Source of the DNA: Flavobacterium sp.
Lineage (GTDB): Bacteria > Bacteroidota > Bacteroidia > Flavobacteriales > Flavobacteriaceae
DNA length: 64,000 bases
Assembly: GCF_003497625.1 (NCBI RefSeq)
Contig: NZ_DNNO01000031.1
Reading direction: 5' to 3' (one strand)
Part shown: one piece after another, positions 1 to 64,000 of the stretch
Position numbering within the stretch: position 1 is the first letter of the stretch
Layout: the number at the start of each line of letters is the position of its first letter
Notes under the pieces: generated by a model
What the model saw: only the letters and a program-made list of their open reading frames with translations
Told to the model about the DNA's origin: nothing
The model's database searches: none
Program-made: the position numbers and the translations under genes

Positions 1-1719
1 CTTTTTAATATGAACCAGTCTGTTGATGACGAATATTATTTTCGCTATGCTCAAACATTAAAAGCGGTTGGCGATTACAAAAAGGCAGACCAAATAATGG
101 CAGAATTTAATGCAAAAAACAGTTCCGATTTAAGAGGTAAATTAGCCAAATCTCAAAGTGATTATTTAACCGAAATTAAGAAAAATTCAGGACGCTATAA
201 AGTTGAAAATGCAGGTATCAACTCGCAATTTTCAGATTATGGTGCCGCTTTTTATAAAGATGAAATCGTTTTTACTTCAGCAAGAGATAGCAGTGGTGTT
301 TCAGGTAGAAAACATAGTTGGACTAATCAATCGTATACCAATTTGTACAGTGCTACTAAATCAGATGATAATAATCTTGGAGCACCTGAGAAATTTTCTA
401 AAAGCGTTGCTTCTAAATACCATGAATCTACTCCTGTGTTTACAAAAGATGGCAATACTATGTATTTTACTCGTAACAACTTTTTAAATGGTAAAAAAGA
501 AAAAAATGCAGACCAAACCATTCTTTTAAAAATATACAGAGCTAGAAAAAAAGACAACAAATGGATTGATATTGATGAATTACCATTTTGTAGTAACAAT
601 TACAGCGTGGCACACCCAGCATTAAGTGCTGATGAAAAAACTTTGTACTTCGCTTCAGATATGCCAGGAACCATTGGAGCTTCGGATATTTTTAAAGTAA
701 GTGTTAACGCAGATGGAAGCTTTGGAGAACCTGAAAATTTAGGCAGTAAAATCAATACCGAAGCAAGAGAAACGTTTCCGTTTATTTCAGGAGATAACGA
801 ATTGTATTTTGCCTCAGATGGACATCCTGGACTTGGCGGACTTGACGTTTTTGTTGCCCAATTAAAACAAGATGGTACTATAGGGAATGTTAAAAATGTA
901 GGAGAACCAGTAAACAGTACCATGGATGATTTTGCTTTTATTATTGATACAAAAAGTAAAAAAGGATTCGTATCATCAAACAGAAAAGAGGACAATTTAG
1001 GGTATGATGATATTTTTAAATTTACTGAGATTATTCCTATTACTTATGATTGCGAGCAGTATCTTAACGGAATTGTTGTTGATGAAGATTCGCAAGAGCC
1101 AATTGCTAATGCAAAAGTCGTCTTATATGATCCAGTAGAAACAAAGCTGAAAGAAGTAACTTCAGATGCAATAGGTAAATACGATTTTGGAGTAGTAGAT
1201 TGTGGTACAAAATTCAAAATTAGAGCAGAGAAACCAACATATAATGCTAACGAAATAACGGCTTACATTCCTAATGAATCTGGAATTACCGATACTAAAA
1301 TTGCTTTAGAATTAACTGAGAAACCAATGAAACCTGGTGATGATTTAAGAACAGCATTAGGAATCGACATTATTTACTTCGATTTAGATAAATCTAACAT
1401 CCGTCCAGATGCAGCTGTAGAATTAGCAAAAGTAGCTGAGGTAATGAAACAATACCCAAACATGCATATTGATGTGCGTTCACATACCGATTGCCGACAA
1501 ACAGCTAAATACAACGAAGCTTTATCGGATAGAAGAGCAAAAGCAACCATTGCGTGGTTGGTGAAAAACGGAATCGATAAAAAGAGAGTAACAGGCAAAG
1601 GATACGGAGAATCAAAATTAGTAAATGATTGTGGATGTGAGACTACAAATGAATCAAATTGTTCAGAAGATCAGCATCAAAAAAATAGAAGAAGTGAGTT
1701 TATTATAATGAAGTTTTAA
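1..1719 (+). CDS. OmpA-family outer-membrane protein (TPR-like N-terminus, TolB-like beta-propeller repeats, CarboxypepD_reg-like domain, OmpA C-terminal domain); probably 5'-partial
   Basis: ORF 10..1719, with the frame open back to nt 1, so the start is probably upstream of the window. C-terminus carries an OmpA_C-like signature (IYFDLDKSNIRPDA ... LSDRRAKATIAWLVKNGI ... GYGESKL ... NRRSEF). Confidence 0.85.
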   Translation, partial: LFNMNQSVDDEYYFRYAQTLKAVGDYKKADQIMAEFNAKNSSDLRGKLAKSQSDYLTEIKKNSGRYKVENAGINSQFSDYGAAFYKDEIVFTSARDSSGVSGRKHSWTNQSYTNLYSATKSDDNNLGAPEKFSKSVASKYHESTPVFTKDGNTMYFTRNNFLNGKKEKNADQTILLKIYRARKKDNKWIDIDELPFCSNNYSVAHPALSADEKTLYFASDMPGTIGASDIFKVSVNADGSFGEPENLGSKINTEARETFPFISGDNELYFASDGHPGLGGLDVFVAQLKQDGTIGNVKNVGEPVNSTMDDFAFIIDTKSKKGFVSSNRKEDNLGYDDIFKFTEIIPITYDCEQYLNGIVVDEDSQEPIANAKVVLYDPVETKLKEVTSDAIGKYDFGVVDCGTKFKIRAEKPTYNANEITAYIPNESGITDTKIALELTEKPMKPGDDLRTALGIDIIYFDLDKSNIRPDAAVELAKVAEVMKQYPNMHIDVRSHTDCRQTAKYNEALSDRRAKATIAWLVKNGIDKKRVTGKGYGESKLVNDCGCETTNESNCSEDQHQKNRRSEFIIMKF

Positions 1720-1795
1720 GACACTATCTAAACAAAATTTTTAATAAGAATTAGAATAATTAATGTCTAATACGTAAGCAAATAAATTAAATGGT

Positions 1796-2116
1796 ATGAA
1801 AACATTATATGTTTTTGATTCGTCGGTGTATTATGTCACAAAATTGATGAGTTCATTTGTAAATAAAAAAGATATAAATTTTTCTTTTATTTCGATGGAT
1901 AATAATTTAAAAGACAAAGAAATAATTTACATAGTAAATGATACCAATGATTTTATTGAGTATTTAGTTGTGAGAGAAAATTGTAAAAAAATACATTTGG
2001 TTATTACCAATGTGTTTTTGGTTAAAAAATTGAGTTTAATAAAAGCATTTGATTTTTACACATACGACCAATTTGAAAAATATTTAGCAACAAAAAACGA
2101 GGTGAAATTAGTATAA
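1796..2116 (+). CDS. small hypothetical protein (106 aa), possibly a degenerate receiver-like fold
   Basis: Isolated ORF in an intergenic gap with no overlapping longer ORF. Starts MKTLYVFDSS with alternating hydrophobic strand/helix pattern. No recognisable catalytic motif. Confidence 0.4.
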   Translation: MKTLYVFDSSVYYVTKLMSSFVNKKDINFSFISMDNNLKDKEIIYIVNDTNDFIEYLVVRENCKKIHLVITNVFLVKKLSLIKAFDFYTYDQFEKYLATKNEVKLV

Positions 2117-2151
2117 ATTACTTACTAATTCTACCTCCGTCACTTCGAGTG

Positions 2152-2189
2152 TTTTGCATTTGTAAAGCCTCAGATTTACAAATGCAAAA
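2152..2189. repeat. perfect 15-bp inverted repeat (stem-loop) just downstream of the 106-aa ORF
   Basis: ttttgcatttgtaaa (2152-2166), loop gcctcaga, then tttacaaatgcaaaa (2175-2189). No T-run follows on either strand. Confidence 0.6.
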
Positions 2190-2603
2190 TGTATCGAGAA
2201 CTGAAGAAATGGTTTTTTTATTACAGTTCATACATTTTATATAAAAACACCTAAATGGGTTATATAATATTTTTTCGTGCTCAACATGTGCATTTCATCG
2301 ATTAATTATTTCTCTCCTTTTCATTATTCACAGAACAACATCGCTTATTACATGAAACCTACCGATTAATACAATTATAAAAATCAAAATAACTTTAAGT
2401 GTTAATTTTACTCTAATATCAATCAGCAATGCGTTATAAGTTGATTCTTAGAGGTGTAATGAAGCTTTTTGAAAGCTGTCATTTTTAAGTGGCAAATGAA
2501 CTATAATGTTCATATGGGTTTAAATAAGTATAACTTAATTCAATTTTTTATGTTAGAGAAAATTACTTTTAATCATTGCAGTATAAACAAAATTAGCTTT
2601 TTA

Positions 2604-3530
2604 ATGAAAGCGTTTATGTTGCTAGGGTTTGTGCAAATGAATTATGCACAAATGGCAAATAATGGGGCGTTGTACATTGCTGACAATGCTACTTTTTTTC
2701 TTGCGTCTGGTAATCTTACATTTGGTCCTGCTCCAGCCACAACAGCTACTACAAAGTCAGGATTAAATCATGGGGTTTTGACTCTTGGAGAGATGGTTAC
2801 AACGACAGGCGCATCTAATTCGCATTTTGTGAATGGATACGTTAGGGCTATGGGTACAACGGCTCAAGTATTACCAATCGGTGATGCTGGTACTATAGCA
2901 AGAGTAAGGGTGGTTCCTTCAGCTAATTTTGGTGTTGAGGCAGCTGCTTTTAAAACAAATCCTTCAACTATTGGTACAGCACTTTCGGGAGTTGTAACTG
3001 ATATTTCGGATGTTGAGTATTGGGATATTAATGGTACACCAACTACTGTAATTAGTTTGTCTTGGAGTGCTGGTTCTGGAGTTTCAGCATTAACGGAGGC
3101 AGATCTTAATAAATTGTTAATTGTTGGTTGGAATGGTTCAGCATGGGTCGAAATTCCTGCAACGGTTGATGTAAATGCATTTTTTGGAGGAGCTAGTTCT
3201 TTCACTTCTGGTAGTATTACCACAGGTGGGGGCGTAGATTTAACTGCTTTTTCTGAGTTTACACTTGGTGCTAAAAACACCTTATCATCTAACGATTTTG
3301 CAAATTCTAATCTTTTTGCAACAATAAATAATGATGCATTGCAAATTGAAGCTGCAACAGAAATGAAAAACGTTACTGTTTATGACTTAACGGGTCGTGT
3401 AGTTGCACGTTACGGAGTTAATGGAGAAACAACTTTAAATAAAGATTTTTCTCATGCCTCAGGTGTGTATCTAGTTCAAATTGAACTTGAATCAGGAGCT
3501 GTGTTAACTAAAAAACTAATAAACCAATAA
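2604..3530 (+). CDS. secreted protein with T9SS (Por) type A C-terminal sorting domain
   Basis: ORF 2469..3530. The likely start is ATG 2604 (MKAFMLLGFVQMNYAQ signal peptide). The C-terminal ~80 aa (VTVYDLTGRVV...GVYLVQIELESGAVLTKKLI) resembles a T9SS CTD. Confidence 0.75.
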   Translation: MKAFMLLGFVQMNYAQMANNGALYIADNATFFLASGNLTFGPAPATTATTKSGLNHGVLTLGEMVTTTGASNSHFVNGYVRAMGTTAQVLPIGDAGTIARVRVVPSANFGVEAAAFKTNPSTIGTALSGVVTDISDVEYWDINGTPTTVISLSWSAGSGVSALTEADLNKLLIVGWNGSAWVEIPATVDVNAFFGGASSFTSGSITTGGGVDLTAFSEFTLGAKNTLSSNDFANSNLFATINNDALQIEAATEMKNVTVYDLTGRVVARYGVNGETTLNKDFSHASGVYLVQIELESGAVLTKKLINQ

Positions 3531-3561
3531 AACTTTTACTCAAAATTAAAATTCAAACAAG

Positions 3562-4272
3562 ATGAAAAAAATAACTAAAATATTCGTATTTGCAGGAGTA
3601 TTAATGACAGCTATGGCTTCTGCTCAAGTAGGTATTGGAACGACTACACCAGATGATTCAGCAATTTTAGAATTAGAAAGCACTTCAAAAGGATTGCGTT
3701 TACCAAGAATGACAACAGCACAAAGAACTGCTATTGCTTCTCCTGTTTCTGCTTTACAAGTTTATGATACTACTACAAATTCTATTTGGATTTATAATGG
3801 TACTGCATGGACAGAAGTTGGCGCAGGTGGTTCAGGTACAAATGTGTATACAGCTGATGGTCAATTAACAGGTGTTAGAACTGTAGATCAAAACAATAAT
3901 AACTTAACGTTTCAAACGGGTACAGCTAAAACAATTGTAAATGGTAATTTCCAAACTACAGGTTTGTTGTATGCTAAATCTCCTAGAGTACATCCTATTG
4001 CTGCTGCTATAACTTGGCAGGCTGACGATGTGGTTATTTTATTACAAAGTACACATTCAGGTCAAATAGTATTGCCTTCTGCTAGTGCAAATCCTAACAG
4101 ATTAGTAGGAATTAACAACCGTTCTGGAGGAGCAAGAACTTTTGCAAATGTAACAGGTGGTGATACAGGAATTTATGCTGATGAAGCGCTAAGTCAAATT
4201 GCTTCAGGTAGTGGAGTTTCATGGTATGTTTCTGATGGTACATCTTGGAGATTATACTCAGGAAGACCATAA
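3562..4272 (+). CDS. secreted hypothetical protein with VGIGTTTP / GLRLPRMTTAQR...VYDT...YNGTAW module
   Basis: Signal peptide MKKITKIFVFAGVLMTAMASAQ. The module recurs in the two downstream paralogues. Confidence 0.7.
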   Translation: MKKITKIFVFAGVLMTAMASAQVGIGTTTPDDSAILELESTSKGLRLPRMTTAQRTAIASPVSALQVYDTTTNSIWIYNGTAWTEVGAGGSGTNVYTADGQLTGVRTVDQNNNNLTFQTGTAKTIVNGNFQTTGLLYAKSPRVHPIAAAITWQADDVVILLQSTHSGQIVLPSASANPNRLVGINNRSGGARTFANVTGGDTGIYADEALSQIASGSGVSWYVSDGTSWRLYSGRP

Positions 4273-4301
4273 GTTATTCTGTAAAAAAAATTAAAACACA
4301 T

Positions 4302-4365
4302 ATATCCCCATTACTAAACCTTTTGCGTTAATTAACTCCTATGGTTAAAATGGGGATATTTTTTA
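4302..4365 (+). terminator. terminator-like hairpin with long loop and T-run
   Basis: atatccccatt (4302-4312) pairs with aatggggatat (4349-4359) and is followed by tttttt. The 36-nt loop is long for a canonical terminator. Confidence 0.45.
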
Positions 4366-4387
4366 TCACTCAAAATAAATTTATACT

Positions 4388-4753
4388 ATGAAAAAATTTC
4401 TCTTTTTAATAGTATTAGTTAGTACGTCTGCCATTGGTCAGGTGCTATCTAATCAGCCAGTTGTAAATCAAATTACAGATCAAAATCCGTTTTTGGATGC
4501 CTCAACTAGCTTTAATGGACCAGGTTCTATAGGAAAAGGACTTGTGTTCCCTCAAACCGATTTAACGGCTTGGACTTTTGATACTAGCGGTTTAGATGGG
4601 ATTAATTTTCCTTCCGCTTTTGACGGTATGATTGTATATAACACAGCTTCTGGGTCTACATTAGAAAATCAAGGTCAAATTGTTTCTGTTACACCAGGTT
4701 TTTATTATTTCTCAAATCCAGGAGCTACAGATAACATTGCAAACGGGCAATGG
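4388..4753 (+). repeat. 366-bp direct repeat copy 1 (5' module shared by the two paralogues)
   Basis: Hand alignment with 5915..6280 gives roughly 93-95% nt identity. Homology ends abruptly after ...aacgggcaatgg. Confidence 0.85.
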
Positions 4754-5752
4754 AGAAAAATGGGTTCTGGTTTAGGTCTTTCAGACTGGAGTGCTATTGG
4801 ATCTAGAAATTATACAATTCCTGGTACTTCAATCCCAGCTAAAACAGATTCAATTACAAATACCTTAGGTAATAACAGAAGAATTCAAATAAGAGATACT
4901 GAAAGGTTAGATACTAATGCAAAAAACGCAAGTTTTGATGTAAGTGCAGACAAGTCTACTGGCGAAAAAATGTCTTCTAGCAACTTAAATGGTAATGGTT
5001 CACTTCTTCTCCATAGGTTTTCAACTGTTAATGATTCTCCCCATCTTATGGGATATATTGATGCTAACGATGAAACTCGAGATGGATATATAAGACAATC
5101 ATTTTTTAACTATCAAAATGGTACAAACGTTGCAAATAGAGCATTAGGTTATGGAGTTGAATTTTTTGGGGTTGCGTCAAATGGATTTAATCTGAAAATA
5201 AACAACAAGCAATTTCAAGCTAGTAATGGTTCATTTAATATAAGCGCTGATACACTGTCAGGATTTAGTGTTTCGGGTGGAAAATTTGTTAATGGAAATA
5301 CCATTGGTAAATATAAATATGCAAAGTTTATTACAAGAACAGGTCTTAGTGGTACTGGAAGTTTAGCGGAATTAGCAGTAAGTATTAATAGAGATGTTGA
5401 TGGTGAAAACTGGCAGGGTTCTACCATTCGTTTAGAAAAAACAATTGACAATAGTACTTCTATGGGGTTTATTGATTTTGGTTTAGCCGATGGAAATTTA
5501 GATACGGATCAATCTTTAGGTTTTGGTGTAGCTAACACAACAACTATGGTTTTGAGAAGGTCTAATAGTGATCCCAAAGTTGGTATAGGAACACTTAATC
5601 CACAAGCTAAGCTAGATGTAAATGGTTATATTAAGTTAGGTTCAGCAGATACTACTGGAGATGCAGCACCACAAGCAGGTATGTTACGTTTTAACACAAC
5701 TAATAATAAATTCCAAGGATACGATGGTACTACTTGGGTAAATTTAAATTAA
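4388..5752 (+). CDS. secreted hypothetical surface protein (paralogue A; conserved N-module, unique C-terminus ending in a KVGIGT tail-fibre-like motif)
   Basis: Signal peptide MKKFLFLIVLVSTSAIGQ. The first ~122 aa are nearly identical to ORF 5915..7849. Confidence 0.8.
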   Translation: MKKFLFLIVLVSTSAIGQVLSNQPVVNQITDQNPFLDASTSFNGPGSIGKGLVFPQTDLTAWTFDTSGLDGINFPSAFDGMIVYNTASGSTLENQGQIVSVTPGFYYFSNPGATDNIANGQWRKMGSGLGLSDWSAIGSRNYTIPGTSIPAKTDSITNTLGNNRRIQIRDTERLDTNAKNASFDVSADKSTGEKMSSSNLNGNGSLLLHRFSTVNDSPHLMGYIDANDETRDGYIRQSFFNYQNGTNVANRALGYGVEFFGVASNGFNLKINNKQFQASNGSFNISADTLSGFSVSGGKFVNGNTIGKYKYAKFITRTGLSGTGSLAELAVSINRDVDGENWQGSTIRLEKTIDNSTSMGFIDFGLADGNLDTDQSLGFGVANTTTMVLRRSNSDPKVGIGTLNPQAKLDVNGYIKLGSADTTGDAAPQAGMLRFNTTNNKFQGYDGTTWVNLN

Positions 5753-5914
5753 GAACAGATTAACTAACTCTTTAATTTAATAAACTAAATGTAAATTGTT
5801 TTTAAAGCAAGAATAATTTGCATTTAGTTCATGTATAGCTTATGGTTTTTCAAAGGGATTCTATTTTAGAAAACCATAAGCAATATATTAAAATAATATT
5901 TAAAATTTAAATAT

Positions 5915-6280
5915 ATGAAAAAAATACTTTTCTTAATATTATTAGGAAGTACTTCTGCCATTGGTCAGGTGCTATCTAATCAGCCAGTTGTAAATCAAAT
6001 TACAGATCAAAATCCGTTTTTAGATGCCTCAACTAGCTTTAATGGGCCAGGTTCTATTGGAAAAGGACTTGTTTTTCCTCAAACCGATTTAACAACTTGG
6101 ACTTTTGATACTAGCGGTTTAGATGGGATTAATTTTCCCTCCGCTTTTGACGGTATGATTGTGTATAACACAGCCTCTGGGTCTACATTAGAGAATCAAG
6201 GGCAAATTGTATCTGTTACACCAGGGTTTTATTATTTTTCTAATCCAGGTGCTACAGATAACATTACAAACGGGCAATGG
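5915..6280 (+). repeat. 366-bp direct repeat copy 2
   Basis: See 4388..4753. Confidence 0.85.
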
Positions 6281-7849
6281 ATTAAATTTGAAGCTGGCGC
6301 TGCTGGCGGAAAGTTTGTTGATGGTACTGATCCTGCAGACGCAGTGTATACATCAGGAAAAGTGGGAATTGGAACAACAACTCCATCTCACAAGCTTACT
6401 GTAAAAGGTGATGATGCTGTATTCTTACTAGAAAATGCTGCTGGAAATTCAAAATTAGCCATTACATATAATGATATACTAAATGCAGATTCAAAGTTTG
6501 CTTTTCCTCAAATTATTGTGCGTTCTACATCTGAGAGTATAAATAAAAATATATCTATTGAACCAGGTGTTGGGTCTAGTACTGATCCTGCTTTACAAGG
6601 AGGTACAGTAGGTATTAATAATAATTCAGGTGTAAAATCTGCTACATATTTCAATGGTTCTGGAGGTTCTATTGTTCGCTTTGGAGTTGGTCAAAATAAC
6701 GGGGCATTTAGAAGAGAAATTGATAATATGGAAATTTATTCGGATAGAATTGCAATGCAAGGTAGATTGGTTGTTCCTGAAATTAGAGATTACAATAATA
6801 GTGCTTTTAAATCTTCAGCAGCTTTATCTTTTCCAGGAGTTACAACAGCAGGTTTATTGCCGCCTAAATTAACTACAGCTCAGATGCAGGCACTTGCTCC
6901 TCAGAGTGGTTTAATGGTTTATAATATTTCTATTAATTGTTTAATGTATTATGATGGTACAGAATGGCGTTGCGATAAAAACGGATCAGTTTTTCCTTCA
7001 ACGAATCCTAATTTAGCTAGTTTGGGAGCAACACTATTACCACAAGCTAATTATTGTGGGGACAAAGTCATTTCCAATACAGGTTGTGCAAGTGTTAGTG
7101 GTGCTACCATTAATGATGATGTTGCTACAACACTTGGAGTAGAGTATAACTGGACAGATGGTATGGCTTCTATGGGGCAAACAACTAGAGCTTTAGTTGA
7201 AATTAATGGTCAATGTTGGTTTAGATTTAATCTTAACGTTGCTCCGTCTAATTACCCTAATACACCTAATACAGGTCAAAATATTTACACACTAACTTCT
7301 CCTAGAGAAAATACTTATGCTGAATACAACGCATCTTGGGGATACTATAATACAGTGACACCTGATTTTTCTTTAGGTTGGGCTACGGCTCCAGCATTTC
7401 CAGAGGAAGGGGCGCTTTATCAATGGACAGCTGCGATGAATGGTTCAAGTCAAGAAAGAGCTCAAGGAGCGTGTCCTACAGGATTCCATGTGCCATCTGA
7501 TTGTGAATTCCTTTATTTAGAATCATCTTTGGTTGGTGGTTGGAATAATGAGTTGGAATTAATGAATAATGTTCGTTTGAATGATTTAGGGGAAGGTAAT
7601 CCTGGTACAAAATTGAGAAATTTTGGAAATAACCATGATGGCGATTTAAATCGTTCAGGCTTTAATGCTTATCAAACAGGATTACTTAATTCTATAACTT
7701 TTTTGAATAGAAATTTACCTTATTTTTGGAGTTCAACAGGTACTACTAACTCGGCAGTTTATAGAAGTTGGGGTGCTGGTTCTAGAGGGGTTTCAAGATG
7801 GGAAGTTCAGAAGAACTTTGCGAAATCTGTTCGTTGTTTAAAAGACTAA
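5915..7849 (+). CDS. secreted hypothetical surface protein (paralogue B) with C-terminal FISUMP-like (Fibrobacter succinogenes major paralogous) domain
   Basis: Shares the N-module with 4388..5752. The C-terminal ~200 aa carry GQCWFRFNLN ... YQWTAAMNG ... GACPTGFHVPSDCEF ... WSST, which matches my recollection of the FISUMP domain pattern. Confidence 0.8.
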   Translation: MKKILFLILLGSTSAIGQVLSNQPVVNQITDQNPFLDASTSFNGPGSIGKGLVFPQTDLTTWTFDTSGLDGINFPSAFDGMIVYNTASGSTLENQGQIVSVTPGFYYFSNPGATDNITNGQWIKFEAGAAGGKFVDGTDPADAVYTSGKVGIGTTTPSHKLTVKGDDAVFLLENAAGNSKLAITYNDILNADSKFAFPQIIVRSTSESINKNISIEPGVGSSTDPALQGGTVGINNNSGVKSATYFNGSGGSIVRFGVGQNNGAFRREIDNMEIYSDRIAMQGRLVVPEIRDYNNSAFKSSAALSFPGVTTAGLLPPKLTTAQMQALAPQSGLMVYNISINCLMYYDGTEWRCDKNGSVFPSTNPNLASLGATLLPQANYCGDKVISNTGCASVSGATINDDVATTLGVEYNWTDGMASMGQTTRALVEINGQCWFRFNLNVAPSNYPNTPNTGQNIYTLTSPRENTYAEYNASWGYYNTVTPDFSLGWATAPAFPEEGALYQWTAAMNGSSQERAQGACPTGFHVPSDCEFLYLESSLVGGWNNELELMNNVRLNDLGEGNPGTKLRNFGNNHDGDLNRSGFNAYQTGLLNSITFLNRNLPYFWSSTGTTNSAVYRSWGAGSRGVSRWEVQKNFAKSVRCLKD

Positions 7850-7867
7850 CTAACCCTTTATATTTTT

Positions 7868-7905
7868 AAAAGCTCCTTATTTAAAAATAAGGGGCTTTTA
7901 TTTTA
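7868..7905 (+). terminator. rho-independent terminator
   Basis: aaaagctccttattt / aaataaggggctttt hairpin followed by a T-rich tract, directly after the stop codon at 7849. Confidence 0.7.
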
Positions 7906-7928
7906 CTAATCTATTAAAATCGCCCAAC

Positions 7929-9299
7929 ATGAGATATTTACACTTTTTAATAGTCGTTTTACTAACACAGTTTACATTTGCACAAGATAGCATTCGCATA
8001 AGCGCCAATTTTTATAACAATACTCGTTTTTCAAAAGTTATAATCCAAAAATTTGGTATTGGAACTTTTAAAGTTGCCGCTTTGCCCATAACAAACAACT
8101 CATTTACAATTACTGCTCCTAAAAATATTGAGTCTGGTATTTATCGTTTTCAATATAGTGAAACAGAAAACGATTTTGTCGACGTTATTATTAATGGCAG
8201 CGAAAATGAAATACATTTTGAAATTGATGCCAATTCAGAAAACAGAAAGCCAAATTTTATAAAGTCTGTCGAAAATAAAAAATGGTATGCTTATAAAGAA
8301 AATGAAGCTGTCTTATTAAGTAAAATAAAAGCTTTACAGCTCTTTTTAGCCACTTTTCCTGAGCAAAGCAATAAGATTTGGATTTATAACAATGAAGCTT
8401 ACATAAAACTACAACAATTATTTAAGAAAGAACAACAACTATTTACTGATTCTAACCCTGGGTTTTGGGCTAAAAATATGGTAAAAAATCAGCCAGTGTA
8501 TTTTCCAGATGTTAAAAAACATTGGAAAATTCAAGATTCTGAAGCTAGAGAACAGTTTTGGAATACTATTGTTACGGATGATAGTAAGTTACAAAATACA
8601 CCGCTTTATACAGAACTTATTCTTGAATATCTTAGATATTATATGAATCCAGAGATGCAATTTACAGAGGAAGAAATGGTATATGGATTTATGAAAAGTG
8701 CAGATGATATTATGACTGCTTTTTCTAAAAATGAAGATTCGCAAAAATTCGCCCTTCAATTTTTGCAATTAGGGTTTAAAGAAATGGGAAAAGAAAAAGT
8801 ATTGCAATATTTAGATGAAAAATATGCTGAAATTGCTAGTCAATGTCAAGACGACAAAAACAAACAAGCTTTTGAACTTCGTATGGAAGGCTATAAAGCC
8901 ATGCAAAAAGGCACAGCTGCTCCAAATATTACATGGATGACAGCTAATGGAAAGGAAGCAAGTTTAAATGATTTAAAAACGGAAAAAGTTTTAGTGGTTT
9001 TTTGGGCTTCTTGGTGTCCTCATTGTATGGAGGCTATGCCAAAAATCAATGAATTTGCTAAATTAAATCAAGATGTTTCTGTTGTAGCTATAAGTTTAGA
9101 TACAGATTTTAAGGCGTATCAAAAACGAGCTTTGACATTAAATGAAATGTATCATTATTGCGATTACAAACAATGGGAAAGCAAACCAGTAGTTGATTAT
9201 TACATCTATGGGACACCCACAATGATACTAATTGATAAAGATAAAAAGATAGAATCTAAATTTACGAGCGAAAAAGAGTTGTTTGAATATTTTAAATAA
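7929..9299 (+). CDS. TlpA/AhpC-family thiol:disulfide oxidoreductase (thioredoxin-like) with long N-terminal domain
   Basis: Signal peptide present. The C-terminal thioredoxin fold has the CxxC motif VLVVFWASWCPHCMEAMPKI. Confidence 0.85.
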   Translation: MRYLHFLIVVLLTQFTFAQDSIRISANFYNNTRFSKVIIQKFGIGTFKVAALPITNNSFTITAPKNIESGIYRFQYSETENDFVDVIINGSENEIHFEIDANSENRKPNFIKSVENKKWYAYKENEAVLLSKIKALQLFLATFPEQSNKIWIYNNEAYIKLQQLFKKEQQLFTDSNPGFWAKNMVKNQPVYFPDVKKHWKIQDSEAREQFWNTIVTDDSKLQNTPLYTELILEYLRYYMNPEMQFTEEEMVYGFMKSADDIMTAFSKNEDSQKFALQFLQLGFKEMGKEKVLQYLDEKYAEIASQCQDDKNKQAFELRMEGYKAMQKGTAAPNITWMTANGKEASLNDLKTEKVLVVFWASWCPHCMEAMPKINEFAKLNQDVSVVAISLDTDFKAYQKRALTLNEMYHYCDYKQWESKPVVDYYIYGTPTMILIDKDKKIESKFTSEKELFEYFK

Positions 9300-9495
9300 C
9301 GCTTAAAAATCAGCAAATATTCCATTGTTACAACCGAATGTTACAACGATCGAAATGATTCCGAATTATGTTTTAAATTTGATATTAGTTGATGTGAGGT
9401 ATATTCATAATTATAGATTTGGGGTTAAATTATATGATTATACTTTTAGTAGGTTGAGTTTGTATTCTTGCATCAACTGATTAATTTAGGGGAAT

Positions 9496-9593
9496 GAACT
9501 TAGAACGTACAAGTGAAAGTTGAGTTTTTTTAGGCTAGAATTTTCCATTATAAATAATTGTAGTTGTTTTTTAACTTTCACTTGTTCTAAGTT
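9496..9593. repeat. long inverted repeat in a 470-bp non-coding gap
   Basis: gaacttagaacgtacaagtgaaagtt (9496-9521) versus aactttcacttgttctaagtt (9573-9593), giving ~21 paired nt with one bulge and a ~50-nt loop. Confidence 0.55.
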
Positions 9594-9772
9594 TATTATT
9601 AGAAAAAGTAAACAAAAAAAGGATTTGTTTACATGAATTAGAATAATTTGTTCTCAATATATTCAAATTAGGTAATCTGCTCCCTACTCTCTAGTAGTAA
9701 AATTAATTTAATCTTGGGCGGTTAAATTAGTTTTTTTCATAACTACTCTGGGGGCAGTTTTTTTTATGATTT

Positions 9773-10132
9773 ATGGATAAACATCTTCATACAGGCTTTA
9801 AATTTTTCAATTGCAATTTGCGGTCTTATTGTTGTTTTGTTTTTTTAGGAGTTGCCTGTATCAACAATGCAGTTTTATATTTTATTCTTGAAAAATTTGT
9901 TTCGGATTATTTTAGCTATCATTTAACAGGGTTTCACTATCTAATAATTAATTTTTTTGGGTCGGTAATTAATTTTTTAATTCTTACTATTTATTTTAAA
10001 GAAGTGAGATTTTATCTTGATAACGATTTTGTATGGAGTACTAGTGATGAAGTTAAAAATTTAATTTTTCTAATTTTCTTCAATGTTTTAATGGTTCTTT
10101 CAGGCGGCATAACGGTGTCTCTCTTACAATAA
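9773..10132 (+). CDS. hypothetical small membrane protein (doubtful)
   Basis: ORF with 3-4 hydrophobic segments. It overlaps the 3' end of the convergent kinase gene by 9 nt. No recognisable motif, and it could be spurious in AT-rich DNA. Confidence 0.3.
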   Translation: MDKHLHTGFKFFNCNLRSYCCFVFLGVACINNAVLYFILEKFVSDYFSYHLTGFHYLIINFFGSVINFLILTIYFKEVRFYLDNDFVWSTSDEVKNLIFLIFFNVLMVLSGGITVSLLQ

Positions 10133-13000
10133 ATTAAAAGGTATTTTTAAGACAACTCTAGTGCCCATAACGTTTTGGTTTTCCGTTATTTCTTCAATAC
10201 TTAAATTGTATTTCTCCACTTTTGTTAAAGCATTTAAAATTGCAATTCTATCGTTAATAATTTTGGTTGCTAAAGATACATGATTCTTCTTTTTTACATT
10301 TTTATTATAGTGTAAACCAACACCATTATCTTCAACTCGTATTTCGATAAATTCGTTATTTGTTCTTTTAATTTCAATATTAATGGTTTTGTCATCAATA
10401 TGAGGTAATAAACCGTGTAATAGTGAATTTTCAATGATGGGTTGTAAAAGCATTACAGGAATAGATAAATTATTCAATTGTAGTGAATCGTCAGCTTTAA
10501 AATTAAATTTTATATCTAAATTGTTTTTTAAGGCTTCAATTTCTATGAAGGATTTAAGATATTCAATTTCATCATAAATAGATATATTATCTTTATTAAC
10601 TATGTCTAATGTTTTTCTTATAAATGAAGAAAATTTGGTTAAAAAATGATTTGCACTCATTTCTCCTTCTAAAATATAAAGACTTTGAAAATTATTTAGC
10701 GAATTAAATATAAAATGAGGGCTCATTTGTGCTTTTAGTGCTTTTAATTCTAGTGTGTATAGTTTTAATTTTAAGTTATATTTTCTATTCGTTTTTCTTT
10801 TGTAGTAGAAATAAAACGTCAATAGTGTTAACACAAATATTCCAATAATTAAAATTTTGAATAAGAGGGTTTCCCATACATAAGGTTTTATTTTAAATTG
10901 AATTGTTTTTTCATCATAAGTTATATTGTTGTTTGCAGACGTTAATTTTAATTTTACTGTGTAGTTTCCATATTGTAGACCTCTAAATTGTAGGTTTTTT
11001 TCATTGAAATTATTCCAATCTGATGGTTCACCATTTCTTGAGATTAAATAATGAGTGTTAAAATTAGATTCACTTTGAAGTGAAAAAATCGAGGTTTTTA
11101 ATGCTAAGTCATTTTGAGTTCTTTCAAAAACATTTGGTTTTATTGGTTTTTCTGATTCATCACCATTGATTAAAAACCCATTGAAATCTATTTTTCCCCA
11201 AATTTTGTCACCAGTTATCATTTCTCTATTAAGTACAGAAAAACCATTTAAAGAGGTTATAAAAACCTTTGTAGGAGTACTTTTTAAAGCAACAATTTTT
11301 CCTCCAATTAATCCATTCTTTACGGAATAGGAATTTATTAATTTAAGCAAGTTGTTTTTAATTTTAAACAAATAAAACCCTTTGTTGGAGGCGACAAATA
11401 TTTCTTCAGTATTTGAGTCTGTTTCAATGCAGGATATGTTTTCATTCATTAAAACTTTATCATGTATTTTTAAATTGCTATCGGTTAAAATTAAACCTTC
11501 ATAATTTGTTCCAAAAAGGATATGATGTTTTAATTGATTAATAACATTAGTGGATTTAATAGCGGTATTATGTATAATTGTTTTTTTAAGTTCATTAAAA
11601 CGAAAAACTTCTTCTTCATTTGAAACTAATATGTTGTTTTCATTTGTATAAAATAGAGTGTTAAATCTTAAGGTGTTTGGTCTTTCATAAATTATTTTAC
11701 CATTTTTCTTAATCCTTGTCATATCGACTTGATAAAAGTCTTCGTTGTTGAAAACAGTTGCTCTATTAATAATTGGTAAGAAATTATTTTTAAGTGTTTT
11801 TTCGTCAAAATAATCTAATCCCTCCGTACAAGCAACAACTATTTTGTTTTTATTTTTTAAAATTTTTAGAGGTGTTTTATTTTTATATTTTTTAATTTCA
11901 GTTAAGTACTTTTCTGTTAAATCTATTTTATAGAAATTATTGCTAGAAGTTATAAAATAGAAATTTTCATTGTCAAACAATGAGTGTTTAATTGATGTTC
12001 CCTCTTTTAGTATTTCTTCTTTATTGTAATTGGTAATTAAGTCAAAATTTCTTGGAATAAAAACTAATTTACTATCCCTATATATGAACCAAAAATTTTC
12101 TTGATTGTCAATTACAATATACTTTATATTGTGTATGAGTTTTGTTAATTTCTTTAATTTGCTAGACAATGACAGATTAAAAACGCCTTTTTTATAGACA
12201 AAAACACCTGTCTGATCTTTTAAAATGGTATAGGTGTCATCAGAATCTATATTTAAGAAATGAGTCTTGTTTTTAGAAAAATCTTTATGCAAAATATCAT
12301 TTCCGTTTAGCAAAATAACTTTGTTGTCGATTTCTCTTTCAATAGAATAAGGTTTTTTTAAAGTTCTATCTTCTACAAATGCAGGTGTATTGTAATATAA
12401 GTTTTTACAATATATATAGTTTTTGGGCAGTAATTTTTTCGTGCTTTTATGTAATGAAAAATATCTTTTTTCAAGTCTATCAAAACCAATATATTGATTA
12501 GTTTTAAAAACGAAATCAATAAGGTCATTGTTTTCGTTTTTAAAGAAGAATTTCTTTAATTCCATTTTTGAATTTAAAACAAATGAGTCATTAAGGTAGA
12601 AAATTTTAAAATGAATGTGATTGTTTTTTTCAAATGTAAACGATAAACCGTTAATGTTTTTCGAGTTTTTTATAGATTTTACAGAGTCATTCTCAATGTA
12701 ATAAAGCCCTTTGTGAAATCCTGTAATCCAAATTCTGTTTTTTGAGTCAACATTTAACTTAAAGATGTCATTGTTAGGAAGGCCATCTTTTTTTTGAAAG
12801 ATTTTAAATGAAGTTCCATTATATTTTACAATACCATTTTCTGTTGCAATCCAGATGTATCCCTTTTTGTCTTGAACTGTATTGTATACAATATCAGAAG
12901 GTAAGCCATTTGTTGAGTTTAGTTCTTTAATGGAATTGTAAGTTTGCGATAACAAACAATTAAAATTAAGAAGAAATAGCAGAATTGTTATTATTTTCAT
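10124..13000 (-). CDS. sensor histidine kinase, LytS/YehU type, with periplasmic beta-propeller/Y_Y_Y-like sensor region
   Basis: ORF 10124..13201. The probable start is ATG at 13000 (MKIITILLFLLNFNCLLSQ signal/TM). His_kinase box MSPHFIFNSLNN and HATPase region (IEIRVEDNGVGL) are present. Confidence 0.85.
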   Translation of the reverse strand: MKIITILLFLLNFNCLLSQTYNSIKELNSTNGLPSDIVYNTVQDKKGYIWIATENGIVKYNGTSFKIFQKKDGLPNNDIFKLNVDSKNRIWITGFHKGLYYIENDSVKSIKNSKNINGLSFTFEKNNHIHFKIFYLNDSFVLNSKMELKKFFFKNENNDLIDFVFKTNQYIGFDRLEKRYFSLHKSTKKLLPKNYIYCKNLYYNTPAFVEDRTLKKPYSIEREIDNKVILLNGNDILHKDFSKNKTHFLNIDSDDTYTILKDQTGVFVYKKGVFNLSLSSKLKKLTKLIHNIKYIVIDNQENFWFIYRDSKLVFIPRNFDLITNYNKEEILKEGTSIKHSLFDNENFYFITSSNNFYKIDLTEKYLTEIKKYKNKTPLKILKNKNKIVVACTEGLDYFDEKTLKNNFLPIINRATVFNNEDFYQVDMTRIKKNGKIIYERPNTLRFNTLFYTNENNILVSNEEEVFRFNELKKTIIHNTAIKSTNVINQLKHHILFGTNYEGLILTDSNLKIHDKVLMNENISCIETDSNTEEIFVASNKGFYLFKIKNNLLKLINSYSVKNGLIGGKIVALKSTPTKVFITSLNGFSVLNREMITGDKIWGKIDFNGFLINGDESEKPIKPNVFERTQNDLALKTSIFSLQSESNFNTHYLISRNGEPSDWNNFNEKNLQFRGLQYGNYTVKLKLTSANNNITYDEKTIQFKIKPYVWETLLFKILIIGIFVLTLLTFYFYYKRKTNRKYNLKLKLYTLELKALKAQMSPHFIFNSLNNFQSLYILEGEMSANHFLTKFSSFIRKTLDIVNKDNISIYDEIEYLKSFIEIEALKNNLDIKFNFKADDSLQLNNLSIPVMLLQPIIENSLLHGLLPHIDDKTINIEIKRTNNEFIEIRVEDNGVGLHYNKNVKKKNHVSLATKIINDRIAILNALTKVEKYNLSIEEITENQNVMGTRVVLKIPFNLL

Positions 13001-13045
13001 TATATTGTTCAGTAAATTTGAAACAATATAATAATAAATTTTAGA

Positions 13046-13798
13046 ATGAAAAAGTATACTGCTTTTATTGTTGATGATGAAGATAGAAATATAAATATTA
13101 TAGTTCATTTCATAAATAAGTTTTGCCCTAATATTGAAATTATTGGTACTTCTAATTCTTTTCAAGATTCGATTACTAAAATAGAATTGCTGAAGCCACA
13201 AATTTTATATTTAGATATTCAATTGCATGATAAAACCGCATTTGATATGTTGGATATAATTGATTTTTCCGAATATGAGATTATATTAGTAACTGCTTAT
13301 GACAATTTTGCTGTTAAGGCGTTTAAGTACAATGTGTTAGATTATGTTATGAAGCCAATATCTATCGAAGATATTGTATTGGCTTCTAATAAAGCAATTT
13401 CAAGAATTGAGGACAAAGAAGTTTTTGATAATGAAAAGTTTGAACTGAAATCTAATCATACTCCTGAAACTTCAAGTATTGTTACCATATCATCTATTGA
13501 TAAAATTGATATTATTAAAAAAGGTGACATATTGTTTTGTAAATCAGATGGTAGGTATACTACTTTTTATTTAAAAAATGGTGAAGAGTGCGTTGCGTGT
13601 AAAAATATTGGCGAGTATGAAAATTTATTGACGGATAATTGTTTTTTTAGAATTCATCAATCATACATCATTAACTTAGATTTTGTTGTTAGTATAAACA
13701 AGAAATCAGGTCATTATTGCGAAATGACTAATGGAGCGAGATTACCAATATCAAAAAGAAGAATTGAAGAATTTAATAAGTATTTAAAAATTAAATAA
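13046..13798 (+). CDS. LytR/AlgR-family response regulator (receiver + LytTR DNA-binding domain)
   Basis: Receiver motifs FIVDDE, LYLDIQL and MKPIS, plus LytTR motif FFRIHQSYIINLDFV. It is divergent from the kinase gene with a 45-bp spacer. Confidence 0.9.
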   Translation: MKKYTAFIVDDEDRNINIIVHFINKFCPNIEIIGTSNSFQDSITKIELLKPQILYLDIQLHDKTAFDMLDIIDFSEYEIILVTAYDNFAVKAFKYNVLDYVMKPISIEDIVLASNKAISRIEDKEVFDNEKFELKSNHTPETSSIVTISSIDKIDIIKKGDILFCKSDGRYTTFYLKNGEECVACKNIGEYENLLTDNCFFRIHQSYIINLDFVVSINKKSGHYCEMTNGARLPISKRRIEEFNKYLKIK

Positions 13799-13887
13799 AA
13801 CGAATATTACATAAGATTAACCGAAGTTTACTTTTGAATTTTTCATGTAACGGTATGAATTATATTTAGCGATATATTCCTGTAGTT

Positions 13888-14229
13888 ATGAAAGAAATTC
13901 TAATTTTTGATTTGTCTAGTATTCATTCAAGAGCACTAAAATACAACTTGAATAAGAATTTTAATGTTCAAGTTATTTCTAATTTGAAGAGATATGAAGT
14001 TGAAAGATTTGATGATTTTCATGCGATATTAATTATTTTGAATAATTGGTCTGAAACTAAATATATTAATATTTTTAGAAAAAAATCTAAAAATATTATA
14101 ATTGCCTTTGATGAGAAAATTAATGATTGTTACAAAATAAAACTGTCAAGTCACACTATTAATTTAAGTATGAGTGTTAGTAAGTACGATTTTGTAAAAG
14201 ATGTAAAGAAAGTTTTAAAAAACCTATAA
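13888..14229 (+). CDS. small hypothetical protein (113 aa), degenerate receiver-like
   Basis: Starts MKEILIFDLSS. Size and hydrophobic periodicity resemble ORF 1796..2116. It lacks an obvious phospho-acceptor Asp. Confidence 0.45.
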   Translation: MKEILIFDLSSIHSRALKYNLNKNFNVQVISNLKRYEVERFDDFHAILIILNNWSETKYINIFRKKSKNIIIAFDEKINDCYKIKLSSHTINLSMSVSKYDFVKDVKKVLKNL

Positions 14230-14234
14230 TTTTT

Positions 14235-14342
14235 GGCAATGTTTCAGATTTAGTGATGCATGTTTTTGCGTATTTGACAAACTTATAATCAATAAAATTC
14301 AAAAATAATTGTAAAAAATTAGCTGTGTAGCTCATCTTTTTT
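14235..14342 (+). mobile_element. solo copy of the IS1-family left-end unit (IRL-like sequence plus ~85 bp)
   Basis: ggcaatgtttcagatttagtgatg... aligns over ~108 bp with the left end of the IS1-family element at 34606..34717. No transposase gene is attached. Confidence 0.6.
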
Positions 14343-14523
14343 CTACAGTAATAGGTCTTTTGCATTTTTATTTATTTGCCAAATATTAAAATAACATCTC
14401 AGTAAAAACAATTGGTTGAGTTGGTAGAGATACCTGGTTTGAAAATCAGTAATTTACTCTTTTAATATTTTTTAAAATCGTTCAATATTAGTTTAGTTTT
14501 TTAAGTAAAAGATTAGAAAAGCA

Positions 14524-14554
14524 TTTGGTTGCCCAAAAAAAAGTTTTATATTTG
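14524..14554 (+). promoter_or_regulatory. candidate Bacteroidota sigma-A promoter (-33 TTTG, 19-nt spacer, -7 TATATTTG)
   Basis: TTTG at 14524-14527 and TAtaTTTG at 14547-14554. This fits the published Bacteroides/Flavobacterium consensus TTTG-N19-TAnnTTTG. It lies ~100 nt upstream of the rhs operon start. Confidence 0.5.
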
Positions 14555-14570
14555 CGCTGTAATTTATTAC

Positions 14571-14629
14571 AAAAAGCCCATACATTTTTTTGATTATTTG
14601 ATAGTCAAACTTAATTGTATGGGTTTTTT
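14571..14629 (+). promoter_or_regulatory. terminator-like hairpin in the leader of the rhs operon
   Basis: aaaaagcccataca (14571-14584) pairs with tgtatgggttttt (14616-14628). The loop is ~31 nt and a T-run follows. It sits between the candidate promoter and ATG 14658. Confidence 0.4.
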
Positions 14630-14657
14630 ATTTTGATAAACTAATTTATTTTTTTAA

Positions 14658-16286
14658 ATGAAACACCACTTATTTTTAGTAATCGGATTGTTTTCGATTA
14701 CTCATTTGGTTGCCCAAGACATTCTTTGGGAACGCTCCTATGGAGGAAAACATGCAGAGTATTTGTACGATGCCATTCCGACAGCTGATTATGGTTTCAT
14801 ATTGGCTGGAAGTTCCATTTCTAATAAAAATGGAAATAAATCCGAAGCAAATAAAGGCGATTTAGATTACTGGATTTGGAAAATGGATGAAAAAGGAACT
14901 CCAGAATGGCAAAAAAGCTTTGGAGGAACTGGAGTTGATATTTTATTCAGTGTGAAAAACACCAACGATGGTGGGTTTATATTAGCAGGAACATCTTCTT
15001 CTAATAAAAGTGAAGACAAAAAAGACGATAGTAAAGGACAAGAGGATTTTTGGATTATAAAATTAGATGCTAAAGGAAAAGAATTATGGCAAAGAACTAT
15101 TGGAGGAACTAGCCAAGAAAAACTTTTAAGCATTACTCAAACAAAAGATGGTGGCTATATTTTAGGTGGCTCTTCAAGTTCAAACAAAACGGTTGCTGAT
15201 AACAAAGGAAAGTTAGATGAATTTGGTAAATCTGAAAACGCAAAAGGTAATTTAGATTATTGGATAGTAAAGTTGGATAGTGAAGGGAAGAAAGAATGGG
15301 ATAAAACATTAGGCGGAAGATATTATGATGAATTAAAAAGTATTGAACAAACTCAAGACGAAGGTTTTATAATTGGAGGCTATTCTAATTCGCCAATTTC
15401 AGGAGATAAAACAGAGGCTAATATTGGACAAGGAGATTATTGGGTAATTAAGTTAAACCAAGATGGTTTAATCCAATGGCAAAGAACTCTTGGAGGCGAT
15501 AAAGACGATAATTTATTCTCTTTAACCCAAACTAAGGATAATGGATTCATTGTAGGAGGAAGTTCAAATTCGGGCGCTACAGATGCTAAATCAGAAACGA
15601 GTAAAAATGGTTCTGACTTTTGGATTTTAAAGTTAGACGAAATTGGAAACGTGCAATGGCAAGAAACCTATGACTATGGTAAATATGACATGTTATCATC
15701 TATTGTTGAAAATGCTGACGGAACGTTTTTAATTGGAGGTTATGCACAATCAGAGTCTAAATCAAAGTCAACAAATACCAAAGGTTTAAAAACCACCAAA
15801 AAAGATGAAGAAGGCATCAATGATTACATTGCTTTAAAAATTAAAGCTAATGGAGACGAAATTTGGACACAAACAATAGGAAGTAATGGAGACGAAGTGC
15901 TGAAGAAACTTTTTGAAATGCGAGATGGTGGTTATTTACTAGCAGGAACATCAAATGGTGCAATATCAAGAGACAAAAACTCCATGAAAGGTGGTAACGA
16001 TTTTTGGATTGTGAAGTTAAAAGACAAAGACAAAAAAGACAACGAAAAACAAAATATTGAAGCCATTCCAAATCCAGCTTTGTCATACACTAATGCTATT
16101 ATTGGTTACGAATACAAAGACGGAACAGTAACTCTTTATGATTTAAACGGAAGAAGTTTACAAACCATTAAAGTTGAAGGAGAGCGAACCGTTCCAGTTA
16201 ATTTAAGTGGATTGCCTCAAGGGGTTTATATCATAGAGGTGAAAACAGATGTTAGTAAAGATGGGGTTAAAGTAATTAAGAAGTAA
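14658..16286 (+). CDS. T9SS-CTD secreted repeat protein (about 8 beta-propeller-like repeats)
   Basis: Signal peptide present. Repeated unit is W(Q/E)(K/R)(T/S)xGGxxxDxxxS(V/I)xxTxDGG(F/Y)I(L/I)(A/G)GxSxS...D(Y/F)WI(V/I)KLD. The C-terminal T9SS CTD reads TLYDLNGRSLQT...GVYIIEVKTD. Confidence 0.85.
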   Translation: MKHHLFLVIGLFSITHLVAQDILWERSYGGKHAEYLYDAIPTADYGFILAGSSISNKNGNKSEANKGDLDYWIWKMDEKGTPEWQKSFGGTGVDILFSVKNTNDGGFILAGTSSSNKSEDKKDDSKGQEDFWIIKLDAKGKELWQRTIGGTSQEKLLSITQTKDGGYILGGSSSSNKTVADNKGKLDEFGKSENAKGNLDYWIVKLDSEGKKEWDKTLGGRYYDELKSIEQTQDEGFIIGGYSNSPISGDKTEANIGQGDYWVIKLNQDGLIQWQRTLGGDKDDNLFSLTQTKDNGFIVGGSSNSGATDAKSETSKNGSDFWILKLDEIGNVQWQETYDYGKYDMLSSIVENADGTFLIGGYAQSESKSKSTNTKGLKTTKKDEEGINDYIALKIKANGDEIWTQTIGSNGDEVLKKLFEMRDGGYLLAGTSNGAISRDKNSMKGGNDFWIVKLKDKDKKDNEKQNIEAIPNPALSYTNAIIGYEYKDGTVTLYDLNGRSLQTIKVEGERTVPVNLSGLPQGVYIIEVKTDVSKDGVKVIKK

Positions 16287-16299
16287 GAAAGCAATAGAA

Positions 16300-19200
16300 A
16301 TGAAAATAAATTTTAAAATAGCAATATCATCAGTATTGATTGGTATAAGTACAATTACTTATGCACAAGAATTGCCACAAGTAGTTCCGCCAAGTCCAGA
16401 AGCTTCTGCATTGTTTAAATTTAATGAGATTCCTGTGTCTTTAAATAATGGATTACACAACACAACGATTCCTTTGCTGGATATAAGTGCTGGGGGTTTA
16501 AATTTACCGATTTCATTAAGTTATCATTCTAGAGGTGTTCAAGTCAATGAGATTGCATCTAGAGTTGGAACAGGATGGGCTTTGAGCTATGGAGGTATGA
16601 TTTCTAGGCAAATAAGAAGTAAGGCAGATGATATAGATTGGGGATATAATGGTTCCATGTCTTCATATTATTCAGATCCTAATGTTAGAGAATATCAATC
16701 GGAATTAACTCAAGGAAGAGATGGGCAACAGTATTATGATTATTATCCAGATAAATACATGATAAATACCAACTTTTTTAGTGGTGAATTTTATTTTGAT
16801 AAAAATACGAGTACATTTTTAACTCAAAAGTTTAGTGATATTAAAATTGTCCCTCAGCATGATGGTAATAGAATAGTTGGCTTTCAGGTTACTGATAATC
16901 AAGGAAATAATTATTATTTTGGAAATTTAGTTTATCCTACTTCTTTTTCAAATGAATATGAATGGGTTGAAACCACATATACATATAATAATAGTGGCTT
17001 AGAAAGTTCCATCGGGAATAATAATAGTATTGCATACAGTTCGTGGTTTTTAAAGAAAATTATTACCAACACAAATGAAGTGATTGAATTTATGTATGAA
17101 GATGAAATAACATCTTACATTAGAAGAGGTGGAGATACAGATCAATATACTGAAACAATAACTTCTTCAACATTACAAAATGGTTCAACATATGATGTTG
17201 TTCATCCTGTAACCTGTCATTTTTCAAAAATTCAATCCCATCAAAAAAGATTAGCTGAAATTCACTATAGTGGAGGTAAAGTTAAATTTAAATCAGAAAG
17301 CTCAAGACTAGATCTTCAAGGAGGGTATAGTTTAGATAAGATTCAATTATTTAATAATACTAAATTAGTAAAGGAAATTAAACTTAATTACTTTTATACC
17401 ACTTATACTGGTAATGATAATATTAACAGCAACAGTGTGCTTTTAAATGATTCGTTAGCAAGAAAACGATTGTTTTTAGAGTCAGTTCAATTCAAAGACA
17501 GTTTAGGGTCTAATATCGAGAAAAGTTATCAATTTGAATATAATGATCAGGTATTGCCAAGCAGACATTCTAATTCGGTTGATTTTTGGGGCTATTATAA
17601 TGGAAAAAACAGAGGTAATTTCATAAATTGGGGGAATACCAATTACGATGATGCAGTTGTAGACCCAATAAAAGTTCAAGCTGGATTATTGAAAAAAATT
17701 ATTTATCCAACTGGTGGTTACACCACTTTTGAATACGAACCTAATATTGTTTTAAACGAACTACCTATAACTTCTAATGTAATTCAAGATGTATCAATTA
17801 CAGCTCACGCATTTAGTTATGTAATTCCCAATACAAACCCTGTTATTAATAAAAATGAAATACTATCTTACATAGATCCTGCCCGTTATAATCATTCTAC
17901 AGGGAAATATGAGGTTTCAATAATTGTATCACCATATGCAAAAGGTCCATATTTAATAAATATTTCACAATGTAATTTTAACTTTACTTGTCAATTGATA
18001 AATAATGATTCTGGGCAAAATTATTATTTTGGAAGTAATTCAGGATTAATTAGTATTCCTACAATTCTGCCAGGCTCTTATACATTTGTTTTTGATCCAA
18101 GTGATCGTGATTGGAATCCATATGCAAATGGTGATTTAGAAAATACTTTGGCTCATTTGTTTATTGCTTCAATGCAATGGAAAGAGATAGTTGATGGGGA
18201 TAAGATTTATGCACCGGGTAACAGAATAAAAAAAATCAACAATTTTACCGCTGAGTCTGTTATTGAATTTTCAAAATTATATTCTTATGTAAATGAGTCT
18301 AATAATTCTCCAAATGGCGTATTATTCAGTACTTCAAATTTTAGAATAATAAAATATATGGTTGGACAATTCCCAATTTATGATAAAGGGGATTATCAAT
18401 TGGGAGGTGTTTTTAGTTCATACTCTAAAGATAATTTTTCTTACCATACAGTGAATGAATATTTTTTGGATAGTGATAATAATAGTAAAGATAAAATTAC
18501 AAATAGATATAGTTTTTTTAAAGACTTAGGTAATTATTATAGATATCCTTATCATCCAATTTCTGATAATGATTGGTTAAGGGGGTTAGAATTATCAAAA
18601 ATATTTTATAAAAAAGAAAATGGAATATTTAAAAAGGTTAAAGAGATTAACAATGATTATTTGTTAAATAATTCGATTTCAATTACTTTATCAGGATCAG
18701 ATTTTATTGGAGAAATGTATACGCATGGTATAGAAATTGAAAAGCCTCTACTGGAAAATTTTTCACCTTTTCCATACACTAGAAACAGAACACAGTTTTC
18801 TTATCCAATATCTACAGGTTTTAATTTAAATCATTATGTTTATAATTCAACATTAGTTATAGGCTACAGAACTTTTTTCTTTACAGGAGGTACATTAGAT
18901 TTACATGAAACCAAAGTAACAGAATATTTTGATAATGGTCAAGAAATGGAAACGGTAACTATTTATGGGTATGATTATAACAATCATTACAATGTAGCTA
19001 ACGTATCAACTACAAATTCTTTTGGTGAAACATCTGAAACGAAATACCAATATGCTAAAAATATTTCAAATGCAGTTAACGACACTTTAGTTGCTAAAAA
19101 CATGGTAGCTATTCCACTAATGACGGAAACTTTCAAAAATGGAGAAAAATTAGCTACAATTCAAACACAATATAAGAACTGGAATAATACTTTATTGGCT

Positions 19201-19659
19201 CCAGAATTTATAAAAGCATCAAAAGGTACTGAACCATTAGAAACACGTATTGTTTACAATGAAGTTGATCCTTCAAATGGTAATCCTTTAGAAGTACAAC
19301 AAGAAGGAGGCATTCACATTTGTTACATCTGGGGTTATAATAAAACGCAACCAGTAGCTAAATTGGAGAATATTGCATATAGTTCTATTCCTCCAAGCCG
19401 TATTCAAGCAATAGAAACCGCTAATGATGAAGCTAGTTTAATAACGGCTTTAAATGACCTTCGTAATGACACAGCATTATCAAATGCTATGATAACTACT
19501 TATACTTACAAACCTTTAGTTGGAGTCTCATCTGTAACCGACCCTAAAGGAGACAAACAAACCTATCATTACGACGGTTTTGGAAGATTACAGTTTGTAA
19601 AAGATGCTCAGGGTAATATTGTAAGTGAATCAAAATATCATTACAGAACACAAAACTAA
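16300..19659 (+). CDS. large secreted protein with SpvB/TcB-like N-terminal region and C-terminal YD repeats
   Basis: Signal peptide present. N-terminus (PPSPEASALFKF..IPVSLNNGLHNTTIPLLDISAGGLNLPISLSYHSRG...GTGWAL) resembles the SpvB/TcB N-terminal pattern. C-terminus has a YD repeat (DPKGDKQTYHYDGFGRL). The next gene starts 13 nt after the stop. Confidence 0.75.
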   Translation: MKINFKIAISSVLIGISTITYAQELPQVVPPSPEASALFKFNEIPVSLNNGLHNTTIPLLDISAGGLNLPISLSYHSRGVQVNEIASRVGTGWALSYGGMISRQIRSKADDIDWGYNGSMSSYYSDPNVREYQSELTQGRDGQQYYDYYPDKYMINTNFFSGEFYFDKNTSTFLTQKFSDIKIVPQHDGNRIVGFQVTDNQGNNYYFGNLVYPTSFSNEYEWVETTYTYNNSGLESSIGNNNSIAYSSWFLKKIITNTNEVIEFMYEDEITSYIRRGGDTDQYTETITSSTLQNGSTYDVVHPVTCHFSKIQSHQKRLAEIHYSGGKVKFKSESSRLDLQGGYSLDKIQLFNNTKLVKEIKLNYFYTTYTGNDNINSNSVLLNDSLARKRLFLESVQFKDSLGSNIEKSYQFEYNDQVLPSRHSNSVDFWGYYNGKNRGNFINWGNTNYDDAVVDPIKVQAGLLKKIIYPTGGYTTFEYEPNIVLNELPITSNVIQDVSITAHAFSYVIPNTNPVINKNEILSYIDPARYNHSTGKYEVSIIVSPYAKGPYLINISQCNFNFTCQLINNDSGQNYYFGSNSGLISIPTILPGSYTFVFDPSDRDWNPYANGDLENTLAHLFIASMQWKEIVDGDKIYAPGNRIKKINNFTAESVIEFSKLYSYVNESNNSPNGVLFSTSNFRIIKYMVGQFPIYDKGDYQLGGVFSSYSKDNFSYHTVNEYFLDSDNNSKDKITNRYSFFKDLGNYYRYPYHPISDNDWLRGLELSKIFYKKENGIFKKVKEINNDYLLNNSISITLSGSDFIGEMYTHGIEIEKPLLENFSPFPYTRNRTQFSYPISTGFNLNHYVYNSTLVIGYRTFFFTGGTLDLHETKVTEYFDNGQEMETVTIYGYDYNNHYNVANVSTTNSFGETSETKYQYAKNISNAVNDTLVAKNMVAIPLMTETFKNGEKLATIQTQYKNWNNTLLAPEFIKASKGTEPLETRIVYNEVDPSNGNPLEVQQEGGIHICYIWGYNKTQPVAKLENIAYSSIPPSRIQAIETANDEASLITALNDLRNDTALSNAMITTYTYKPLVGVSSVTDPKGDKQTYHYDGFGRLQFVKDAQGNIVSESKYHYRTQN

Positions 19660-19671
19660 AGCAAGAGTAAC

Positions 19672-22600
19672 ATGAAGAAATTATTTTATTTAGTAGTATG
19701 TATCCCTGTTCTTGCTTTAGGACAAAGTACAGACCAAAATTACGTTAAAACCACAGCATACAAAGAGCCTACCGCTTCATCGATAACTAATCCTGATATC
19801 AATCAGGCCAATGTTCAAGTGAGTTATTTTGATGGATTAGGAAGACCTATCCAACAAATTGCATACAAACAATCCAATACAGGAAAGGATATTGTAACGC
19901 ATATAGAATACGACCAGTTTGGCAGACAAACTAAAGATTATTTACCTTATGTAAGCAAAGGAGCATCATTAAATTATTTACCATTAGCACAAACCGATTT
20001 ATTAAATTTCTATGCTTCACCAAATACAACAAACACTGGAAATCCATATTTTGAAGCAACAGGAAATCCTTTTAGTGAGAAGCAATTGGATAATTCGCCA
20101 TTAAATAGAGTTCTTAAACAAGCAGCACCGGGTGATGTTTGGGGTTTACCTCAAACAACAGGTTTGTCTGATGACAGAAGTATCAAGTTTGACTACCAAA
20201 CAAACGTTGCAAATGAAGTCAAGTATTTTAAAGTAGTTTCATCATGGAATTCTTCAAAAGAGTTGTATGAACCTGCGATTGTTCAAACAGGAGATTATGC
20301 AGAGAATCAATTGTATAAAACAATAACAAAAGATGAAAATTGGGTTTCTGGAAAAAGCAACACTACAGAAGAATTCAAAGATAAAGAAGGTAAAGTGGTT
20401 TTAAAAAGAACCTATAATGATGTTTTTGTAGATGGTGTTCTAGTGGAATCTCAAGTAAAACACGATACCTATTATATCTATGATCAATACGGGAATCTTA
20501 CCTATGTAATTCCTCCATTAGCAGAAGGAATAGCTTCAGAAGAGAATTTGAATTATTTAGGTTACCAATACAAATACGATAGTAGAAATAGATTAGTAGA
20601 AAAGAAATTACCAGGTAAACAATGGGAATTTATTGTATATGATAAATTAGATAGACCAATTGCAACAGGACCAGCAAATAATCCTTATGGTGATGGTACG
20701 TTAGGTTGGATGATTACAGAATATGATGCTTTTGGTAGAATTACGCAAACGGGTTGGATAAAAATGACAGCAACTGAAGCCGAACGTAAGAACAATCAAA
20801 ATACAGTAAATTCAGGAGGTAATCCATTTACGTTGATACAAGATGATATTTTGACTAAAAACTATTACGATAATTATTCATTTGCAGAAGCTCCTAACAT
20901 GCCTCAAACTATTGAAGGACAAGTAGCAACAACTGCTACAAGAGGACTGCAAACAGGTTCTTGGGTTAGGGTTTTAGATAATCAAGGTAGTACAACAGCA
21001 GAAACTTCTTATACTTTGTATGATTTTAAATACCGACCTACAAGAACACGAACAACTAACTTTTTAGGAGGTTACACAGAGGTTGACAGTAAATTAGATT
21101 GGTCAGGAAAAGTAGAAAAAACCATTACCAAGCACAAATACGATAGTGCCACAGCCGTTTTAACCACAACGGAAACTTTTACCTACTCACCACAAGATAA
21201 ATTAGTTTTACATATACAAAAAATTAATCAGTCAGATGAACAACTTATTGCTAAAAATAGCTATGACGAATTAGGGCAACTTATCAAGAAAGAAGTTGGA
21301 GGAGTTGATATTACGGGTAATTTAGGCTTACAAACAGTAGATTATCAGTATAACATAAGAGGATGGTTAAAAGCAATAAACGACATTGAAACAGAGAATG
21401 ATTTGTTTGCCTTTAAAATTAATTATAATCAACCTGTCGATGCTACAGCACTTTACAATGGTAATATTTCTGAAACCTATTGGAAGACAGCATCGGATAA
21501 TATACTTAGATCATATCATTACAAATATGATGATTTAAATAGATTATTAGAAGGTAATTACAAGCGTGAAGGTGGTCAATATACTAATAGTTATCTAGAA
21601 AAATTATCATATGATAAAAATGGCAATATTTTAGATTTATTTAGAAACGGAGATAACGATGCGGTTGATTATGAATTTAATATTGATGATTTAAAATATT
21701 TTTATCATCCGCAGAAAGCAAATCAACTTATGAAAGTTACAGACCATAGTAACTCTCCTCAAGGTTTCAAAGATGATATTGTAGATGTAAATGATGTTGA
21801 AGACGATTACGAATATGATGATTTTGGTAATATGGTTGTTGATGCCAATAAGGACATTACTGATATTGATTACAATCATTTAAACTTGCCTACAAAAATA
21901 TATTTTGGAAATGGCACCTCTATTATTTACCTTTATAATGCGACAGGACAAAAAGTTAGAAAAGTGGTTCATTCAAATGACAATATTACAACTGATTATT
22001 TAGGTGGATTTCAATATCATAATAATAAATTGAAACATTTCCCTCATGCTGAAGGTTATGTAAATATTATAGATATTGTTGAGAACAAGTTTAAATACGT
22101 TTTTAATTACATGGATCATTTAGGGAATGTAAGGCTTTCATATTCGGATGCTAATGAGAATAATGTTGTTGAAGAAGATGAAATTTTAGAAGAAAACCAT
22201 TATTATCCTTTTGGGCTGAAACATACTGCCTACAACACGAATCATAGACAATATGTTTCTAATGAAGAGCTTAATGAAATTATTTTAGAACAAATGCCTA
22301 AGTTTGCAGGAGATGGGAGTTATAATTATAAATACAACGGAAAGGAATATCAAGACGAGCTGGGACTGAACATGTACGATTACGGAGCAAGGAATTACGA
22401 CCCTGCTTTAGGTAGATGGATGAACATTGACCCGCTGGCGGAACAAGGACGTAGATGGTCACCTTATAATTATGCGTTTAATAATCCTGTTTATTTTATT
22501 GACCCTGATGGGATGTGGCCGTGGCCTACATTGAAAGATGTTAAAAATTTTGTAAGTGCTACTGGTGATGGTATAGCGGGATTTTATAAAGACGTAAAAA

Positions 22601-23214
22601 ATACTGTTGTGAATGCTCCATCTAGGCTTGCAAAAGGTTATTCTTCACCAAAAGAGGCATTAAAATTAGCTGTTGAAACACATCCATTAAATATGGTTGT
22701 TGGACAATTTAAAAATACTGTTGATGGAGCTAAGAGTTTATCAAAAGGGGATTATAAAAGTGCAGGAAAAGCATATGGTAATCAATTAGGAGCAGGAAGT
22801 TTAGCCCTAGCTACGATGGGTACAGCCAAAAGTTCACCAAAAACAAGTGTGAAAAAAGTTGCTGCTGAAACCCCAGTTTCTAATCCAGTTCCATCTACTT
22901 TGGCTAGAGTAATTCCAGCAGATGTGCAGGCAACTACATTAGGGGCGCAATCTGCTGAAAGAGTTTTTGTTACTACGGCTAGTGATATTTCTGGCTTAAA
23001 TGCCTCAGGTATAGCTAATAAATTAACAATCCCTGAGAGTCCAACTGGATTTCAAGTAATAGAGTTTCCAACTCCAAGTAATGGTATTGCTACACCAATT
23101 CAGTCAAATCTACCTGGATTTATAGGTGGGGGTAAAACAGCTGGAGGTGCAACAGAATTTACAATCCCAAATCAACCAATTCCACTAAATGCAACAAAAA
23201 AAATAGTTGAATAA
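19672..23214 (+). CDS. RHS/YD-repeat polymorphic toxin (Bacteroidota-type N-terminus, RHS core, variable C-terminal toxin domain)
   Basis: Many YD repeats (YDxxGR/N). RHS core end reads [39 protein letters not shown]...NNPVYFIDPDGM. A ~235-aa unrelated C-terminal tip follows. Confidence 0.9.
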   Translation: MKKLFYLVVCIPVLALGQSTDQNYVKTTAYKEPTASSITNPDINQANVQVSYFDGLGRPIQQIAYKQSNTGKDIVTHIEYDQFGRQTKDYLPYVSKGASLNYLPLAQTDLLNFYASPNTTNTGNPYFEATGNPFSEKQLDNSPLNRVLKQAAPGDVWGLPQTTGLSDDRSIKFDYQTNVANEVKYFKVVSSWNSSKELYEPAIVQTGDYAENQLYKTITKDENWVSGKSNTTEEFKDKEGKVVLKRTYNDVFVDGVLVESQVKHDTYYIYDQYGNLTYVIPPLAEGIASEENLNYLGYQYKYDSRNRLVEKKLPGKQWEFIVYDKLDRPIATGPANNPYGDGTLGWMITEYDAFGRITQTGWIKMTATEAERKNNQNTVNSGGNPFTLIQDDILTKNYYDNYSFAEAPNMPQTIEGQVATTATRGLQTGSWVRVLDNQGSTTAETSYTLYDFKYRPTRTRTTNFLGGYTEVDSKLDWSGKVEKTITKHKYDSATAVLTTTETFTYSPQDKLVLHIQKINQSDEQLIAKNSYDELGQLIKKEVGGVDITGNLGLQTVDYQYNIRGWLKAINDIETENDLFAFKINYNQPVDATALYNGNISETYWKTASDNILRSYHYKYDDLNRLLEGNYKREGGQYTNSYLEKLSYDKNGNILDLFRNGDNDAVDYEFNIDDLKYFYHPQKANQLMKVTDHSNSPQGFKDDIVDVNDVEDDYEYDDFGNMVVDANKDITDIDYNHLNLPTKIYFGNGTSIIYLYNATGQKVRKVVHSNDNITTDYLGGFQYHNNKLKHFPHAEGYVNIIDIVENKFKYVFNYMDHLGNVRLSYSDANENNVVEEDEILEENHYYPFGLKHTAYNTNHRQYVSNEELNEIILEQMPKFAGDGSYNYKYNGKEYQDELGLNMYDYGARNYDPALGRWMNIDPLAEQGRRWSPYNYAFNNPVYFIDPDGMWPWPTLKDVKNFVSATGDGIAGFYKDVKNTVVNAPSRLAKGYSSPKEALKLAVETHPLNMVVGQFKNTVDGAKSLSKGDYKSAGKAYGNQLGAGSLALATMGTAKSSPKTSVKKVAAETPVSNPVPSTLARVIPADVQATTLGAQSAERVFVTTASDISGLNASGIANKLTIPESPTGFQVIEFPTPSNGIATPIQSNLPGFIGGGKTAGGATEFTIPNQPIPLNATKKIVE
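22327..22443 (+). repeat. rhs core-end repeat, copy 1 (direct repeat of 32742..32858)
   Basis: Hand alignment shows ~13 mismatches in 117 nt, mostly at synonymous third-codon positions. Confidence 0.85.
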
Positions 23215-23504
23215 TGAAACTTATTGAAGAAAAAGAAAAAGAATTGACAGGTAACTGGATATTTAAAGACGGTAAGATAGTTGAAGATGAAACTTCTAAA
23301 AGAATAAAATTTTTAATAGACAATTTTCTTGTGAAAATTGCCGTATCACCTTCAGGCTGGGAAAAATTATTTCAAGACCCAAATGATTTAAGATTTTGGG
23401 AATTGACATATAATGATGGGGAATTTCATGGAGGAGGTGCTCCATCATTAAGGAATATTTCAAAAGAAATGGCAGTGAAAAATTATTCTTTAAATGTTGA
23501 CTAA
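23214..23504 (+). CDS. putative cognate immunity protein of the RHS toxin tip
   Basis: 96-aa ORF whose ATG overlaps the rhs stop (TAATG), suggesting translational coupling. It has no signal peptide. Conserved-looking W...FWE...GGGAP segment. Confidence 0.7.
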   Translation: MKLIEEKEKELTGNWIFKDGKIVEDETSKRIKFLIDNFLVKIAVSPSGWEKLFQDPNDLRFWELTYNDGEFHGGGAPSLRNISKEMAVKNYSLNVD

Positions 23505-23513
23505 CATTGAAAT

Positions 23514-24047
23514 GGTAATGTTTCAGATTAAGACTACAACCATTCAAAAATCCTAAATTAAAATAGGATTAGTTAACTAGTTCGCAAACAATTAAACGGC
23601 ATTGATGTATGATTCAGAAATGCCGTTTTTTTAATAGTAAAAACAAGAAATCCTAACCGTTAAAAGTTAGGATTCTTTATTATTTTATAAACGTCCGCTA
23701 GCACGTAATCCTTCTTTTATTACATGTATGTCGCTCCAAAAAAGCTCAAATCTATTTCGATTATAAACTTGAATTAAACCATTAATTCCTTCAGGTGTTA
23801 ATTTATCTTTGAAATAATTATTGGTCAAAATGTGATATTTGGTTGATATTAGTGTGGTATCTTCATTACTATTCTTGAAAAAGAAATTATATTTTTCTCT
23901 TAATTTTTCCTTTAACAAATCGTTGTCAGCTTGGTTTGAATCATCGATTAAAATTTCTTCAGGAACTTTATTTTCAACGGATGTTTGTTCTTCAGGTAGA
24001 TTTGGTTCTTTTACCTCATCAGGTTCGTTTTCGGGTTCGTTTAAGTT
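23514..24047 (+). repeat. ~534-bp direct repeat R, copy 1 (hairpin-rich spacer plus 3' part of the Rep-like gene)
   Basis: Aligns with 34074..34605 at roughly 90% identity by eye. It begins with an IS1-IRL-like 20-mer, ggtaatgtttcagattaaga. Confidence 0.85.
23594..23632 (+). terminator. rho-independent terminator of the rhs-immunity operon
   Basis: aaacggcatt / aatgccgttt stem followed by a T7 run. Confidence 0.75.
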
Positions 24048-24407
24048 CTCGTTAAATGCAGTTTTTGAATTATTTGTTTTTAGATACTCATTGAATTTAT
24101 CAATGTCGATTTTGATTTCATGCGTTGAAGTGTAGCCGTTTTCTCCCTTTTTATTTCCTAACTGTATGCTTGAAAAAAAATCGAATTTCTTTGAAGTTGA
24201 AATGGTTTTTCTTATACCGCTTTCTGTTAGTCCTAATTGGTCAGCAATGTATTTGTTTTTTGCTGTTAGCGTTTTGCCTTTTTCTTGCCAGCCAATAATG
24301 TAAGCAAAAAAGATTTTTTGGGTTGATGTGATTTCTTGTACCGAGATTCTTCTAAGCGAATCGTTTACTTTGGTAAATGTTTTTTGATTTTTTTCACTAG
24401 GTTTCAT
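23685..24407 (-). CDS. HTH-domain protein, candidate replication initiator (Rep-like) of the plasmid-like element
   Basis: 240 aa. N-terminal winged-helix-like segment (FFAYIIGWQEKGKTLTAKNKYIADQLGLTESGIRKTIS), acidic linker, and conserved C-terminal domain. Iterons lie directly upstream. The Rep function is inferred from context only. Confidence 0.6.
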   Translation of the reverse strand: MKPSEKNQKTFTKVNDSLRRISVQEITSTQKIFFAYIIGWQEKGKTLTAKNKYIADQLGLTESGIRKTISTSKKFDFFSSIQLGNKKGENGYTSTHEIKIDIDKFNEYLKTNNSKTAFNENLNEPENEPDEVKEPNLPEEQTSVENKVPEEILIDDSNQADNDLLKEKLREKYNFFFKNSNEDTTLISTKYHILTNNYFKDKLTPEGINGLIQVYNRNRFELFWSDIHVIKEGLRASGRL

Positions 24408-24661
24408 TTTTAATATTTGTATTTCCTAATTGTTATTCCCTGCTTTTTTACTTGGTTAGGAAAGCTGGGCAGTATGCCTACTGTATGAACCCCAGCACCC
24501 AAGACAATCAAAAGTTGATTATGCTTAAATTTAGTCCTAATTATTGAATAAGTCAATGATTTTGGACAACAAAATGGTGGTTGAGATGCGTTTTTTTTTT
24601 GTTTGACTAACTTACTCCAAAAAGTCTTTGCTGTCAAGTTGAAATGCATTTTTTTCTGAAT

Positions 24662-24792
24662 TGTCCCACAGGACAGATGTAGTAATTTGGTTTGTCCTAG
24701 AGTACAATATCATGTCCCACAGGACAAAAGTAGTGTCCCCTAGCACAACATAGTTGTCCCACAGCACGGTTAAAAACGTCCTACAGTAACCC
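24662..24792. repeat. array of six iteron-like 14-mers (consensus TGTCCYAnAGnACA)
   Basis: Copies start at 24662, 24693, 24713, 24734, 24755 and 24777, with spacings of 31, 20, 21, 21 and 22 bp. Two copies are the perfect palindrome TGTCCCACAGGACA. A very AT-rich stretch follows (24795-24880). Confidence 0.8.
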
Positions 24793-24889
24793 TATATTAG
24801 ATTATATATTAAATTAATAATAAGAATATATATAATACTATTTATTAGGGAAATTAAGTTTTTTGTTGAATTTATCTTTTAATAAAAAT

Positions 24890-25135
24890 CGATTTCAACT
24901 TGAAATGAAGATTTACTTCAACTTAAATTTATTTATTGAAAAGAAACAATATCAACTAAAGGAAATGGCGGAGCCAACTCATATTCAACTTAAAATAAGT
25001 CCATACATCAACTAAAAGAAATTGGCGAAGCCAACATATATTCAACTTGAAATAAGTCTTCATATCAACTCAAAAGAAGTACTCATTTCAACCACCCGAA
25101 GGGAATCCATCTCAACCCCTACGGGAAGTAGACCC
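24890..25135. repeat. tandem 56-57-bp repeats with nine (A/T)TCAAC cores
   Basis: Units start at 24951, 25007 and 25064, with degenerate copies on either side. TCAAC cores lie at 24895, 24918, 24952, 24985, 25008, 25042, 25065, 25088 and 25112, with alternating ~23/34-bp spacing. No ORF covers the region. Confidence 0.8.
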
Positions 25136-25418
25136 AGCCCGCTAGCCGTTTTAAAGCATCTATTGACATCCCATTTTCACTGTCACTAGCACCTAAAAGC
25201 TAAAGGTTTGAAATACACAAATCCAACCCCTCGTATCTAAAAACAGCCCTTCCCCCCTGTAAACGAATTCAAAAATTGGGAAATGTTCATTTTCAGTTAT
25301 CCGCCTCATATTAGAATTTTCCACTCACATATTAATAGGCGAATAAATGCGTTCAAAAATTCTGAGTTAAAATTTTCAGAATTCAAAATTTGAAGATATT
25401 TATTAGTAAACGGAAAAC

Positions 25419-25562
25419 ATGAAAATAGTAATTACACTCAAGCAGTTAAAAGGGGTGCTTCGCACACAACCAATAAAACCAGTTGTTTTTAAAGTTGCTA
25501 ATTTCAACGATAAAGAAATGTTGGAATTATCAAAAATGTTTCAAGAAAAAGAACGATGTTAA
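25419..25562 (+). CDS. possible 47-aa ORF (hypothetical)
   Basis: MKIVITLKQLKGVLRTQPIKPVVFKVANFNDKEMLELSKMFQEKERC. Its stop lies inside a hairpin (aacgatgt taa cacatcgtt) followed by a T-run. It is below the length cut-off of the ORF track, and coding status is uncertain. Confidence 0.25.
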   Translation: MKIVITLKQLKGVLRTQPIKPVVFKVANFNDKEMLELSKMFQEKERC

Positions 25563-25790
25563 CACATCGTTTTTTTTATGCCTAAAAATGACCCAAAATC
25601 TCGCAAGCCCAGGAAAACCAGGATTTTTCTAGGATATGTAAAAAAAGACCTGGACATTTGTTTCACTATTGTAAAGAAGTGAAATAAAAGCAACAAACCC
25701 AGTAAAATCAAGGGTTTACAAAGGTTGGTAAAACGACCACTTTCACTAAGGGTAGAAAACTAATAAAAGTGAAACTAAAATCGTAAAATT

Positions 25791-26366
25791 ATGGCATTAA
25801 AAGGACAAAAAACAACGAGTGATTTTTTAGAGTGGGAAAAGATGCAATCACTAGTTTTAAAATTGGAGCGTGATGGTGAATTGAAATTTGCGCTATTGAT
25901 TGCGACAGGTTCATACATTGGACTTAGAATTTCAGATTTACTTCAATTACGTTGGAATCAGGTTTTAGACCAAGATTATTTTACCATCACCGAGAAGAAA
26001 ACCAAGAAAACACGTAAAGTAACTATTAACCCTGAGTTGAAAACAATTCTTAATCGTTTGTTTATTCAACTAGGAGCCAAAGAAAATGATTTAATGTTCG
26101 TGAACCGCTTCGGGGAAAAACCATTTTCAATCCAATACGTGAATAGTAAGCTAAAAGAGATATTTACCACTTACAAGATAAAAGGACAATATTCGAGCCA
26201 CTTTATGAGAAAGACACTAGGTCGCAGAATATGGGAAGTTAACAAGTACTCTGACCAAGCGTTGTTGTTATTATCTCAATTGTTCAATCATGCGAGCGTA
26301 TCAACAACCAAAATTTACTTAGGAATTCGTGAAACGGAGATTAGTAATCTGTATTTGAGTGTCTAA
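25791..26366 (+). CDS. short tyrosine recombinase (catalytic domain only, 191 aa)
   Basis: Catalytic motifs GLRISDL (Arg I), HFMRKT (HxxR) and NHASVSTTKIYLG (His...Tyr). It lacks the usual N-terminal core-binding domain. Confidence 0.8.
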   Translation: MALKGQKTTSDFLEWEKMQSLVLKLERDGELKFALLIATGSYIGLRISDLLQLRWNQVLDQDYFTITEKKTKKTRKVTINPELKTILNRLFIQLGAKENDLMFVNRFGEKPFSIQYVNSKLKEIFTTYKIKGQYSSHFMRKTLGRRIWEVNKYSDQALLLLSQLFNHASVSTTKIYLGIRETEISNLYLSV

Positions 26367-26854
26367 ACGGCACTCAATTTTCACAAAAACAGGTTGGAAT
26401 TATAGTAAATTGTTTAATTTGAATACGTTACAGGTGTTTTTAGAAAATAAGCCAAAAAATTATTCATAAAAATTCAGGTCATTTTTGTTAATGTTTTGCA
26501 GAATATTCAAAAAAAATCAAGAGTAACCAAATTAAACAATTCAGCAACCGTAACTAGTTGATTTTCAAGGCTAATTGAAATTTGTCTAAAAACAGACTGA
26601 GAATTCAATAATTGTAAGAATTTACCCGTTTTTTAGTCTCGTTTCGCTACCATATCTTTGTAAAAGGAAATCCAAGAAAAACGAAACATCTAACCTAACT
26701 ACTAGCTATAGTGGGGCTTAAGTTTTAAAAAAGTTGATTGTAGAGCTAAACATTTCAACTAGAAAAATCATAATTAATTTATCAAATTACCAATTCGGTG
26801 AAATACCCGAAGCAGGATTCTTATGTCCAAAATTTTACGTCAAACCTTTAAAAA

Positions 26855-27427
26855 TTGAAGCTTATGGAAACACTCGATACCTTGTTTAAATCCTTTGAAA
26901 TGGGACTTAGAATGCCAAAGGCGGTAAAGCCAAAAGAATACCTTAAAAGTTCAGGGTTGGATTATACCGATTTGCGTATTGGTTTTAATTCGGGTCAGTT
27001 TCACCACAACGTAAGCCAAGAGTTAAAAGACAATTACGAGGCGTTGGGAGTAATTCAAAAAAGCAACGCTGGAGTAAGTAAAGAAGGAATGACCGCTTAC
27101 ACCGTGTTTGGTAGATATAGTGTAGTGTTTCCGTTGATGAATCAAAAAAACGAGGTTGTTAATCTTTTTGCGATACGTTTTGATATGGAAACCCAACAAG
27201 CGGAATATCTCAACAGCGAGGGCATTTATCCAAACTATCCGCCACCATTAACCAAACGATTGTACATAGTTCCAACGGTTTTAGATTGTGCCAGCCTTTT
27301 ACAAAGCAAGATACTTGAAAATAGGGATTCGGTCATGGCATTACACAACGCAGAACTATTGCCACAGCATTTGGAAGCTATAAAAACATTACACGAATTG
27401 GAAGAAATCATCATCATTAAAAATTAA
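26855..27427 (+). CDS. hypothetical protein, possibly a degenerate Toprim/primase-like module
   Basis: The ORF track starts at TTG 26855, and the first ATG is at 26864. The segment RLYIVPTVLDCASLLQ...VMALHNAELLPQHLEAIK has a Toprim-like strand-helix layout, but Pro replaces the Toprim Glu. It ends 5 nt before the next gene. Confidence 0.5.
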   Translation: MKLMETLDTLFKSFEMGLRMPKAVKPKEYLKSSGLDYTDLRIGFNSGQFHHNVSQELKDNYEALGVIQKSNAGVSKEGMTAYTVFGRYSVVFPLMNQKNEVVNLFAIRFDMETQQAEYLNSEGIYPNYPPPLTKRLYIVPTVLDCASLLQSKILENRDSVMALHNAELLPQHLEAIKTLHELEEIIIIKN

Positions 27428-27432
27428 GCACT

Positions 27433-29103
27433 ATGGAAAATATCAAATCAACATTACAAGCATTACGCCCTGAGTTACCAATTACCATGATTGGGTTGCC
27501 TGATGGTGAAAACTTAAATACCATGTGGCTTAATTATGGTGCGGATGGAATCCTACAATTAATCAGCGATTCAAAAGATGAAAATCAAAATAATTTTTTA
27601 GATATAATCAACGATTTTAAAATTGGATTCAAGGGTAAAACAGGTGAATTCTTTGTAATCGGTCAGTTGCCAATGGATTTGGGAAATCTAAGAGTGACGC
27701 TCCAAATTGTAAACCACCACAATCAGAAGAAAATCCGATTGAAAATTGATTTGTACGACTTTGTGAGCGTTCAGAACCAATGCAGGGAACTATCCGAGAA
27801 ACAAGGTTTTGACATCAATCTACTAGAAGCGGATTTGATTCAGTTAACTGACCTACTAGAAGAGTACAGAGAATCGCTTTTTGATGCTGAAATTAACCCG
27901 ATAACGGACAAATATTCAGAAAACGAGCTAACACCCCAAGCCAATGAAAAAGCGGTGCAATTCCTATCAAATAAACGCCTACTAGAAAACATCGATAAAC
28001 TATTGGAACAATCGGGAATCGTTGGTGAGGAAGAAAACAGAAAACTACTTTTCATTTTAGCCAGCAGTTACAAAATGCCGTATTTGTTGCATGCGCTGAT
28101 TCAAGGAACATCGGGCGAAGGTAAAAGCCATTTGCTTAACTCAATTGCAGAATGTATGCCACAGGAAGACGTAATGAATCTAACTCGAATCACAAGTAAA
28201 TCATTGTACCATTACAGGGAAAAAGAGTTAATGAATAAACTGATTTTGATTCAGGATTTTGATGGACTAGACGAAGAAGCCCAATTTGCTTTTAGAGAAA
28301 TGCAATCCGCTAAATTTCTGAGTAGTTCAACGGTGGTTAAAGATATGTTTGGACAAACACGAGGCAAGATGAAACAAGTACAAGCCCATTTTTCAAGTCT
28401 GACCGCCACCACTAAAGCTGAGGTGTATTATGATAACATGAGCCGTTCGGTGGTCTTGGGTGTGGATGAATCACAGGAGCAAACCCTAAGAATCATAAAG
28501 CAACAAAACATGAAAATCGCAGGAATTAGTAGCTCAGAATCGGAGCAACAAGCCAAACAATTACTAAGAAATGCAATGCGGGTGCTAAAGAGTTATGAAG
28601 TGGTGAATCCGTATGCGGATAAACTTATGTTGCCTCTTGAAGCTAAGATGTTAAGACGATTAAACAGCCAGTTTCAAAACTTTGTTTCTCAAATTACAAT
28701 CTTGCACCAGTTCCAACGTAAAACGGATGACAAAGGCAGGCTAATCGCTACTAAAGAAGACATTCAAAAAGCAGTTGAAATATTTTTCAGCAGTATTGTA
28801 ATCAAAGTGGATGAACTCGATAAAAGCACAAGGCAATTCTTTGAACGATTGAAAGGCTATGTGAAAAGCCAACCAAACGGAACAACGCACCGTTTCTGCA
28901 TTCGAGAAGTAAGACAAGATTTGAACATGAGTAAAACATCTGCATTCAAGTATTTTCAAACCTTACAGGAATTGGAATACATTCAAGTGGTGGAAGGTGC
29001 GGTGAACAAAGGATTCAAATACACCATTTCATACTGGGACAATATGGAAAAGCTAAAAGCCAAAATCAAAGAGGACTTAAACAAACAGCTGTTCGCTTTT
29101 TAG
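27433..29103 (+). CDS. P-loop NTPase, primase-associated helicase-like replication protein
   Basis: Walker A GTSGEGKSH and Walker B LILIQDFDG, with a winged-helix-like C-terminus. It is comparable to primase/helicase proteins of Bacteroidota mobilisable elements; that comparison is a family-level inference. Confidence 0.65.
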   Translation: MENIKSTLQALRPELPITMIGLPDGENLNTMWLNYGADGILQLISDSKDENQNNFLDIINDFKIGFKGKTGEFFVIGQLPMDLGNLRVTLQIVNHHNQKKIRLKIDLYDFVSVQNQCRELSEKQGFDINLLEADLIQLTDLLEEYRESLFDAEINPITDKYSENELTPQANEKAVQFLSNKRLLENIDKLLEQSGIVGEEENRKLLFILASSYKMPYLLHALIQGTSGEGKSHLLNSIAECMPQEDVMNLTRITSKSLYHYREKELMNKLILIQDFDGLDEEAQFAFREMQSAKFLSSSTVVKDMFGQTRGKMKQVQAHFSSLTATTKAEVYYDNMSRSVVLGVDESQEQTLRIIKQQNMKIAGISSSESEQQAKQLLRNAMRVLKSYEVVNPYADKLMLPLEAKMLRRLNSQFQNFVSQITILHQFQRKTDDKGRLIATKEDIQKAVEIFFSSIVIKVDELDKSTRQFFERLKGYVKSQPNGTTHRFCIREVRQDLNMSKTSAFKYFQTLQELEYIQVVEGAVNKGFKYTISYWDNMEKLKAKIKEDLNKQLFAF

Positions 29104-29226
29104 AAACGCAAAAAAGAACACGTCAAGCCCAGTAAATACAGCCTATATAATGCTAGTGTTCCTCGTTTTCAAAAGTGCGCCTATAGAACAATTTTCAAAT
29201 GATGTTTTTAACCAAAAGAAATTAAG

Positions 29227-30144
29227 ATGAAAAAAACGATACAAACACCAGCATTTACAAACCTTTACAACGAATTTGAAAGCTTCGTTAGAGTTAGAAA
29301 CTACAAACAAGGCAAAAGCAAAATGTATCAAAGTGTGGTATCGGAATTTTTATCATGGTTGGAACAAAACGGAATCACCAAAATCAAAGAGGTTAGCTCT
29401 GAAATCTCAATCCAATATTTTGAGTATTTAATCACAAGACCCAAACTAAGAGCCGAAGGGACACTTTCTGAAAAGTCCATCAAGTTTCATTTGTTCGTAT
29501 TGGGATTATTTGTGTTAAACCTTTTAGAAACCAATCAAATTGAAAAAGCGTTTTACATTCCGAGCTACAGCGGAGCAAACGAAAAACCAAGAAATATCAT
29601 TTCGGTTGCTGAGGTTCAAATGTTGTACATGAGCGCACAAAACGAGCTTGAAAAGGCATTGTTGTCGGTGGCGTATGGTTGTGGTCTTAGAAGGTCTGAA
29701 ATTCACTCTTTGGATGTAAAAGATGTGCAACTATCCATCGGAATGTTAATTGTTAGAAAAGGTAAAAATTCCAAACGCAGAGAAGTTCCCATGAGTGATA
29801 ATGTAATAAGCCATTTGAGAAAATACATCACCGAAGAACGCTACGAGCGATTAGAAGGAAAACCCCAATTGGAAGATGCTTTTTTCATAAACAACAAAGG
29901 CAAGCGAATGAGTGGGGAGCATCTGAATGATACGCTAAAGAATCTGATTGAAAGCACCAATAATTACGAGCTGATTCAAAAGGAAATAACGCTTCATTGT
30001 CTCAGACATAGTATTGCGTTCCACTTAGCAGAAAACAACGCAGGAATCGACTTTATACGCAGGTTTTTGGGTCATTCACAAATCAACACCACGTATTTGT
30101 ATGCGATTAAGAACAAAAAACGAAAACCAACAACAACCTTTTAA
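29227..30144 (+). CDS. tyrosine recombinase/integrase (XerC/D-like), first of a back-to-back pair
   Basis: Catalytic motifs GCGLRRSEI (Arg I), HCLRHSIA (HxxR) and GHSQINTTYLYA (His...Tyr). Confidence 0.9.
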   Translation: MKKTIQTPAFTNLYNEFESFVRVRNYKQGKSKMYQSVVSEFLSWLEQNGITKIKEVSSEISIQYFEYLITRPKLRAEGTLSEKSIKFHLFVLGLFVLNLLETNQIEKAFYIPSYSGANEKPRNIISVAEVQMLYMSAQNELEKALLSVAYGCGLRRSEIHSLDVKDVQLSIGMLIVRKGKNSKRREVPMSDNVISHLRKYITEERYERLEGKPQLEDAFFINNKGKRMSGEHLNDTLKNLIESTNNYELIQKEITLHCLRHSIAFHLAENNAGIDFIRRFLGHSQINTTYLYAIKNKKRKPTTTF

Positions 30145-30147
30145 CTT

Positions 30148-31023
30148 TTGCCTATGAAAACACCAACGTTAGAAATGTTTTTAAACGAAATGTTGACCAC
30201 CAAAACCGCTGAAAGCTATTTGTACACCATCAATCATTTTATTAAAACCAATCCAAAGGCAAAGCGTTACAAGTTTAAAGAAGTGGTGCAATACATGGAA
30301 CTAGTGAACCAAAAACAATCCAATCCACAATACAGAATCCGAATCCTATCCGCTATAAAAAAGTATTACGATTATTTGATAATTACAGGGCAACGAAGCG
30401 ACCACCCATGTAAGAAACTAAACATCAAAAGAAACAGTAATCAAGCTATTCAAACGCAGGATTTATTTTCTAGTGAGGAATTGGAGCTACTACTCCAAAG
30501 GGAAAACCGCTATTGGTTTTTAGAGTTACGCAATCAAGTTCTTTTAGGATTACTGATTTATCAAGGATTATCCAGTGAGGAAATAATTAGGCTCGAATTA
30601 AAAAATATCGATTTGGATAATGGAACAATCTACGTTAAAGCTTCAAAGAATCTCAACCGAAGAACCCTAGAACTCAAACCAAAACAAATCCTACCACTAT
30701 CAAAATACATTGATGAGGTTAGACCTAAAATGCTAATGATGAAAACCGATGTGCTGGTGCTAAACAAGTTGGGAAAACCTTTTACCGTTGATGGTGTTGG
30801 GTCGATAATTGAACCGTTAAAGTGTTTATTCCCCGATAGAAAACTCAATCCGCAAACTATCCGCATGAGTGTTATTTGTAATTGGTTAAACGAACGTAAA
30901 TTGACATTGGAGCAAACGCAAGAACTCGCAGGGCATAAATGGATAGGCACAACGGAGAAATACATCAAATCGGATGCTAAAAACGAACGGGAATTGATAA
31001 ACAGGTATTTTCCTAAGTTGTAA
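30148..31023 (+). CDS. tyrosine recombinase/integrase, second of the pair, with Ser at the Arg I position
   Basis: It starts 3 nt after the stop of the previous gene. GLSSEEI occupies the usual GLRxSE position, and IRMSV and GHKWIGTTEKYIKS (His...Tyr) are retained. Confidence 0.85.
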   Translation: MPMKTPTLEMFLNEMLTTKTAESYLYTINHFIKTNPKAKRYKFKEVVQYMELVNQKQSNPQYRIRILSAIKKYYDYLIITGQRSDHPCKKLNIKRNSNQAIQTQDLFSSEELELLLQRENRYWFLELRNQVLLGLLIYQGLSSEEIIRLELKNIDLDNGTIYVKASKNLNRRTLELKPKQILPLSKYIDEVRPKMLMMKTDVLVLNKLGKPFTVDGVGSIIEPLKCLFPDRKLNPQTIRMSVICNWLNERKLTLEQTQELAGHKWIGTTEKYIKSDAKNERELINRYFPKL

Positions 31024-31233
31024 AATTTACGGAATATTGTAACTGGTATGATAATTGTTGTACTAATAATCAGAAAGTTAAAAAGTGATTAACGTATTAT
31101 TTAGAACGTATATAAATAAAGAACTTTAACTAAATTTTAGTGCACGCATGCATACAAGTAATAGAACAAATTAATACTTTTGTTCCATAATTAAACAGTG
31201 CTTAAACACTAAGTAATTAAAAAACAACTACCT

Positions 31234-31401
31234 ATGAAAATTAGTAAACTATACGGCAAGAAAGCAAAAGTTGCTTCTAAGGCGGTAAAAGTTAGTAATT
31301 CAACTTCAAAAATCGCTGTGGTAAAACATGAATTCCGTGTTATATCTGCTGACGAAATTAACAATAACAGGTCTAGTGCTTATCAGTATTTAGCATTTTA
31401 A
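31234..31401 (+). CDS. possible 55-aa basic protein (hypothetical)
   Basis: MKISKLYGKKAKVASKAVKV...SAYQYLAF. It is preceded by a -7-like box, TACTTTTG (31175-31182), and ends 25 nt before the next ORF. Not in the ORF track because it is shorter than 60 aa. Confidence 0.3.
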   Translation: MKISKLYGKKAKVASKAVKVSNSTSKIAVVKHEFRVISADEINNNRSSAYQYLAF

Positions 31402-31426
31402 TCATTGATTTATATCGTATATTTTA

Positions 31427-32014
31427 ATGATGGCTTTGACACGTTATGACTTCTATAAAATTCAAGGCAATCGGAAAAATAAAGACAAAGTAGAGCTATA
31501 TAGGTTTAAGAACGAATTCAAAGACATTTATATAGTAGAAATTTTTCATTACGATTTCAATGTTTACGCTATCAAGTTTTATTTAAAGAATCATTCCGAT
31601 TCAAAAAAGCGTTATAATATTTGTTACAAAGCTGAGTTTAAAAAAAATTTAGGTTTTGAAACTGGTAATTCAAATTTCATCAAAGTACTGAATACAATTC
31701 TTTCGATAGTTATTGAAATTAGAAAAAAAGACGAATTAGCATCATTCGGATTTATGGGTGCTCCAAAGGAAAGTGAAGCAGACCCCGAAGTAAATTCATC
31801 AAATATCAATTTAGATTGTACTGTAGCTGATACCAAACGATATAGAGTTTACCATCTTTACACAAGAAAGTACTTCAATCCTAGTGATTTTGAATATATT
31901 GATAGTAAGAGTTCTAGCATATTGTTACTTAGAAACAACAAAAACAAAGAAACGTTAACTAAAGACGTTGCGGAAAATTATATTATAAACACAATTATTC
32001 CGAGTTTAACATAA
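31427..32014 (+). CDS. hypothetical protein (195 aa), element cargo of unknown function
   Basis: Clean ORF followed by two strong terminators. I cannot recognise any motif. Confidence 0.6.
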   Translation: MMALTRYDFYKIQGNRKNKDKVELYRFKNEFKDIYIVEIFHYDFNVYAIKFYLKNHSDSKKRYNICYKAEFKKNLGFETGNSNFIKVLNTILSIVIEIRKKDELASFGFMGAPKESEADPEVNSSNINLDCTVADTKRYRVYHLYTRKYFNPSDFEYIDSKSSSILLLRNNKNKETLTKDVAENYIINTIIPSLT

Positions 32015-32022
32015 ATGAATTT

Positions 32023-32048
32023 AAGCCCTCAAATCGAGGGCTTTTTTT
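32023..32048 (+). terminator. rho-independent terminator
   Basis: aagccctc aaatc gagggctt followed by a T7 run. Confidence 0.8.
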
Positions 32049-32096
32049 ATGCCTTAATCTGGACAGATTTTTTTTCGTCCGATTTGTCCACTCATC

Positions 32097-32121
32097 AACC
32101 CAGTGTTTACTGGGTTTTTTT
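32097..32121 (+). terminator. second rho-independent terminator
   Basis: aacccagt gttt actgggtt followed by a T7 run. Iteron-like half-sites GGACA (32061) and TGTCCA (32085) lie just upstream. Confidence 0.7.
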
Positions 32122-32464
32122 ATTATGTTGTAATAATTAAAATTTAATAAACTCTTTATTTATAAGTCTTAACAGAGTTTTTCAATTGAATTTTGATGTC
32201 CTTTTTTTTAATCTCCACAATTTTCAATTTTGAATTATTAATAATGGTTATTTCTTAAATTAAAAAACAATGAATTTACTTAACACCACAATTACGAACC
32301 ATTGATTTTACTGGATTTTAAACTGTCCTATTTTTTTAAAACCCCAATAAATAACTTCGTTGCGTTAAAAAGGAACAAAGTTACACAATGACGTAAAAAG
32401 ATATTTTTTAGTTTGTAAACTAATTTGAAAAAGTAGATATAATGTTAAAGTAATAAATAATGAT

Positions 32465-32641
32465 ATGAGTAATTTAATAATAGTTTTGACCTTTGTGCTG
32501 GTTCTGCTAGTTTTGTTTGCGAGCTTACCCCCTAAAAGAGCCTATGATGCTGTAAATTGTTTTAAAATTTTAGCAGGAGCGTTTTCAATTAATAAATTGT
32601 GTGAAGCTTTAATTGAATATTTTAGGAACAATAAAAAATAG
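32465..32641 (+). CDS. possible 58-aa membrane peptide (hypothetical)
   Basis: MSNLIIVLTFVLVLLVLFASLPPKRAY... has one TM helix. It lies ~100 nt upstream of the rhs core stub. Below the ORF-track cut-off and speculative. Confidence 0.2.
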   Translation: MSNLIIVLTFVLVLLVLFASLPPKRAYDAVNCFKILAGAFSINKLCEALIEYFRNNKK

Positions 32642-32741
32642 TTTCTGTTTTTTATTGAAAATCCTTACATTTGAATCGCTATGATTTAATGAAAAAAGTA
32701 CGTTCTTAATCCATTAGAGCAGTTTCACAAAGGCGTATAAG

Positions 32742-32858
32742 TATAAATACAACGGAAAGGAATATCAAGATGAGTTAGGGCTTAACATGTACGATTATGG
32801 AGCAAGGAATTATGACCCTGCACTAGGTAGATGGATGAATATTGACCCGTTGGCGGAG
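32742..32858 (+). repeat. rhs core-end repeat, copy 2
   Basis: See 22327..22443. Confidence 0.85.
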
Positions 32859-33650
32859 AAATATTACTCATTGTCTTCATATAATTACACATCTAACAAT
32901 CCTATTAGATTTATAGACCCTAATGGAGAAGATATTTACATAATGCTCTATACAAGCGGTAATGACCATGGAGATAGAATGTTCAAAGCGGCAGCTGAAA
33001 CTAGGAAAAAGAACATTGAAGAAGGAAAAGGTTTTGACCCCAAAAAGGATATTGTCTTGATGTTGGAAGTTACTGATTTAGGTAAGTTGAAAGATATGAT
33101 TGAGGGTGCAATAGATGAGAACAGTGAAAAGTATGGTGAAACACAGGAGGTAGGGATGTGGTCTCATGCTGGTTTAGATGGTCCAATAGGTACTGAAGAG
33201 ACTTCTGAAAATCAATTAGGTGGAGTTTCAACACAAATGACTTTACAAGGTTGGGGAAATATTGATTTTAACTGGAAGAATAATGGGAATGGTACTAATC
33301 TTTCTTTTTATGGATGCAATACTGGTAATTCAGAATATAGAGGTGATTCTTTTGCGACAAATATATCAGGATTAGACAATTATAAAAATGTAAATGTTTC
33401 GGGTCAAACAACTTCAGCCTACCCTTCACTTTTTACTAATAAACGTGTTACAACTATTGCTAGAAATGGAAATTTATGGGGAGCGTGGACATTAGGAGGA
33501 GATACATACATGGTAGGTGGAAACAAAGGTCAAGGATATCAATCTACATCACCGTCAATAAAAGAAAATTATCCTTCTGCGAATCCTATGCAAGTTAGTA
33601 AGAATGGAGCAATCACTAAAACAATTTATCAACCAGGGACTAAATTCTAA
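32742..33650 (+). pseudogene. orphan (displaced) rhs module: core-end stub plus alternative C-terminal toxin tip CT2
   Basis: The in-frame sequence reads [42 protein letters not shown]...FIDPNGE followed by a new ~245-aa tip. The frame is closed by TAG at ~32713, so there is no rhs body. Only the internal ATG at 32787 could initiate translation. Confidence 0.85.
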
Positions 33651-33656
33651 TTAGTT

Positions 33657-34064
33657 ATGAAAAAAACAAATAAATTATTTTTATTACTTTTTGTGTTTTT
33701 CTTTAGTTGTGGAAAAAAAAATAGTTTAGAGCTAAACTTTTCTGAACAACTTAAGGATGTAGATTTTAAAATTGAAATGAGAGCATTAGGTAGTAATATA
33801 CCTAAAAAAGTAATTTATGACGGAAGTAAAAAATACGAGATACCATTTGAATATGGTGAGAATGAATGGTATTTTAGCTACAAGGATAGTGTCTATGCTT
33901 ACTTCAGGCATATAAAGACAAATAGAAATGATGGGCATAATTATAATTATAATTTTATAAAAGAAGGTGATAGAATTAAAGTTGAGATTATTATTTTAGG
34001 TGTAAGTAAAGTAAATAGAAGTGTATATTTTTCAACTAATAAAATAGACAGTTTTACTCGATAA
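33657..34064 (+). CDS. putative immunity lipoprotein for CT2
   Basis: It starts 7 nt after the CT2 stop. The lipoprotein signal is MKKTNKLFLLLFVFFFSCGKK. Confidence 0.65.
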   Translation: MKKTNKLFLLLFVFFFSCGKKNSLELNFSEQLKDVDFKIEMRALGSNIPKKVIYDGSKKYEIPFEYGENEWYFSYKDSVYAYFRHIKTNRNDGHNYNYNFIKEGDRIKVEIIILGVSKVNRSVYFSTNKIDSFTR

Positions 34065-34152
34065 GCTGGATTTGCTAATGTATCAGATTTGTGATACAAC
34101 CATTCATAAATCTTAATTAAAACAGGATTAGTTAACTAGTTCGCAAACAATT

Positions 34153-34191
34153 AAACGGCATTGATGTATGATTCAGAAATGCCGTTTTTTT
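34153..34191 (+). terminator. rho-independent terminator (copy of 23594..23632)
   Basis: Same aaacggcatt / aatgccgttt stem followed by a T-run. Confidence 0.7.
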
Positions 34192-34242
34192 AATAGCAAA
34201 AACAAGAAATCCTAACCGTTAAAAGTTAGGATTCTTTTTGTT

Positions 34243-34605
34243 TTATATACGTCCGCTGGCACGTAATCCTTTTTTTATTTCATGTATGTCATTCCAAAAA
34301 ATTTCAAAGTTATTTCTATTATATGCTTGAATTAAAGTATTAATTCCATCGGGCGGAAATTTATCCTTGAAATAATTGTTGGTTAAAATGTGATACTTAG
34401 TTGATATTAGTGTGGTATCTTCATTACTATTCTTGAAAAAGAAATTATATTTTTCTCTTAATTTTTCCTTTAACAAATCATTGTCGGCTTGGTTTGAATC
34501 ATCGATTAAAATTTCTTCAGGAACTTTATTTTCAACTGTTGTTTGTTCTTCAGGTTGATTTGGTTCTTCTACCTCATCAGGTTCGTTTTCGGGTTCATTT
34601 AAGTT
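34243..34605 (-). pseudogene. 5'-truncated second copy of the Rep-like HTH gene
   Basis: It encodes NLNEPENEPDEVEEPNQPEEQTTVENKVPEEILIDDSNQADNDLLKEKLREKYNFFFKN...LRASGRI, which is ~85% identical to the C-terminal half of the 23685..24407 product. The N-terminal half has been replaced by the IS. Confidence 0.85.
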
Positions 34606-35463
34606 GGTAATGTTTCAGATTTAGTGATGAGCACTTTTTTGATGTTTAACAAATTGATAATCAACAAAAATTAAAAATAATTGTAAAAAAGATGAGCTAC
34701 ATAGTTCATCTTTTTTTATGTTTAAAGCTCTTAAATCTAAGAAAATGATAAAAAATGAAACCTCGTGTGTCAGATTTAGTGATAATAAAATTTGCCCAAG
34801 TTGTAGTTCAAATCATGTTATCAAAAACGGTTTTACAGCAAATAAAAAGCAACAGTTTATTTGTAAATCATGTAAAAATAGATTTATAGATTTTTATACT
34901 TATAAAGCCTATAATCATTGGGTAGATAAAAGAATTGTTCAATTTACAAAAGAAGGATTGGGTATACGAAGCACAGCAAGAATTTTAAAAATATCGACAA
35001 CTACCTTATTGAAAAGAATAATTGCAATTGCTAAGAAAATCCCTAGCAAACCTATTTTTAAACACAAAACCTATGAAGTTGACGAGATCAGAACGTTTAT
35101 AAAAAACAAAGAAAAACCAATTTGGATTGTCTATGCCTTGGAAAGAAAAACTAAACAAGTTGTAAATTTTAGCATTGGCAGAAGAACTAAAAGAACATTG
35201 CAATATGTAACTAATACGTTATTGTTGTCCAATCCTAAAACAATTTATACAGATAAGCTAGTGCATTATAAGTCATTACTAAATAATGTTGTACACAATA
35301 CAAAGCCTTTTGGTACAAATCACATAGAAAGAAAAAACCTTTCATTAAGGACTCATCTCAAAAGACTTAATAGGAAAACTATTTGCTTTTCAAGAAGTTT
35401 TATATTGTTGCAATGTGTTTTGAGGATTTATTTTTGGGGATAGAAATTTACTAGTTATTCACC
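34606..35463 (+). mobile_element. IS1-family insertion sequence (left end clear, right end tentative)
   Basis: The left end GGTAATGTTTCAGATTTAGTGATG resembles the E. coli IS1 IR (GGTGATGCTGCCAACTTACTGATTTAGTG). It carries a single fused InsAB-like ORF. The right end is only weakly inverted (GGGTGAATAAC read from 35464). No target-site duplication is visible. Confidence 0.7.
34718..35443 (+). CDS. IS1-family transposase (fused InsA-InsB type)
   Basis: N-terminal zinc finger CPSC...CKSC, HTH segment GLGIRSTARILKISTTTL, and C-terminal NHIERKNLSLRTHLKRLNRKTICFSRS matching the IS1 InsB [26 protein letters not shown]. The start may instead be ATG 34745. Confidence 0.85.
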   Translation: MFKALKSKKMIKNETSCVRFSDNKICPSCSSNHVIKNGFTANKKQQFICKSCKNRFIDFYTYKAYNHWVDKRIVQFTKEGLGIRSTARILKISTTTLLKRIIAIAKKIPSKPIFKHKTYEVDEIRTFIKNKEKPIWIVYALERKTKQVVNFSIGRRTKRTLQYVTNTLLLSNPKTIYTDKLVHYKSLLNNVVHNTKPFGTNHIERKNLSLRTHLKRLNRKTICFSRSFILLQCVLRIYFWG

Positions 35464-35996
35464 CAAATTATCAAGTTACTAATATCTGCTCCTTCAAATT
35501 TCTGTGAGGTTATAAAATTGATTTTATTTTCTTTGATATTGAATCTTAAAATATATTCATTAATTATCAAGCAAGTATTAAATCGATTAGCTATAAAAAA
35601 GTAACCAATTTCGCATTTTGTTTTTTTATATTTAAGTTCTTTAATAAAATTTAAAATGAATGAATTTAATGTCTCTCCAAAATAATTGTTTTCACAATTA
35701 AAGTCTTTAGAAAAATGAGATTTTACATAAGATGAATTCCCATTTTTACATGAATCTAGAAAACTTTTTATAATTAAAGTTTTTTCAATATCATCATTTT
35801 CAATACGTTTATTCTTTTTACAGACTTCATAAAATACCTCATTTAGCCTTTTTCTAAGCTCTAAGTTCTTTGGGTCAAAAAGAATTGCTCTCTTGTAGTG
35901 TACAACAGCTTTTTCAATTGAATATATATCATTTTCAATCAAATGCCTTTCAGCTGATTCCAAATAATACTCTGATATTTCTTTATCTGTTTTCAT
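35451..35996 (-). CDS. hypothetical protein (181 aa)
   Basis: Intact ORF with a TPR-like N-terminal helix pair. It is followed upstream (36040-36400, minus strand) by start-less ORF fragments of a similar type. Confidence 0.45.
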   Translation of the reverse strand: MKTDKEISEYYLESAERHLIENDIYSIEKAVVHYKRAILFDPKNLELRKRLNEVFYEVCKKNKRIENDDIEKTLIIKSFLDSCKNGNSSYVKSHFSKDFNCENNYFGETLNSFILNFIKELKYKKTKCEIGYFFIANRFNTCLIINEYILRFNIKENKINFITSQKFEGADISNLIIWVNN

Positions 35997-36380
35997 AGTG
36001 TAATAAATAGTTAATTTAATATCAAAATAAATGCCATTATTTCAATTTATTTTTAACTCTTAAGTTTTCTACAATCAATAATTCCTCATAAATTGTGTTC
36101 GATTTTTCACTTGTTATCTGTACTAAATGAGACTTATCAGGATTTTCTTGGTAAGTCTTTTTTATTTTTTATTTATAAGTGTCTGAAAAACAATTAGTTA
36201 ACCCAAATAAAACCGCTGTTTTTGAGGTTAGATATTCTTTGTTTTTAAGTGAATATTGTAAGCCTTCAGGAAATAGTAATTTTTGTAATACTCTCTTTTG
36301 GTTGTATTCTAGGTTTTTGTAGAATTCAGGAGGGTTCACAGCGATTTTAGTAAAATACTTTATGGCTTTTTCTTGGTTAG

Positions 36381-36465
36381 ATTTTTATACTTACAACTTT
36401 ATATAATTATTTAGGTAGACAAAAGAATTATTCAATTTACAAGAGAAGGATTAGTTATAATAAGT
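36381..36465 (+). mobile_element. relic: internal fragment of an IS1-family transposase gene
   Basis: atttttatacttacaac...ggtagacaaaagaattattcaatttacaagagaaggatta aligns with 34898..34980 of the intact IS at ~80% identity. There is no surrounding ORF. Confidence 0.6.
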
Positions 36466-36515
36466 AATCAAATCCTAACAGATTTGAAGCTTTCCTTGTT
36501 TTAACAATTGTCATT

Positions 36516-36548
36516 AAAAAAGCCACTTGAACTTCAAGTGGCTTTTTC
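36516..36548 (-). terminator. bidirectional rho-independent terminator downstream of the amylase gene
   Basis: aaaaagccacttgaa / ttcaagtggcttttt stem. Confidence 0.75.
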
Positions 36549-36564
36549 TTAACTAACTATAAAT

Positions 36565-39453
36565 TTATTCTTTTAGTAATTTCTTTGATTGGCTTGTACC
36601 GTTACTATCTGTTAATTTGATTAAATAAATTCCTGTTTCTAAGTCTGTAATATCTAATTGCTGATTTGATATTGCATTTTTAAACGATTTAATTATTTGC
36701 CCTGTAATGTTATAAACTTCGACTAGAGTAACATCTGCTGAAAGAGCAAAACTGTTTTCTGCAGGATTTGGATAAATTACAATCTCATTTTTAATAACTT
36801 CAAAATCATCAGATGATAAAGTTGACGGTTTGTTTCCGTAAACTCGAAATTGTCCTGGGGTTAAAGTAATTGTTGCTGTTGGACTTGTTATTGTTATTGG
36901 GGTATTGTCCATTAAATTATACCATGTCATAGGATAAGTATAGACATCAGTAGGGAAATTTGGATTGATGTTTTGATTTCCGACAGAAAAGTTAGCAATA
37001 ACAACAACATTCCTTAATTGAGTTGTTGGATATGAATTATTGTATATGTATAATCTTTGACGAATATTACTTACGTCTGGACTAATAGCAAAATCAGAAC
37101 TAAATACAGGTTCAATAGTTTTTAGTTTAATAAATTTAGACCAATCACTTAAAATAGCTGTTCTTCTGGTATCTGTTAACCAGTTTTCTGTCCATTGAAC
37201 TTGTTGTTTTGTGTCTAATTTACAATCGCCAGGGAAAAAGGCACTTTCATCATTCACACTGCCGTTAGCACAAGTGTAAATAGATTGATTGTTTCCTAAT
37301 TCGGCAAAATGCCAAATCATTTTTGGACCAGGTACTAAAATACTCATAGCCCCCAGAGCTCCCATTCTTGATAAAGCATTAGTAAGATTACCATTTACTG
37401 GTGCTGATCCTCCGCCATTTCCATAGGTGATAGCTTCATACATCATTCTATCTTTATCATGACTTTCAGGATACCCTATTAGTCTTTTTCCTGTAAAACC
37501 ACGACTATCGTGTCCCATTCTAGAAATGTTTTGAGTAGCGAATCCCATAGCTAGTTCTTTATACTGCGTAAACATTTCTCCCCACATCATAATTCCTTTT
37601 CCTTCTCCTAATCTATAGTTTGCCCATTGTTGCTCTTCATTGTCAGATCCTAAGTGTTCAAATATTACATAATGGTCGTTATCTAAGCTCCAAGAATAAT
37701 CGGCATATTCTTTTAGAATATCTACTCGGTCTTGTTGATAAGCATTAGTACAAGCGTCATCACCACCACTACAGTTTTGTGTAAATCCCTTAGTTAAATC
37801 CCAACGAAATCCATCAATTTTATATTCTGTTATCCAATGTTTGATAGTTTGTTTTACATAATTTCTAGTTAAAGAAGAAGCGTGATTAAAATCATCTCCT
37901 ACGCTGTAACTATGTCTTGCAGTAGTGTTAAAATATGGATTATCACTCGCAGGACCACCCCATCCATCTCCCTCAGGGTCATTCATCCACATTCTAATCA
38001 TTGGATTTCTACCAAATGCATGATTGAAAGCAATATCAAGGATAACTGCGATACCATTTTGATGGCATAAATCGACTAATTCTTTTAGTTTTTCTGGTGT
38101 TCCATAAAATTTATCTAATGCCATGTGAAATGCGGTGTTGTATCCCCAACTTTCATTTCCTTCAAATTCCATAATTGGCATTAATTGGATAGCATTAATA
38201 CCTAAATCTTTAAAGTATTGAATTCGGTCAATTACATTCTGATAGTTTCTATCGGCATCAAAATCGCGAATTAATAATTCGTAAACGACTAATTTATCTT
38301 TACTTGGTTTTGTAAAATTTGTTACTTGCCAATTGTAAGGAGCAGTTCCAGTTTTGAACCAAGTAACTTCACGTTCTTGTCCACTTGGGTAAATTGGTAA
38401 ATTTGGAAAAGTATTACTAGGAATCCACGGATCGTCATAAGGAGATAAAACCAATGTGGAATAAGGGTCAGCCGCTCTTACTAATGAAGGAGAGTTTGCA
38501 ATTGGTGTTTGGTCAACGACCCAATATTGATAGGTATTATCAGCACCTGGTGTTAAACCTGTTAGTTCTAGCCAAAATTTACCCGTTGAAGGGTCTTTTT
38601 TCATTGCAAAGTTTGTATCAGGAGTATAATTGTTAAAACTACCTGCAACATAAACAAAATCTTTGCCTGGAGCTTCTAAAACTAGTGTTGCTCTTGTGTT
38701 GTCTGAGGTGTTGTAATTAATTCCATTGACTAAGCCTACAGGAATTGTTTGTGCTGTACTTCCTGGATTTACAATAACTGCAAAACGTCTTGTAATTGTT
38801 GATGTTCCAATGGTTATTTCTAATTCATAATTTGTGTTTGTGGTGATGTTGGTATGATTAAAAGTGTAACTTGATGTTGTATTAGTATTTATACTAATTC
38901 CGTTAGCTTTTAAGTTATAGTTAGCATTTCCACCTGTATTGGTAGCTGCAATATTTAAATTACCACCAGAGTTAATAATTGTACTACTATTGTTTGCGGG
39001 AGCTGTTAAGTTAACTTGAAAAGTACCAACATTAAATATAAAATCACCACAAGATGGAGGTAGTTTTAAAGTTTGGCTTCCATTGGCATTCCTAAAAACC
39101 ATTCCTAATTTTGTGGTATTAGCCTGTTGAGTAGCATTTAAACCAAAGTAAGTACTAGGAGTTAAGGTAATACTCCATGTGCCATTTCCGTTATTAGTCA
39201 TTAAACCAACGCTATCGTCTTGCCCCCAGTTGCCTATAACGCTAAATCCAAACGCATTACTGTCGTCTCCAATTCCTGCATGCATGTAAACTTTTGTTGG
39301 GTTTGTTCCTATTAAATTACATCCTTGAGCTGCAGTAGAAACGGTAATAGTGATTTGATCTGTGACATTGAAACTACTGGGTGTTATTGTGACCTGAGCT
39401 ACGCTTGCCGCAATTGTGAATAAAAGTAAAAATGTAAGTATTGTTTTTTTCAT
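36565..39453 (-). CDS. GH13 alpha-amylase, large, secreted via T9SS C-terminal domain
   Basis: GH13 regions DGFRWDLTKGF and YPESHDKDR, N-terminal Ig/CBM-like repeats, and the C-terminal CTD IVIYPNPAENSF...GIYLIKLTDSNG. Confidence 0.9.
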   Translation of the reverse strand: MKKTILTFLLLFTIAASVAQVTITPSSFNVTDQITITVSTAAQGCNLIGTNPTKVYMHAGIGDDSNAFGFSVIGNWGQDDSVGLMTNNGNGTWSITLTPSTYFGLNATQQANTTKLGMVFRNANGSQTLKLPPSCGDFIFNVGTFQVNLTAPANNSSTIINSGGNLNIAATNTGGNANYNLKANGISINTNTTSSYTFNHTNITTNTNYELEITIGTSTITRRFAVIVNPGSTAQTIPVGLVNGINYNTSDNTRATLVLEAPGKDFVYVAGSFNNYTPDTNFAMKKDPSTGKFWLELTGLTPGADNTYQYWVVDQTPIANSPSLVRAADPYSTLVLSPYDDPWIPSNTFPNLPIYPSGQEREVTWFKTGTAPYNWQVTNFTKPSKDKLVVYELLIRDFDADRNYQNVIDRIQYFKDLGINAIQLMPIMEFEGNESWGYNTAFHMALDKFYGTPEKLKELVDLCHQNGIAVILDIAFNHAFGRNPMIRMWMNDPEGDGWGGPASDNPYFNTTARHSYSVGDDFNHASSLTRNYVKQTIKHWITEYKIDGFRWDLTKGFTQNCSGGDDACTNAYQQDRVDILKEYADYSWSLDNDHYVIFEHLGSDNEEQQWANYRLGEGKGIMMWGEMFTQYKELAMGFATQNISRMGHDSRGFTGKRLIGYPESHDKDRMMYEAITYGNGGGSAPVNGNLTNALSRMGALGAMSILVPGPKMIWHFAELGNNQSIYTCANGSVNDESAFFPGDCKLDTKQQVQWTENWLTDTRRTAILSDWSKFIKLKTIEPVFSSDFAISPDVSNIRQRLYIYNNSYPTTQLRNVVVIANFSVGNQNINPNFPTDVYTYPMTWYNLMDNTPITITSPTATITLTPGQFRVYGNKPSTLSSDDFEVIKNEIVIYPNPAENSFALSADVTLVEVYNITGQIIKSFKNAISNQQLDITDLETGIYLIKLTDSNGTSQSKKLLKE

Positions 39454-39504
39454 AGCCTAATTGATAAAAGGGTTGCTTATTAGGCAACCCTTTGAATTTT
39501 AATA

Positions 39505-40575
39505 TTAAAGAGCAATAAACTCATAAGTGTATTCTCTTGGATTTGACAAGTCTAGTATTACTTTGTAGTTTCCTGCTGCTCCAGAAAAAGTTAAATCTCC
39601 ACCTTCAACTAAGAAACCATCCGCATTTACTGTTCCTAAATCGAAACCATTACTCCAAGCGTTATTTCCTCTAAATTTGAATGCTCCAGGGACTAGTGCA
39701 ATACTAGCGATTTCCAATTTTTTAGTTGCAGGATTGTATGTGAAATCTGTATCAGAATCCCATCCATTTGGAGTAGCTGCTCCAATTATTCCCCAACTAA
39801 CAGCAGTAGTTGTGTAAGTTAGTGCTTCAGTGTTAGCTCTTACTCTGTAGAATCCTGCGACAGCAGTACAGTTTGATTCATTTGCTTCTGCTAAAATTCC
39901 TGAGAAATCTCCATTGTCTCCCCAATCCGTGTTTCCCCATACAAAATTTCCTGAGCCATTAGGTCCTAAGAACTTAAATTCGCCATCAAGCCACATATAT
40001 CCTTCGTAATCAGTAAGTCCAAATCCAGAAGCAGCAATTCTAGGAGCTGATTCAAAATTGTTTGCATCAGACCATCCTTGGTGATTTCCAGGTACAGCAA
40101 GTTTTGGTAAATCTGTAGAATAAGAAGTAATAAGATAAACAATTGTATTTGAATAAGATTCATTTGTACCAGTTCCAATTGTTGCTTTAATTCTAATATC
40201 TATTCCTTCTTGTGAAAAAGGAGTTAATCCAACAGCTAGGGCAGCTCCGTTAAGTTCTTCAGAGTTTATTGTCACAAATGTATTTGTGGTAGAAGTTACA
40301 ACATAAGGACTGTCAAATTCGTCTCCAGTTTTGTCAATTTCAATTGTGTATGTAATTTCTGTTGGTGTTCCAAAATCTGCTTCACTCCAAGTTAATGAAA
40401 GCCCTGGATTAGTTGTAGTTTCTGGATTTAGTTCTACAGCATCACCAGAATTTGGAGATAAAATTTCAAATTCAGCTTCTGGTGTAAGGAAGAATAAATC
40501 TTGTTCATCCTCACACGAAATTAATGCTAAAGATAAAGCTGATACAGCAAGTAAACTTTTAAATATATTTTTCAT
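39505..40575 (-). CDS. SusE/SusF-like outer-membrane lipoprotein of the starch PUL
   Basis: Lipoprotein signal (LALISCEDEQ). The position immediately downstream of susD and the beta-rich composition fit. The assignment rests mainly on context. Confidence 0.6.
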   Translation of the reverse strand: MKNIFKSLLAVSALSLALISCEDEQDLFFLTPEAEFEILSPNSGDAVELNPETTTNPGLSLTWSEADFGTPTEITYTIEIDKTGDEFDSPYVVTSTTNTFVTINSEELNGAALAVGLTPFSQEGIDIRIKATIGTGTNESYSNTIVYLITSYSTDLPKLAVPGNHQGWSDANNFESAPRIAASGFGLTDYEGYMWLDGEFKFLGPNGSGNFVWGNTDWGDNGDFSGILAEANESNCTAVAGFYRVRANTEALTYTTTAVSWGIIGAATPNGWDSDTDFTYNPATKKLEIASIALVPGAFKFRGNNAWSNGFDLGTVNADGFLVEGGDLTFSGAAGNYKVILDLSNPREYTYEFIAL

Positions 40576-40593
40576 ATTATTTTAATTTTTTTA

Positions 40594-42195
40594 TTAGTAC
40601 CCCGGGTTTTGTGTTAAATTAGGATTTGATGCCAAAGTAGCAGGATGTAATGGAAATATTTTCATGTGTTGTGGTAAAGCAATGCCATTAATTCCATTTC
40701 CTTTCCATGCCCAATTGTAGGTTCCTCCAGTAAATTTATTAAATCTGATAAGGTCTTGTCTTCTGTGACCTTCCCAATGTAGTTCTCTAGATCTTTCATC
40801 TAATATAAAATCTAAAGTTAAGTTAGATTGAGAAATGTTTGCAATTGATGAACCATTATTAGCTCTTTCTCTAAGTAGATTAATATAAGTTGTGGCTTGT
40901 GATAATGATGCGTTTGAAGCACCTCTTACAGCACACTCGGCATACATCAAATGTACATCTGCAAATCTAAATAATGGAAAATCAGTATCAGCAAATGTTG
41001 AGTTTGAACCAGCAATTCCTGTTGAAGTTCTATTTGAATATTTAAATAAAACATATCCTTGATCTCTATCGGTTACATCAGCGATTTCAATATTTCTTGA
41101 GCCAGATATTATGTTGTTTCGTTGGTCGTTACTAAATTCTGAACCATTAAATTTTTGAACGAACTGCTTTCTTAATCGTAAAGCACCTCCCCAGCCTTGG
41201 ATTCCCATATCGTCTCCGTTCTGTTCTAGAGAACCAACTTGGCCATTAATCATAACGGTTGTAGGGCCATAGTTTTGAGTTCTAACACCATCAGATTGAA
41301 TAGCAAAAATTAATTCTGGAGAAATATGATTATCTGCAGTAAAGTTGTTTTTATAATTTGGATTTAAAACATACCCAGCATTTATAAGTTCTGTACATTG
41401 TGTAGCACATTCGTTATATTTTGCAGTTCCAATATACACCTCAGCATTTAAATAGATTTTTGCTAATAACATTCTGGCAAAACCTTGATCTAATCTGCCA
41501 TACTGATTTGTTCTAGGTGCTTTTAATGTTGGTAAAATGGCTAACAATTCACTTTCAATAAAATTGAATAATTGTTGTCTATTGTACTCAGGTCCCGCAA
41601 CACCTACTGCATCATTTTCTGAATTAAAAGTGGCTTTGCCAAAGAAATCCATCAAGTGATAGTAAGCTAATGCACGTAATGCTCTAGCTTCCTGTCTGTA
41701 AATTTGAATTTCAGCTTGTTCTGTAGCACTTATTCCTCTTGAGTTTAATTTATCAGTAGTTGATTGTCTTAAAAACTCGTTTGCTAATGCTACTTGTAAC
41801 ATACCGCGACTATACATTCCTCTAAAGAATGGATTTGATGCATCCCAAATGTTTCTTTGTAATTCACGAACACCTATGTCGTTTCCGCCTTCGTATGACC
41901 AGATTACTTCATCAGTTGTTAAGTTGTTTAAATACCAAACAACACGACCATACTGGCTAAATCCAGCATCTATTCCTCCCAAGTTTGATGAAGTTGCTCC
42001 ATTTGTACTTGTTAGAGATAAATTTGCGTAAACACCAGCTATAGCACTAGAATAAGCACCGGGTTGCGAGTAAAACGCTTCCTCATCTAGTCTCAGAGGA
42101 TCGTTTGGGTCAACTTCTAAATCGTCGGTACATGAATTAAAACTTACCGAGATTAGTAAAAGTGTTAAGATTTGACTTAATTTTTTCATATTCAC
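40594..42195 (-). CDS. susD: SusD/RagB-family nutrient-binding lipoprotein
   Basis: Lipoprotein signal (SFNSCTDD). The size (533 aa), TPR-like helical composition and pairing with the upstream SusC-type receptor all fit. Confidence 0.9.
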   Translation of the reverse strand: MNMKKLSQILTLLLISVSFNSCTDDLEVDPNDPLRLDEEAFYSQPGAYSSAIAGVYANLSLTSTNGATSSNLGGIDAGFSQYGRVVWYLNNLTTDEVIWSYEGGNDIGVRELQRNIWDASNPFFRGMYSRGMLQVALANEFLRQSTTDKLNSRGISATEQAEIQIYRQEARALRALAYYHLMDFFGKATFNSENDAVGVAGPEYNRQQLFNFIESELLAILPTLKAPRTNQYGRLDQGFARMLLAKIYLNAEVYIGTAKYNECATQCTELINAGYVLNPNYKNNFTADNHISPELIFAIQSDGVRTQNYGPTTVMINGQVGSLEQNGDDMGIQGWGGALRLRKQFVQKFNGSEFSNDQRNNIISGSRNIEIADVTDRDQGYVLFKYSNRTSTGIAGSNSTFADTDFPLFRFADVHLMYAECAVRGASNASLSQATTYINLLRERANNGSSIANISQSNLTLDFILDERSRELHWEGHRRQDLIRFNKFTGGTYNWAWKGNGINGIALPQHMKIFPLHPATLASNPNLTQNPGY

Positions 42196-42201
42196 AATTT
42201 T

Positions 42202-45132
42202 TTAAAATTTGACATTAGCTCCAAATAAAATTTGTCTTTGTCTTGGATATATAGTTTGGTCATTACCACCTGTAAATTCAGGGTCTAATCCAGAATATTT
42301 AGTTATAATAAATGGATTTTGAACACCAGTAAATAATCTCAAAGAAGCTTTTCCTTCTAACCATTTTGGGAATGTATAGCCGAATGTTGCATAGTCCATT
42401 CTTAAGAAAGATCCATTCTCAACAAATAAATCAGACAAAATTTGTCCTACTCCAGGAGTATTAAAATTATAGTCTAAAACAGATGATGGTAAGTTTTGTA
42501 ATTCACCATTCAAAATTTGATTATAGTAAGAAGAGCGAGATTTTACCACATTCAATATTCTATTTCCAAAACTTGCTCTTAAATTAAATCCTAAATCAAA
42601 ATTTTTGTAATTAAAACTTGTTGAAAAACCTAAAATTAAATTTGGATCAATGTTTTTGTAGATATATCTATCGCTATTATTAACAAGTCCGTCTCCATTT
42701 AAGTCGGCAAAAGCGCCTTCAATAGGTGATCCATCGTTGTTGTATAATTGTTTGAAAACATAAAATGAATTTGGTGTAAAACCTTCTTGCATAATCTGAG
42801 ATTCAGTTCCAATTCCTATGTTTCCTACAAAGATAGGCACGCCACCAGCAATTTCGTCAATTCTTCTTTCAAATTTTGAAGCATTAAAATTAACATTCCA
42901 GTTTAAGTTTTCTTGTTTTAAAACATCATAATTAATGTTTAATTCGAAACCTTTAACACTCATGCTTCCGATATTTTGAGGACCTTCATTTGTAAAGTTA
43001 CTTCCGTCTGCAAAAGGAGCAACCTGGAACAGGTCATCAGAAACTTTATAAAAGAAATCTAAACTTCCATTTAAACGGTTATCTTTTATACCAAAATCAA
43101 CACCCGCATTGTAAGTTGTTGTTTCTTCCCATTTAAGATTTGGATTGAAACCTCCTGGTTGTGCAACATTAAAATAGTTACTATCAAAAGCATATTGTGA
43201 GTTTTGATCACCTAAATAATATTGTGGTAAGTAAAATAATCCAGCTCCAATATCTTGTTGTCCAGTTACACCCCATCCAGCTCTTAATTTTAATTCGCTG
43301 ATTATCTTGTTTTCTTTAAAGAAGTCTTCTTTTAATTTCCAAGCTAAAGAAGCAGCAGGAAAATTGCCCCATCTATTTGAGTCTGAAAATCGTGACGTTC
43401 CATCTCTACGATAGCTTAATGTTAATAAATATTTGTCTTTATAAGTGAAGTTAGTCCTTCCAAAGAAACCTACATATACAATATCATCATTCACAGTAGA
43501 TTGCGGAATGTCATCTGCGTTATTTTGATTTCTTGTGGTGTAGCCATATCCTTCAAAAATTTGATAAGAATATCCACCAGTAACATCAAAAGTTAAATCG
43601 TTGAAAGTTTTATTGTAAACTAAATAGGAGTCTATTAATTTATTTGTGCTAACGCCATCTGAGTAACTATTGTTTCCGATTAGAGCATTTTGTCTTATAG
43701 GAGAAGTTCTAGCTGTTATAGGAGTAAAGTTTCTGCTGTTTCCAGCATCTCTATCATAACCTAGATTGGTAACCCATCTTAGTTCAGGCAGAAAGTGAAA
43801 TTTGTAATCTACTTCAAAATTACCAAAAAGTTTGTAATTTTCACTTCTGTTGTTTGTTTGTAATAGTTGAGCAACTGGGTTGGCAACTGCAATTGGAGCA
43901 AAATCATTAATTGTAGGACCGTCTCTGAATTCAAAGAATCCATCGAAAGGCGAAGTCGGATCATAAACAGGCTGCGTTGGATCCATTGCTATAGCTCCAC
44001 CTTCAACACCTGGAGCGTTTCTTCTATTAGTATTTGTATAGTTTAAAGACATTCTAGTCTTTAAGTGATTACCGAAAAAACTAGGACTTAAATTTAAAGA
44101 GACATTATTTCTATTCATGTAATCAGTTAATCTTATTCCTTCTTGATAAGTGTTTGCTATAGTTAATCTAGTTGGAATAAGACCTAAGAAATTACCTTTT
44201 ATACTAAGATTATTGTCTATATAATCTGTACGTCTGTAAATTTCTTCTTGCCAATCTGTATTAGCATTCCCCATTTTGTCTCTAACGCCTTGGTTAAAGG
44301 CAGAGTTTGGAACACTTGGGCCAACAGGATATAAATTGTTTACTACTTGTCTGAATTGATCTGCTGAAAGCACATCAATTTTGTTAACTTTTTTGCCAGT
44401 TCCATATTGAACGTTGTAATCAACTTGTAATTCTTTAGACCCTTTTTTTGTGGTAATGATAATTACACCATTAGAAGCTCTCGTTCCATAAATTGCTGTT
44501 GCCGATGCATCTTTTAAAATTGTAAAACTTTCAACATCGCTAGGGTTTAAAGTAGCTAAAACCCTTGAGTCCATTGGTAACCCGTCTAAAACTACTAATG
44601 GGTCATTATTCGCTAAAAGTGAAGAGCCTCCTCGAATTCTGATAGTTGGAACTGATCCTGGAGAACCTCCATTTGAATTAATTGTAACTCCAGCGACTTT
44701 TCCTGTCAGTAAATTATCAACGGTTACATTAGCGCCTTTGTTAAAATCGCTAGAAGTTATTGAAGTTACAGAACCAGTAGCATCTTTCTTTTTAACTGTT
44801 CCGTATCCAATAACAACAACATCCTTCAATTCTTTTTGATCTTCTTGTAAAGTGATAGTTATCGTGTTTTGATTTTCATATGTTATGGTTTCATCTTTAA
44901 AGCCTATATATGAGAATACAATTCGATCTCCTTTTTTGATGTTCGTTAAAGTGAAATTCCCATCAAAGTCGGTAGTAACTCCGTTTGTTGTGCCTGCTAC
45001 TAATACATTTACTCCTGGTAAGGTTTGTTTTGAAGAGCCGTCTAAAACAACCCCTTTTAGGGTGTTTTGAGCCAACAAGCCTAAGGGTAACATCAGTAGC
45101 AAAAGCAATAACTTTTTTTGCAATGTTTTCAT
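42202..45132 (-). CDS. susC: SusC/RagA-family TonB-dependent receptor
   Basis: N-terminal CarboxypepD_reg-like segment (LKGVVLDGSSKQTLPGVNVLV), plug region (VVIGYGTVKKKDATGSV), and a 976-aa beta-barrel ending in F. Confidence 0.9.
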   Translation of the reverse strand: MKTLQKKLLLLLLMLPLGLLAQNTLKGVVLDGSSKQTLPGVNVLVAGTTNGVTTDFDGNFTLTNIKKGDRIVFSYIGFKDETITYENQNTITITLQEDQKELKDVVVIGYGTVKKKDATGSVTSITSSDFNKGANVTVDNLLTGKVAGVTINSNGGSPGSVPTIRIRGGSSLLANNDPLVVLDGLPMDSRVLATLNPSDVESFTILKDASATAIYGTRASNGVIIITTKKGSKELQVDYNVQYGTGKKVNKIDVLSADQFRQVVNNLYPVGPSVPNSAFNQGVRDKMGNANTDWQEEIYRRTDYIDNNLSIKGNFLGLIPTRLTIANTYQEGIRLTDYMNRNNVSLNLSPSFFGNHLKTRMSLNYTNTNRRNAPGVEGGAIAMDPTQPVYDPTSPFDGFFEFRDGPTINDFAPIAVANPVAQLLQTNNRSENYKLFGNFEVDYKFHFLPELRWVTNLGYDRDAGNSRNFTPITARTSPIRQNALIGNNSYSDGVSTNKLIDSYLVYNKTFNDLTFDVTGGYSYQIFEGYGYTTRNQNNADDIPQSTVNDDIVYVGFFGRTNFTYKDKYLLTLSYRRDGTSRFSDSNRWGNFPAASLAWKLKEDFFKENKIISELKLRAGWGVTGQQDIGAGLFYLPQYYLGDQNSQYAFDSNYFNVAQPGGFNPNLKWEETTTYNAGVDFGIKDNRLNGSLDFFYKVSDDLFQVAPFADGSNFTNEGPQNIGSMSVKGFELNINYDVLKQENLNWNVNFNASKFERRIDEIAGGVPIFVGNIGIGTESQIMQEGFTPNSFYVFKQLYNNDGSPIEGAFADLNGDGLVNNSDRYIYKNIDPNLILGFSTSFNYKNFDLGFNLRASFGNRILNVVKSRSSYYNQILNGELQNLPSSVLDYNFNTPGVGQILSDLFVENGSFLRMDYATFGYTFPKWLEGKASLRLFTGVQNPFIITKYSGLDPEFTGGNDQTIYPRQRQILFGANVKF

Positions 45133-45238
45133 ACAAATTGTTTAGGTTAAATTGTTTTTTATTTACTTGTAAATTCACTTCTAATGTTAAATTTATGTAA
45201 AAATTGCAGATAAAAAAACGGAGATTTGTGAAAAGCCT

Positions 45239-45256
45239 TGCGAAAACGTTTTCGTG
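45239..45256. promoter_or_regulatory. candidate LacI-family operator between susC and the regulator gene
   Basis: tgCGAAAACGTTTTCGtg contains a perfect 14-bp palindrome (45241-45254) with the central CG typical of LacI/GalR operators. Confidence 0.55.
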
Positions 45257-45355
45257 TTGAAAACTTTATCAATAAGTGCCAATTTTTAACATAATATTGC
45301 AATACCAAAAAAAATAAGTTACATTTATTAAAAAATTATAATCGACTAAATTGTC

Positions 45356-46378
45356 ATGAGAAGAAAAGTTACTTTAAAGCAAATTGCAAAAGAATTAGAT
45401 GTGTCGATCTCAACAGTTTCAAAATCGCTTCGTGATAGTTCCGAAATTAGCGAGGACACTCGCTTGAAAGTTCAGGCCTTTGCAAAGCTTTATAATTATA
45501 AGCCTAATAACATTGCGTTAAGTTTAAAAAATAAGAAAACTAAGACAATAGGTATTATTATTCCAGAAATAGTACATCACTTTTTTGCAACGGTAATTAG
45601 TGGTATTGAGCAAGTGGCAAATGAATGCGGTTATAATGTTATTGTTTGTTTATCAGACGAATCTTTTGATAAAGAAGTTATTAATATGGAAATGTTAGCC
45701 AACGGTAGTACCGATGGTTTTATTATGTCGTTATCAAAAGAAACCCAACAAAAGAGAGACTTTCACCATCTTCAAGAAGTAATTAATCAAGGAATGCCTG
45801 TGGTGCTATTTGATAGAATTTCCAATGACATTATGTGCGATAAAGTGATCATTGACGACCAATTAGCGGCTTATGAAGCGACTAATTTCTTAATTTCTAA
45901 AGGATTGAAGAAAATCGCCCTACTAACTACAGTTGATTACGTTAGTGTTGGGAAATTAAGAACAGATGGTTATCTAAATGTTTTACACGATCACGGAATA
46001 GAAGTAGATGAAAGCTTAATAATTCGAATTGAAGATACTGAGCATTGTGATGAGAAAATCAATGAATTATTAGAAAATCAATCTATTGATGCTATTTTGG
46101 CGGTTAATGAGTTGTTTGCTGTTACAGCAATAAAATTAGCTATGTCTAAAGGGATTAAAATTCCTGAAGATTTATCAGTAGTAGCTTTTACAGATGGAAT
46201 TATCTCTAAATATTCCACTCCAACGATTACTACTATTAGTCAAAATGGGATTAAAATGGGAAGAAAGGCAGCTGAAATGCTTATAAATAGATTGGAATTA
46301 GAAGATGAAGACGATGAGCATTATAGAACTGAAATTATAGAAACGAATCTAATAATTCGAGAATCTACGAAATCGTGA
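45356..46378 (+). CDS. LacI-family transcriptional regulator (probable maltose/starch PUL regulator)
   Basis: N-terminal HTH VTLKQIAKELDVSISTVSKSLRD and a periplasmic-binding-protein-like C-terminal domain. Confidence 0.9.
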   Translation: MRRKVTLKQIAKELDVSISTVSKSLRDSSEISEDTRLKVQAFAKLYNYKPNNIALSLKNKKTKTIGIIIPEIVHHFFATVISGIEQVANECGYNVIVCLSDESFDKEVINMEMLANGSTDGFIMSLSKETQQKRDFHHLQEVINQGMPVVLFDRISNDIMCDKVIIDDQLAAYEATNFLISKGLKKIALLTTVDYVSVGKLRTDGYLNVLHDHGIEVDESLIIRIEDTEHCDEKINELLENQSIDAILAVNELFAVTAIKLAMSKGIKIPEDLSVVAFTDGIISKYSTPTITTISQNGIKMGRKAAEMLINRLELEDEDDEHYRTEIIETNLIIRESTKS

Positions 46379-46582
46379 TAGTTGAGTTTAATATATTAAA
46401 AATCAATTATTTATAAATTAAATTTATTCAATTCGGATAAAAAATATTTACACAAATAAGATTATTTATTAAAATAACCTTTTATATTTGTGATATCAAA
46501 ACTTGTAACTTCACTTCTAAAAACATAAGTTTTGATAAGCACATAGAACGCTTATCGATTTATTAATCAATAAATTACGATA

Positions 46583-47929
46583 ATGGAAAAGCGTAAATTA
46601 GGTTTCTGGGAAATTTGGAACATGAGTTTCGGTTTTTTGGGAATCCAAATGGGTTTTGCCCTACAAAATGCTAACGCAAGTAGAATTCTTCAACTTTTTG
46701 GTGCCGATGTGCATGAATTATCATGGTTTTGGATAATTGCTCCTTTAATGGGATTAATTGTTCAACCGATAATCGGACATTATAGTGATAATACTTGGTC
46801 TAAATTTGGTAGAAGAAAACCCTATTTCTTGGCAGGAGCAATCCTAGCATCAGTTGGTTTAATTTTAATGCCACAAGCCGAAATTTTTATTGCCTTCATG
46901 CCTGCTCTTTGGGTCGGTGCTGGAATGTTAATGATTATGGACGCCTCTTTTAACATTGCTATGGAACCGTTCCGTGCTTTGGTAGGAGATAATTTAAGAG
47001 CAGACCAACATACTTTAGGTTTTAGTGTTCAAACCGCATTAATTGGAATAGGTGCTGTGGTAGGATCATGGTTGCCTTATGTTTTAACCAATTGGTTTGG
47101 AATCAGTAATCAACCTTCAGAAACTTCTGCTGTTCCATTAAACTTAATTTATTCTTTTATTATTGGAGCTATTATTTTAGTAGCTTCCATTTTAGTGACC
47201 ATTTTTACAACTAAAGAATATTCCCCAGAAGAGTTAGAACAATTTAGAGATGAGAAAGAACACAAAGAAGCAATTGGAGAAACCAAAGAAGCCAAACTTT
47301 CAGATGTTTTTTCAGATTTTGCTAAAATGCCTGAAACCATGCGTCAACTAAGTTGGGTACAATTCTTTTCTTGGTTTGGATTGTTTGGTATGTGGGTTTT
47401 TACTACTCCAGCTATTGCCCAGCACATTTATGGGTTGTCAGTGAATGACACCAAAAGTCCAGAATATCAATCCGCTGGAGATTGGGTAGGAATTATTTTC
47501 GGAGTTTATAATGCAGTTTCAGCCGTTGTTGCTTTTGCATTGCCTTACATTGCAAAACAAATTGGACGAAGAAAAACACATGCACTTTCTTTAGTTTTAG
47601 GAGGAATCGGATTAATATCCATGTATTTTATGCCAAACAAAGAAGCTTTAATCTTTTCAATGGTTTTAGTCGGATTTGCTTGGGCGAGTATTTTAGCTAT
47701 GCCTTACGCTATTTTGGCAGGGTCTATTCAGCCTAAAAAAATGGGTGTTTATATGGGAATTTTCAACTTCTTTATTGTAATTCCACAAATTATTAATGCT
47801 TTAATCGGTGGACCTTTAGTGAAATACGTTTATAACGATCATGCTATTTATGCTATCATGATGAGTGGTGTAAGTTTCCTATTGGCAGCCCTTTTGGTAT
47901 TAAAAGTTAAAGATCAAAAAGATATTTAG
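46583..47929 (+). CDS. MFS/GPH-type sugar transporter (probable maltose/maltodextrin importer)
   Basis: 12 predicted TM segments, and context upstream of pgmB and the GH65 gene. Confidence 0.85.
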   Translation: MEKRKLGFWEIWNMSFGFLGIQMGFALQNANASRILQLFGADVHELSWFWIIAPLMGLIVQPIIGHYSDNTWSKFGRRKPYFLAGAILASVGLILMPQAEIFIAFMPALWVGAGMLMIMDASFNIAMEPFRALVGDNLRADQHTLGFSVQTALIGIGAVVGSWLPYVLTNWFGISNQPSETSAVPLNLIYSFIIGAIILVASILVTIFTTKEYSPEELEQFRDEKEHKEAIGETKEAKLSDVFSDFAKMPETMRQLSWVQFFSWFGLFGMWVFTTPAIAQHIYGLSVNDTKSPEYQSAGDWVGIIFGVYNAVSAVVAFALPYIAKQIGRRKTHALSLVLGGIGLISMYFMPNKEALIFSMVLVGFAWASILAMPYAILAGSIQPKKMGVYMGIFNFFIVIPQIINALIGGPLVKYVYNDHAIYAIMMSGVSFLLAALLVLKVKDQKDI

Positions 47930-47932
47930 ACA

Positions 47933-48583
47933 ATGAAAAAAGTATTCATATTCGATCTAGACGGCGTAATCGTTGACACGGCTAAATATCATTTTTTAGC
48001 TTGGCAAAAGTTGGCCAATCAATTAGGAATCGAATTTACACACGAACATAACGAAGGTTTAAAAGGCGTGAGCCGTGTTCGTTCGTTAGACATTATTTTA
48101 GAATTGGGAAATGTACAAGCTTCCCAAGAAGATAAAAACCAATGGTTGGTTCAAAAAAATGAAGAATACCTTTCCTATTTAGTAGACATGGGCGAAAGCG
48201 AAATTCTTCCGGGTGTACTAAAAGTATTGGAATATCTGAAAAGTAAAAACCATTTCATTGCTTTGGGTTCGGCAAGTAAAAATGCGCGACCTATTTTAGA
48301 AAAAACCAATATCATGCACTTTTTTGATGCTATTGTGGACGGAAATGATGTTTCAAACGCAAAACCAGATCCGGAAGTATTTTTAAGAGCAGCACAATTG
48401 GTAGGGGTTTTTAATCAAAATGCTATTGTTTTTGAAGACTCGGTAGCGGGTATTCAAGCGGCAAATATTGCCAATATGATAAGTGTAGGAATTGGTGACG
48501 CCACCGTTTTACATGAAGCAAAGTACAATTTTAAAGATTTCACCTGTATTGATGAAGCCTTTTTATATCAATTAATTGGTTAA
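47933..48583 (+). CDS. pgmB: beta-phosphoglucomutase (HAD superfamily)
   Basis: HAD motifs FIFDLDGVIVDT, GSASKNA and FEDSVAGIQAA. It lies adjacent to the GH65 phosphorylase gene. Confidence 0.9.
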   Translation: MKKVFIFDLDGVIVDTAKYHFLAWQKLANQLGIEFTHEHNEGLKGVSRVRSLDIILELGNVQASQEDKNQWLVQKNEEYLSYLVDMGESEILPGVLKVLEYLKSKNHFIALGSASKNARPILEKTNIMHFFDAIVDGNDVSNAKPDPEVFLRAAQLVGVFNQNAIVFEDSVAGIQAANIANMISVGIGDATVLHEAKYNFKDFTCIDEAFLYQLIG

Positions 48584-48627
48584 GAAATTGACTAATTGAC
48601 ACATTAACAAATTGACATATTACAAAA

Positions 48628-50910
48628 ATGAATCAAGATTATATACAACCCGACAATTGGTCGATTATTGAAGAAGGATTTGATGCAGAGCGAGTTAAAT
48701 CTTCTGAAAGTTTGTTTAGTATCGGAAACGGTGCTATGGGGCAACGCGCTAATTTTGAAGAAAACTATTCAGGCAAAACGTTTCAAGGTAGTTACATTGC
48801 CGGAATTTACTATCCCGATAAAACAAAAGTAGGTTGGTGGAAAAACGGTTATCCAGAATATTTCGCAAAAGTATTAAATGCACCCAACTGGATTGGAATC
48901 GACATCGAAATCAATGGTGAAAATTTAGATTTGGCTAAATGTCAGTCGGTTTCTAATTTCCGTCGTGAATTGAACATGAAAGAAGGAATTTATTATCGTT
49001 CTTTTCAAGCAATTTTAGCAAACGGAACAGAAATCGCTGTCAAAGTAAAACGTTTCTTATCGTTAGATTTGGACGAAGTTGGAGTTATCAATTACGAAAT
49101 CACTGCTTTAAATTCGGATGCAAAAATTGTTTTCAAACCTTATGTGGATGCTGGAGTTCATAACGAAGACGCTAATTGGGAAGAAAAATTTTGGGAACCA
49201 ATCAGTGTAAAACACTCTGGAAATGAAGCATTCGTAACGGCTAGAACTTTCAAAACGCATTTCACAGCAACTACTTTCATGCAAAATAGTATTTTGTTAG
49301 AAGGTTCAAATTTGAGTGTGGCGCCAGTAAGCGTTCAAGAAACTAAGGAAAAAATTCAGTTTTCTTATGAAGTAGCGGTTACAAAAGGTCAAACAACTAC
49401 GATTCAAAAAATGGGTGGTTACACCGTTTCAATGAACCATGAAAACACAATTATCGGTGCCAAAAACAGCATCGCAAAAGCTTTGGAAATTGGCGTTTCA
49501 CAATTAACCGAAAACCAAAAAGAAGCTTGGGCTAAAATTTGGGAAATGAGCGATATTACTATTGATGGCGATGTAAAAGCACAACAAGGAATTCGTTTCA
49601 ATATTTTCCAATTGAATCAAACTTATTTAGGAAAAGATTCAAGATTAAATATTGGTCCAAAAGGATTTACTGGAGAAAAATACGGAGGTTCTACTTATTG
49701 GGACACAGAAGCATATTGTATTCCATTTTATATGGCTACCAAAGATCAACAAGTTGCTAGAAATTTATTAGCATATAGATACAACCAATTCGACAAAGCC
49801 ATCGAAAATGCTGAAAAATTAGGTTTCAAAAATGGAGCTGCTCTTTATCCAATGGTAACCATGAATGGAGAAGAATGTCACAACGAATGGGAAATTACTT
49901 TCGAGGAAATTCATAGAAACGGCGCCATCGCTTTTGCCATTTACAACTACTACAGATTCACTGGAGATTATTCCTATATTCCAGAAAAAGGCTTAGAAGT
50001 TTTAATCGGAATTGCGCGTTTTTGGCATCAAAGAGCTACTTTTTCAACGTACAAAACTCAGTATGTGATTTTAGGAGTAACAGGTCCAAATGAATATGAA
50101 AACAACGTAAACAATAATTTCTACACCAATTATATTGCAAAATGGTGTATTGATTATACAGTTGAGCAAATCAACAAAATTGAAAACGAATACCCATCGG
50201 ATTATACCCGAATCATGAATAAAGTGAAATTATCACAAGCCGAAATTTCAGAAATGAAAAATGTGGCTGATAATATGTATTTTCCTTATTCCGAAGAACA
50301 CGGCGTATATTTACAACAAGATGGATTCCTAGATAAAGAATTAATCACAGTGGCCGATTTAGATAAATCGCAACGCCCAATCAATCAAAAATGGTCTTGG
50401 GATCGAATTTTACGTTCGCCTTACATTAAACAAGCGGATACATTACAAGGATTCTATTTCTTCGAAGATCATTTTACCAAAGAACAATTAGAAAAACATT
50501 TCGATTTTTACGAACCGTTTACCGTTCACGAAAGTTCGCTTTCGCCTTGTGTGCACTCGATTCAAGCGGCTGTTTTGGGTAGAATGGAACAAGCGTATAC
50601 GTTTTATTTAAGAACTTCACGTTTAGATTTAGACGATTACAACAAAGAAGTTGAAGAAGGATTACACATCACTTCTATGGCGGGAACTTGGATGAGCATT
50701 GTTGAAGGTTTTGGCGGAATGCGTGTTAGAAATAATCAATTGCATTTTGAACCAAAAATTCCAGCGCAATGGAAAGGCTATTCCTTCAAAGTAAATTTTA
50801 GAAATACCATTGTAAAAGTAGAAGTAAAACAAGAAGGAACAAACGTTTCTATCGAAGGAAATTCAGATGTGGATGTTTTTGTAAACGGAGAATCGCAATT
50901 AATTAAATAG
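48628..50910 (+). CDS. GH65 maltose (alpha-glucoside) phosphorylase
   Basis: 760 aa with the GH65-like segment KGFTGEKYGGSTYWDTEAY. It is paired with pgmB. Confidence 0.9.
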   Translation: MNQDYIQPDNWSIIEEGFDAERVKSSESLFSIGNGAMGQRANFEENYSGKTFQGSYIAGIYYPDKTKVGWWKNGYPEYFAKVLNAPNWIGIDIEINGENLDLAKCQSVSNFRRELNMKEGIYYRSFQAILANGTEIAVKVKRFLSLDLDEVGVINYEITALNSDAKIVFKPYVDAGVHNEDANWEEKFWEPISVKHSGNEAFVTARTFKTHFTATTFMQNSILLEGSNLSVAPVSVQETKEKIQFSYEVAVTKGQTTTIQKMGGYTVSMNHENTIIGAKNSIAKALEIGVSQLTENQKEAWAKIWEMSDITIDGDVKAQQGIRFNIFQLNQTYLGKDSRLNIGPKGFTGEKYGGSTYWDTEAYCIPFYMATKDQQVARNLLAYRYNQFDKAIENAEKLGFKNGAALYPMVTMNGEECHNEWEITFEEIHRNGAIAFAIYNYYRFTGDYSYIPEKGLEVLIGIARFWHQRATFSTYKTQYVILGVTGPNEYENNVNNNFYTNYIAKWCIDYTVEQINKIENEYPSDYTRIMNKVKLSQAEISEMKNVADNMYFPYSEEHGVYLQQDGFLDKELITVADLDKSQRPINQKWSWDRILRSPYIKQADTLQGFYFFEDHFTKEQLEKHFDFYEPFTVHESSLSPCVHSIQAAVLGRMEQAYTFYLRTSRLDLDDYNKEVEEGLHITSMAGTWMSIVEGFGGMRVRNNQLHFEPKIPAQWKGYSFKVNFRNTIVKVEVKQEGTNVSIEGNSDVDVFVNGESQLIK

Positions 50911-50913
50911 TAA

Positions 50914-53031
<2,118 letters not shown>

Positions 53032-53039
53032 TAAAAGCT

Positions 53040-54875
53040 ATGAAAAAAATAATTTTCTCACTAATTACCTTATTTACACTTTCGCTTTCGGCACAAATTG
53101 ACCGAATGGAACCACCTTTTTGGTACGAAGGCATGAATAAAAGCGAAGTTCAAGTATTATTTTACGGAAAGAATATGGGTCAGAATTCGGTAACTGTTTC
53201 AAACAATGTAGTAATTACGAATGTAACTAAAACCGAAAATCCAAACTATCTTTTCGTTACAATTGATACCAAAAATATAAAAGCGCAAGAATTGCAATTT
53301 ACGTTTACCAATGGTAAAAAATCATTCAAAAGAAATTTCGAAATCAAAAAGAGAAGACCCAATTCGGCGATTCGTAAAAGTTTTGATGCTTCTGATGTGA
53401 TGTATTTATTGATGCCGGATAGATTTGCAAACGGAAATCCAAATAACGATTCGTCACCAGAACTACAAGAAAAAGCGAACAGAAGTTTGCCAGGCGGACG
53501 ACATGGTGGAGACATACAAGGAATCATCAATAATTTGGATTACATCAAAGAATTAGGGGCAACGGCAATTTGGAGTACACCTATGTGTGAAGATAACGAC
53601 AAAGGCTATTCGTATCATACCTATGGACAATCAGATGTGTATAGAATTGACCCACGTTATGGAACCAACGAAGAATATAAAAAGTTAGCCGATGAAATGC
53701 ACAAACGTGATATGAAATTAATCAAAGATTACGTTACGAATCATTGGGGAGCCGAACATTGGATGTTTAAAGATATGCCAACCTACGATTGGTTTCATCA
53801 ATTTCCAGGTTACAAACAAAGTAACTATCGCATGACAACGCAATACGACATTAATGGTTCAAAACGCGATGCTAAATATTGTATGGACGGTTGGTTTGTA
53901 CCAAGCATGCCCGATTTAAATCAGTCGAATCCTTTGGTGTTGAATTATTTAATTCAAAATGCGATTTGGTGGATTGAATATGCGGATTTAGATGGTTTCC
54001 GTGTTGACACTTATTCATACAACGACAAAGAAGGAATCGCAAAATGGACAAAAGCGATTACTGATGAATACCCATATTTCAATATTGTAGGTGAAGTTTG
54101 GATGCATGATCAAGCCCAAATTTCGTATTGGCAAAAAGATAGTCCAATTGCTAAAATTCAGAGTTACAATTCGTATTGTCCAAGTGTAATGGATTTTACC
54201 TTGCACGATGTTTTTGGAAATGTTTTCAACGAAGACAGAGCCGATTGGAGCAACGGAATGATTAAATTTTACGAGAATTTCGTTAATGATTTTTTGTATG
54301 CCGACCCAAATAATTTATTGATTTTCTTAGAGAATCATGATACAGGTCGTTTCAATCAAATTTATCAAAACGATTTCAAAAAATACCAATTAGGAATGAC
54401 CATAATGGCAACCATGAGAGGAATTCCGCAATTGTACTACGGTTCTGAAATTGGAATGGCGGGCGATAAAGGAAAAGGCGATGCCGACATTCGTCAAGAT
54501 TTCCCTGGAGGATGGAAAGGCGATACAAACAATGCTTTTTTGACAAACGGAAGAACTGCAGAACAATCAAAATATTTCGATTTTTCTAAAAAAGTATTAA
54601 ATTGGAGAAAGAACAAAGAAGTAATTCATACTGGAAAATTAACGCACTATATTCCTGAAAACAATGTGTATGTGTATTTCCGTCACAATGATAAGGAAAC
54701 GGTTATGGTAGTAATTAATAACGCTCCAGATACACAAAAGCTAAATTTAGAACGTTTTCAAGAAAGTATCAAATTATTTACTTCAGGAAATGATATTCTT
54801 TCAGGAAAAACAATCGATTTGAAAAGTGAATTATCGATTGAAGGGAAATCATCTATGATTTTAGAATTAAAATAA
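53040..54875 (+). CDS. GH13 alpha-amylase/neopullulanase-type enzyme (SusA-like)
   Basis: GH13 conserved regions DGFRVDTYSY, GEVWMHD and FLENHDTGR. A signal peptide is present. Confidence 0.9.
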   Translation: MKKIIFSLITLFTLSLSAQIDRMEPPFWYEGMNKSEVQVLFYGKNMGQNSVTVSNNVVITNVTKTENPNYLFVTIDTKNIKAQELQFTFTNGKKSFKRNFEIKKRRPNSAIRKSFDASDVMYLLMPDRFANGNPNNDSSPELQEKANRSLPGGRHGGDIQGIINNLDYIKELGATAIWSTPMCEDNDKGYSYHTYGQSDVYRIDPRYGTNEEYKKLADEMHKRDMKLIKDYVTNHWGAEHWMFKDMPTYDWFHQFPGYKQSNYRMTTQYDINGSKRDAKYCMDGWFVPSMPDLNQSNPLVLNYLIQNAIWWIEYADLDGFRVDTYSYNDKEGIAKWTKAITDEYPYFNIVGEVWMHDQAQISYWQKDSPIAKIQSYNSYCPSVMDFTLHDVFGNVFNEDRADWSNGMIKFYENFVNDFLYADPNNLLIFLENHDTGRFNQIYQNDFKKYQLGMTIMATMRGIPQLYYGSEIGMAGDKGKGDADIRQDFPGGWKGDTNNAFLTNGRTAEQSKYFDFSKKVLNWRKNKEVIHTGKLTHYIPENNVYVYFRHNDKETVMVVINNAPDTQKLNLERFQESIKLFTSGNDILSGKTIDLKSELSIEGKSSMILELK

Positions 54876-54881
54876 AAAATT

Positions 54882-56324
54882 ATGGTAAAGAAAATAATCA
54901 TTGCATTAGTTGCGATGTTGGTTATCGGATGTAAAAACGAGAACAAACCATCAGCAACAGAAATGCCAAAAGAAATAGCTAAATTTTCTCCTGAAGTGGA
55001 AGAAAGTTCTGTTATTTATGAAGTAAATATCCGTCAGTATTCACCAGAAGGAACTTTCAATGCATTTACTAAAGATATTCCACAATTAAAAGAATTGGGA
55101 GTAAAAATCATTTGGGTAATGCCTATTTTTTCAATTTCTCAAACCAAAAGAAAAGCTACTGGTGGCGATGAAAGTAAGTTTGCTTCAGAAATGCCAAAAG
55201 GAGAGCAACACAAATATTTAGGCAGTTATTATGCAGTTTCTGATTTCAAAAAAGTAAATCCAGAGTTTGGAACAATTGAAGATTTCAGAAATTTAGTAAA
55301 AACAGCTCATGATAATGGGATTTATGTAATCTTAGATTGGGTTCCAAATCACACCGGTTGGGATCACGTTTGGATTAAAGAACATCCAGAATATTACACT
55401 AAAAATGCTAAAGGGGAAATCATAGACCCAATCAATCCAGAAACAGGAAAGTCATGGGGTTGGTCAGATGTTGCGGATTTAAACTACGACAATCAAGGAT
55501 TGCGTGAGGCAATGACCGCAGATATGTTGCATTGGATCAAAAACGAAAACATTGATGGATTCCGTTGCGATGTAGCTAGTAATGTGCCTTTAGATTTTTG
55601 GCAAAAAGCAATTCCGCAATTGCGTAAAGAAAAGAATATTTTCATGTTAGCAGAAGCTTGGGAACCTGAATTATTAAAAGGAGGTTTGTTTGATATGGCA
55701 TATGGTTGGGAAGCTCATCACACCATGAACAGAATCGCTCAAGGAAAAAATTCAGTAAAAGAATGGGATGCTTATATTCAAAAGGTAAATAAAGATTATG
55801 AAGCGAATGACATTTTAATGAATTTTGTGGATAATCACGATGAAAATTCATGGAACGGAACGATTAAAGGAAGATTAGGTAAAGGAGAAGAAGCAATGAC
55901 AGCTTTATCTTATGTAATGCCAGGTATGCCTTTGATTTACAGCGGAAATGAATATGGTTTGAATCACAGTTTGAAGTTTTTCGAAAAAGATTCTATTCCA
56001 AAAACAAAAGGAAAAGATTGGGAATTACGAGCAAAATTAGGAAAGCTTAAAACTGAAAATACAGCTTTAAATGGAGGGAAAAACAAGGCTAAATATACTC
56101 GAATTAAAACGGATGACGATACCAATATTTTAGCTTTTACTCGTGAGAATGAGGGTAAAAAAGTAGTTTATATCGCGAATTTTTCAAACAATCCAATAAA
56201 AACCAAAGTTGAGATTAAGGGTGAATTCACTAATTATATGACAGGAGAAAAAATGAAACTAAATGAAAAGCAAATTTTTTCTATGGAGCCTTGGCAATAT
56301 TATATTTTGACGGAAAAAAATTAA
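54882..56324 (+). CDS. GH13 alpha-amylase lipoprotein
   Basis: Lipoprotein signal (LVIGCKNE). GH13 regions DWVPNHTG, DGFRCDVASNVP, LAEAWEP and FVDNHDEN. Confidence 0.9.
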   Translation: MVKKIIIALVAMLVIGCKNENKPSATEMPKEIAKFSPEVEESSVIYEVNIRQYSPEGTFNAFTKDIPQLKELGVKIIWVMPIFSISQTKRKATGGDESKFASEMPKGEQHKYLGSYYAVSDFKKVNPEFGTIEDFRNLVKTAHDNGIYVILDWVPNHTGWDHVWIKEHPEYYTKNAKGEIIDPINPETGKSWGWSDVADLNYDNQGLREAMTADMLHWIKNENIDGFRCDVASNVPLDFWQKAIPQLRKEKNIFMLAEAWEPELLKGGLFDMAYGWEAHHTMNRIAQGKNSVKEWDAYIQKVNKDYEANDILMNFVDNHDENSWNGTIKGRLGKGEEAMTALSYVMPGMPLIYSGNEYGLNHSLKFFEKDSIPKTKGKDWELRAKLGKLKTENTALNGGKNKAKYTRIKTDDDTNILAFTRENEGKKVVYIANFSNNPIKTKVEIKGEFTNYMTGEKMKLNEKQIFSMEPWQYYILTEKN

Positions 56325-56344
56325 AAGATAATGTATTAGTTAAG

Positions 56345-56412
56345 TGTATTGCTTCAGATTTAGTGATGAGTTTTTTTCAAATAAACAAAATATCAGCAAT
56401 CTTTTTCAAAAC
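56345..56412 (+). mobile_element. diverged solo copy of the IS1-family left-end unit
   Basis: tgtattgcttcagatttagtgatgagtttttttcaaataaacaaaatatcagcaatc aligns with 34606.. of the IS left end. It lies 20 nt after the amylase stop codon. Confidence 0.45.
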
Positions 56413-56455
56413 AAAAGATAAAGTTTTATCTTTGAGAACTATAAAAAAGTAAAAG

Positions 56456-56953
56456 ATGAAAAAGCAATTAATTTTAGCAATTATAATAGGTTCAACGTTG
56501 TTCGTTTCTTGTAAAAAAGATGAAGAAGTAAAACCAGTTGAAGAAACACAACAACAAACCCAACCTTTTTCAGGTGAAGCTTGGTTAAAACAACGTGTTG
56601 GCAATCAAGGGCAAGTACAACAGCAAGCTGTTCAACAACAAGCACAACAAACAACTCAAGCACAAACCCAAACGGCTCCTGGAATGAATCCGCCACATGG
56701 TCAACCGGGTCATCGTTGCGAAATTCCTGTTGGAGCACCTTTAAATTCAAAACCAGCAGATAAAAAGCAACCTCAAATAACAACTCAAGTTGTTAATCAA
56801 AAACCAGTTGAAAAGCCTGTGATGAAAATTAATTCGGGTAACAGTTCAACAACTATCGTTGGTTCAACTACACCTCCCGGAATGAATCCTCCTCACGGAC
56901 AAGAAGGTCATCGTTGTGATGTGGCAGTTGGTGCACCTTTGCCTAAGCAGTAA
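56456..56953 (+). CDS. Gln-rich lipoprotein with two PGMNPPHGQxGHRC(D/E)xxVGAPL motifs
   Basis: Lipoprotein signal (LFVSCKKD). The two motif copies lie at 56678-56743 and 56876-56941. Confidence 0.7.
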   Translation: MKKQLILAIIIGSTLFVSCKKDEEVKPVEETQQQTQPFSGEAWLKQRVGNQGQVQQQAVQQQAQQTTQAQTQTAPGMNPPHGQPGHRCEIPVGAPLNSKPADKKQPQITTQVVNQKPVEKPVMKINSGNSSTTIVGSTTPPGMNPPHGQEGHRCDVAVGAPLPKQ

Positions 56954-56974
56954 ATGGGATTTTTTAATGAATAA

Positions 56975-58174
56975 TTAACGTAACAGTTTTTTATTTACAG
57001 TTCCCGAAGCTATCCAGGAAGAAACTAATCCGAGAATTACAATAGTCATAATTACAATTACCATGTTTTGCCACTCAAAAAGAACAGGATAAGGCATGGT
57101 AGGTGTAATCATGATGAATGAAAAATGTTGTTGAAGTAGGATTATTCCTGTTGCTAATCCTAAACCAATAACTAATCCAAACAAGGTAATGATTATTCCT
57201 TGAGTAAAAAATATAGTACGAATTGACGTTTGTGTAACGCCAATATTGTATAGTGTTTTGAGATTGTCTCTCTTGTCAATGATAATCATTACAATTGCAC
57301 CAGCTAGACAAAATAGTGTAAGAATAACCACTAATGTGCTGAATAAATAAATGAATAAGTTTTCAGATTGTAGCATTTTGTAGAGCGAGTCATTAAGTTG
57401 TGCTCTGTTTTTTATTTTTATGGCCTTTCCAAAAATAGAAGTTAGTTCTTCTCTAACTTGATTTTCGTTGGCGGTTGGTTTCAATTTGATTTCAAGATTG
57501 GTAATTTCACTATCTTTTATACCTAAAAAATTTTGCGCCAAATCAATAGAACAAAAAACATATTTACCGTCTAATTCCTCATTTATAGAGTAAATTCCAG
57601 AAGGAAATAATAAAACTTTATTAAAAGCTTCGTTTGGGTTTTCGATATTTCCTTTTCCTGGTTTTGGAGCATAAGCTTCCAGTCCATTGTTATAATCAAA
57701 TAATCCTAAGCCCAATTTTCTGCTAATATCAGCGCCAACAACTACATTTTCTGAATCGGTTTCAAACCATTCTCCGGCATACAAATGATTGTTGAAATCG
57801 GTTACTTGTATAAAATGATTGTCAACTCCTTTTATATGTGCCACCAATTCTTTGTTGTTGTACATAAAGTAAACACGCTCTTCAATGATTTTGCTGTAGG
57901 AAGAAATGTGATTGCTTTTTTTTAGTAATTCTTCTTGTTTTGGGTCAACCAAAAAAGTTTTACCTGTACTAGTTTCAATTCGTAAATCTGGGTCAGAAGC
58001 ATTAGCAAAATTCAAACTGAATTCTTTCAAACCACTAAAAACCGATAAGAAAACAAAAAGCGCCATCGTACTTGCTATAATTCCAACAGAAGCAATTCCT
58101 GTGATGATGTTAATTGCTTTGTTTTTACTGAAACTAACAGCATATCGTTTGGCTATGTAAAAGGAAAGGTTCAA
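56975..58174 (-). CDS. FtsX-like ABC transporter permease (LolC/E family)
   Basis: 399 aa with an N-terminal TM segment, a large periplasmic loop and three C-terminal TM segments. It lies adjacent to rbfA. Confidence 0.8.
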   Translation of the reverse strand: MNLSFYIAKRYAVSFSKNKAINIITGIASVGIIASTMALFVFLSVFSGLKEFSLNFANASDPDLRIETSTGKTFLVDPKQEELLKKSNHISSYSKIIEERVYFMYNNKELVAHIKGVDNHFIQVTDFNNHLYAGEWFETDSENVVVGADISRKLGLGLFDYNNGLEAYAPKPGKGNIENPNEAFNKVLLFPSGIYSINEELDGKYVFCSIDLAQNFLGIKDSEITNLEIKLKPTANENQVREELTSIFGKAIKIKNRAQLNDSLYKMLQSENLFIYLFSTLVVILTLFCLAGAIVMIIIDKRDNLKTLYNIGVTQTSIRTIFFTQGIIITLFGLVIGLGLATGIILLQQHFSFIMITPTMPYPVLFEWQNMVIVIMTIVILGLVSSWIASGTVNKKLLR

Positions 58175-58175
58175 A

Positions 58176-58568
58176 TTACGATTTCTTTCTTTTTTCTAAT
58201 AAATCTGGATTCTCAATAGGATTTTCATCACCAGTTAAGGCTTTGTCAATTTTCTCGATGTAATCTAAACTGTCATCGATATAGAAAATCAAATTCGGAA
58301 CTTTACGTAATTGATTTTTTACACGTTGCGCTAAATCGTGTTTAATAAGCGGAGCATTGCTTTTAACTGCTGCTAAAATTTCTGGTGCTTTATCTGTAGG
58401 GAATACACTTAAATGCACTTTTGCAATTGATAAATCAGAAGTTACATTTACTTTTGAAACCGAAATTATTAAGTTGTTGATGTTATTTTTACGGATTTCA
58501 CCTTGCAAAATCGAAACCAAGTCGTTTTGTAAAAGTGCTCCTATTTTTTTTTGTCTATTTGTTTCCAT
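58176..58568 (-). CDS. rbfA: ribosome-binding factor A
   Basis: ORF 58176..58583. The likely start is METNRQKKIGALLQNDLVSILQGE (ATG at 58568), which is a typical RbfA N-terminus. Confidence 0.9.
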   Translation of the reverse strand: METNRQKKIGALLQNDLVSILQGEIRKNNINNLIISVSKVNVTSDLSIAKVHLSVFPTDKAPEILAAVKSNAPLIKHDLAQRVKNQLRKVPNLIFYIDDSLDYIEKIDKALTGDENPIENPDLLEKRKKS

Positions 58569-58688
58569 GATGCAAAAATACATAAAAATTCATCAAGGCG
58601 TATTCTTTTGCATTTATATATAAAAGTCTTTAAAAAATCATTCGTTGTTTTTTGTTAACTTTGTTTGTACTTAAAATCATGAAATTAA

Positions 58689-59090
58689 ATGAGAAAAATT
58701 GAACATATAGGTATTGCGGTAAAGAGTTTAGAAGTGTCTAATGCTTTGTTTGAAAAATTGTTTGGACAACCACCATATAAGGAAGAAGAGGTGGCTAGCG
58801 AAGGAGTTAAGACTTCTTTTTTTATGAATGGGCCAAATAAAATAGAATTATTAGAAGCAACAAATCCAGAAAGCCCAATAGCTAAATTTTTAGAAAAAAA
58901 AGGAGAAGGAATCCATCACATCGCTTTTGACGTAAATGATATTAATGAAGAAGTTGTTCGATTAAAAAAAGAAGGTTTTGTGGTTTTGAATGAGATTCCT
59001 AAGAAAGGTGCTGATAATAAATTGGTTGTGTTTTTACATCCAAAAGGCACAAATGGCGTGCTAGTAGAGCTTTGCCAAGAAATAAAATAA
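58689..59090 (+). CDS. mce: methylmalonyl-CoA epimerase (VOC/glyoxalase family)
   Basis: 133 aa with IEHIGIAV, GIHHIAFDV and LHPKGTNGVLVELCQ. Confidence 0.8.
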   Translation: MRKIEHIGIAVKSLEVSNALFEKLFGQPPYKEEEVASEGVKTSFFMNGPNKIELLEATNPESPIAKFLEKKGEGIHHIAFDVNDINEEVVRLKKEGFVVLNEIPKKGADNKLVVFLHPKGTNGVLVELCQEIK

Positions 59091-59149
59091 AGTTTTAAAA
59101 AAGATTTGTTTGCCATAAAAATTAGTCTTAATATTGCAACTTCAATACT

Positions 59150-59223
59150 GGTCCTATAGCTCAGTTGGTTAGAGCACCTGACTCATAATCAGGTGGTCCC
59201 TGGTTCGAGCCCAGGTGGGACCA
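59150..59223 (+). tRNA. tRNA with CAU anticodon (Met, or Ile2 if lysidine-modified)
   Basis: Hand-folded cloverleaf. Acceptor GGTCCTA/TGGGACC, D arm GCTC-AGTTGGTTA-GAGC, anticodon arm CCTGA-CTCATAA-TCAGG, variable loop TGGTC, T arm CCTGG-TTCGAGC-CCAGG, and discriminator A. C4:G69/C5:G68 and the TGGTC loop resemble E. coli ileX as I recall it. Confidence 0.9.
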
Positions 59224-59442
59224 CTTTTATTGTTTTAAATTAAGAAGAGAATACTTACAAATCACAAATTTTAAGTTTTTTTTAAGTTTTTTTCTCAAAA
59301 TAACTTGTAAAGTATAAAAATATTTATATTTTCGTATTTTATAATGAGTTTGTGTTACAGAATATTAACTTATTATTAAATAATTTCTTTTATTAGTAAG
59401 AGAATGATATAAATTATACTTTTGCGCCCAATGAGAACAATT

Positions 59443-59646
59443 ATGAATAAAATTATAACTATTTTAGTAGTACTTTTTAGTATTCAAGGTGTTTTAGCAG
59501 CAGATCCAACTCCGCCGCCTCCAACTCCACCACCACCACCAGGTTTACCTATTGATGGAGGATTAGTTATTTTATTCTTTTTGGCATTAGTTTCTGGTTA
59601 TTATTTATCTAAGAAATATATATCTATAAAAAAAGGCTCTTTGTAA
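59443..59646 (+). CDS. small secreted/membrane protein: signal peptide, Pro/Thr tract, PIDGG motif, TM helix, basic tail
   Basis: MNKIITILVVLFSIQGVLAADPTPPPPTPPPPPGLPIDGGLVILFFLALVSGYYLSKKYISIKKGSL. It is preceded by the -7-like box TACTTTTG (59417-59424). Confidence 0.5.
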   Translation: MNKIITILVVLFSIQGVLAADPTPPPPTPPPPPGLPIDGGLVILFFLALVSGYYLSKKYISIKKGSL

Positions 59647-59658
59647 GAGCCTTTTTTT
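59630..59658. terminator. bidirectional terminator between convergent genes
   Basis: aaaaaggctctt tgt aagagccttttt stem. Confidence 0.75.
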
Positions 59659-60247
59659 ATTTTCTTAATTCGTTCAATCGACTTACATATTTTCCAATTA
59701 CATCGAATTCTAAATTTACTTTTGTACCAATTTTAAAAGTATTAAAATTAGTGTGTTCGTAAGTGTATGGGATTATTGCAACACTAAACGTATTTAATCC
59801 AGAATTCACTACAGTTAAACTTGTTCCGTTCACTGTAATCGAACCTTTTTCAATAGTAATGTTGTTTAAAGAGGCGTCATATTCAAAAGTATAAACCCAA
59901 CTTCCATTTGCTTCCTTAATATTAGTGCAAGTTCCAGTTTGGTCAACATGTCCTTGAACAATATGTCCGTCAAGTCTATCGCCAAGTTTCATCGCGCGTT
60001 CTAAATTTACAACATCACCCACACTCCAAGTTCCAATAGAAGTCTTATCGATAGTTTCTTTAATCGCAGTTACCGTGTAGTTTTTGTTTTCAATTTTTAC
60101 CACGGTTAAACATATGCCATTATGGGCAACACTTTGGTCAATTTTTAATTCGTGAGTAATTTCTGATTCTACCGTTAAGTGCAGGTTTTCCTGATCTTTT
60201 TCGATTTCTTTTATAATTCCGAGCGTTTCTATAATTCCGGTAAACAT
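59657..60247 (-). CDS. ribE: riboflavin synthase
   Basis: ORF 59657..60439. The real start is MFTGIIETLG (ATG at 60247). It has two lumazine-binding repeats. Confidence 0.9.
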   Translation of the reverse strand: MFTGIIETLGIIKEIEKDQENLHLTVESEITHELKIDQSVAHNGICLTVVKIENKNYTVTAIKETIDKTSIGTWSVGDVVNLERAMKLGDRLDGHIVQGHVDQTGTCTNIKEANGSWVYTFEYDASLNNITIEKGSITVNGTSLTVVNSGLNTFSVAIIPYTYEHTNFNTFKIGTKVNLEFDVIGKYVSRLNELRK

Positions 60248-60305
60248 AACTGATTTAATTTTACTAAATTTGCACATCAAAAGTAAGCAATAAATCACAT
60301 TTGTC

Positions 60306-61355
60306 ATGGTTAAAAAAGCAGAAAATATAATTGTTGGAATTTCGATTGGAGATTTAAATGGTATTGGAAGCGAGGTTATTTTAAAAACATTTGAGGATAC
60401 TCGAATGTTAGAATTATGTACACCAGTAATTTTTGCCAATGTAAAAATCGTCTCTTTTTTAAAGAAAGAATTAAAGTTAGATGTTGCTATTCACGGAATT
60501 GATAAATTAGAACAATTAGTTGTTGGAAAAATCAATGTATTGAATGTTTGGCGCGAAGGTGTGAATTTAGAATTCGGGAAAAATGATGATGTTGTAGGAA
60601 GTTATGCTATAAAATCTTTTGTAGCGGCTACTAAAGCATTGAAAGAGGGTTTTGTTGATGTTTTGGTAACAGCACCTATTAATAAGTATAATATTCAATC
60701 AGAAGAATTTAAATTTCCAGGTCATACCGATTATTTAGATAAAGAATTAGAAGGCGATGCTTTAATGTTAATGGTTCATGATGATTTACGTGTTGGGTTA
60801 CTTACCGACCATGTTCCAGTGAATGAAGTAGCAAAGCATTTGAATGAAAAATTAATTTCGAGTAAAATTAAAACCATCATTCAAACGTTAAAACAAGATT
60901 TTGAAATTGAAAAACCAAAAGTTGCTGTTTTAGGATTGAATCCGCATTCTGGTGATAATGGTGTTATTGGTCAAGAAGAAGAAAAAATTATCAAACCGGC
61001 ATTAAAAAAATTATTTGAAGCAGGAAATATGGTTTTCGGACCTTTTCCAGCGGACGGATTTTTTGGTTCGGCACAATATGAAAAATACGATGCGGTAATT
61101 GCAACTTATCACGATCAAGGATTAATTCCTTTCAAAACGTTGTCGTTTGGTAACGGAGTCAATTACACGGCAGGATTAAATAAAGTTAGAACTTCTCCCG
61201 ATCACGGAACTGCATATGAAATTGCAGGTAAAGGAGTTGCTAATCACGAGTCATTTAAAGAGGCAGTTTATTTAGCAATTGATATTTATAACAAAAGAAA
61301 TGACTATCAAGAGCTGATTAAAAACCCTTTAAAAACAAAAGAAAAACAGTTATAA
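60306..61355 (+). CDS. pdxA: 4-hydroxythreonine-4-phosphate dehydrogenase
   Basis: Motifs GHTDYL, NPHSGDNG, ATYHDQGL and SPDHGTA. Confidence 0.9.
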   Translation: MVKKAENIIVGISIGDLNGIGSEVILKTFEDTRMLELCTPVIFANVKIVSFLKKELKLDVAIHGIDKLEQLVVGKINVLNVWREGVNLEFGKNDDVVGSYAIKSFVAATKALKEGFVDVLVTAPINKYNIQSEEFKFPGHTDYLDKELEGDALMLMVHDDLRVGLLTDHVPVNEVAKHLNEKLISSKIKTIIQTLKQDFEIEKPKVAVLGLNPHSGDNGVIGQEEEKIIKPALKKLFEAGNMVFGPFPADGFFGSAQYEKYDAVIATYHDQGLIPFKTLSFGNGVNYTAGLNKVRTSPDHGTAYEIAGKGVANHESFKEAVYLAIDIYNKRNDYQELIKNPLKTKEKQL

Positions 61356-61436
61356 ACAAAAAAATGTTCACAACTGGTTTGAATTTATAAATATTTTATA
61401 TCTTTGCACACCTTTTAAAAAGGTAAAACTGTTGTT

Positions 61437-61976
61437 ATGAATGATTTAAAAGAATATTTAATACCATTCGTGGGATTAAAAACAGGGAAGCATCAGTTTG
61501 ATTATCAAATAGATAATACGTTCTTTAAGAGCTTTGATTACGACGAATTTAATGCCGTTTCGGTCAAAGTAGATATTGTTTTAGAGAAGAAAAGCACAAT
61601 GCTTGAACTCGATTTTAAGCACAAAGGAACAGTAAATGTACCTTGCGATGTGTCTGGAGAAGAGTTCGATTTGCCAATTAAAGGAAAATTAAAACTTTTA
61701 GTTAAGTTTGGAGATACCTTTAATGATGAGAATGAGGAGTTGCTCATTTTGCCTCATGGTGAATTTCAAGTAAATGTAGCGCAATATATATATGAGTCTA
61801 TTATATTGTCAGTTCCTTTACGAAGAGTACATCCAGGTGTTAAAGATGGTTCTTTAACGGATGTAATTGAAAAACTGGAATCGCTTTCTCCAAAAGAAAA
61901 CAAAAAAGAAGAACAACAAAATAATGATATTGACCCTAGATGGGAGAATTTAAAAAAACTATTAACGGATAAATAA
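61437..61976 (+). CDS. YceD/DUF177-family protein
   Basis: 179 aa, lying immediately upstream of rpmF, which is a conserved arrangement in bacteria. It is preceded by the -7-like box TATCTTTG (61399-61406). Confidence 0.8.
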   Translation: MNDLKEYLIPFVGLKTGKHQFDYQIDNTFFKSFDYDEFNAVSVKVDIVLEKKSTMLELDFKHKGTVNVPCDVSGEEFDLPIKGKLKLLVKFGDTFNDENEELLILPHGEFQVNVAQYIYESIILSVPLRRVHPGVKDGSLTDVIEKLESLSPKENKKEEQQNNDIDPRWENLKKLLTDK

Positions 61977-61985
61977 AATAGAACA

Positions 61986-62180
61986 ATGGCACATCCTAAG
62001 AGAAGACAGTCGTCTACAAGAAGAGATAAAAGAAGAACACATTACAAAGCGACAGTTGCTCAAATCGCAACATGTCCAATAACTGGTGAGGCACACTTAT
62101 ACCACAGAGCTTACTGGCATGAAGGTAAAATGTACTACAGAGGTCAAGTTGTAATTGATAAAAATGAAGCAGTAGCTTAA
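61986..62180 (+). CDS. rpmF: 50S ribosomal protein L32
   Basis: [19 protein letters not shown]... Confidence 0.95.
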
Positions 62181-62200
62181 TTGCATCAGAAAAAATAGAG

Positions 62201-62228
62201 AAAACTCTCACATTGTGAGAGTTTTTTT
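62201..62228 (+). terminator. rho-independent terminator
   Basis: aaaactctcaca t tgtgagagtttt followed by a T-run. Confidence 0.8.
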
Positions 62229-62346
62229 GTTAAATACCTATTTCGTTTTATAATTAACAAAAACGAATAGGATTCGTTTGAAATTTTTTTTGTAATTTCC
62301 ACCACTTTTTGAATCTTAAAAATTCAGAAGGAAAAATTAATCGAAG

Positions 62347-63342
62347 ATGAATAAAATAACAGCAGCAATTACGGCAGTAGGTTCTTATGTTCCCGACTTT
62401 GTTCTGTCGAATCAAGTATTGGAAACATTAGTAGATACTAATGACGAATGGATTACCACTCGTACCGGAATTAAAGAAAGAAGATTGTTAAAAGAAGAAG
62501 GCCAAGGTACTTCTTTTATGGCAATTAAAGCCGCTCAAAACTTATTAGAGAAAGCTAATTTAGATCCTAAAGATATCGATTTAGTGATTATGGCAACGGC
62601 AACACCAGATATGCCAGTAGCTTCAACTGGAGTTTATGTAGCTACACAAATTGGCGCAACAAATGCTTTTGCATTTGATTTACAAGCCGCTTGTTCGAGT
62701 TTCCTTTTCGGAATGTCAACAGCATCAGCTTATATTGCATCCGGAAAATATAAAAAAGTTTTATTAATTGGTGCTGATAAAATGTCATCAATTATTGATT
62801 ATACAGACAGAGCTACTTGTATCATCTTTGGTGATGGAGCAGGAGCTGTATTGTTTGAACCAAATACAGAAGGATTAGGTCTTCAAGATGAAATTCTAAA
62901 AAGTGATGGAATCGGAAGAGAATTCTTAAAAATTGAAGCGGGCGGTTCTATTTTACCTCCTACTGAAGAAACCGTTAAAAACAAACAACATTTTGTTTTC
63001 CAAGACGGAAAAACGGTTTTCAAATACGCAGTTTCTGGAATGGCTGATGTAAGTGAGAAAATCATGGAGCGCAACAATTTGTCTCACGACGATATCAATT
63101 GGTTAGTGGCGCATCAGGCAAACAGAAGAATTATCGATGCTACTGCAAATCGTATGGAGTTAGACGAATCTAAAGTTCTAATCAACATTCAAAAATACGG
63201 AAATACCACTTCGGCAACCCTACCTTTATTATTATCAGATTTCGAAAACCAATTGAAAAAAGGAGATAACATTATCTTTGCAGCTTTTGGTGGCGGATTC
63301 ACATGGGGTGCTATCTATTTAAAATGGGCTTACACTAAATAA
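62347..63342 (+). CDS. fabH: 3-oxoacyl-ACP synthase III
   Basis: Active-site Cys context QAACSSF, HQAN, and GNTSATLPL. Confidence 0.95.
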   Translation: MNKITAAITAVGSYVPDFVLSNQVLETLVDTNDEWITTRTGIKERRLLKEEGQGTSFMAIKAAQNLLEKANLDPKDIDLVIMATATPDMPVASTGVYVATQIGATNAFAFDLQAACSSFLFGMSTASAYIASGKYKKVLLIGADKMSSIIDYTDRATCIIFGDGAGAVLFEPNTEGLGLQDEILKSDGIGREFLKIEAGGSILPPTEETVKNKQHFVFQDGKTVFKYAVSGMADVSEKIMERNNLSHDDINWLVAHQANRRIIDATANRMELDESKVLINIQKYGNTTSATLPLLLSDFENQLKKGDNIIFAAFGGGFTWGAIYLKWAYTK

Positions 63343-63368
63343 AAACAAACTAAACTAAATCAAATATT

Positions 63369-63854
63369 ATGGATATTAGAGAGATTCAAAACCTAATCAA
63401 ATTTGTAGCCAAATCAGGCGCTACAGAAGTTAAATTAGAAATGGACGATTTTAAAATCACCATAAAAACAACTGCTGAAGGAACAGAAAGCACTACAACT
63501 TATGTGCAACAAATGCCAATGCAAGCAGCGCCTCAAATGGCAGCTCCACAAGTAGCAGCAGCTCCTGCGGTTACTGATGCTCCAGCAGCTCCAGCAGCTG
63601 ATGATAATGCAAAATATATTACAGTAAAATCGCCAATCATTGGTACTTTCTATAGAAAACCAGCTCCAGACAAACCAATGTTTGTTGAAGTAGGTTCAAC
63701 TATCGGAAAAGGAGATGTTCTTTGTGTGATTGAAGCAATGAAATTATTCAACGAAATCGAATCAGAAGTTTCAGGAAAAATCGTGAAAATTTTAGTAGAT
63801 GATTCTTCTCCAGTTGAATTTGATCAACCTTTATTCTTAGTTGATCCATCTTAA
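63369..63854 (+). CDS. accB: acetyl-CoA carboxylase biotin carboxyl carrier protein
   Basis: Ala/Pro-rich linker and biotinylation motif CVIEAMKLFNEIE. Confidence 0.95.
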   Translation: MDIREIQNLIKFVAKSGATEVKLEMDDFKITIKTTAEGTESTTTYVQQMPMQAAPQMAAPQVAAAPAVTDAPAAPAADDNAKYITVKSPIIGTFYRKPAPDKPMFVEVGSTIGKGDVLCVIEAMKLFNEIESEVSGKIVKILVDDSSPVEFDQPLFLVDPS

Positions 63855-63924
63855 TTTGAAAAAAGTGTAATCATTTGAATTCATTTTCAAATTTTCAAAT
63901 TGTTTAATTTTCAAATTAAAACCT

Positions 63925-64000
63925 ATGTTTAAAAAAATATTAATTGCCAATAGAGGGGAAATTGCACTTCGTGTAATTAGAACTTGTAGAGAAATGGGCA
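63925..64000 (+). CDS. accC: acetyl-CoA carboxylase biotin carboxylase, 3'-partial
   Basis: [25 protein letters not shown] runs off the end of the window. Confidence 0.85.

Follow-up and report, generated by a model that had tools for sequence, protein, structure and literature searches.

Results

The window, that is, the whole stretch of 64,000 nucleotides of Flavobacterium sp. DNA analysed here, contains an expressed rhs gene (19672..23214, plus strand) with a DUF6443 N-terminus (PF20041), RHS repeats (PF05593), an Rhs-associated core (Rhs_assc_core, NCBIfam TIGR03696, residues 882-948) and, from about position 22443, an Ntox10 toxin tip (PF15520). The cognate partner of this tip, an Imm27 immunity gene (immunity gene 1; 23214..23504, plus strand; PF15590, E 3.4e-18), comes next and is followed by a plasmid-like backbone. 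Its first gene (23685..24407, minus strand, 240 aa) is Rep-like, with weak PHROG replication-initiator matches (E 7.6e-5 and 6e-4) and no match in Pfam or NCBIfam; relatives have an HTH regulator in the same slot. Then come four iteron-like direct repeats of about 34 nt, including a 57-nt tandem pair (24871..25074; repeat families D5 and D7), which are a candidate origin or protein-binding array and are also repeated in one related locus (L010).

The remainder of the unit encodes three tyrosine recombinases and split primase-like replication genes. The short recombinase (25791..26366, plus strand, 191 aa, PF00589) consists of the catalytic domain only and is confined to a subset of Flavobacterium elements. 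The primase-like genes (26855..29103, plus strand), assigned by profile matches, are a DnaG_N-like ORF (26855-27427, 190 aa) and a P-loop/PF27228 protein (27433-29103, 556 aa); other lineages have one fused gene in their place, for a CHC2-toprim primase (830-1036 aa). Next is a tandem pair of Xer-like tyrosine recombinases, both on the plus strand. The RecA-type enzyme (29227..30144, 305 aa) has the full catalytic set (R160, K185, H262, R265, H288 and Y297), all kept in 144 sequences. Its conserved partner, the RecB-type enzyme (30148..31023, 291 aa), has Gln in place of the catalytic Arg-I and keeps Arg-II, His and Tyr, a variant conserved in 133 distinct sequences. Since the RecB-type enzyme lacks Arg-I, and plasmid Xer-like pairs normally resolve multimers, these recombinases might not be integrases. 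The unit ends with a cargo ORF (31427..32014, plus strand, 195 aa) common to two other loci only (L009 and L016) and without a match in Pfam, NCBIfam or PHROG, with terminator-like hairpins on its 3' side (32023-32116). No transfer genes were seen in the element.

Downstream of the unit lies a displaced orphan (32736..33650, plus strand), in which a core stub matching TIGR03696 (Rhs_assc_core) heads tip 2. This tip matched no known toxin family, and nearly all of its 155 homologues are stubs of 230-450 aa. A putative immunity gene 2 (33657..34064, plus strand, 135 aa) adjoins it on the 3' side; a Pfam search found no family for it, and we read its N-terminus as resembling a lipoprotein signal. 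Beyond it is an older backbone remnant with a Rep-like stub (34243-34476, minus strand), cut at 34605 by an IS1-family element (34606..35443, plus strand; DDE_Tnp_IS1 and InsA domains; transposase ORF 34718-35443). The same IS1 left end occurs a second time at 14235, which confirms this boundary.

Two collinear pairs of direct repeats bracket a unit of 10,415 bp. Repeat A, the core-end coding sequence (22321..22442 and 32736..32857, both plus strand; repeat search and blastn), is 122 nt long, gapless and 90.2% identical, with copies 10,415 apart and a longest exact run of 29 nt. Both copies encode the same 39-residue core peptide, so that all nucleotide differences within it are synonymous. 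Repeat B (23513..24047 and 34073..34605; 536 nt, 91.6% identical, 4 gaps by blastn) lies about 10,560 apart, with fainter similarity beginning at 23502/34062. It forms the conserved left end of the backbone and contains a bidirectional terminator-like hairpin in each copy (23649-23674 and 34208-34233) and the Rep-like gene's 3' half; the Rep-like stub in the second copy, the remnant, matches the 240-aa protein at 88% identity. The original prediction, made by hand alignment, had put repeat A at about 89% identity with mostly synonymous differences and repeat B at about 530 bp with shared hairpins; pairwise alignment places both pairs where it had put them and agrees on each count. The gene content that it had proposed was matched by Pfam, NCBIfam and PHROG profiles, the Rep-like call being weak.

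The gene order PriN-Pri556-RecA-RecB-stub is conserved across about 150 loci in genomes and metagenomes. When RecB-type genes with at least 5 kb of downstream sequence were considered, 78 of 84 were followed within 8 kb by an Rhs core stub on the same strand (median 1.4 kb); the stub was direct in all relatives and never inverted. The data establish the anatomy of the element and its conserved synteny with the stub. On the upstream side of the relatives' elements, 22 cases show a full rhs core and 12 another stub. Hosts include Flavobacterium, Chryseobacterium, Chitinophaga, Cytophagales, Saprospirales and Bacteroidales; distant proteobacterial relatives are placed behind Rhs and CdiA genes, and a Ralstonia relative has a 1.1-kb core in common at 95%. 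In Leptospira, the same type of backbone is a toxin-free plasmid module adjoining ParAB and Rep.

The backbone at 23509-31010 is 92% identical to that of F. cucumis DSM 18830, the homology beginning at 23509, whereas identity in the rhs body is just 74% and the two tips bear no relation to each other. In another pair of loci (L164 and L166), rhs body and backbone are alike at 92%, and tip, immunity gene and cargo differ. As judged from these comparisons, the backbone evidently moves independently of both rhs body and tip, and near-identical backbones carry different tip cassettes, as the original prediction had anticipated. Cargo varies as well (Fic, toxin-antitoxin pairs, resolvase). Stacked and tandem elements are present among the relatives, and where copies are in tandem, it is the element's own tip that is joined to rhs. 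One boundary sequence is common to all orphan arrays. Three whole metagenome contigs overlap at their ends and look circular; one of them (L150) has an overlap of 102 nt outside the core and contains exactly one each of stub, tip, immunity gene, HTH gene, primase, RecA and RecB. Such contigs could also be tandem arrays that have been collapsed. The genome-collection loci and IMG/VR yielded no circular contig.

The left edge of the first repeat A copy, where we propose the crossover core TATAATTATAAATAC (22321-22335), coincides with the start of the stub in about 100 related junctions. Precise mapping comes from two tandem arrays and is complemented by indirect patterns; the mapped crossovers fall within 6-8 nt of the start of the stub. 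Aureibacter pAT2 carries two exact element copies of 8,169 bp whose three junctions have only TAT(C/G)G(T/G)TATGGATT (14 nt) in common; the adjoining core has 40% identity, so that the exchange must lie within TATGGATT. In an Aureispira plasmid, the third junction parts from the copy of the element at nucleotide 7 in a homology spanning 253 nt; the stub's left edge lies 195 nt further upstream there, and some lineages have other edge positions. The two ends of the F. johnsoniae element, attL and attR, have 11 nt in common, the remaining core being 55% identical. Many Flavobacterium attL/attR pairs have their longest common run at the left edge, and many pairs are 36-60% identical with runs above 15-20 nt solely there. 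Short left-edge crossovers in relatives are therefore apparent from the junctions themselves. In the L164/L166 pair, identity falls gradually over the core without a sharp break at the proposed site. On the element side, 77 of 105 junctions have the motif A(C/A)GTTCTT at a distance of 25-110 nt upstream of the stub (background 8%), and a copy is present in the window. The putative element-side arm of the attachment site here (32671..32741, plus strand) comprises TTTGAATCGCT (32671-32681), ACGTTCTTAA (32700-32709) and TATAAG (32736-32741).

Discussion

Our results support the central idea of the original prediction, that a tip-carrying plasmid-like element inserts into the rhs core, and extend it to the relatives. 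We consider it probable (about 0.72) that the region from 22.3 to 32.7 kb represents one integrated member of a family of small plasmid-derived integrative elements that deliver toxin tips to rhs genes. Its free form would be a circle of about 10.4 kb with, from the attachment site, the last ~40 Rhs core codons, the Ntox10 tip and Imm27, and then the backbone with the Rep-like gene, iteron-like repeats, primase-like genes and the Xer-like pair. The recombinases, whose activity and specificity are predicted, would recombine the element's site with its counterpart in a chromosomal rhs gene, at the start of the conserved core end, where the target encodes Y-x-Y-K-Y-N-G-K-E (TATAAnTATAAATAC in the window). 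Because the exchange would be in frame, it would join the rhs body to the core end that the element brings in, together with the element's tip and immunity gene. A silent orphan would be left behind the element, made up of the resident core end with tip 2 and immunity gene 2; the first and second copies of repeat A would be attL and attR, and immunity to the displaced toxin would be retained. Repeated rounds would stack elements and orphans, and decay, here through IS1, would leave remnants such as the second repeat B copy; the serial stacking suggested earlier fits both this remnant behind tip 2 and the stacked relatives. Excision, autonomous replication and transfer between cells are presumed steps of the cycle.

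Integration is most likely site-specific, since the mapped exchanges lie within a stretch of 6-8 nt and homologous recombination would need more similarity than many attL/attR cores have; most likely the element's own tyrosine recombinases act at the first codons of the stub. It is considerably less probable that the same element is integrated by host homologous recombination between stub and chromosomal core, as in the circular-intermediate model of Jackson et al., the recombinase pair then only resolving plasmid multimers. With cores 90% identical over 122 nt and a 29-nt exact run, this route would also be possible in our window; the long Ralstonia core, the lack of a sharp breakpoint in the L164/L166 pair and the Leptospira module, in which Xer-like recombinases and the same primase sit beside ParAB and Rep as is typical of resolution, agree with it. 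In contrast, it accounts poorly for the 14-nt Aureibacter junctions beside dissimilar core, for an Aureispira crossover within the first 6 of 253 homologous nucleotides, for the many diverged attL/attR pairs whose runs do not exceed 15-20 nt except at the left edge, and for the element-side motif kept upstream of stubs.

Which tip came last in this window is a separate matter. The original prediction had a single core crossover fuse the incoming Ntox10 tip and displace the resident one. The core crossover is supported, but by our own reasoning one exchange through repeat B, between a circle carrying backbone, core stub, tip 2 and its immunity gene and a backbone remnant 3' of an older resident rhs-Ntox10-Imm27, itself followed by IS1, yields exactly the observed map, and 536 nt at 91.6% make it feasible; the window alone thus cannot prove the Ntox10 tip to be the newcomer. 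We nevertheless regard this order as improbable, given that tandem relatives have the element-carried tip fused to rhs, that new elements sit at the rhs junction across the family and that the IS1-ended repeat B copy fits an old decaying remnant; the Ntox10 tip would then be the incoming one. Least credible is a non-mobile, domesticated recombinase system that shuffles silent tips in the manner of a shufflon. The module is always found at polymorphic-toxin loci, conjugation and packaging genes are absent and all orphan arrays have the same boundary sequence, but such a system would hardly explain stubs that are all direct, conserved replication-type genes, a 92%-identical backbone beside 74%-identical rhs bodies, exact tandem copies, circular-looking contigs and variable cargo.

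The proposed delivery element resembles known integrative elements. Phages and islands that insert into tRNA genes use a tyrosine recombinase and an attachment site within the gene, and supply a replacement 3' end that keeps the gene intact; their attL and attR sites form direct repeats. In those cases the gene product stays the same, whereas here the new 3' end encodes a different toxin and immunity gene, and integration would therefore change the function of the rhs gene. In the R64 shufflon, the site-specific tyrosine recombinase Rci inverts resident C-terminal segments between inverted sites, and integrons capture promoterless whole-gene cassettes through IntI and attI/attC at a fixed site beside an expressed position. 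In contrast to both, a whole replicon-like element would insert here in direct orientation within a reading frame.

In our literature search, no paper described a defined element that delivers rhs tips, in line with the novelty claimed in the original prediction; however, parts of the idea precede it. Jackson et al. 2009 (PMC2935791) proposed that a circle with a core fragment and a new tip enters the rhs core by a single crossover and pushes the previous tip downstream, so that orphan arrays build up, and predicted an episomal reservoir of tips. Our reading shares the single core crossover and the downstream shunting; their model invokes homologous recombination and non-replicating circles, whereas here a defined element has its own recombinase pair, replication-type genes and a fixed short crossover site. 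Displaced cdiA-CT/cdiI and rhs-CT/rhsI modules that, as here, keep a piece of conserved upstream coding sequence have been described (Poole 2011, cited in Ruhe 2016; Ruhe 2016, PMC4927057; Koskiniemi 2014, PMC3967940). Integrase and transposase genes among the orphans had drawn comment, along with a general suggestion of site-specific recombination (PMC4927057); a specific element, recombinase family, attachment site and conserved architecture were not defined in the orphan-array papers. The work on Salmonella orphans demonstrated recA-type duplication and recombination inside one locus, in contrast to delivery by a mobile element. The rAID (recombinase-associated acquired interbacterial defence) clusters of Bacteroidales (Ross 2019), as a preprint describes them (bioRxiv 10.1101/2025.05.03.651265), place a tyrosine recombinase beside co-oriented orphan immunity arrays with conserved intergenic motifs. 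[quoted passage not shown]

To conclude, if the main reading is true, an integrated 10.4-kb element has replaced the toxin tip of this rhs gene with its own, as hundreds of related elements do elsewhere among bacteria, and an attachment site inside the end of rhs would let one insertion swap the tip and supply the matching immunity. Thus, the element may be a concrete vehicle by which Rhs toxins acquire new warheads.

Layout of the locus

The original prediction had noted two pairs of repeats by eye, and both proved real. A repeat search of the window showed that they are direct. By alignment, pair A (22321-22442 and 32736-32857) covers 122 nt at 90.2% identity, ungapped, with a spacing of 10,415, and pair B (23513-24047 and 34073-34605) covers 536 nt at 91.6% identity with 4 gaps. 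Since both A copies encode an identical peptide, their differences inside the core peptide are synonymous. The two B copies have in common, as had been proposed, a terminator-like hairpin and the 3' half of a minus-strand gene of 240 aa. The downstream copy, B2, ends exactly at an IS1-family left end (34606), which can be identified because a second copy lies at 14235.

The rhs gene (19672-23214) encodes DUF6443, RHS repeats (PF05593), the Rhs-associated core (TIGR03696) and an Ntox10 tip (E 1.2e-47), hereafter CT1, and is followed by the immunity gene Imm27 (E 3.4e-18). The element then carries a Rep-like gene with weak matches to PHROG replication initiators (E 7.6e-5), iteron-like repeats (24871-25074), a 191-aa tyrosine recombinase, a 190-aa DnaG_N-like ORF (PriN), which at 22.5 bits falls short of the 26-bit Pfam cutoff, and a PF27228 protein of 556 aa (Pri556). 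Two tandem Xer-like recombinases come next, RecA (29227-30144, 305 aa; distinct from the host gene recA) and RecB (30148-31023, 291 aa), and then a 195-aa ORF that matched no family. The second A copy opens a core stub fused to a second tip, CT2 (32736-33650); positions 32787-33650 of this region align to TIGR03696 positions 30-75. A 135-aa putative immunity gene (imm2), the B2 remnant and IS1 complete the series. Core domain, variable tip with immunity gene and downstream orphan with a core fragment are thus all present, which makes this an Rhs polymorphic toxin locus.

Family searches gave no match for CT2 or its adjacent gene. In all, 155 homologues of CT2 (32859-33650) were detected across Bacteroidota, nearly all of 230-450 aa; among the 120 matches listed, none was a full-length Rhs bearing this tip, which would be a possible pre-insertion state, and only short stubs were seen. 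No tRNA or other classical attachment site was found between 12 and 38 kb in the window, and the surroundings of the element look chromosomal. The G+C content of the backbone (26800-31000) is 0.36-0.40, and that of the flanks is lower (0.27-0.34). The genes upstream of rhs encode a protein bearing a T9SS C-terminal sorting domain (14658-16286) and a 1,119-aa RHS-repeat protein (16300-19659), the latter arrangement being seen again in F. johnsoniae and F. cucumis.

IS1 fragments recur around the cassettes. The IS1-family left end and leader (34606-34717) reappear as a solo fragment just 5' of the rhs operon (14235-14345), the first 16-24 nt of this end are also found directly 3' of each immunity gene (23514-23529 in B1, 34074-34097 in B2), and a further fragment lies at 36378-36464. 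We considered GGTAATGTTTCAGATT, at the start of B, as an IS1 inverted repeat bordering the cassettes; it is the IS1 left end, but its inverted partner is absent. Elsewhere in Flavobacterium, the gap from one tip-immunity cassette to the stub that follows is repeatedly occupied by an IS1-family transposase gene (fetched loci L022, 16521-21668; L024, 13969-16524; L110, 14960-18878; L005, 15014-16982). The distance from the start of the IS1 match to the stub is there a constant 745 or 790 nt, with the motif ATGTTCTTAAA about 60 nt 5' of the stub. Such units could be minimal or decayed tip carriers.

A backbone family found at rhs loci

A tblastn search of plasmids with Pri556 found its closest relatives in Aureibacter tunicatorum pAT2 and in an Aureispira plasmid. 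Both share one order, namely a full-length RHS gene, an immunity gene, an HTH gene on the minus strand, a primase, two recombinases, an RHS stub, the same immunity gene and the backbone again, with different orphan tips downstream of the second backbone. Pri556 has 1,329 homologues at E <= 1e-20; 556-560 aa is its native length in Flavobacterium, and the relatives elsewhere are fused DnaG-type primases. The same gene order was found in F. johnsoniae, with an IS1 gene at the right.

A scan of one genome per species yielded 250 relatives (75 loci fetched) and a metagenome scan at least 393 (79 loci fetched), and the window proteins together with a small core-end HMM were mapped onto all fetched loci. 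The order PriN-Pri556-RecA-RecB-stub, on a single strand, holds throughout the mapped loci. Among the 84 RecB genes with at least 5 kb of downstream sequence, 78 are followed by a core stub on their own strand no more than 8 kb away (median 1.4 kb), in line with the expectation that homologous backbones sit at rhs loci. In nearly all loci the stubs and the recombinases share a strand, and a full rhs core or another stub is found upstream of the RecB genes. The hosts include Flavobacterium, Chryseobacterium, Chitinophaga, Cytophagales, Saprospiraceae and Bacteroidales.

The serial stacking that had been suggested was also encountered, with at least two elements in series on several contigs. Exact whole-element tandem copies occur in the finished Aureibacter and Aureispira plasmids and on Chitinophaga and Cytophagales contigs (L003, 13820-30171; L004, 9582-25138; L076, 6806-21695; L081). 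Multimer integration, repeated integration or the assembly of circles into arrays are possible sources of these copies.

Exchange of tips and possible circular forms

The same backbone carries different tips elsewhere, as anticipated. Positions 23509-31010 of the window are 92% identical to F. cucumis DSM 18830. In that strain, identity of the rhs body is no more than 74%, the flanks differ, and neither tips nor immunity genes are related to those here; the conserved backbone starts precisely at the start of repeat B. In two metagenomic strains (L164 and L166) the rhs body and backbone core are 92% identical, and the tip, immunity gene and cargo differ, the cargo differences comprising Fic, toxin-antitoxin pairs and a resolvase. 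Loci L005-L008 had seemed, from called immunity-gene lengths, to be one backbone with different tips; blastn showed them to be the same locus.

Terminal direct overlaps were found on three whole metagenome contigs (L150, L153 and L157). L150 (8,447 bp) holds a single copy each of the stub, tip, immunity-like gene, HTH gene, 859-aa primase, RecA and RecB. Its 102-nt overlap lies upstream of the core, so repeat A at both contig ends cannot explain it. Free circles and (collapsed) tandem arrays both fit the three contigs. A terminal-overlap test of 15 whole contigs among the genome-collection loci gave no circular contig, the loci searched contained no empty target site, and no DNA-level match to the backbone came from a megablast search of 72,556 plasmids. 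An IMG/VR scan gave no relative, so there is no sign of a phage or satellite.

Position of the crossover and the recombinase pair

Flavobacterium stubs all start alike, with non-coding ...TATAAG followed by TATAAGTACAAYGG (Y-K-Y-N-G); in other lineages the start is ...TATCGn and then TAYGGnTTYAAYGG. In Aureibacter there are two exact 8,169-bp copies, with three junctions, at rhs (ggcTATCGTTATGGATTtaacgg), in the middle (aatTATGGGTATGGATTtaacgg) and at the end (aatTATGGGTATGGATTccaagg). Since the core past the last junction is only 40% identical, the exchange is confined to TATGGATT. In F. johnsoniae, attL and attR have only TAAGTATAAGT in common, the remainder of the core being 55% identical. 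Common att cores measure 6-14 nt in the Aureibacter, Aureispira and F. johnsoniae relatives; in the window, attL and attR are the direct repeats A1 and A2. Many other attL/attR pairs have cores 36-70% identical, with the longest common run at the left edge. Of 105 distinct junctions, 77 have a motif, A(C/A)GTTCTT(T/A), 25-110 nt 5' of the stub; the rate at random positions is 8%, and the window copy lies at 32700-32709. Nothing convincing was seen by eye as dyad symmetry around the proposed core, and in the L164/L166 breakpoint comparison identity falls gradually.

RecA has the catalytic set R160, K185, H262, R265, H288 and Y297, with conservation of 99% or higher for every residue across 144 distinct sequences, and its closest PDB relatives are XerC-like, XerA and XerD proteins. 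RecB is without the full set: Gln140 occupies the Arg-I position in 100% of 133 distinct sequences (about 130 loci), Arg-II (R240), His (H264) and the Tyr nucleophile (Y273) are retained, and, on our reading of the sequence, no conserved His is found near Arg-II. On these residues, RecB is a conserved non-canonical partner.

Junction mapping, the upstream motif and the RecA/RecB residues, taken together, indirectly favour in-frame, site-specific integration by a heteromeric recombinase pair, probably at the codons that open the core end. The alternative is general recombination between core sequences. The 253-nt Aureispira stub bears on this choice, because its rhs and middle copies are the same and the last copy differs at 26 positions, first at nucleotide 7, which places at least one recombination event inside the first 6 nt of the homology; a general crossover would be unlikely to fall there. 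The window itself, in which the cores are 90% identical with a 29-nt exact run, may nonetheless have recombined by homology. Under site-specific integration, the sequence recombined in the window attachment site would be TATAAnTATAAATAC. The original prediction, tip delivery by integration into the rhs core, was therefore essentially right, and its mechanism is refined to probable site-specific integration.

The map leaves two candidates for the incoming tip, since a CT2 element crossing over at B would give a map identical to that of a CT1 element crossing over at A. In tandem arrays the rhs-fused tip is the element's own, which makes CT1-Imm27 the likelier newcomer. With CT1 as the newcomer, CT2-imm2-B2 would be the relic of an earlier element, cut afterwards by IS1.

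Discussion

The element can be compared with several known systems. RecA and RecB score 85 and 43 bits as integron integrase IntI, far under the 265-bit integron-integrase cutoffs. Integrons use promoterless cassettes flanked by attC, together with attI. Here each cassette consists of an in-frame gene 3' end plus an immunity gene, and insertion involves the element as a whole. Shufflon-type inversion needs inverted sites, and A and B are direct. The rAID clusters have an array of short orphan immunity genes and no full-length effector; the architecture here differs, with a full rhs gene and a primase. Finally, tyrosine-recombinase integrative elements restore their target gene, while this one rewrites the C-terminus of its target.

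Wider relatives may indicate the origin of the backbone. In Leptospira plasmids (Leptospira weilii, L169, and 12 other records) the HTH-primase-recombinase genes adjoin ParA/ParB and Rep, with toxin genes absent nearby. This context gives the backbone the look of a module for plasmid replication and resolution, and suggests an ancestral role in plasmid replication and multimer resolution. Proteobacterial relatives (L168, L170, L171, L172, L173) are 25-30% identical, have one XerC-like recombinase, an HTH gene and a CHC2/toprim primase, and lie directly 3' of large polymorphic toxin genes, with orphan tips next. The upstream gene encodes RHS on the Ralstonia solanacearum Po82 megaplasmid (1.1-kb core repeat, 95%), an FG-GAP/TcdB/RHS protein on a Janthinobacterium plasmid (Imm26 in the downstream array), CdiA with PT-VENN on a Salmonella plasmid, TpsA2 on a P. 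aeruginosa plasmid and a filamentous haemagglutinin on a Paraburkholderia plasmid. On this last plasmid, the stub that follows consists of the end of DUF637 plus a HYD1 ADP-ribosyltransferase, and a 95-nt repeat has a sharp left edge. Several proteobacterial relatives also bear VbhA or RelE/ParE-type toxin-antitoxin genes. This handful of loci suggests a broader class that hits several kinds of polymorphic toxin.

We give a probability of roughly one half to the existence of a cross-phylum class of plasmid-derived integrative elements whose self-encoded Xer-like recombinases place toxin-immunity cassettes, in frame, within polymorphic toxin genes, and that would be the postulated episomal reservoir and vehicle of tips as well as the source of orphan arrays. 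Its backbone would comprise an HTH gene, a CHC2/toprim primase and one or two recombinases, and its targets would be Rhs (Bacteroidota, Ralstonia, Janthinobacterium) and CdiA/TpsA (Salmonella, Pseudomonas and Paraburkholderia plasmids).

Jackson et al. 2009 (PMC2935791) proposed C-terminal displacement through episomal circles of core and tip and homologous recombination; this model needed a stable circular carrier, and it noted the lack of any known integrase accompanying Rhs. Zhang et al. 2012 mentioned XerC/D genes near polyimmunity loci only. Ruhe et al. 2016 (PMC4927057) reported frequent integrase and transposase genes in orphan cdiA-CT arrays and suggested site-specific recombination in general terms. 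A preprint on rAID clusters (bioRxiv 10.1101/2025.05.03.651265) describes a tyrosine recombinase with orphan immunity arrays and leaves their origin unexplained, and a 2026 Ornithobacterium paper found tips common to different RHS contexts and named no vehicle. The element had been thought undescribed, and a full-text literature search, with most subscription journals outside its coverage, found no account of it.

Since the 2009 model it has been an open question how Rhs, CdiA and similar proteins gain new C-terminal warheads. A well-defined and widespread element with recombinases of its own, an attachment site that can be mapped within a coding sequence and replication-type genes would supply the circular carrier missing from that model, and would account for orphan tips starting at the same codon, for the pile-up of immunity genes and for the presence of one tip on unrelated Rhs bodies. 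Its hold on the host would resemble addiction, since a cell that lost the element would also lose immunity to the toxin made by its siblings. Synteny-based discovery of new toxin/immunity pairs, as well as engineered C-terminal swaps, could make use of the recombinase pair with its short in-frame site, and the acquisition of toxin tips would become open to direct experiment.

Follow-up and report, generated by a model that had tools for sequence, protein, structure and literature searches.

Iteron-type replication origins are characterised by at least three direct repeats with a phase of about 17-22 bp and by an adjacent AT-rich unwinding region, and in P1 and F second repeat clusters are present as the control arrays incA and incC, respectively. 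Two repeat clusters, ori and crr, are also found in P4, whose alpha protein is a primase-helicase. Recombinase-in-trio (RIT) elements contain three adjacent, co-oriented tyrosine recombinase genes that are bounded by inverted repeats. To our knowledge, few mobile-element origins have been defined in Bacteroidota. RHS toxins have long been postulated to undergo C-terminal displacement. This process and the arrays of orphan tips that go with it are ascribed to Jackson et al. (2009) in PMC13183296, and in Bacteroidales the rAID islands are composed of a single tyrosine recombinase followed by a co-oriented array of orphan immunity genes (PMC12247911).

The DNA analysed here is a 64-kb stretch from Flavobacterium sp. 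(contig NZ_DNNO01000031.1), referred to below as the window. It carries, in tandem, an element of about 10 kb that is inserted where an RHS toxin gene terminates (3') and that encodes three tyrosine recombinases and a split primase-helicase. An accessory part of this element, at 23685-25155, is read here as one module in which the gene of a phage-type (lambda O-like) replication initiator is probably joined to its cis-acting origin, a reading drawn from sequence comparison to which we give a probability of roughly 60%. The features of the locus, with their positions in the window, are the following.

19672-23214, + strand: full-length DUF6443-RHS-Ntox10 toxin of 1180 aa, the expressed tip, adjoining the element
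23214-23504, + strand: Imm27 immunity gene, partner of the Ntox10 tip
23509-23684, no strand assigned: post-immunity segment with two terminator hairpins, the left edge of the conserved element; repeated at 34062-34243
23685-24407, - strand: gene of the putative 240-aa initiator (from the ORF, an AlphaFold model and PHROG matches)
24408-24661, - strand: leader/promoter region of the initiator gene, 96% conserved, with a hairpin at 24452-24502 and three reversed TCAAC cores
24662-24790, + strand: six oriented, iteron-like 14-mers, TGTCCYANAGNACA (from repeat and motif scans)
24793-24860, no strand assigned: AT-rich tract, up to 93% A+T, a candidate unwinding element
24865-25117, + strand: nine TCAAC cores and one reversed core (24865) (from repeat scans and alignment)
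25118-25155, no strand assigned: GC-rich terminus of the conserved block, GGGAAGTAGACCCAGCCCGC, at which conservation stops
25419-26366, + strand: 47-aa ORF and small tyrosine recombinase of 191 aa (from domain search)
26855-29103, + strand: split DnaG-type primase/Toprim/P-loop helicase (190 aa and 556 aa), zinc finger absent
29227-31023, + strand: pair of XerC/D-like tyrosine recombinases of 305 aa and 291 aa (from domain search)
31024-32712, + strand: variable cargo, here a 195-aa gene (from comparison of loci)
32713-32926, + strand: RHS "hook", made up of a conserved pre-hook of about 22 nt and about 190 nt of RHS core end
32787-34064, + strand: orphan (displaced) toxin tip (32787-33650) and its immunity gene (33657-34064)
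34062-34603, - strand: truncated second copy of the post-immunity segment and of the 3' part of the initiator gene

The counterpart of the hook in the full-length RHS gene (22321-22515) is repeated at 32736-32926, where the orphan starts, and the segment 23502-24054, which spans the post-immunity segment together with one third of the 240-aa gene, at its 3' end, is repeated at 34062-34603, indicating that a single type of unit is arranged in tandem here, with the order hook, tip, immunity gene, 240-aa gene, non-coding block, recombinases and primase-helicase, cargo. The second copy of the initiator gene is cut off at 34604, the first position of an IS1-family element. The hook encodes a stretch of 39 residues (not shown); its left boundary, which follows the conserved non-RHS pre-hook, is identical in all elements, and the orphan tip begins with the RHS-associated core (TIGR03696). 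On the 5' side of the 1180-aa toxin, also on the + strand, lie a Por_Secre_tail protein and then a 1119-aa RHS protein. The 240-aa gene is convergent with the Imm27 gene, and the cargo slot is occupied in other loci by other genes or by a YoeB/Phd pair. In fused CHC2/Toprim/P-loop proteins of 827-932 aa from Aureispira and Aureibacter plasmids, residues 99-263 are matched by the 190-aa ORF and residues 281-827 by the 556-aa ORF, and the two ORFs are for this reason considered the parts of a split primase-helicase; a remnant of the zinc finger was sought upstream of the primase and none was found, and a sequence search of the 556-aa protein against PDB chains gave no match. No repeat arrays were seen in the other intergenic regions of the element.

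The non-coding block of about 750 bp (24408-25155) is 90% identical across eight loci. Its 14-mers start at 24662, 24693, 24713, 24734 and 24755, with a sixth, degenerate copy (CGTCCTACAGTAAC) at 24777, and are located 255-383 bp upstream of the start codon of the 240-aa gene, with start-to-start distances of 31, 20, 21, 21 and 22 bp. The zero-mismatch form of TGTCCYANAGNACA is present in the 64-kb window at only three sites, all of them in this array, and when up to two mismatches are allowed there are 22 matches, compared with 7.0 +/- 3.2 in shuffled sequences, none of which reached 22. The consensus of the six sites in the eight loci is T-G-T-C-C-(C/T)-A-(C/G)-A-G-N-A-C-A. The better half-site (TGTCC) keeps to one side throughout, so that the 14-mers form direct repeats with a common orientation, and two sites are perfect palindromes. 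Conservation is 95% in the motifs and 88% in their spacers. The 68-bp AT-rich tract follows directly, with an A+T content of 93% at 24800-24839 and of 82% at 24840-24879.

Beyond this tract, the + strand contains eight WTCAAC cores at 24894-25092 and a CTCAAC at 25111, spaced by 23, 34, 33, 23, 34, 23, 23 and 24 bp, against a window background of about one WTCAAC per 960 nt per strand. Tandem Repeats Finder detects a repeat of period 57 at 24951-25078 (2.2 copies, 84% matches, score 177), in which each of the two 57-bp units has a GC mini-hairpin with a GNA triloop. The TCAAC cores are 99% conserved and the rest of the array 90%. Short ORFs that overlap the arrays are broken in homologous loci by indels of 1, 2 and 6 nt and are therefore not coding. 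An earlier note on this DNA had described six 14-mers, two of them perfect palindromes and five with 20-22-bp phasing, an AT-rich stretch after them, a second array of nine cores with 23/34-bp spacing in 56-57-bp tandem units, and the lack of any ORF able to explain either array; this description was borne out in all its parts.

TCAAC cores are also present in reversed orientation, at 24514, 24580, 24638 and 24865, two of those in the leader being 58 bp apart, and they give rise to nested inverted repeats (24576-24601/25071-25096 and 24634-24653/24884-24903) that bracket the 14-mers and the AT tract. Neither these reversed cores nor the inverted repeats had been described in the earlier note. 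A DnaA box (TTATCCACA) with at most one mismatch was not found at 24300-25300; the search for the Bacteroidetes -7 promoter motif gave one TAnnTTTG, inside the iteron array, and a sigma-70 scan was not above shuffles. Conservation of the block breaks off abruptly near 25155, the site of a 1-kb HTH_3 + SHOCT insert in five loci; no direct repeats flanking this insert were seen. A blastn search of the block against phages and a scan of IMG/VR with the pattern of the AT tract gave no match.

The AlphaFold model of the 240-aa protein (pLDDT 65) contains a winged helix (residues ~28-112), an acidic, disordered linker (114-161) and a helical C-domain (159-236). Foldseek retrieved from the PDB only generic winged helices (TFE-alpha, MarR and the Orc1 winged helix), so that the fold does not discriminate between an initiator and a regulator. 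The protein has no sequence match in Pfam, NCBIfam or PDB chains, and its PHROG matches are weak (phrog_270, E 7.6e-5; phrog_8102, 6e-4; the O-like phrog_391, 7e-3), all of these PHROGs being replication initiation proteins. A profile search of 1.84 billion representatives recovered 144 relatives, 69 of which were scanned: 34 matched phrog_270, 20 phrog_428, 17 the O-like phrog_391, nine each phrog_8102 and phrog_678, and four DnaD-like loaders, and in Pfam 28 matched HTH_36. These PHROG and HTH_36 matches of the relatives identify the family as phage-type (lambda O-like) replication initiators. The protein itself is rare, with 14 clusters among 5.8 billion proteins, all of them metagenomic, and only one of the 185,579 GTDB species genomes, that of Flavobacterium cucumis DSM 18830, has the locus. 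Searches with tblastn against 72,556 plasmids and against phages, as well as a scan of IMG/VR with the protein profile, gave no match.

The distribution of the arrays was compared between the window and seven further loci that possess the 240-aa gene (L001, L007, L010, L011, L014, L015 and L017), eight in all, and five related elements without it (L018, L019, L022, L023 and, from F. johnsoniae, L025). Among the loci retrieved through this family, the initiator proteins are 72-94% identical. Both arrays are present in all eight of the former and absent from all five of the latter. In L022 the recombinases and the helicase are 92% identical to those of the window, yet both arrays are missing and the slot of the 240-aa gene is filled by an unrelated 544-aa gene, for which a family search gave no informative family. 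This pattern ties the arrays to the 240-aa protein and not to the recombinases or the helicase, and gene and block, being present and absent together, are co-inherited as one module.

More distant homologues, 36% identical to the 240-aa protein, are encoded by two metagenome contigs. One of these loci, L021, is considered phage-like because it encodes a holin, DUF6712 and an endolysin-like protein. It served for the comparison of iterons, for which L016 (P0014) has too short a stretch of upstream DNA. Upstream of the L021 gene there is an AT tract identical to that of the window at about 41 of 44 nt, at which the contig ends, followed by three repeats of 22-23 bp (TGTTGCTGTAGCACC / TGTTGCTGTAGCACCACCCCCC) that are similar, though not identical, to their window counterparts on the sense strand of the gene (GTTACTGTAGGACG and CCGTGCTGTGGGACA). 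The layout and the AT tract are thus kept and the repeats have changed alongside a diverged protein, as expected of an initiator and its origin. The earlier note had proposed to look for covariation of the protein with the iterons in homologous elements; the repeats are present in every locus that has the gene, and covariation is seen in L021. The note had taken the module for a theta-plasmid-type origin lying inside the chromosome: the co-occurrence, the family matches and the layout shared with L021 support an origin with its initiator, but not one of the Rep_3/RepA class or with a DnaA box. The module is not simply chromosomal but is carried by a mobile element that has inserted next to an RHS toxin, a context that the note had missed.

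Several points count against an origin, among them the lack of a Pfam match for the window protein, the weakness of its own PHROG matches, the absence of a DnaA box, the generic Foldseek results, the fact that most relatives of the element are without the module, and the ambiguity of a circular contig described below. The main rival explanation, which is partly compatible with the origin model, is that the block is a transcriptional control region, with the 14-mers as operators and the 240-aa winged-helix protein as a repressor or activator of the element. The two palindromic 14-mers also fit dimer operators, the block is situated between divergent genes, the fold search gives mostly MarR-type regulators, and the 240-aa gene takes the position that in the Aureispira and Aureibacter elements belongs to a divergent HTH_3 regulator. 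No homology was found between the 240-aa protein and those HTH_3 regulators. However, an HTH_3 regulator coexists with the 240-aa gene in five loci, so that the latter is not its replacement. The family-level matches are to replication initiators, the six phased sites are hundreds of base pairs from the start codon and beside a conserved AT tract, this tract and the repeats recur with the distant homologue in a phage-like contig, and autoregulation through iterons would be compatible with an origin, so a purely regulatory block is considered unlikely.

The TCAAC array had also been suggested to be a partition site or an oriT. An array phased on one face beside a replication module, as in many plasmids, would suit a partition centromere or an oriT of the circular form, and compared with shuffles the folding of the two strands is more stable (z -4.2 and -3.4), an effect that is accounted for by the small GC hairpins and the inverted arms and that has no strand preference; but ParA/ParB-like, relaxase and mobilisation genes are absent from the module and the element (no ParA/ParB or relaxase domain was found in the ORFs of 23.5-32.7 kb), and inheritance of the array is confined to elements that have the initiator gene, making this role very unlikely. 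Still less probable is the other earlier suggestion, recombinase arm-type sites, by which the arrays, especially the TCAAC one, would be accessory or resolution sites (attP arms, cer/res) for the tyrosine recombinases. Three recombinase genes are nearby, short repeats phased at 23/34 bp look like arrays of arm sites, and the 1-kb insert of five loci is located exactly at the end of the block; nevertheless, the co-occurrence contradicts it, since L022 has recombinases and helicase at 92% DNA identity without the arrays and L023, L025, L018 and L019 lack them too, the block is internal, 1.9 kb from the RHS hook where junctions fall, and the insert has no flanking direct repeats. The least credible of these explanations is a structured non-coding RNA, to which the strong conservation of non-coding sequence, numerous small hairpins and a single compensatory change in the leader hairpin at 24452-24502 (columns 65/76) could point. 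The block has no match in an Rfam scan of 23.4-26.0 kb, whose sole hit, GibS, is sub-threshold (32 bits against a gathering score of 115) and falls in the 3' end of the initiator gene; RNAalifold on the eight loci gives an unfavourable covariation term of +1.57, the long-range pairs are the inverted TCAAC arms, and the two strands fold equally. With neither an Rfam match nor a covariation-supported structure, assignment to a known RNA family was rejected.

If the module is an origin, the winged helix of the initiator would bind the six phased 14-mers, and the position of these upstream of the initiator's own gene makes autoregulation probable. The resulting nucleoprotein complex would unwind the adjacent AT tract (about 90% A+T), and the element, as a circle or in amplified form, would be replicated from this origin. 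For the TCAAC array, the least certain step, any role is a guess: its cores might be a second set of binding sites, for loading or orientation of the replisome or for copy control, and could be bound by the element's primase-helicase or by a second surface of the initiator.

The element that carries the module is mobile. In every fetched locus that reaches the flank, the module is directly 3' of a polymorphic-toxin tip and its immunity gene, and the elements are 92-94% identical to that of the window, whereas the flanking RHS genes are 68-75% identical (92% and 68-71%, respectively, in the comparison with F. cucumis), indicating horizontal movement of the element. The helicase family comprises more than 1300 clusters, mostly from Flavobacterium, compared with the 14 of the initiator; most relatives of the element are therefore without the origin module, which is not needed for its basic life cycle. 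Recombinases and primase-helicase are likewise found between a tip with its immunity gene, the tip being an RHS or another toxin tip, and downstream cassettes in Aureispira and Aureibacter plasmids, in F. johnsoniae and in the genomes of two further isolates. In F. johnsoniae and in the Aureispira and Aureibacter plasmids an orphan RHS tip lies downstream of these genes, and in the two plasmids the unit then starts again with identical proteins; the Aureispira relative has only the recombinase pair.

A contig of 13,497 nt, L017 (Ga0308423_1320033, from JGI metagenome 3300028584), has an exact terminal overlap of 102 nt and assembles as a 13.4-kb circle that contains one complete unit with a PT-HINT tip and an extra SIR2 cargo gene. 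Nucleotides 1-255 of L010 (Ga0308423_1281223), a chromosomal contig from the same sample, are identical to nucleotides 13243-13497 of L017, which thus closes at a branch point common to both, so that a free circle and a collapsed tandem repeat fit equally. A second circular contig was sought among the other contigs of 10-14 kb (L014, L022, L023, L027 and L028), which proved to be bounded by hooks or repeats and not circular.

The element appears to bring new toxin tips. It is tentatively proposed, as a possibility that falls a little short of an even chance, that such elements are RHS tip shuttles, hitherto undescribed small integrative replicons of Bacteroidota that carry a hook (about 200 bp of core end), a tip and an immunity gene. 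Recombination would take place at the core end of the RHS gene already present, fuse the incoming tip to the delivery scaffold of the host and push the old tip and the previous element downstream as an orphan, the lambda-O-like origin being an optional, phage-derived add-on. A search covering part of the literature found no description of an RHS-associated recombinase/primase element. If the proposal is true, C-terminal displacement of RHS toxins would have its physical vehicle in these shuttles, and delivery of tips by them would explain both the swapping of toxins between strains and the accumulation of orphan tips, in a process directly testable in a genetically tractable organism. The architecture of hook, tip, immunity gene, recombinases and primase-helicase follows RHS genes, often in tandem, in Flavobacterium (including F. 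johnsoniae), Aureispira and Aureibacter, and the context outweighs the module in importance. The module itself would be a new iteron-type origin for Bacteroidota, unusually elaborate and paired with a phage O-like initiator, and could serve as a small replicon in Flavobacterium genetics.

As regards known systems, the locus resembles rAID islands in belonging to Bacteroidota, in having tyrosine recombinase genes beside interbacterial toxin/immunity cassettes and in its conserved intergenic sequence, but its gene content differs, rAID islands being devoid of a primase-helicase, an initiator/origin and an RHS hook, and this identification was rejected. It is not an RIT element either, because the primase-helicase separates the 191-aa gene from the recombinase pair, and L017 and L022 have a serine resolvase instead of this small recombinase. 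As in an RHS displacement array, a full-length RHS gene is followed by an orphan tip that starts from the core end, with its immunity gene; here, however, the tips are separated by a complete element with recombinases, primase-helicase and origin module, which points to a dedicated vehicle and not to homologous recombination alone. With P4 and other primase-helicase islands it shares two repeat clusters, as known in P4, and a primase-helicase with a C-terminal DNA-binding-like region, encoded on an integrative element with tyrosine recombinase(s), although in the window the arrays go with a separate 240-aa initiator and the primase is split and without a zinc finger.

With iteron plasmids such as pPS10, pSC101, F, P1 and R6K the module has in common direct repeats in helical phase (six 14-mers, with one gap of 31 bp), an adjacent AT-rich region at 24793-24860, both upstream of the initiator gene, and probable autoregulation, and the TCAAC array is reminiscent of the P1 and F control arrays. 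It differs from these plasmids in the absence of a DnaA box, in a second array unlike the iterons in sequence and in being part of an integrated replicon; a Rep_3/RepA initiator was rejected because the protein has no Pfam or NCBIfam match and is predicted to contain one winged helix and a helical C-domain instead of two winged helices. The similarity to the lambdoid ori-lambda/O system extends to the initiator, with its N-terminal winged helix, flexible linker and C-terminal domain, to the repeats with dyad symmetry and a phase of about 20 bp, to the AT tract directly beside them, and to the O-like PHROG matches of the family (weak for the window protein itself). Unlike that of lambda, which is inside the gene and has four sites, the candidate origin in the window is upstream of the initiator gene, has six sites and is flanked on both sides by TCAAC cores; it also has no adjacent P/DnaC-type loader, its neighbours being an immunity gene and the 47-aa ORF, the element's own primase-helicase is 2.4 kb away, and the host element is not a phage. 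Overall, the module comes nearer to a lambdoid O-type origin than to that of a classic theta plasmid.

Units of the mobile element stand in tandem at the RHS locus: both the repeat that starts a unit, the hook (about 200 bp of the RHS core end with which each toxin tip begins), and a segment comprising the conserved DNA after the immunity gene and the 3' end of the 240-aa initiator gene are present in two copies. The duplicated parts and the insertion sequence that follows them are located as follows (window coordinates):

22321-22515, first hook
32713-32926, second hook
34062-34603, second copy of the post-immunity segment and initiator 3' end
34604-35450, IS1-family element that cuts off this second initiator copy

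This duplication suggests that elements inserted at the end of the RHS core one after another, and that the older tip (32787-33650) was thereby shifted downstream along with its immunity gene. Two genes at 10124-13798, close upstream of the RHS toxin locus, may control it: one codes for a hybrid sensor histidine kinase (Reg_prop/Y_Y_Y/His_kinase), the other for a LytTR response regulator.

The left end of the IS1-family element (GGTAATGTTTCAGATTTAGTGATG...) also stands alone, over about 110 nt, at 14233-14342, upstream of the toxin locus, and a 16-nt motif of this end directly follows both immunity-gene stop codons (23514-23530 and 34074-34090). Four MITE-like copies, each of about 180 nt, occur in the homologous locus L001.

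Several parts of the element are exchanged or interrupted among loci. A 227-aa serine resolvase (419-1102 in L017, a circular-looking contig; 3699-4382 in L022, a related element lacking the initiator) replaces the 191-aa tyrosine recombinase of the window (25791-26366) at exactly the same position, in elements that are otherwise 92-94% identical. The slot of the initiator and its adjoining non-coding block is filled in L022 (78-1712) and in contig L027 (2336-3967) by an unrelated gene coding for 543-544 aa, whose sole match is a PHROG of unknown function and which may be an alternative replication module. At the position equivalent to window ~25155-25169, a 1-kb insert with genes for two proteins, one of the HTH_3 type (81 aa) and one with a SHOCT domain (~212 aa), is carried by L007, L010, L011, L014 and L017, and is missing from the window, L001 and F. 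cucumis; direct repeats flanking this insert were looked for and none were found. Finally, L017 contains, between the initiator stop codon and the post-immunity segment (4235-5584), a SIR2_2-domain gene and two small ORFs that may be defence cargo.

The block itself contains small hairpins:

24452-24502, hairpin in the initiator-gene leader (CTTGG...GCTGGGCAGTAtgccTACTG...CCCAGC...CCAAG)
24965-24975, GC mini-hairpin with GNA triloop (GGCGGAGCC)
25022-25034, the same type (GGCGAAGCC)
25096-25104, the same type (CCCGAAGGG)

The leader hairpin, which may act as a translational or antisense control element, is almost invariant and shows a compensatory change in L007 (CAGTA/TACTG to CGGTA/TACCG). 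A GC mini-hairpin is present in every long spacer of the TCAAC array, and across loci the stems are almost invariant and the loops are limited to GAA, GGA and GTA. DNA mini-hairpins of the GCGAAGC type are unusually stable and are found at single-strand origins.

Related elements were found in other Bacteroidota:

L018, Aureispira sp. CCB-E plasmid NZ_CP133672.1, same layout as the element
L019, Aureibacter tunicatorum plasmid pAT2, same layout
L025, F. johnsoniae CP140160.1, 6007177-6028856, related element directly 3' of a 1743-aa DUF6443-RHS gene

Downstream of the F. johnsoniae element there is a DUF4329/Imm-NTF2-2 orphan cassette and then an IS1; in this model organism the element offers a tractable system for studying the proposed tip delivery. 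Both plasmids share the gene order RHS, immunity gene, HTH_3, fused primase-helicase, two tyrosine recombinases and orphan RHS tip, and in both the unit restarts downstream with identical proteins; the 240-aa gene and the arrays are absent from these two distant plasmids. In the window (region 26367-27427) the primase-helicase is preceded by 490 bp of non-coding DNA. In all the Flavobacterium elements it is split into separate ORFs of 190 and 556 aa and lacks the CHC2 zinc finger that its fused relatives carry.
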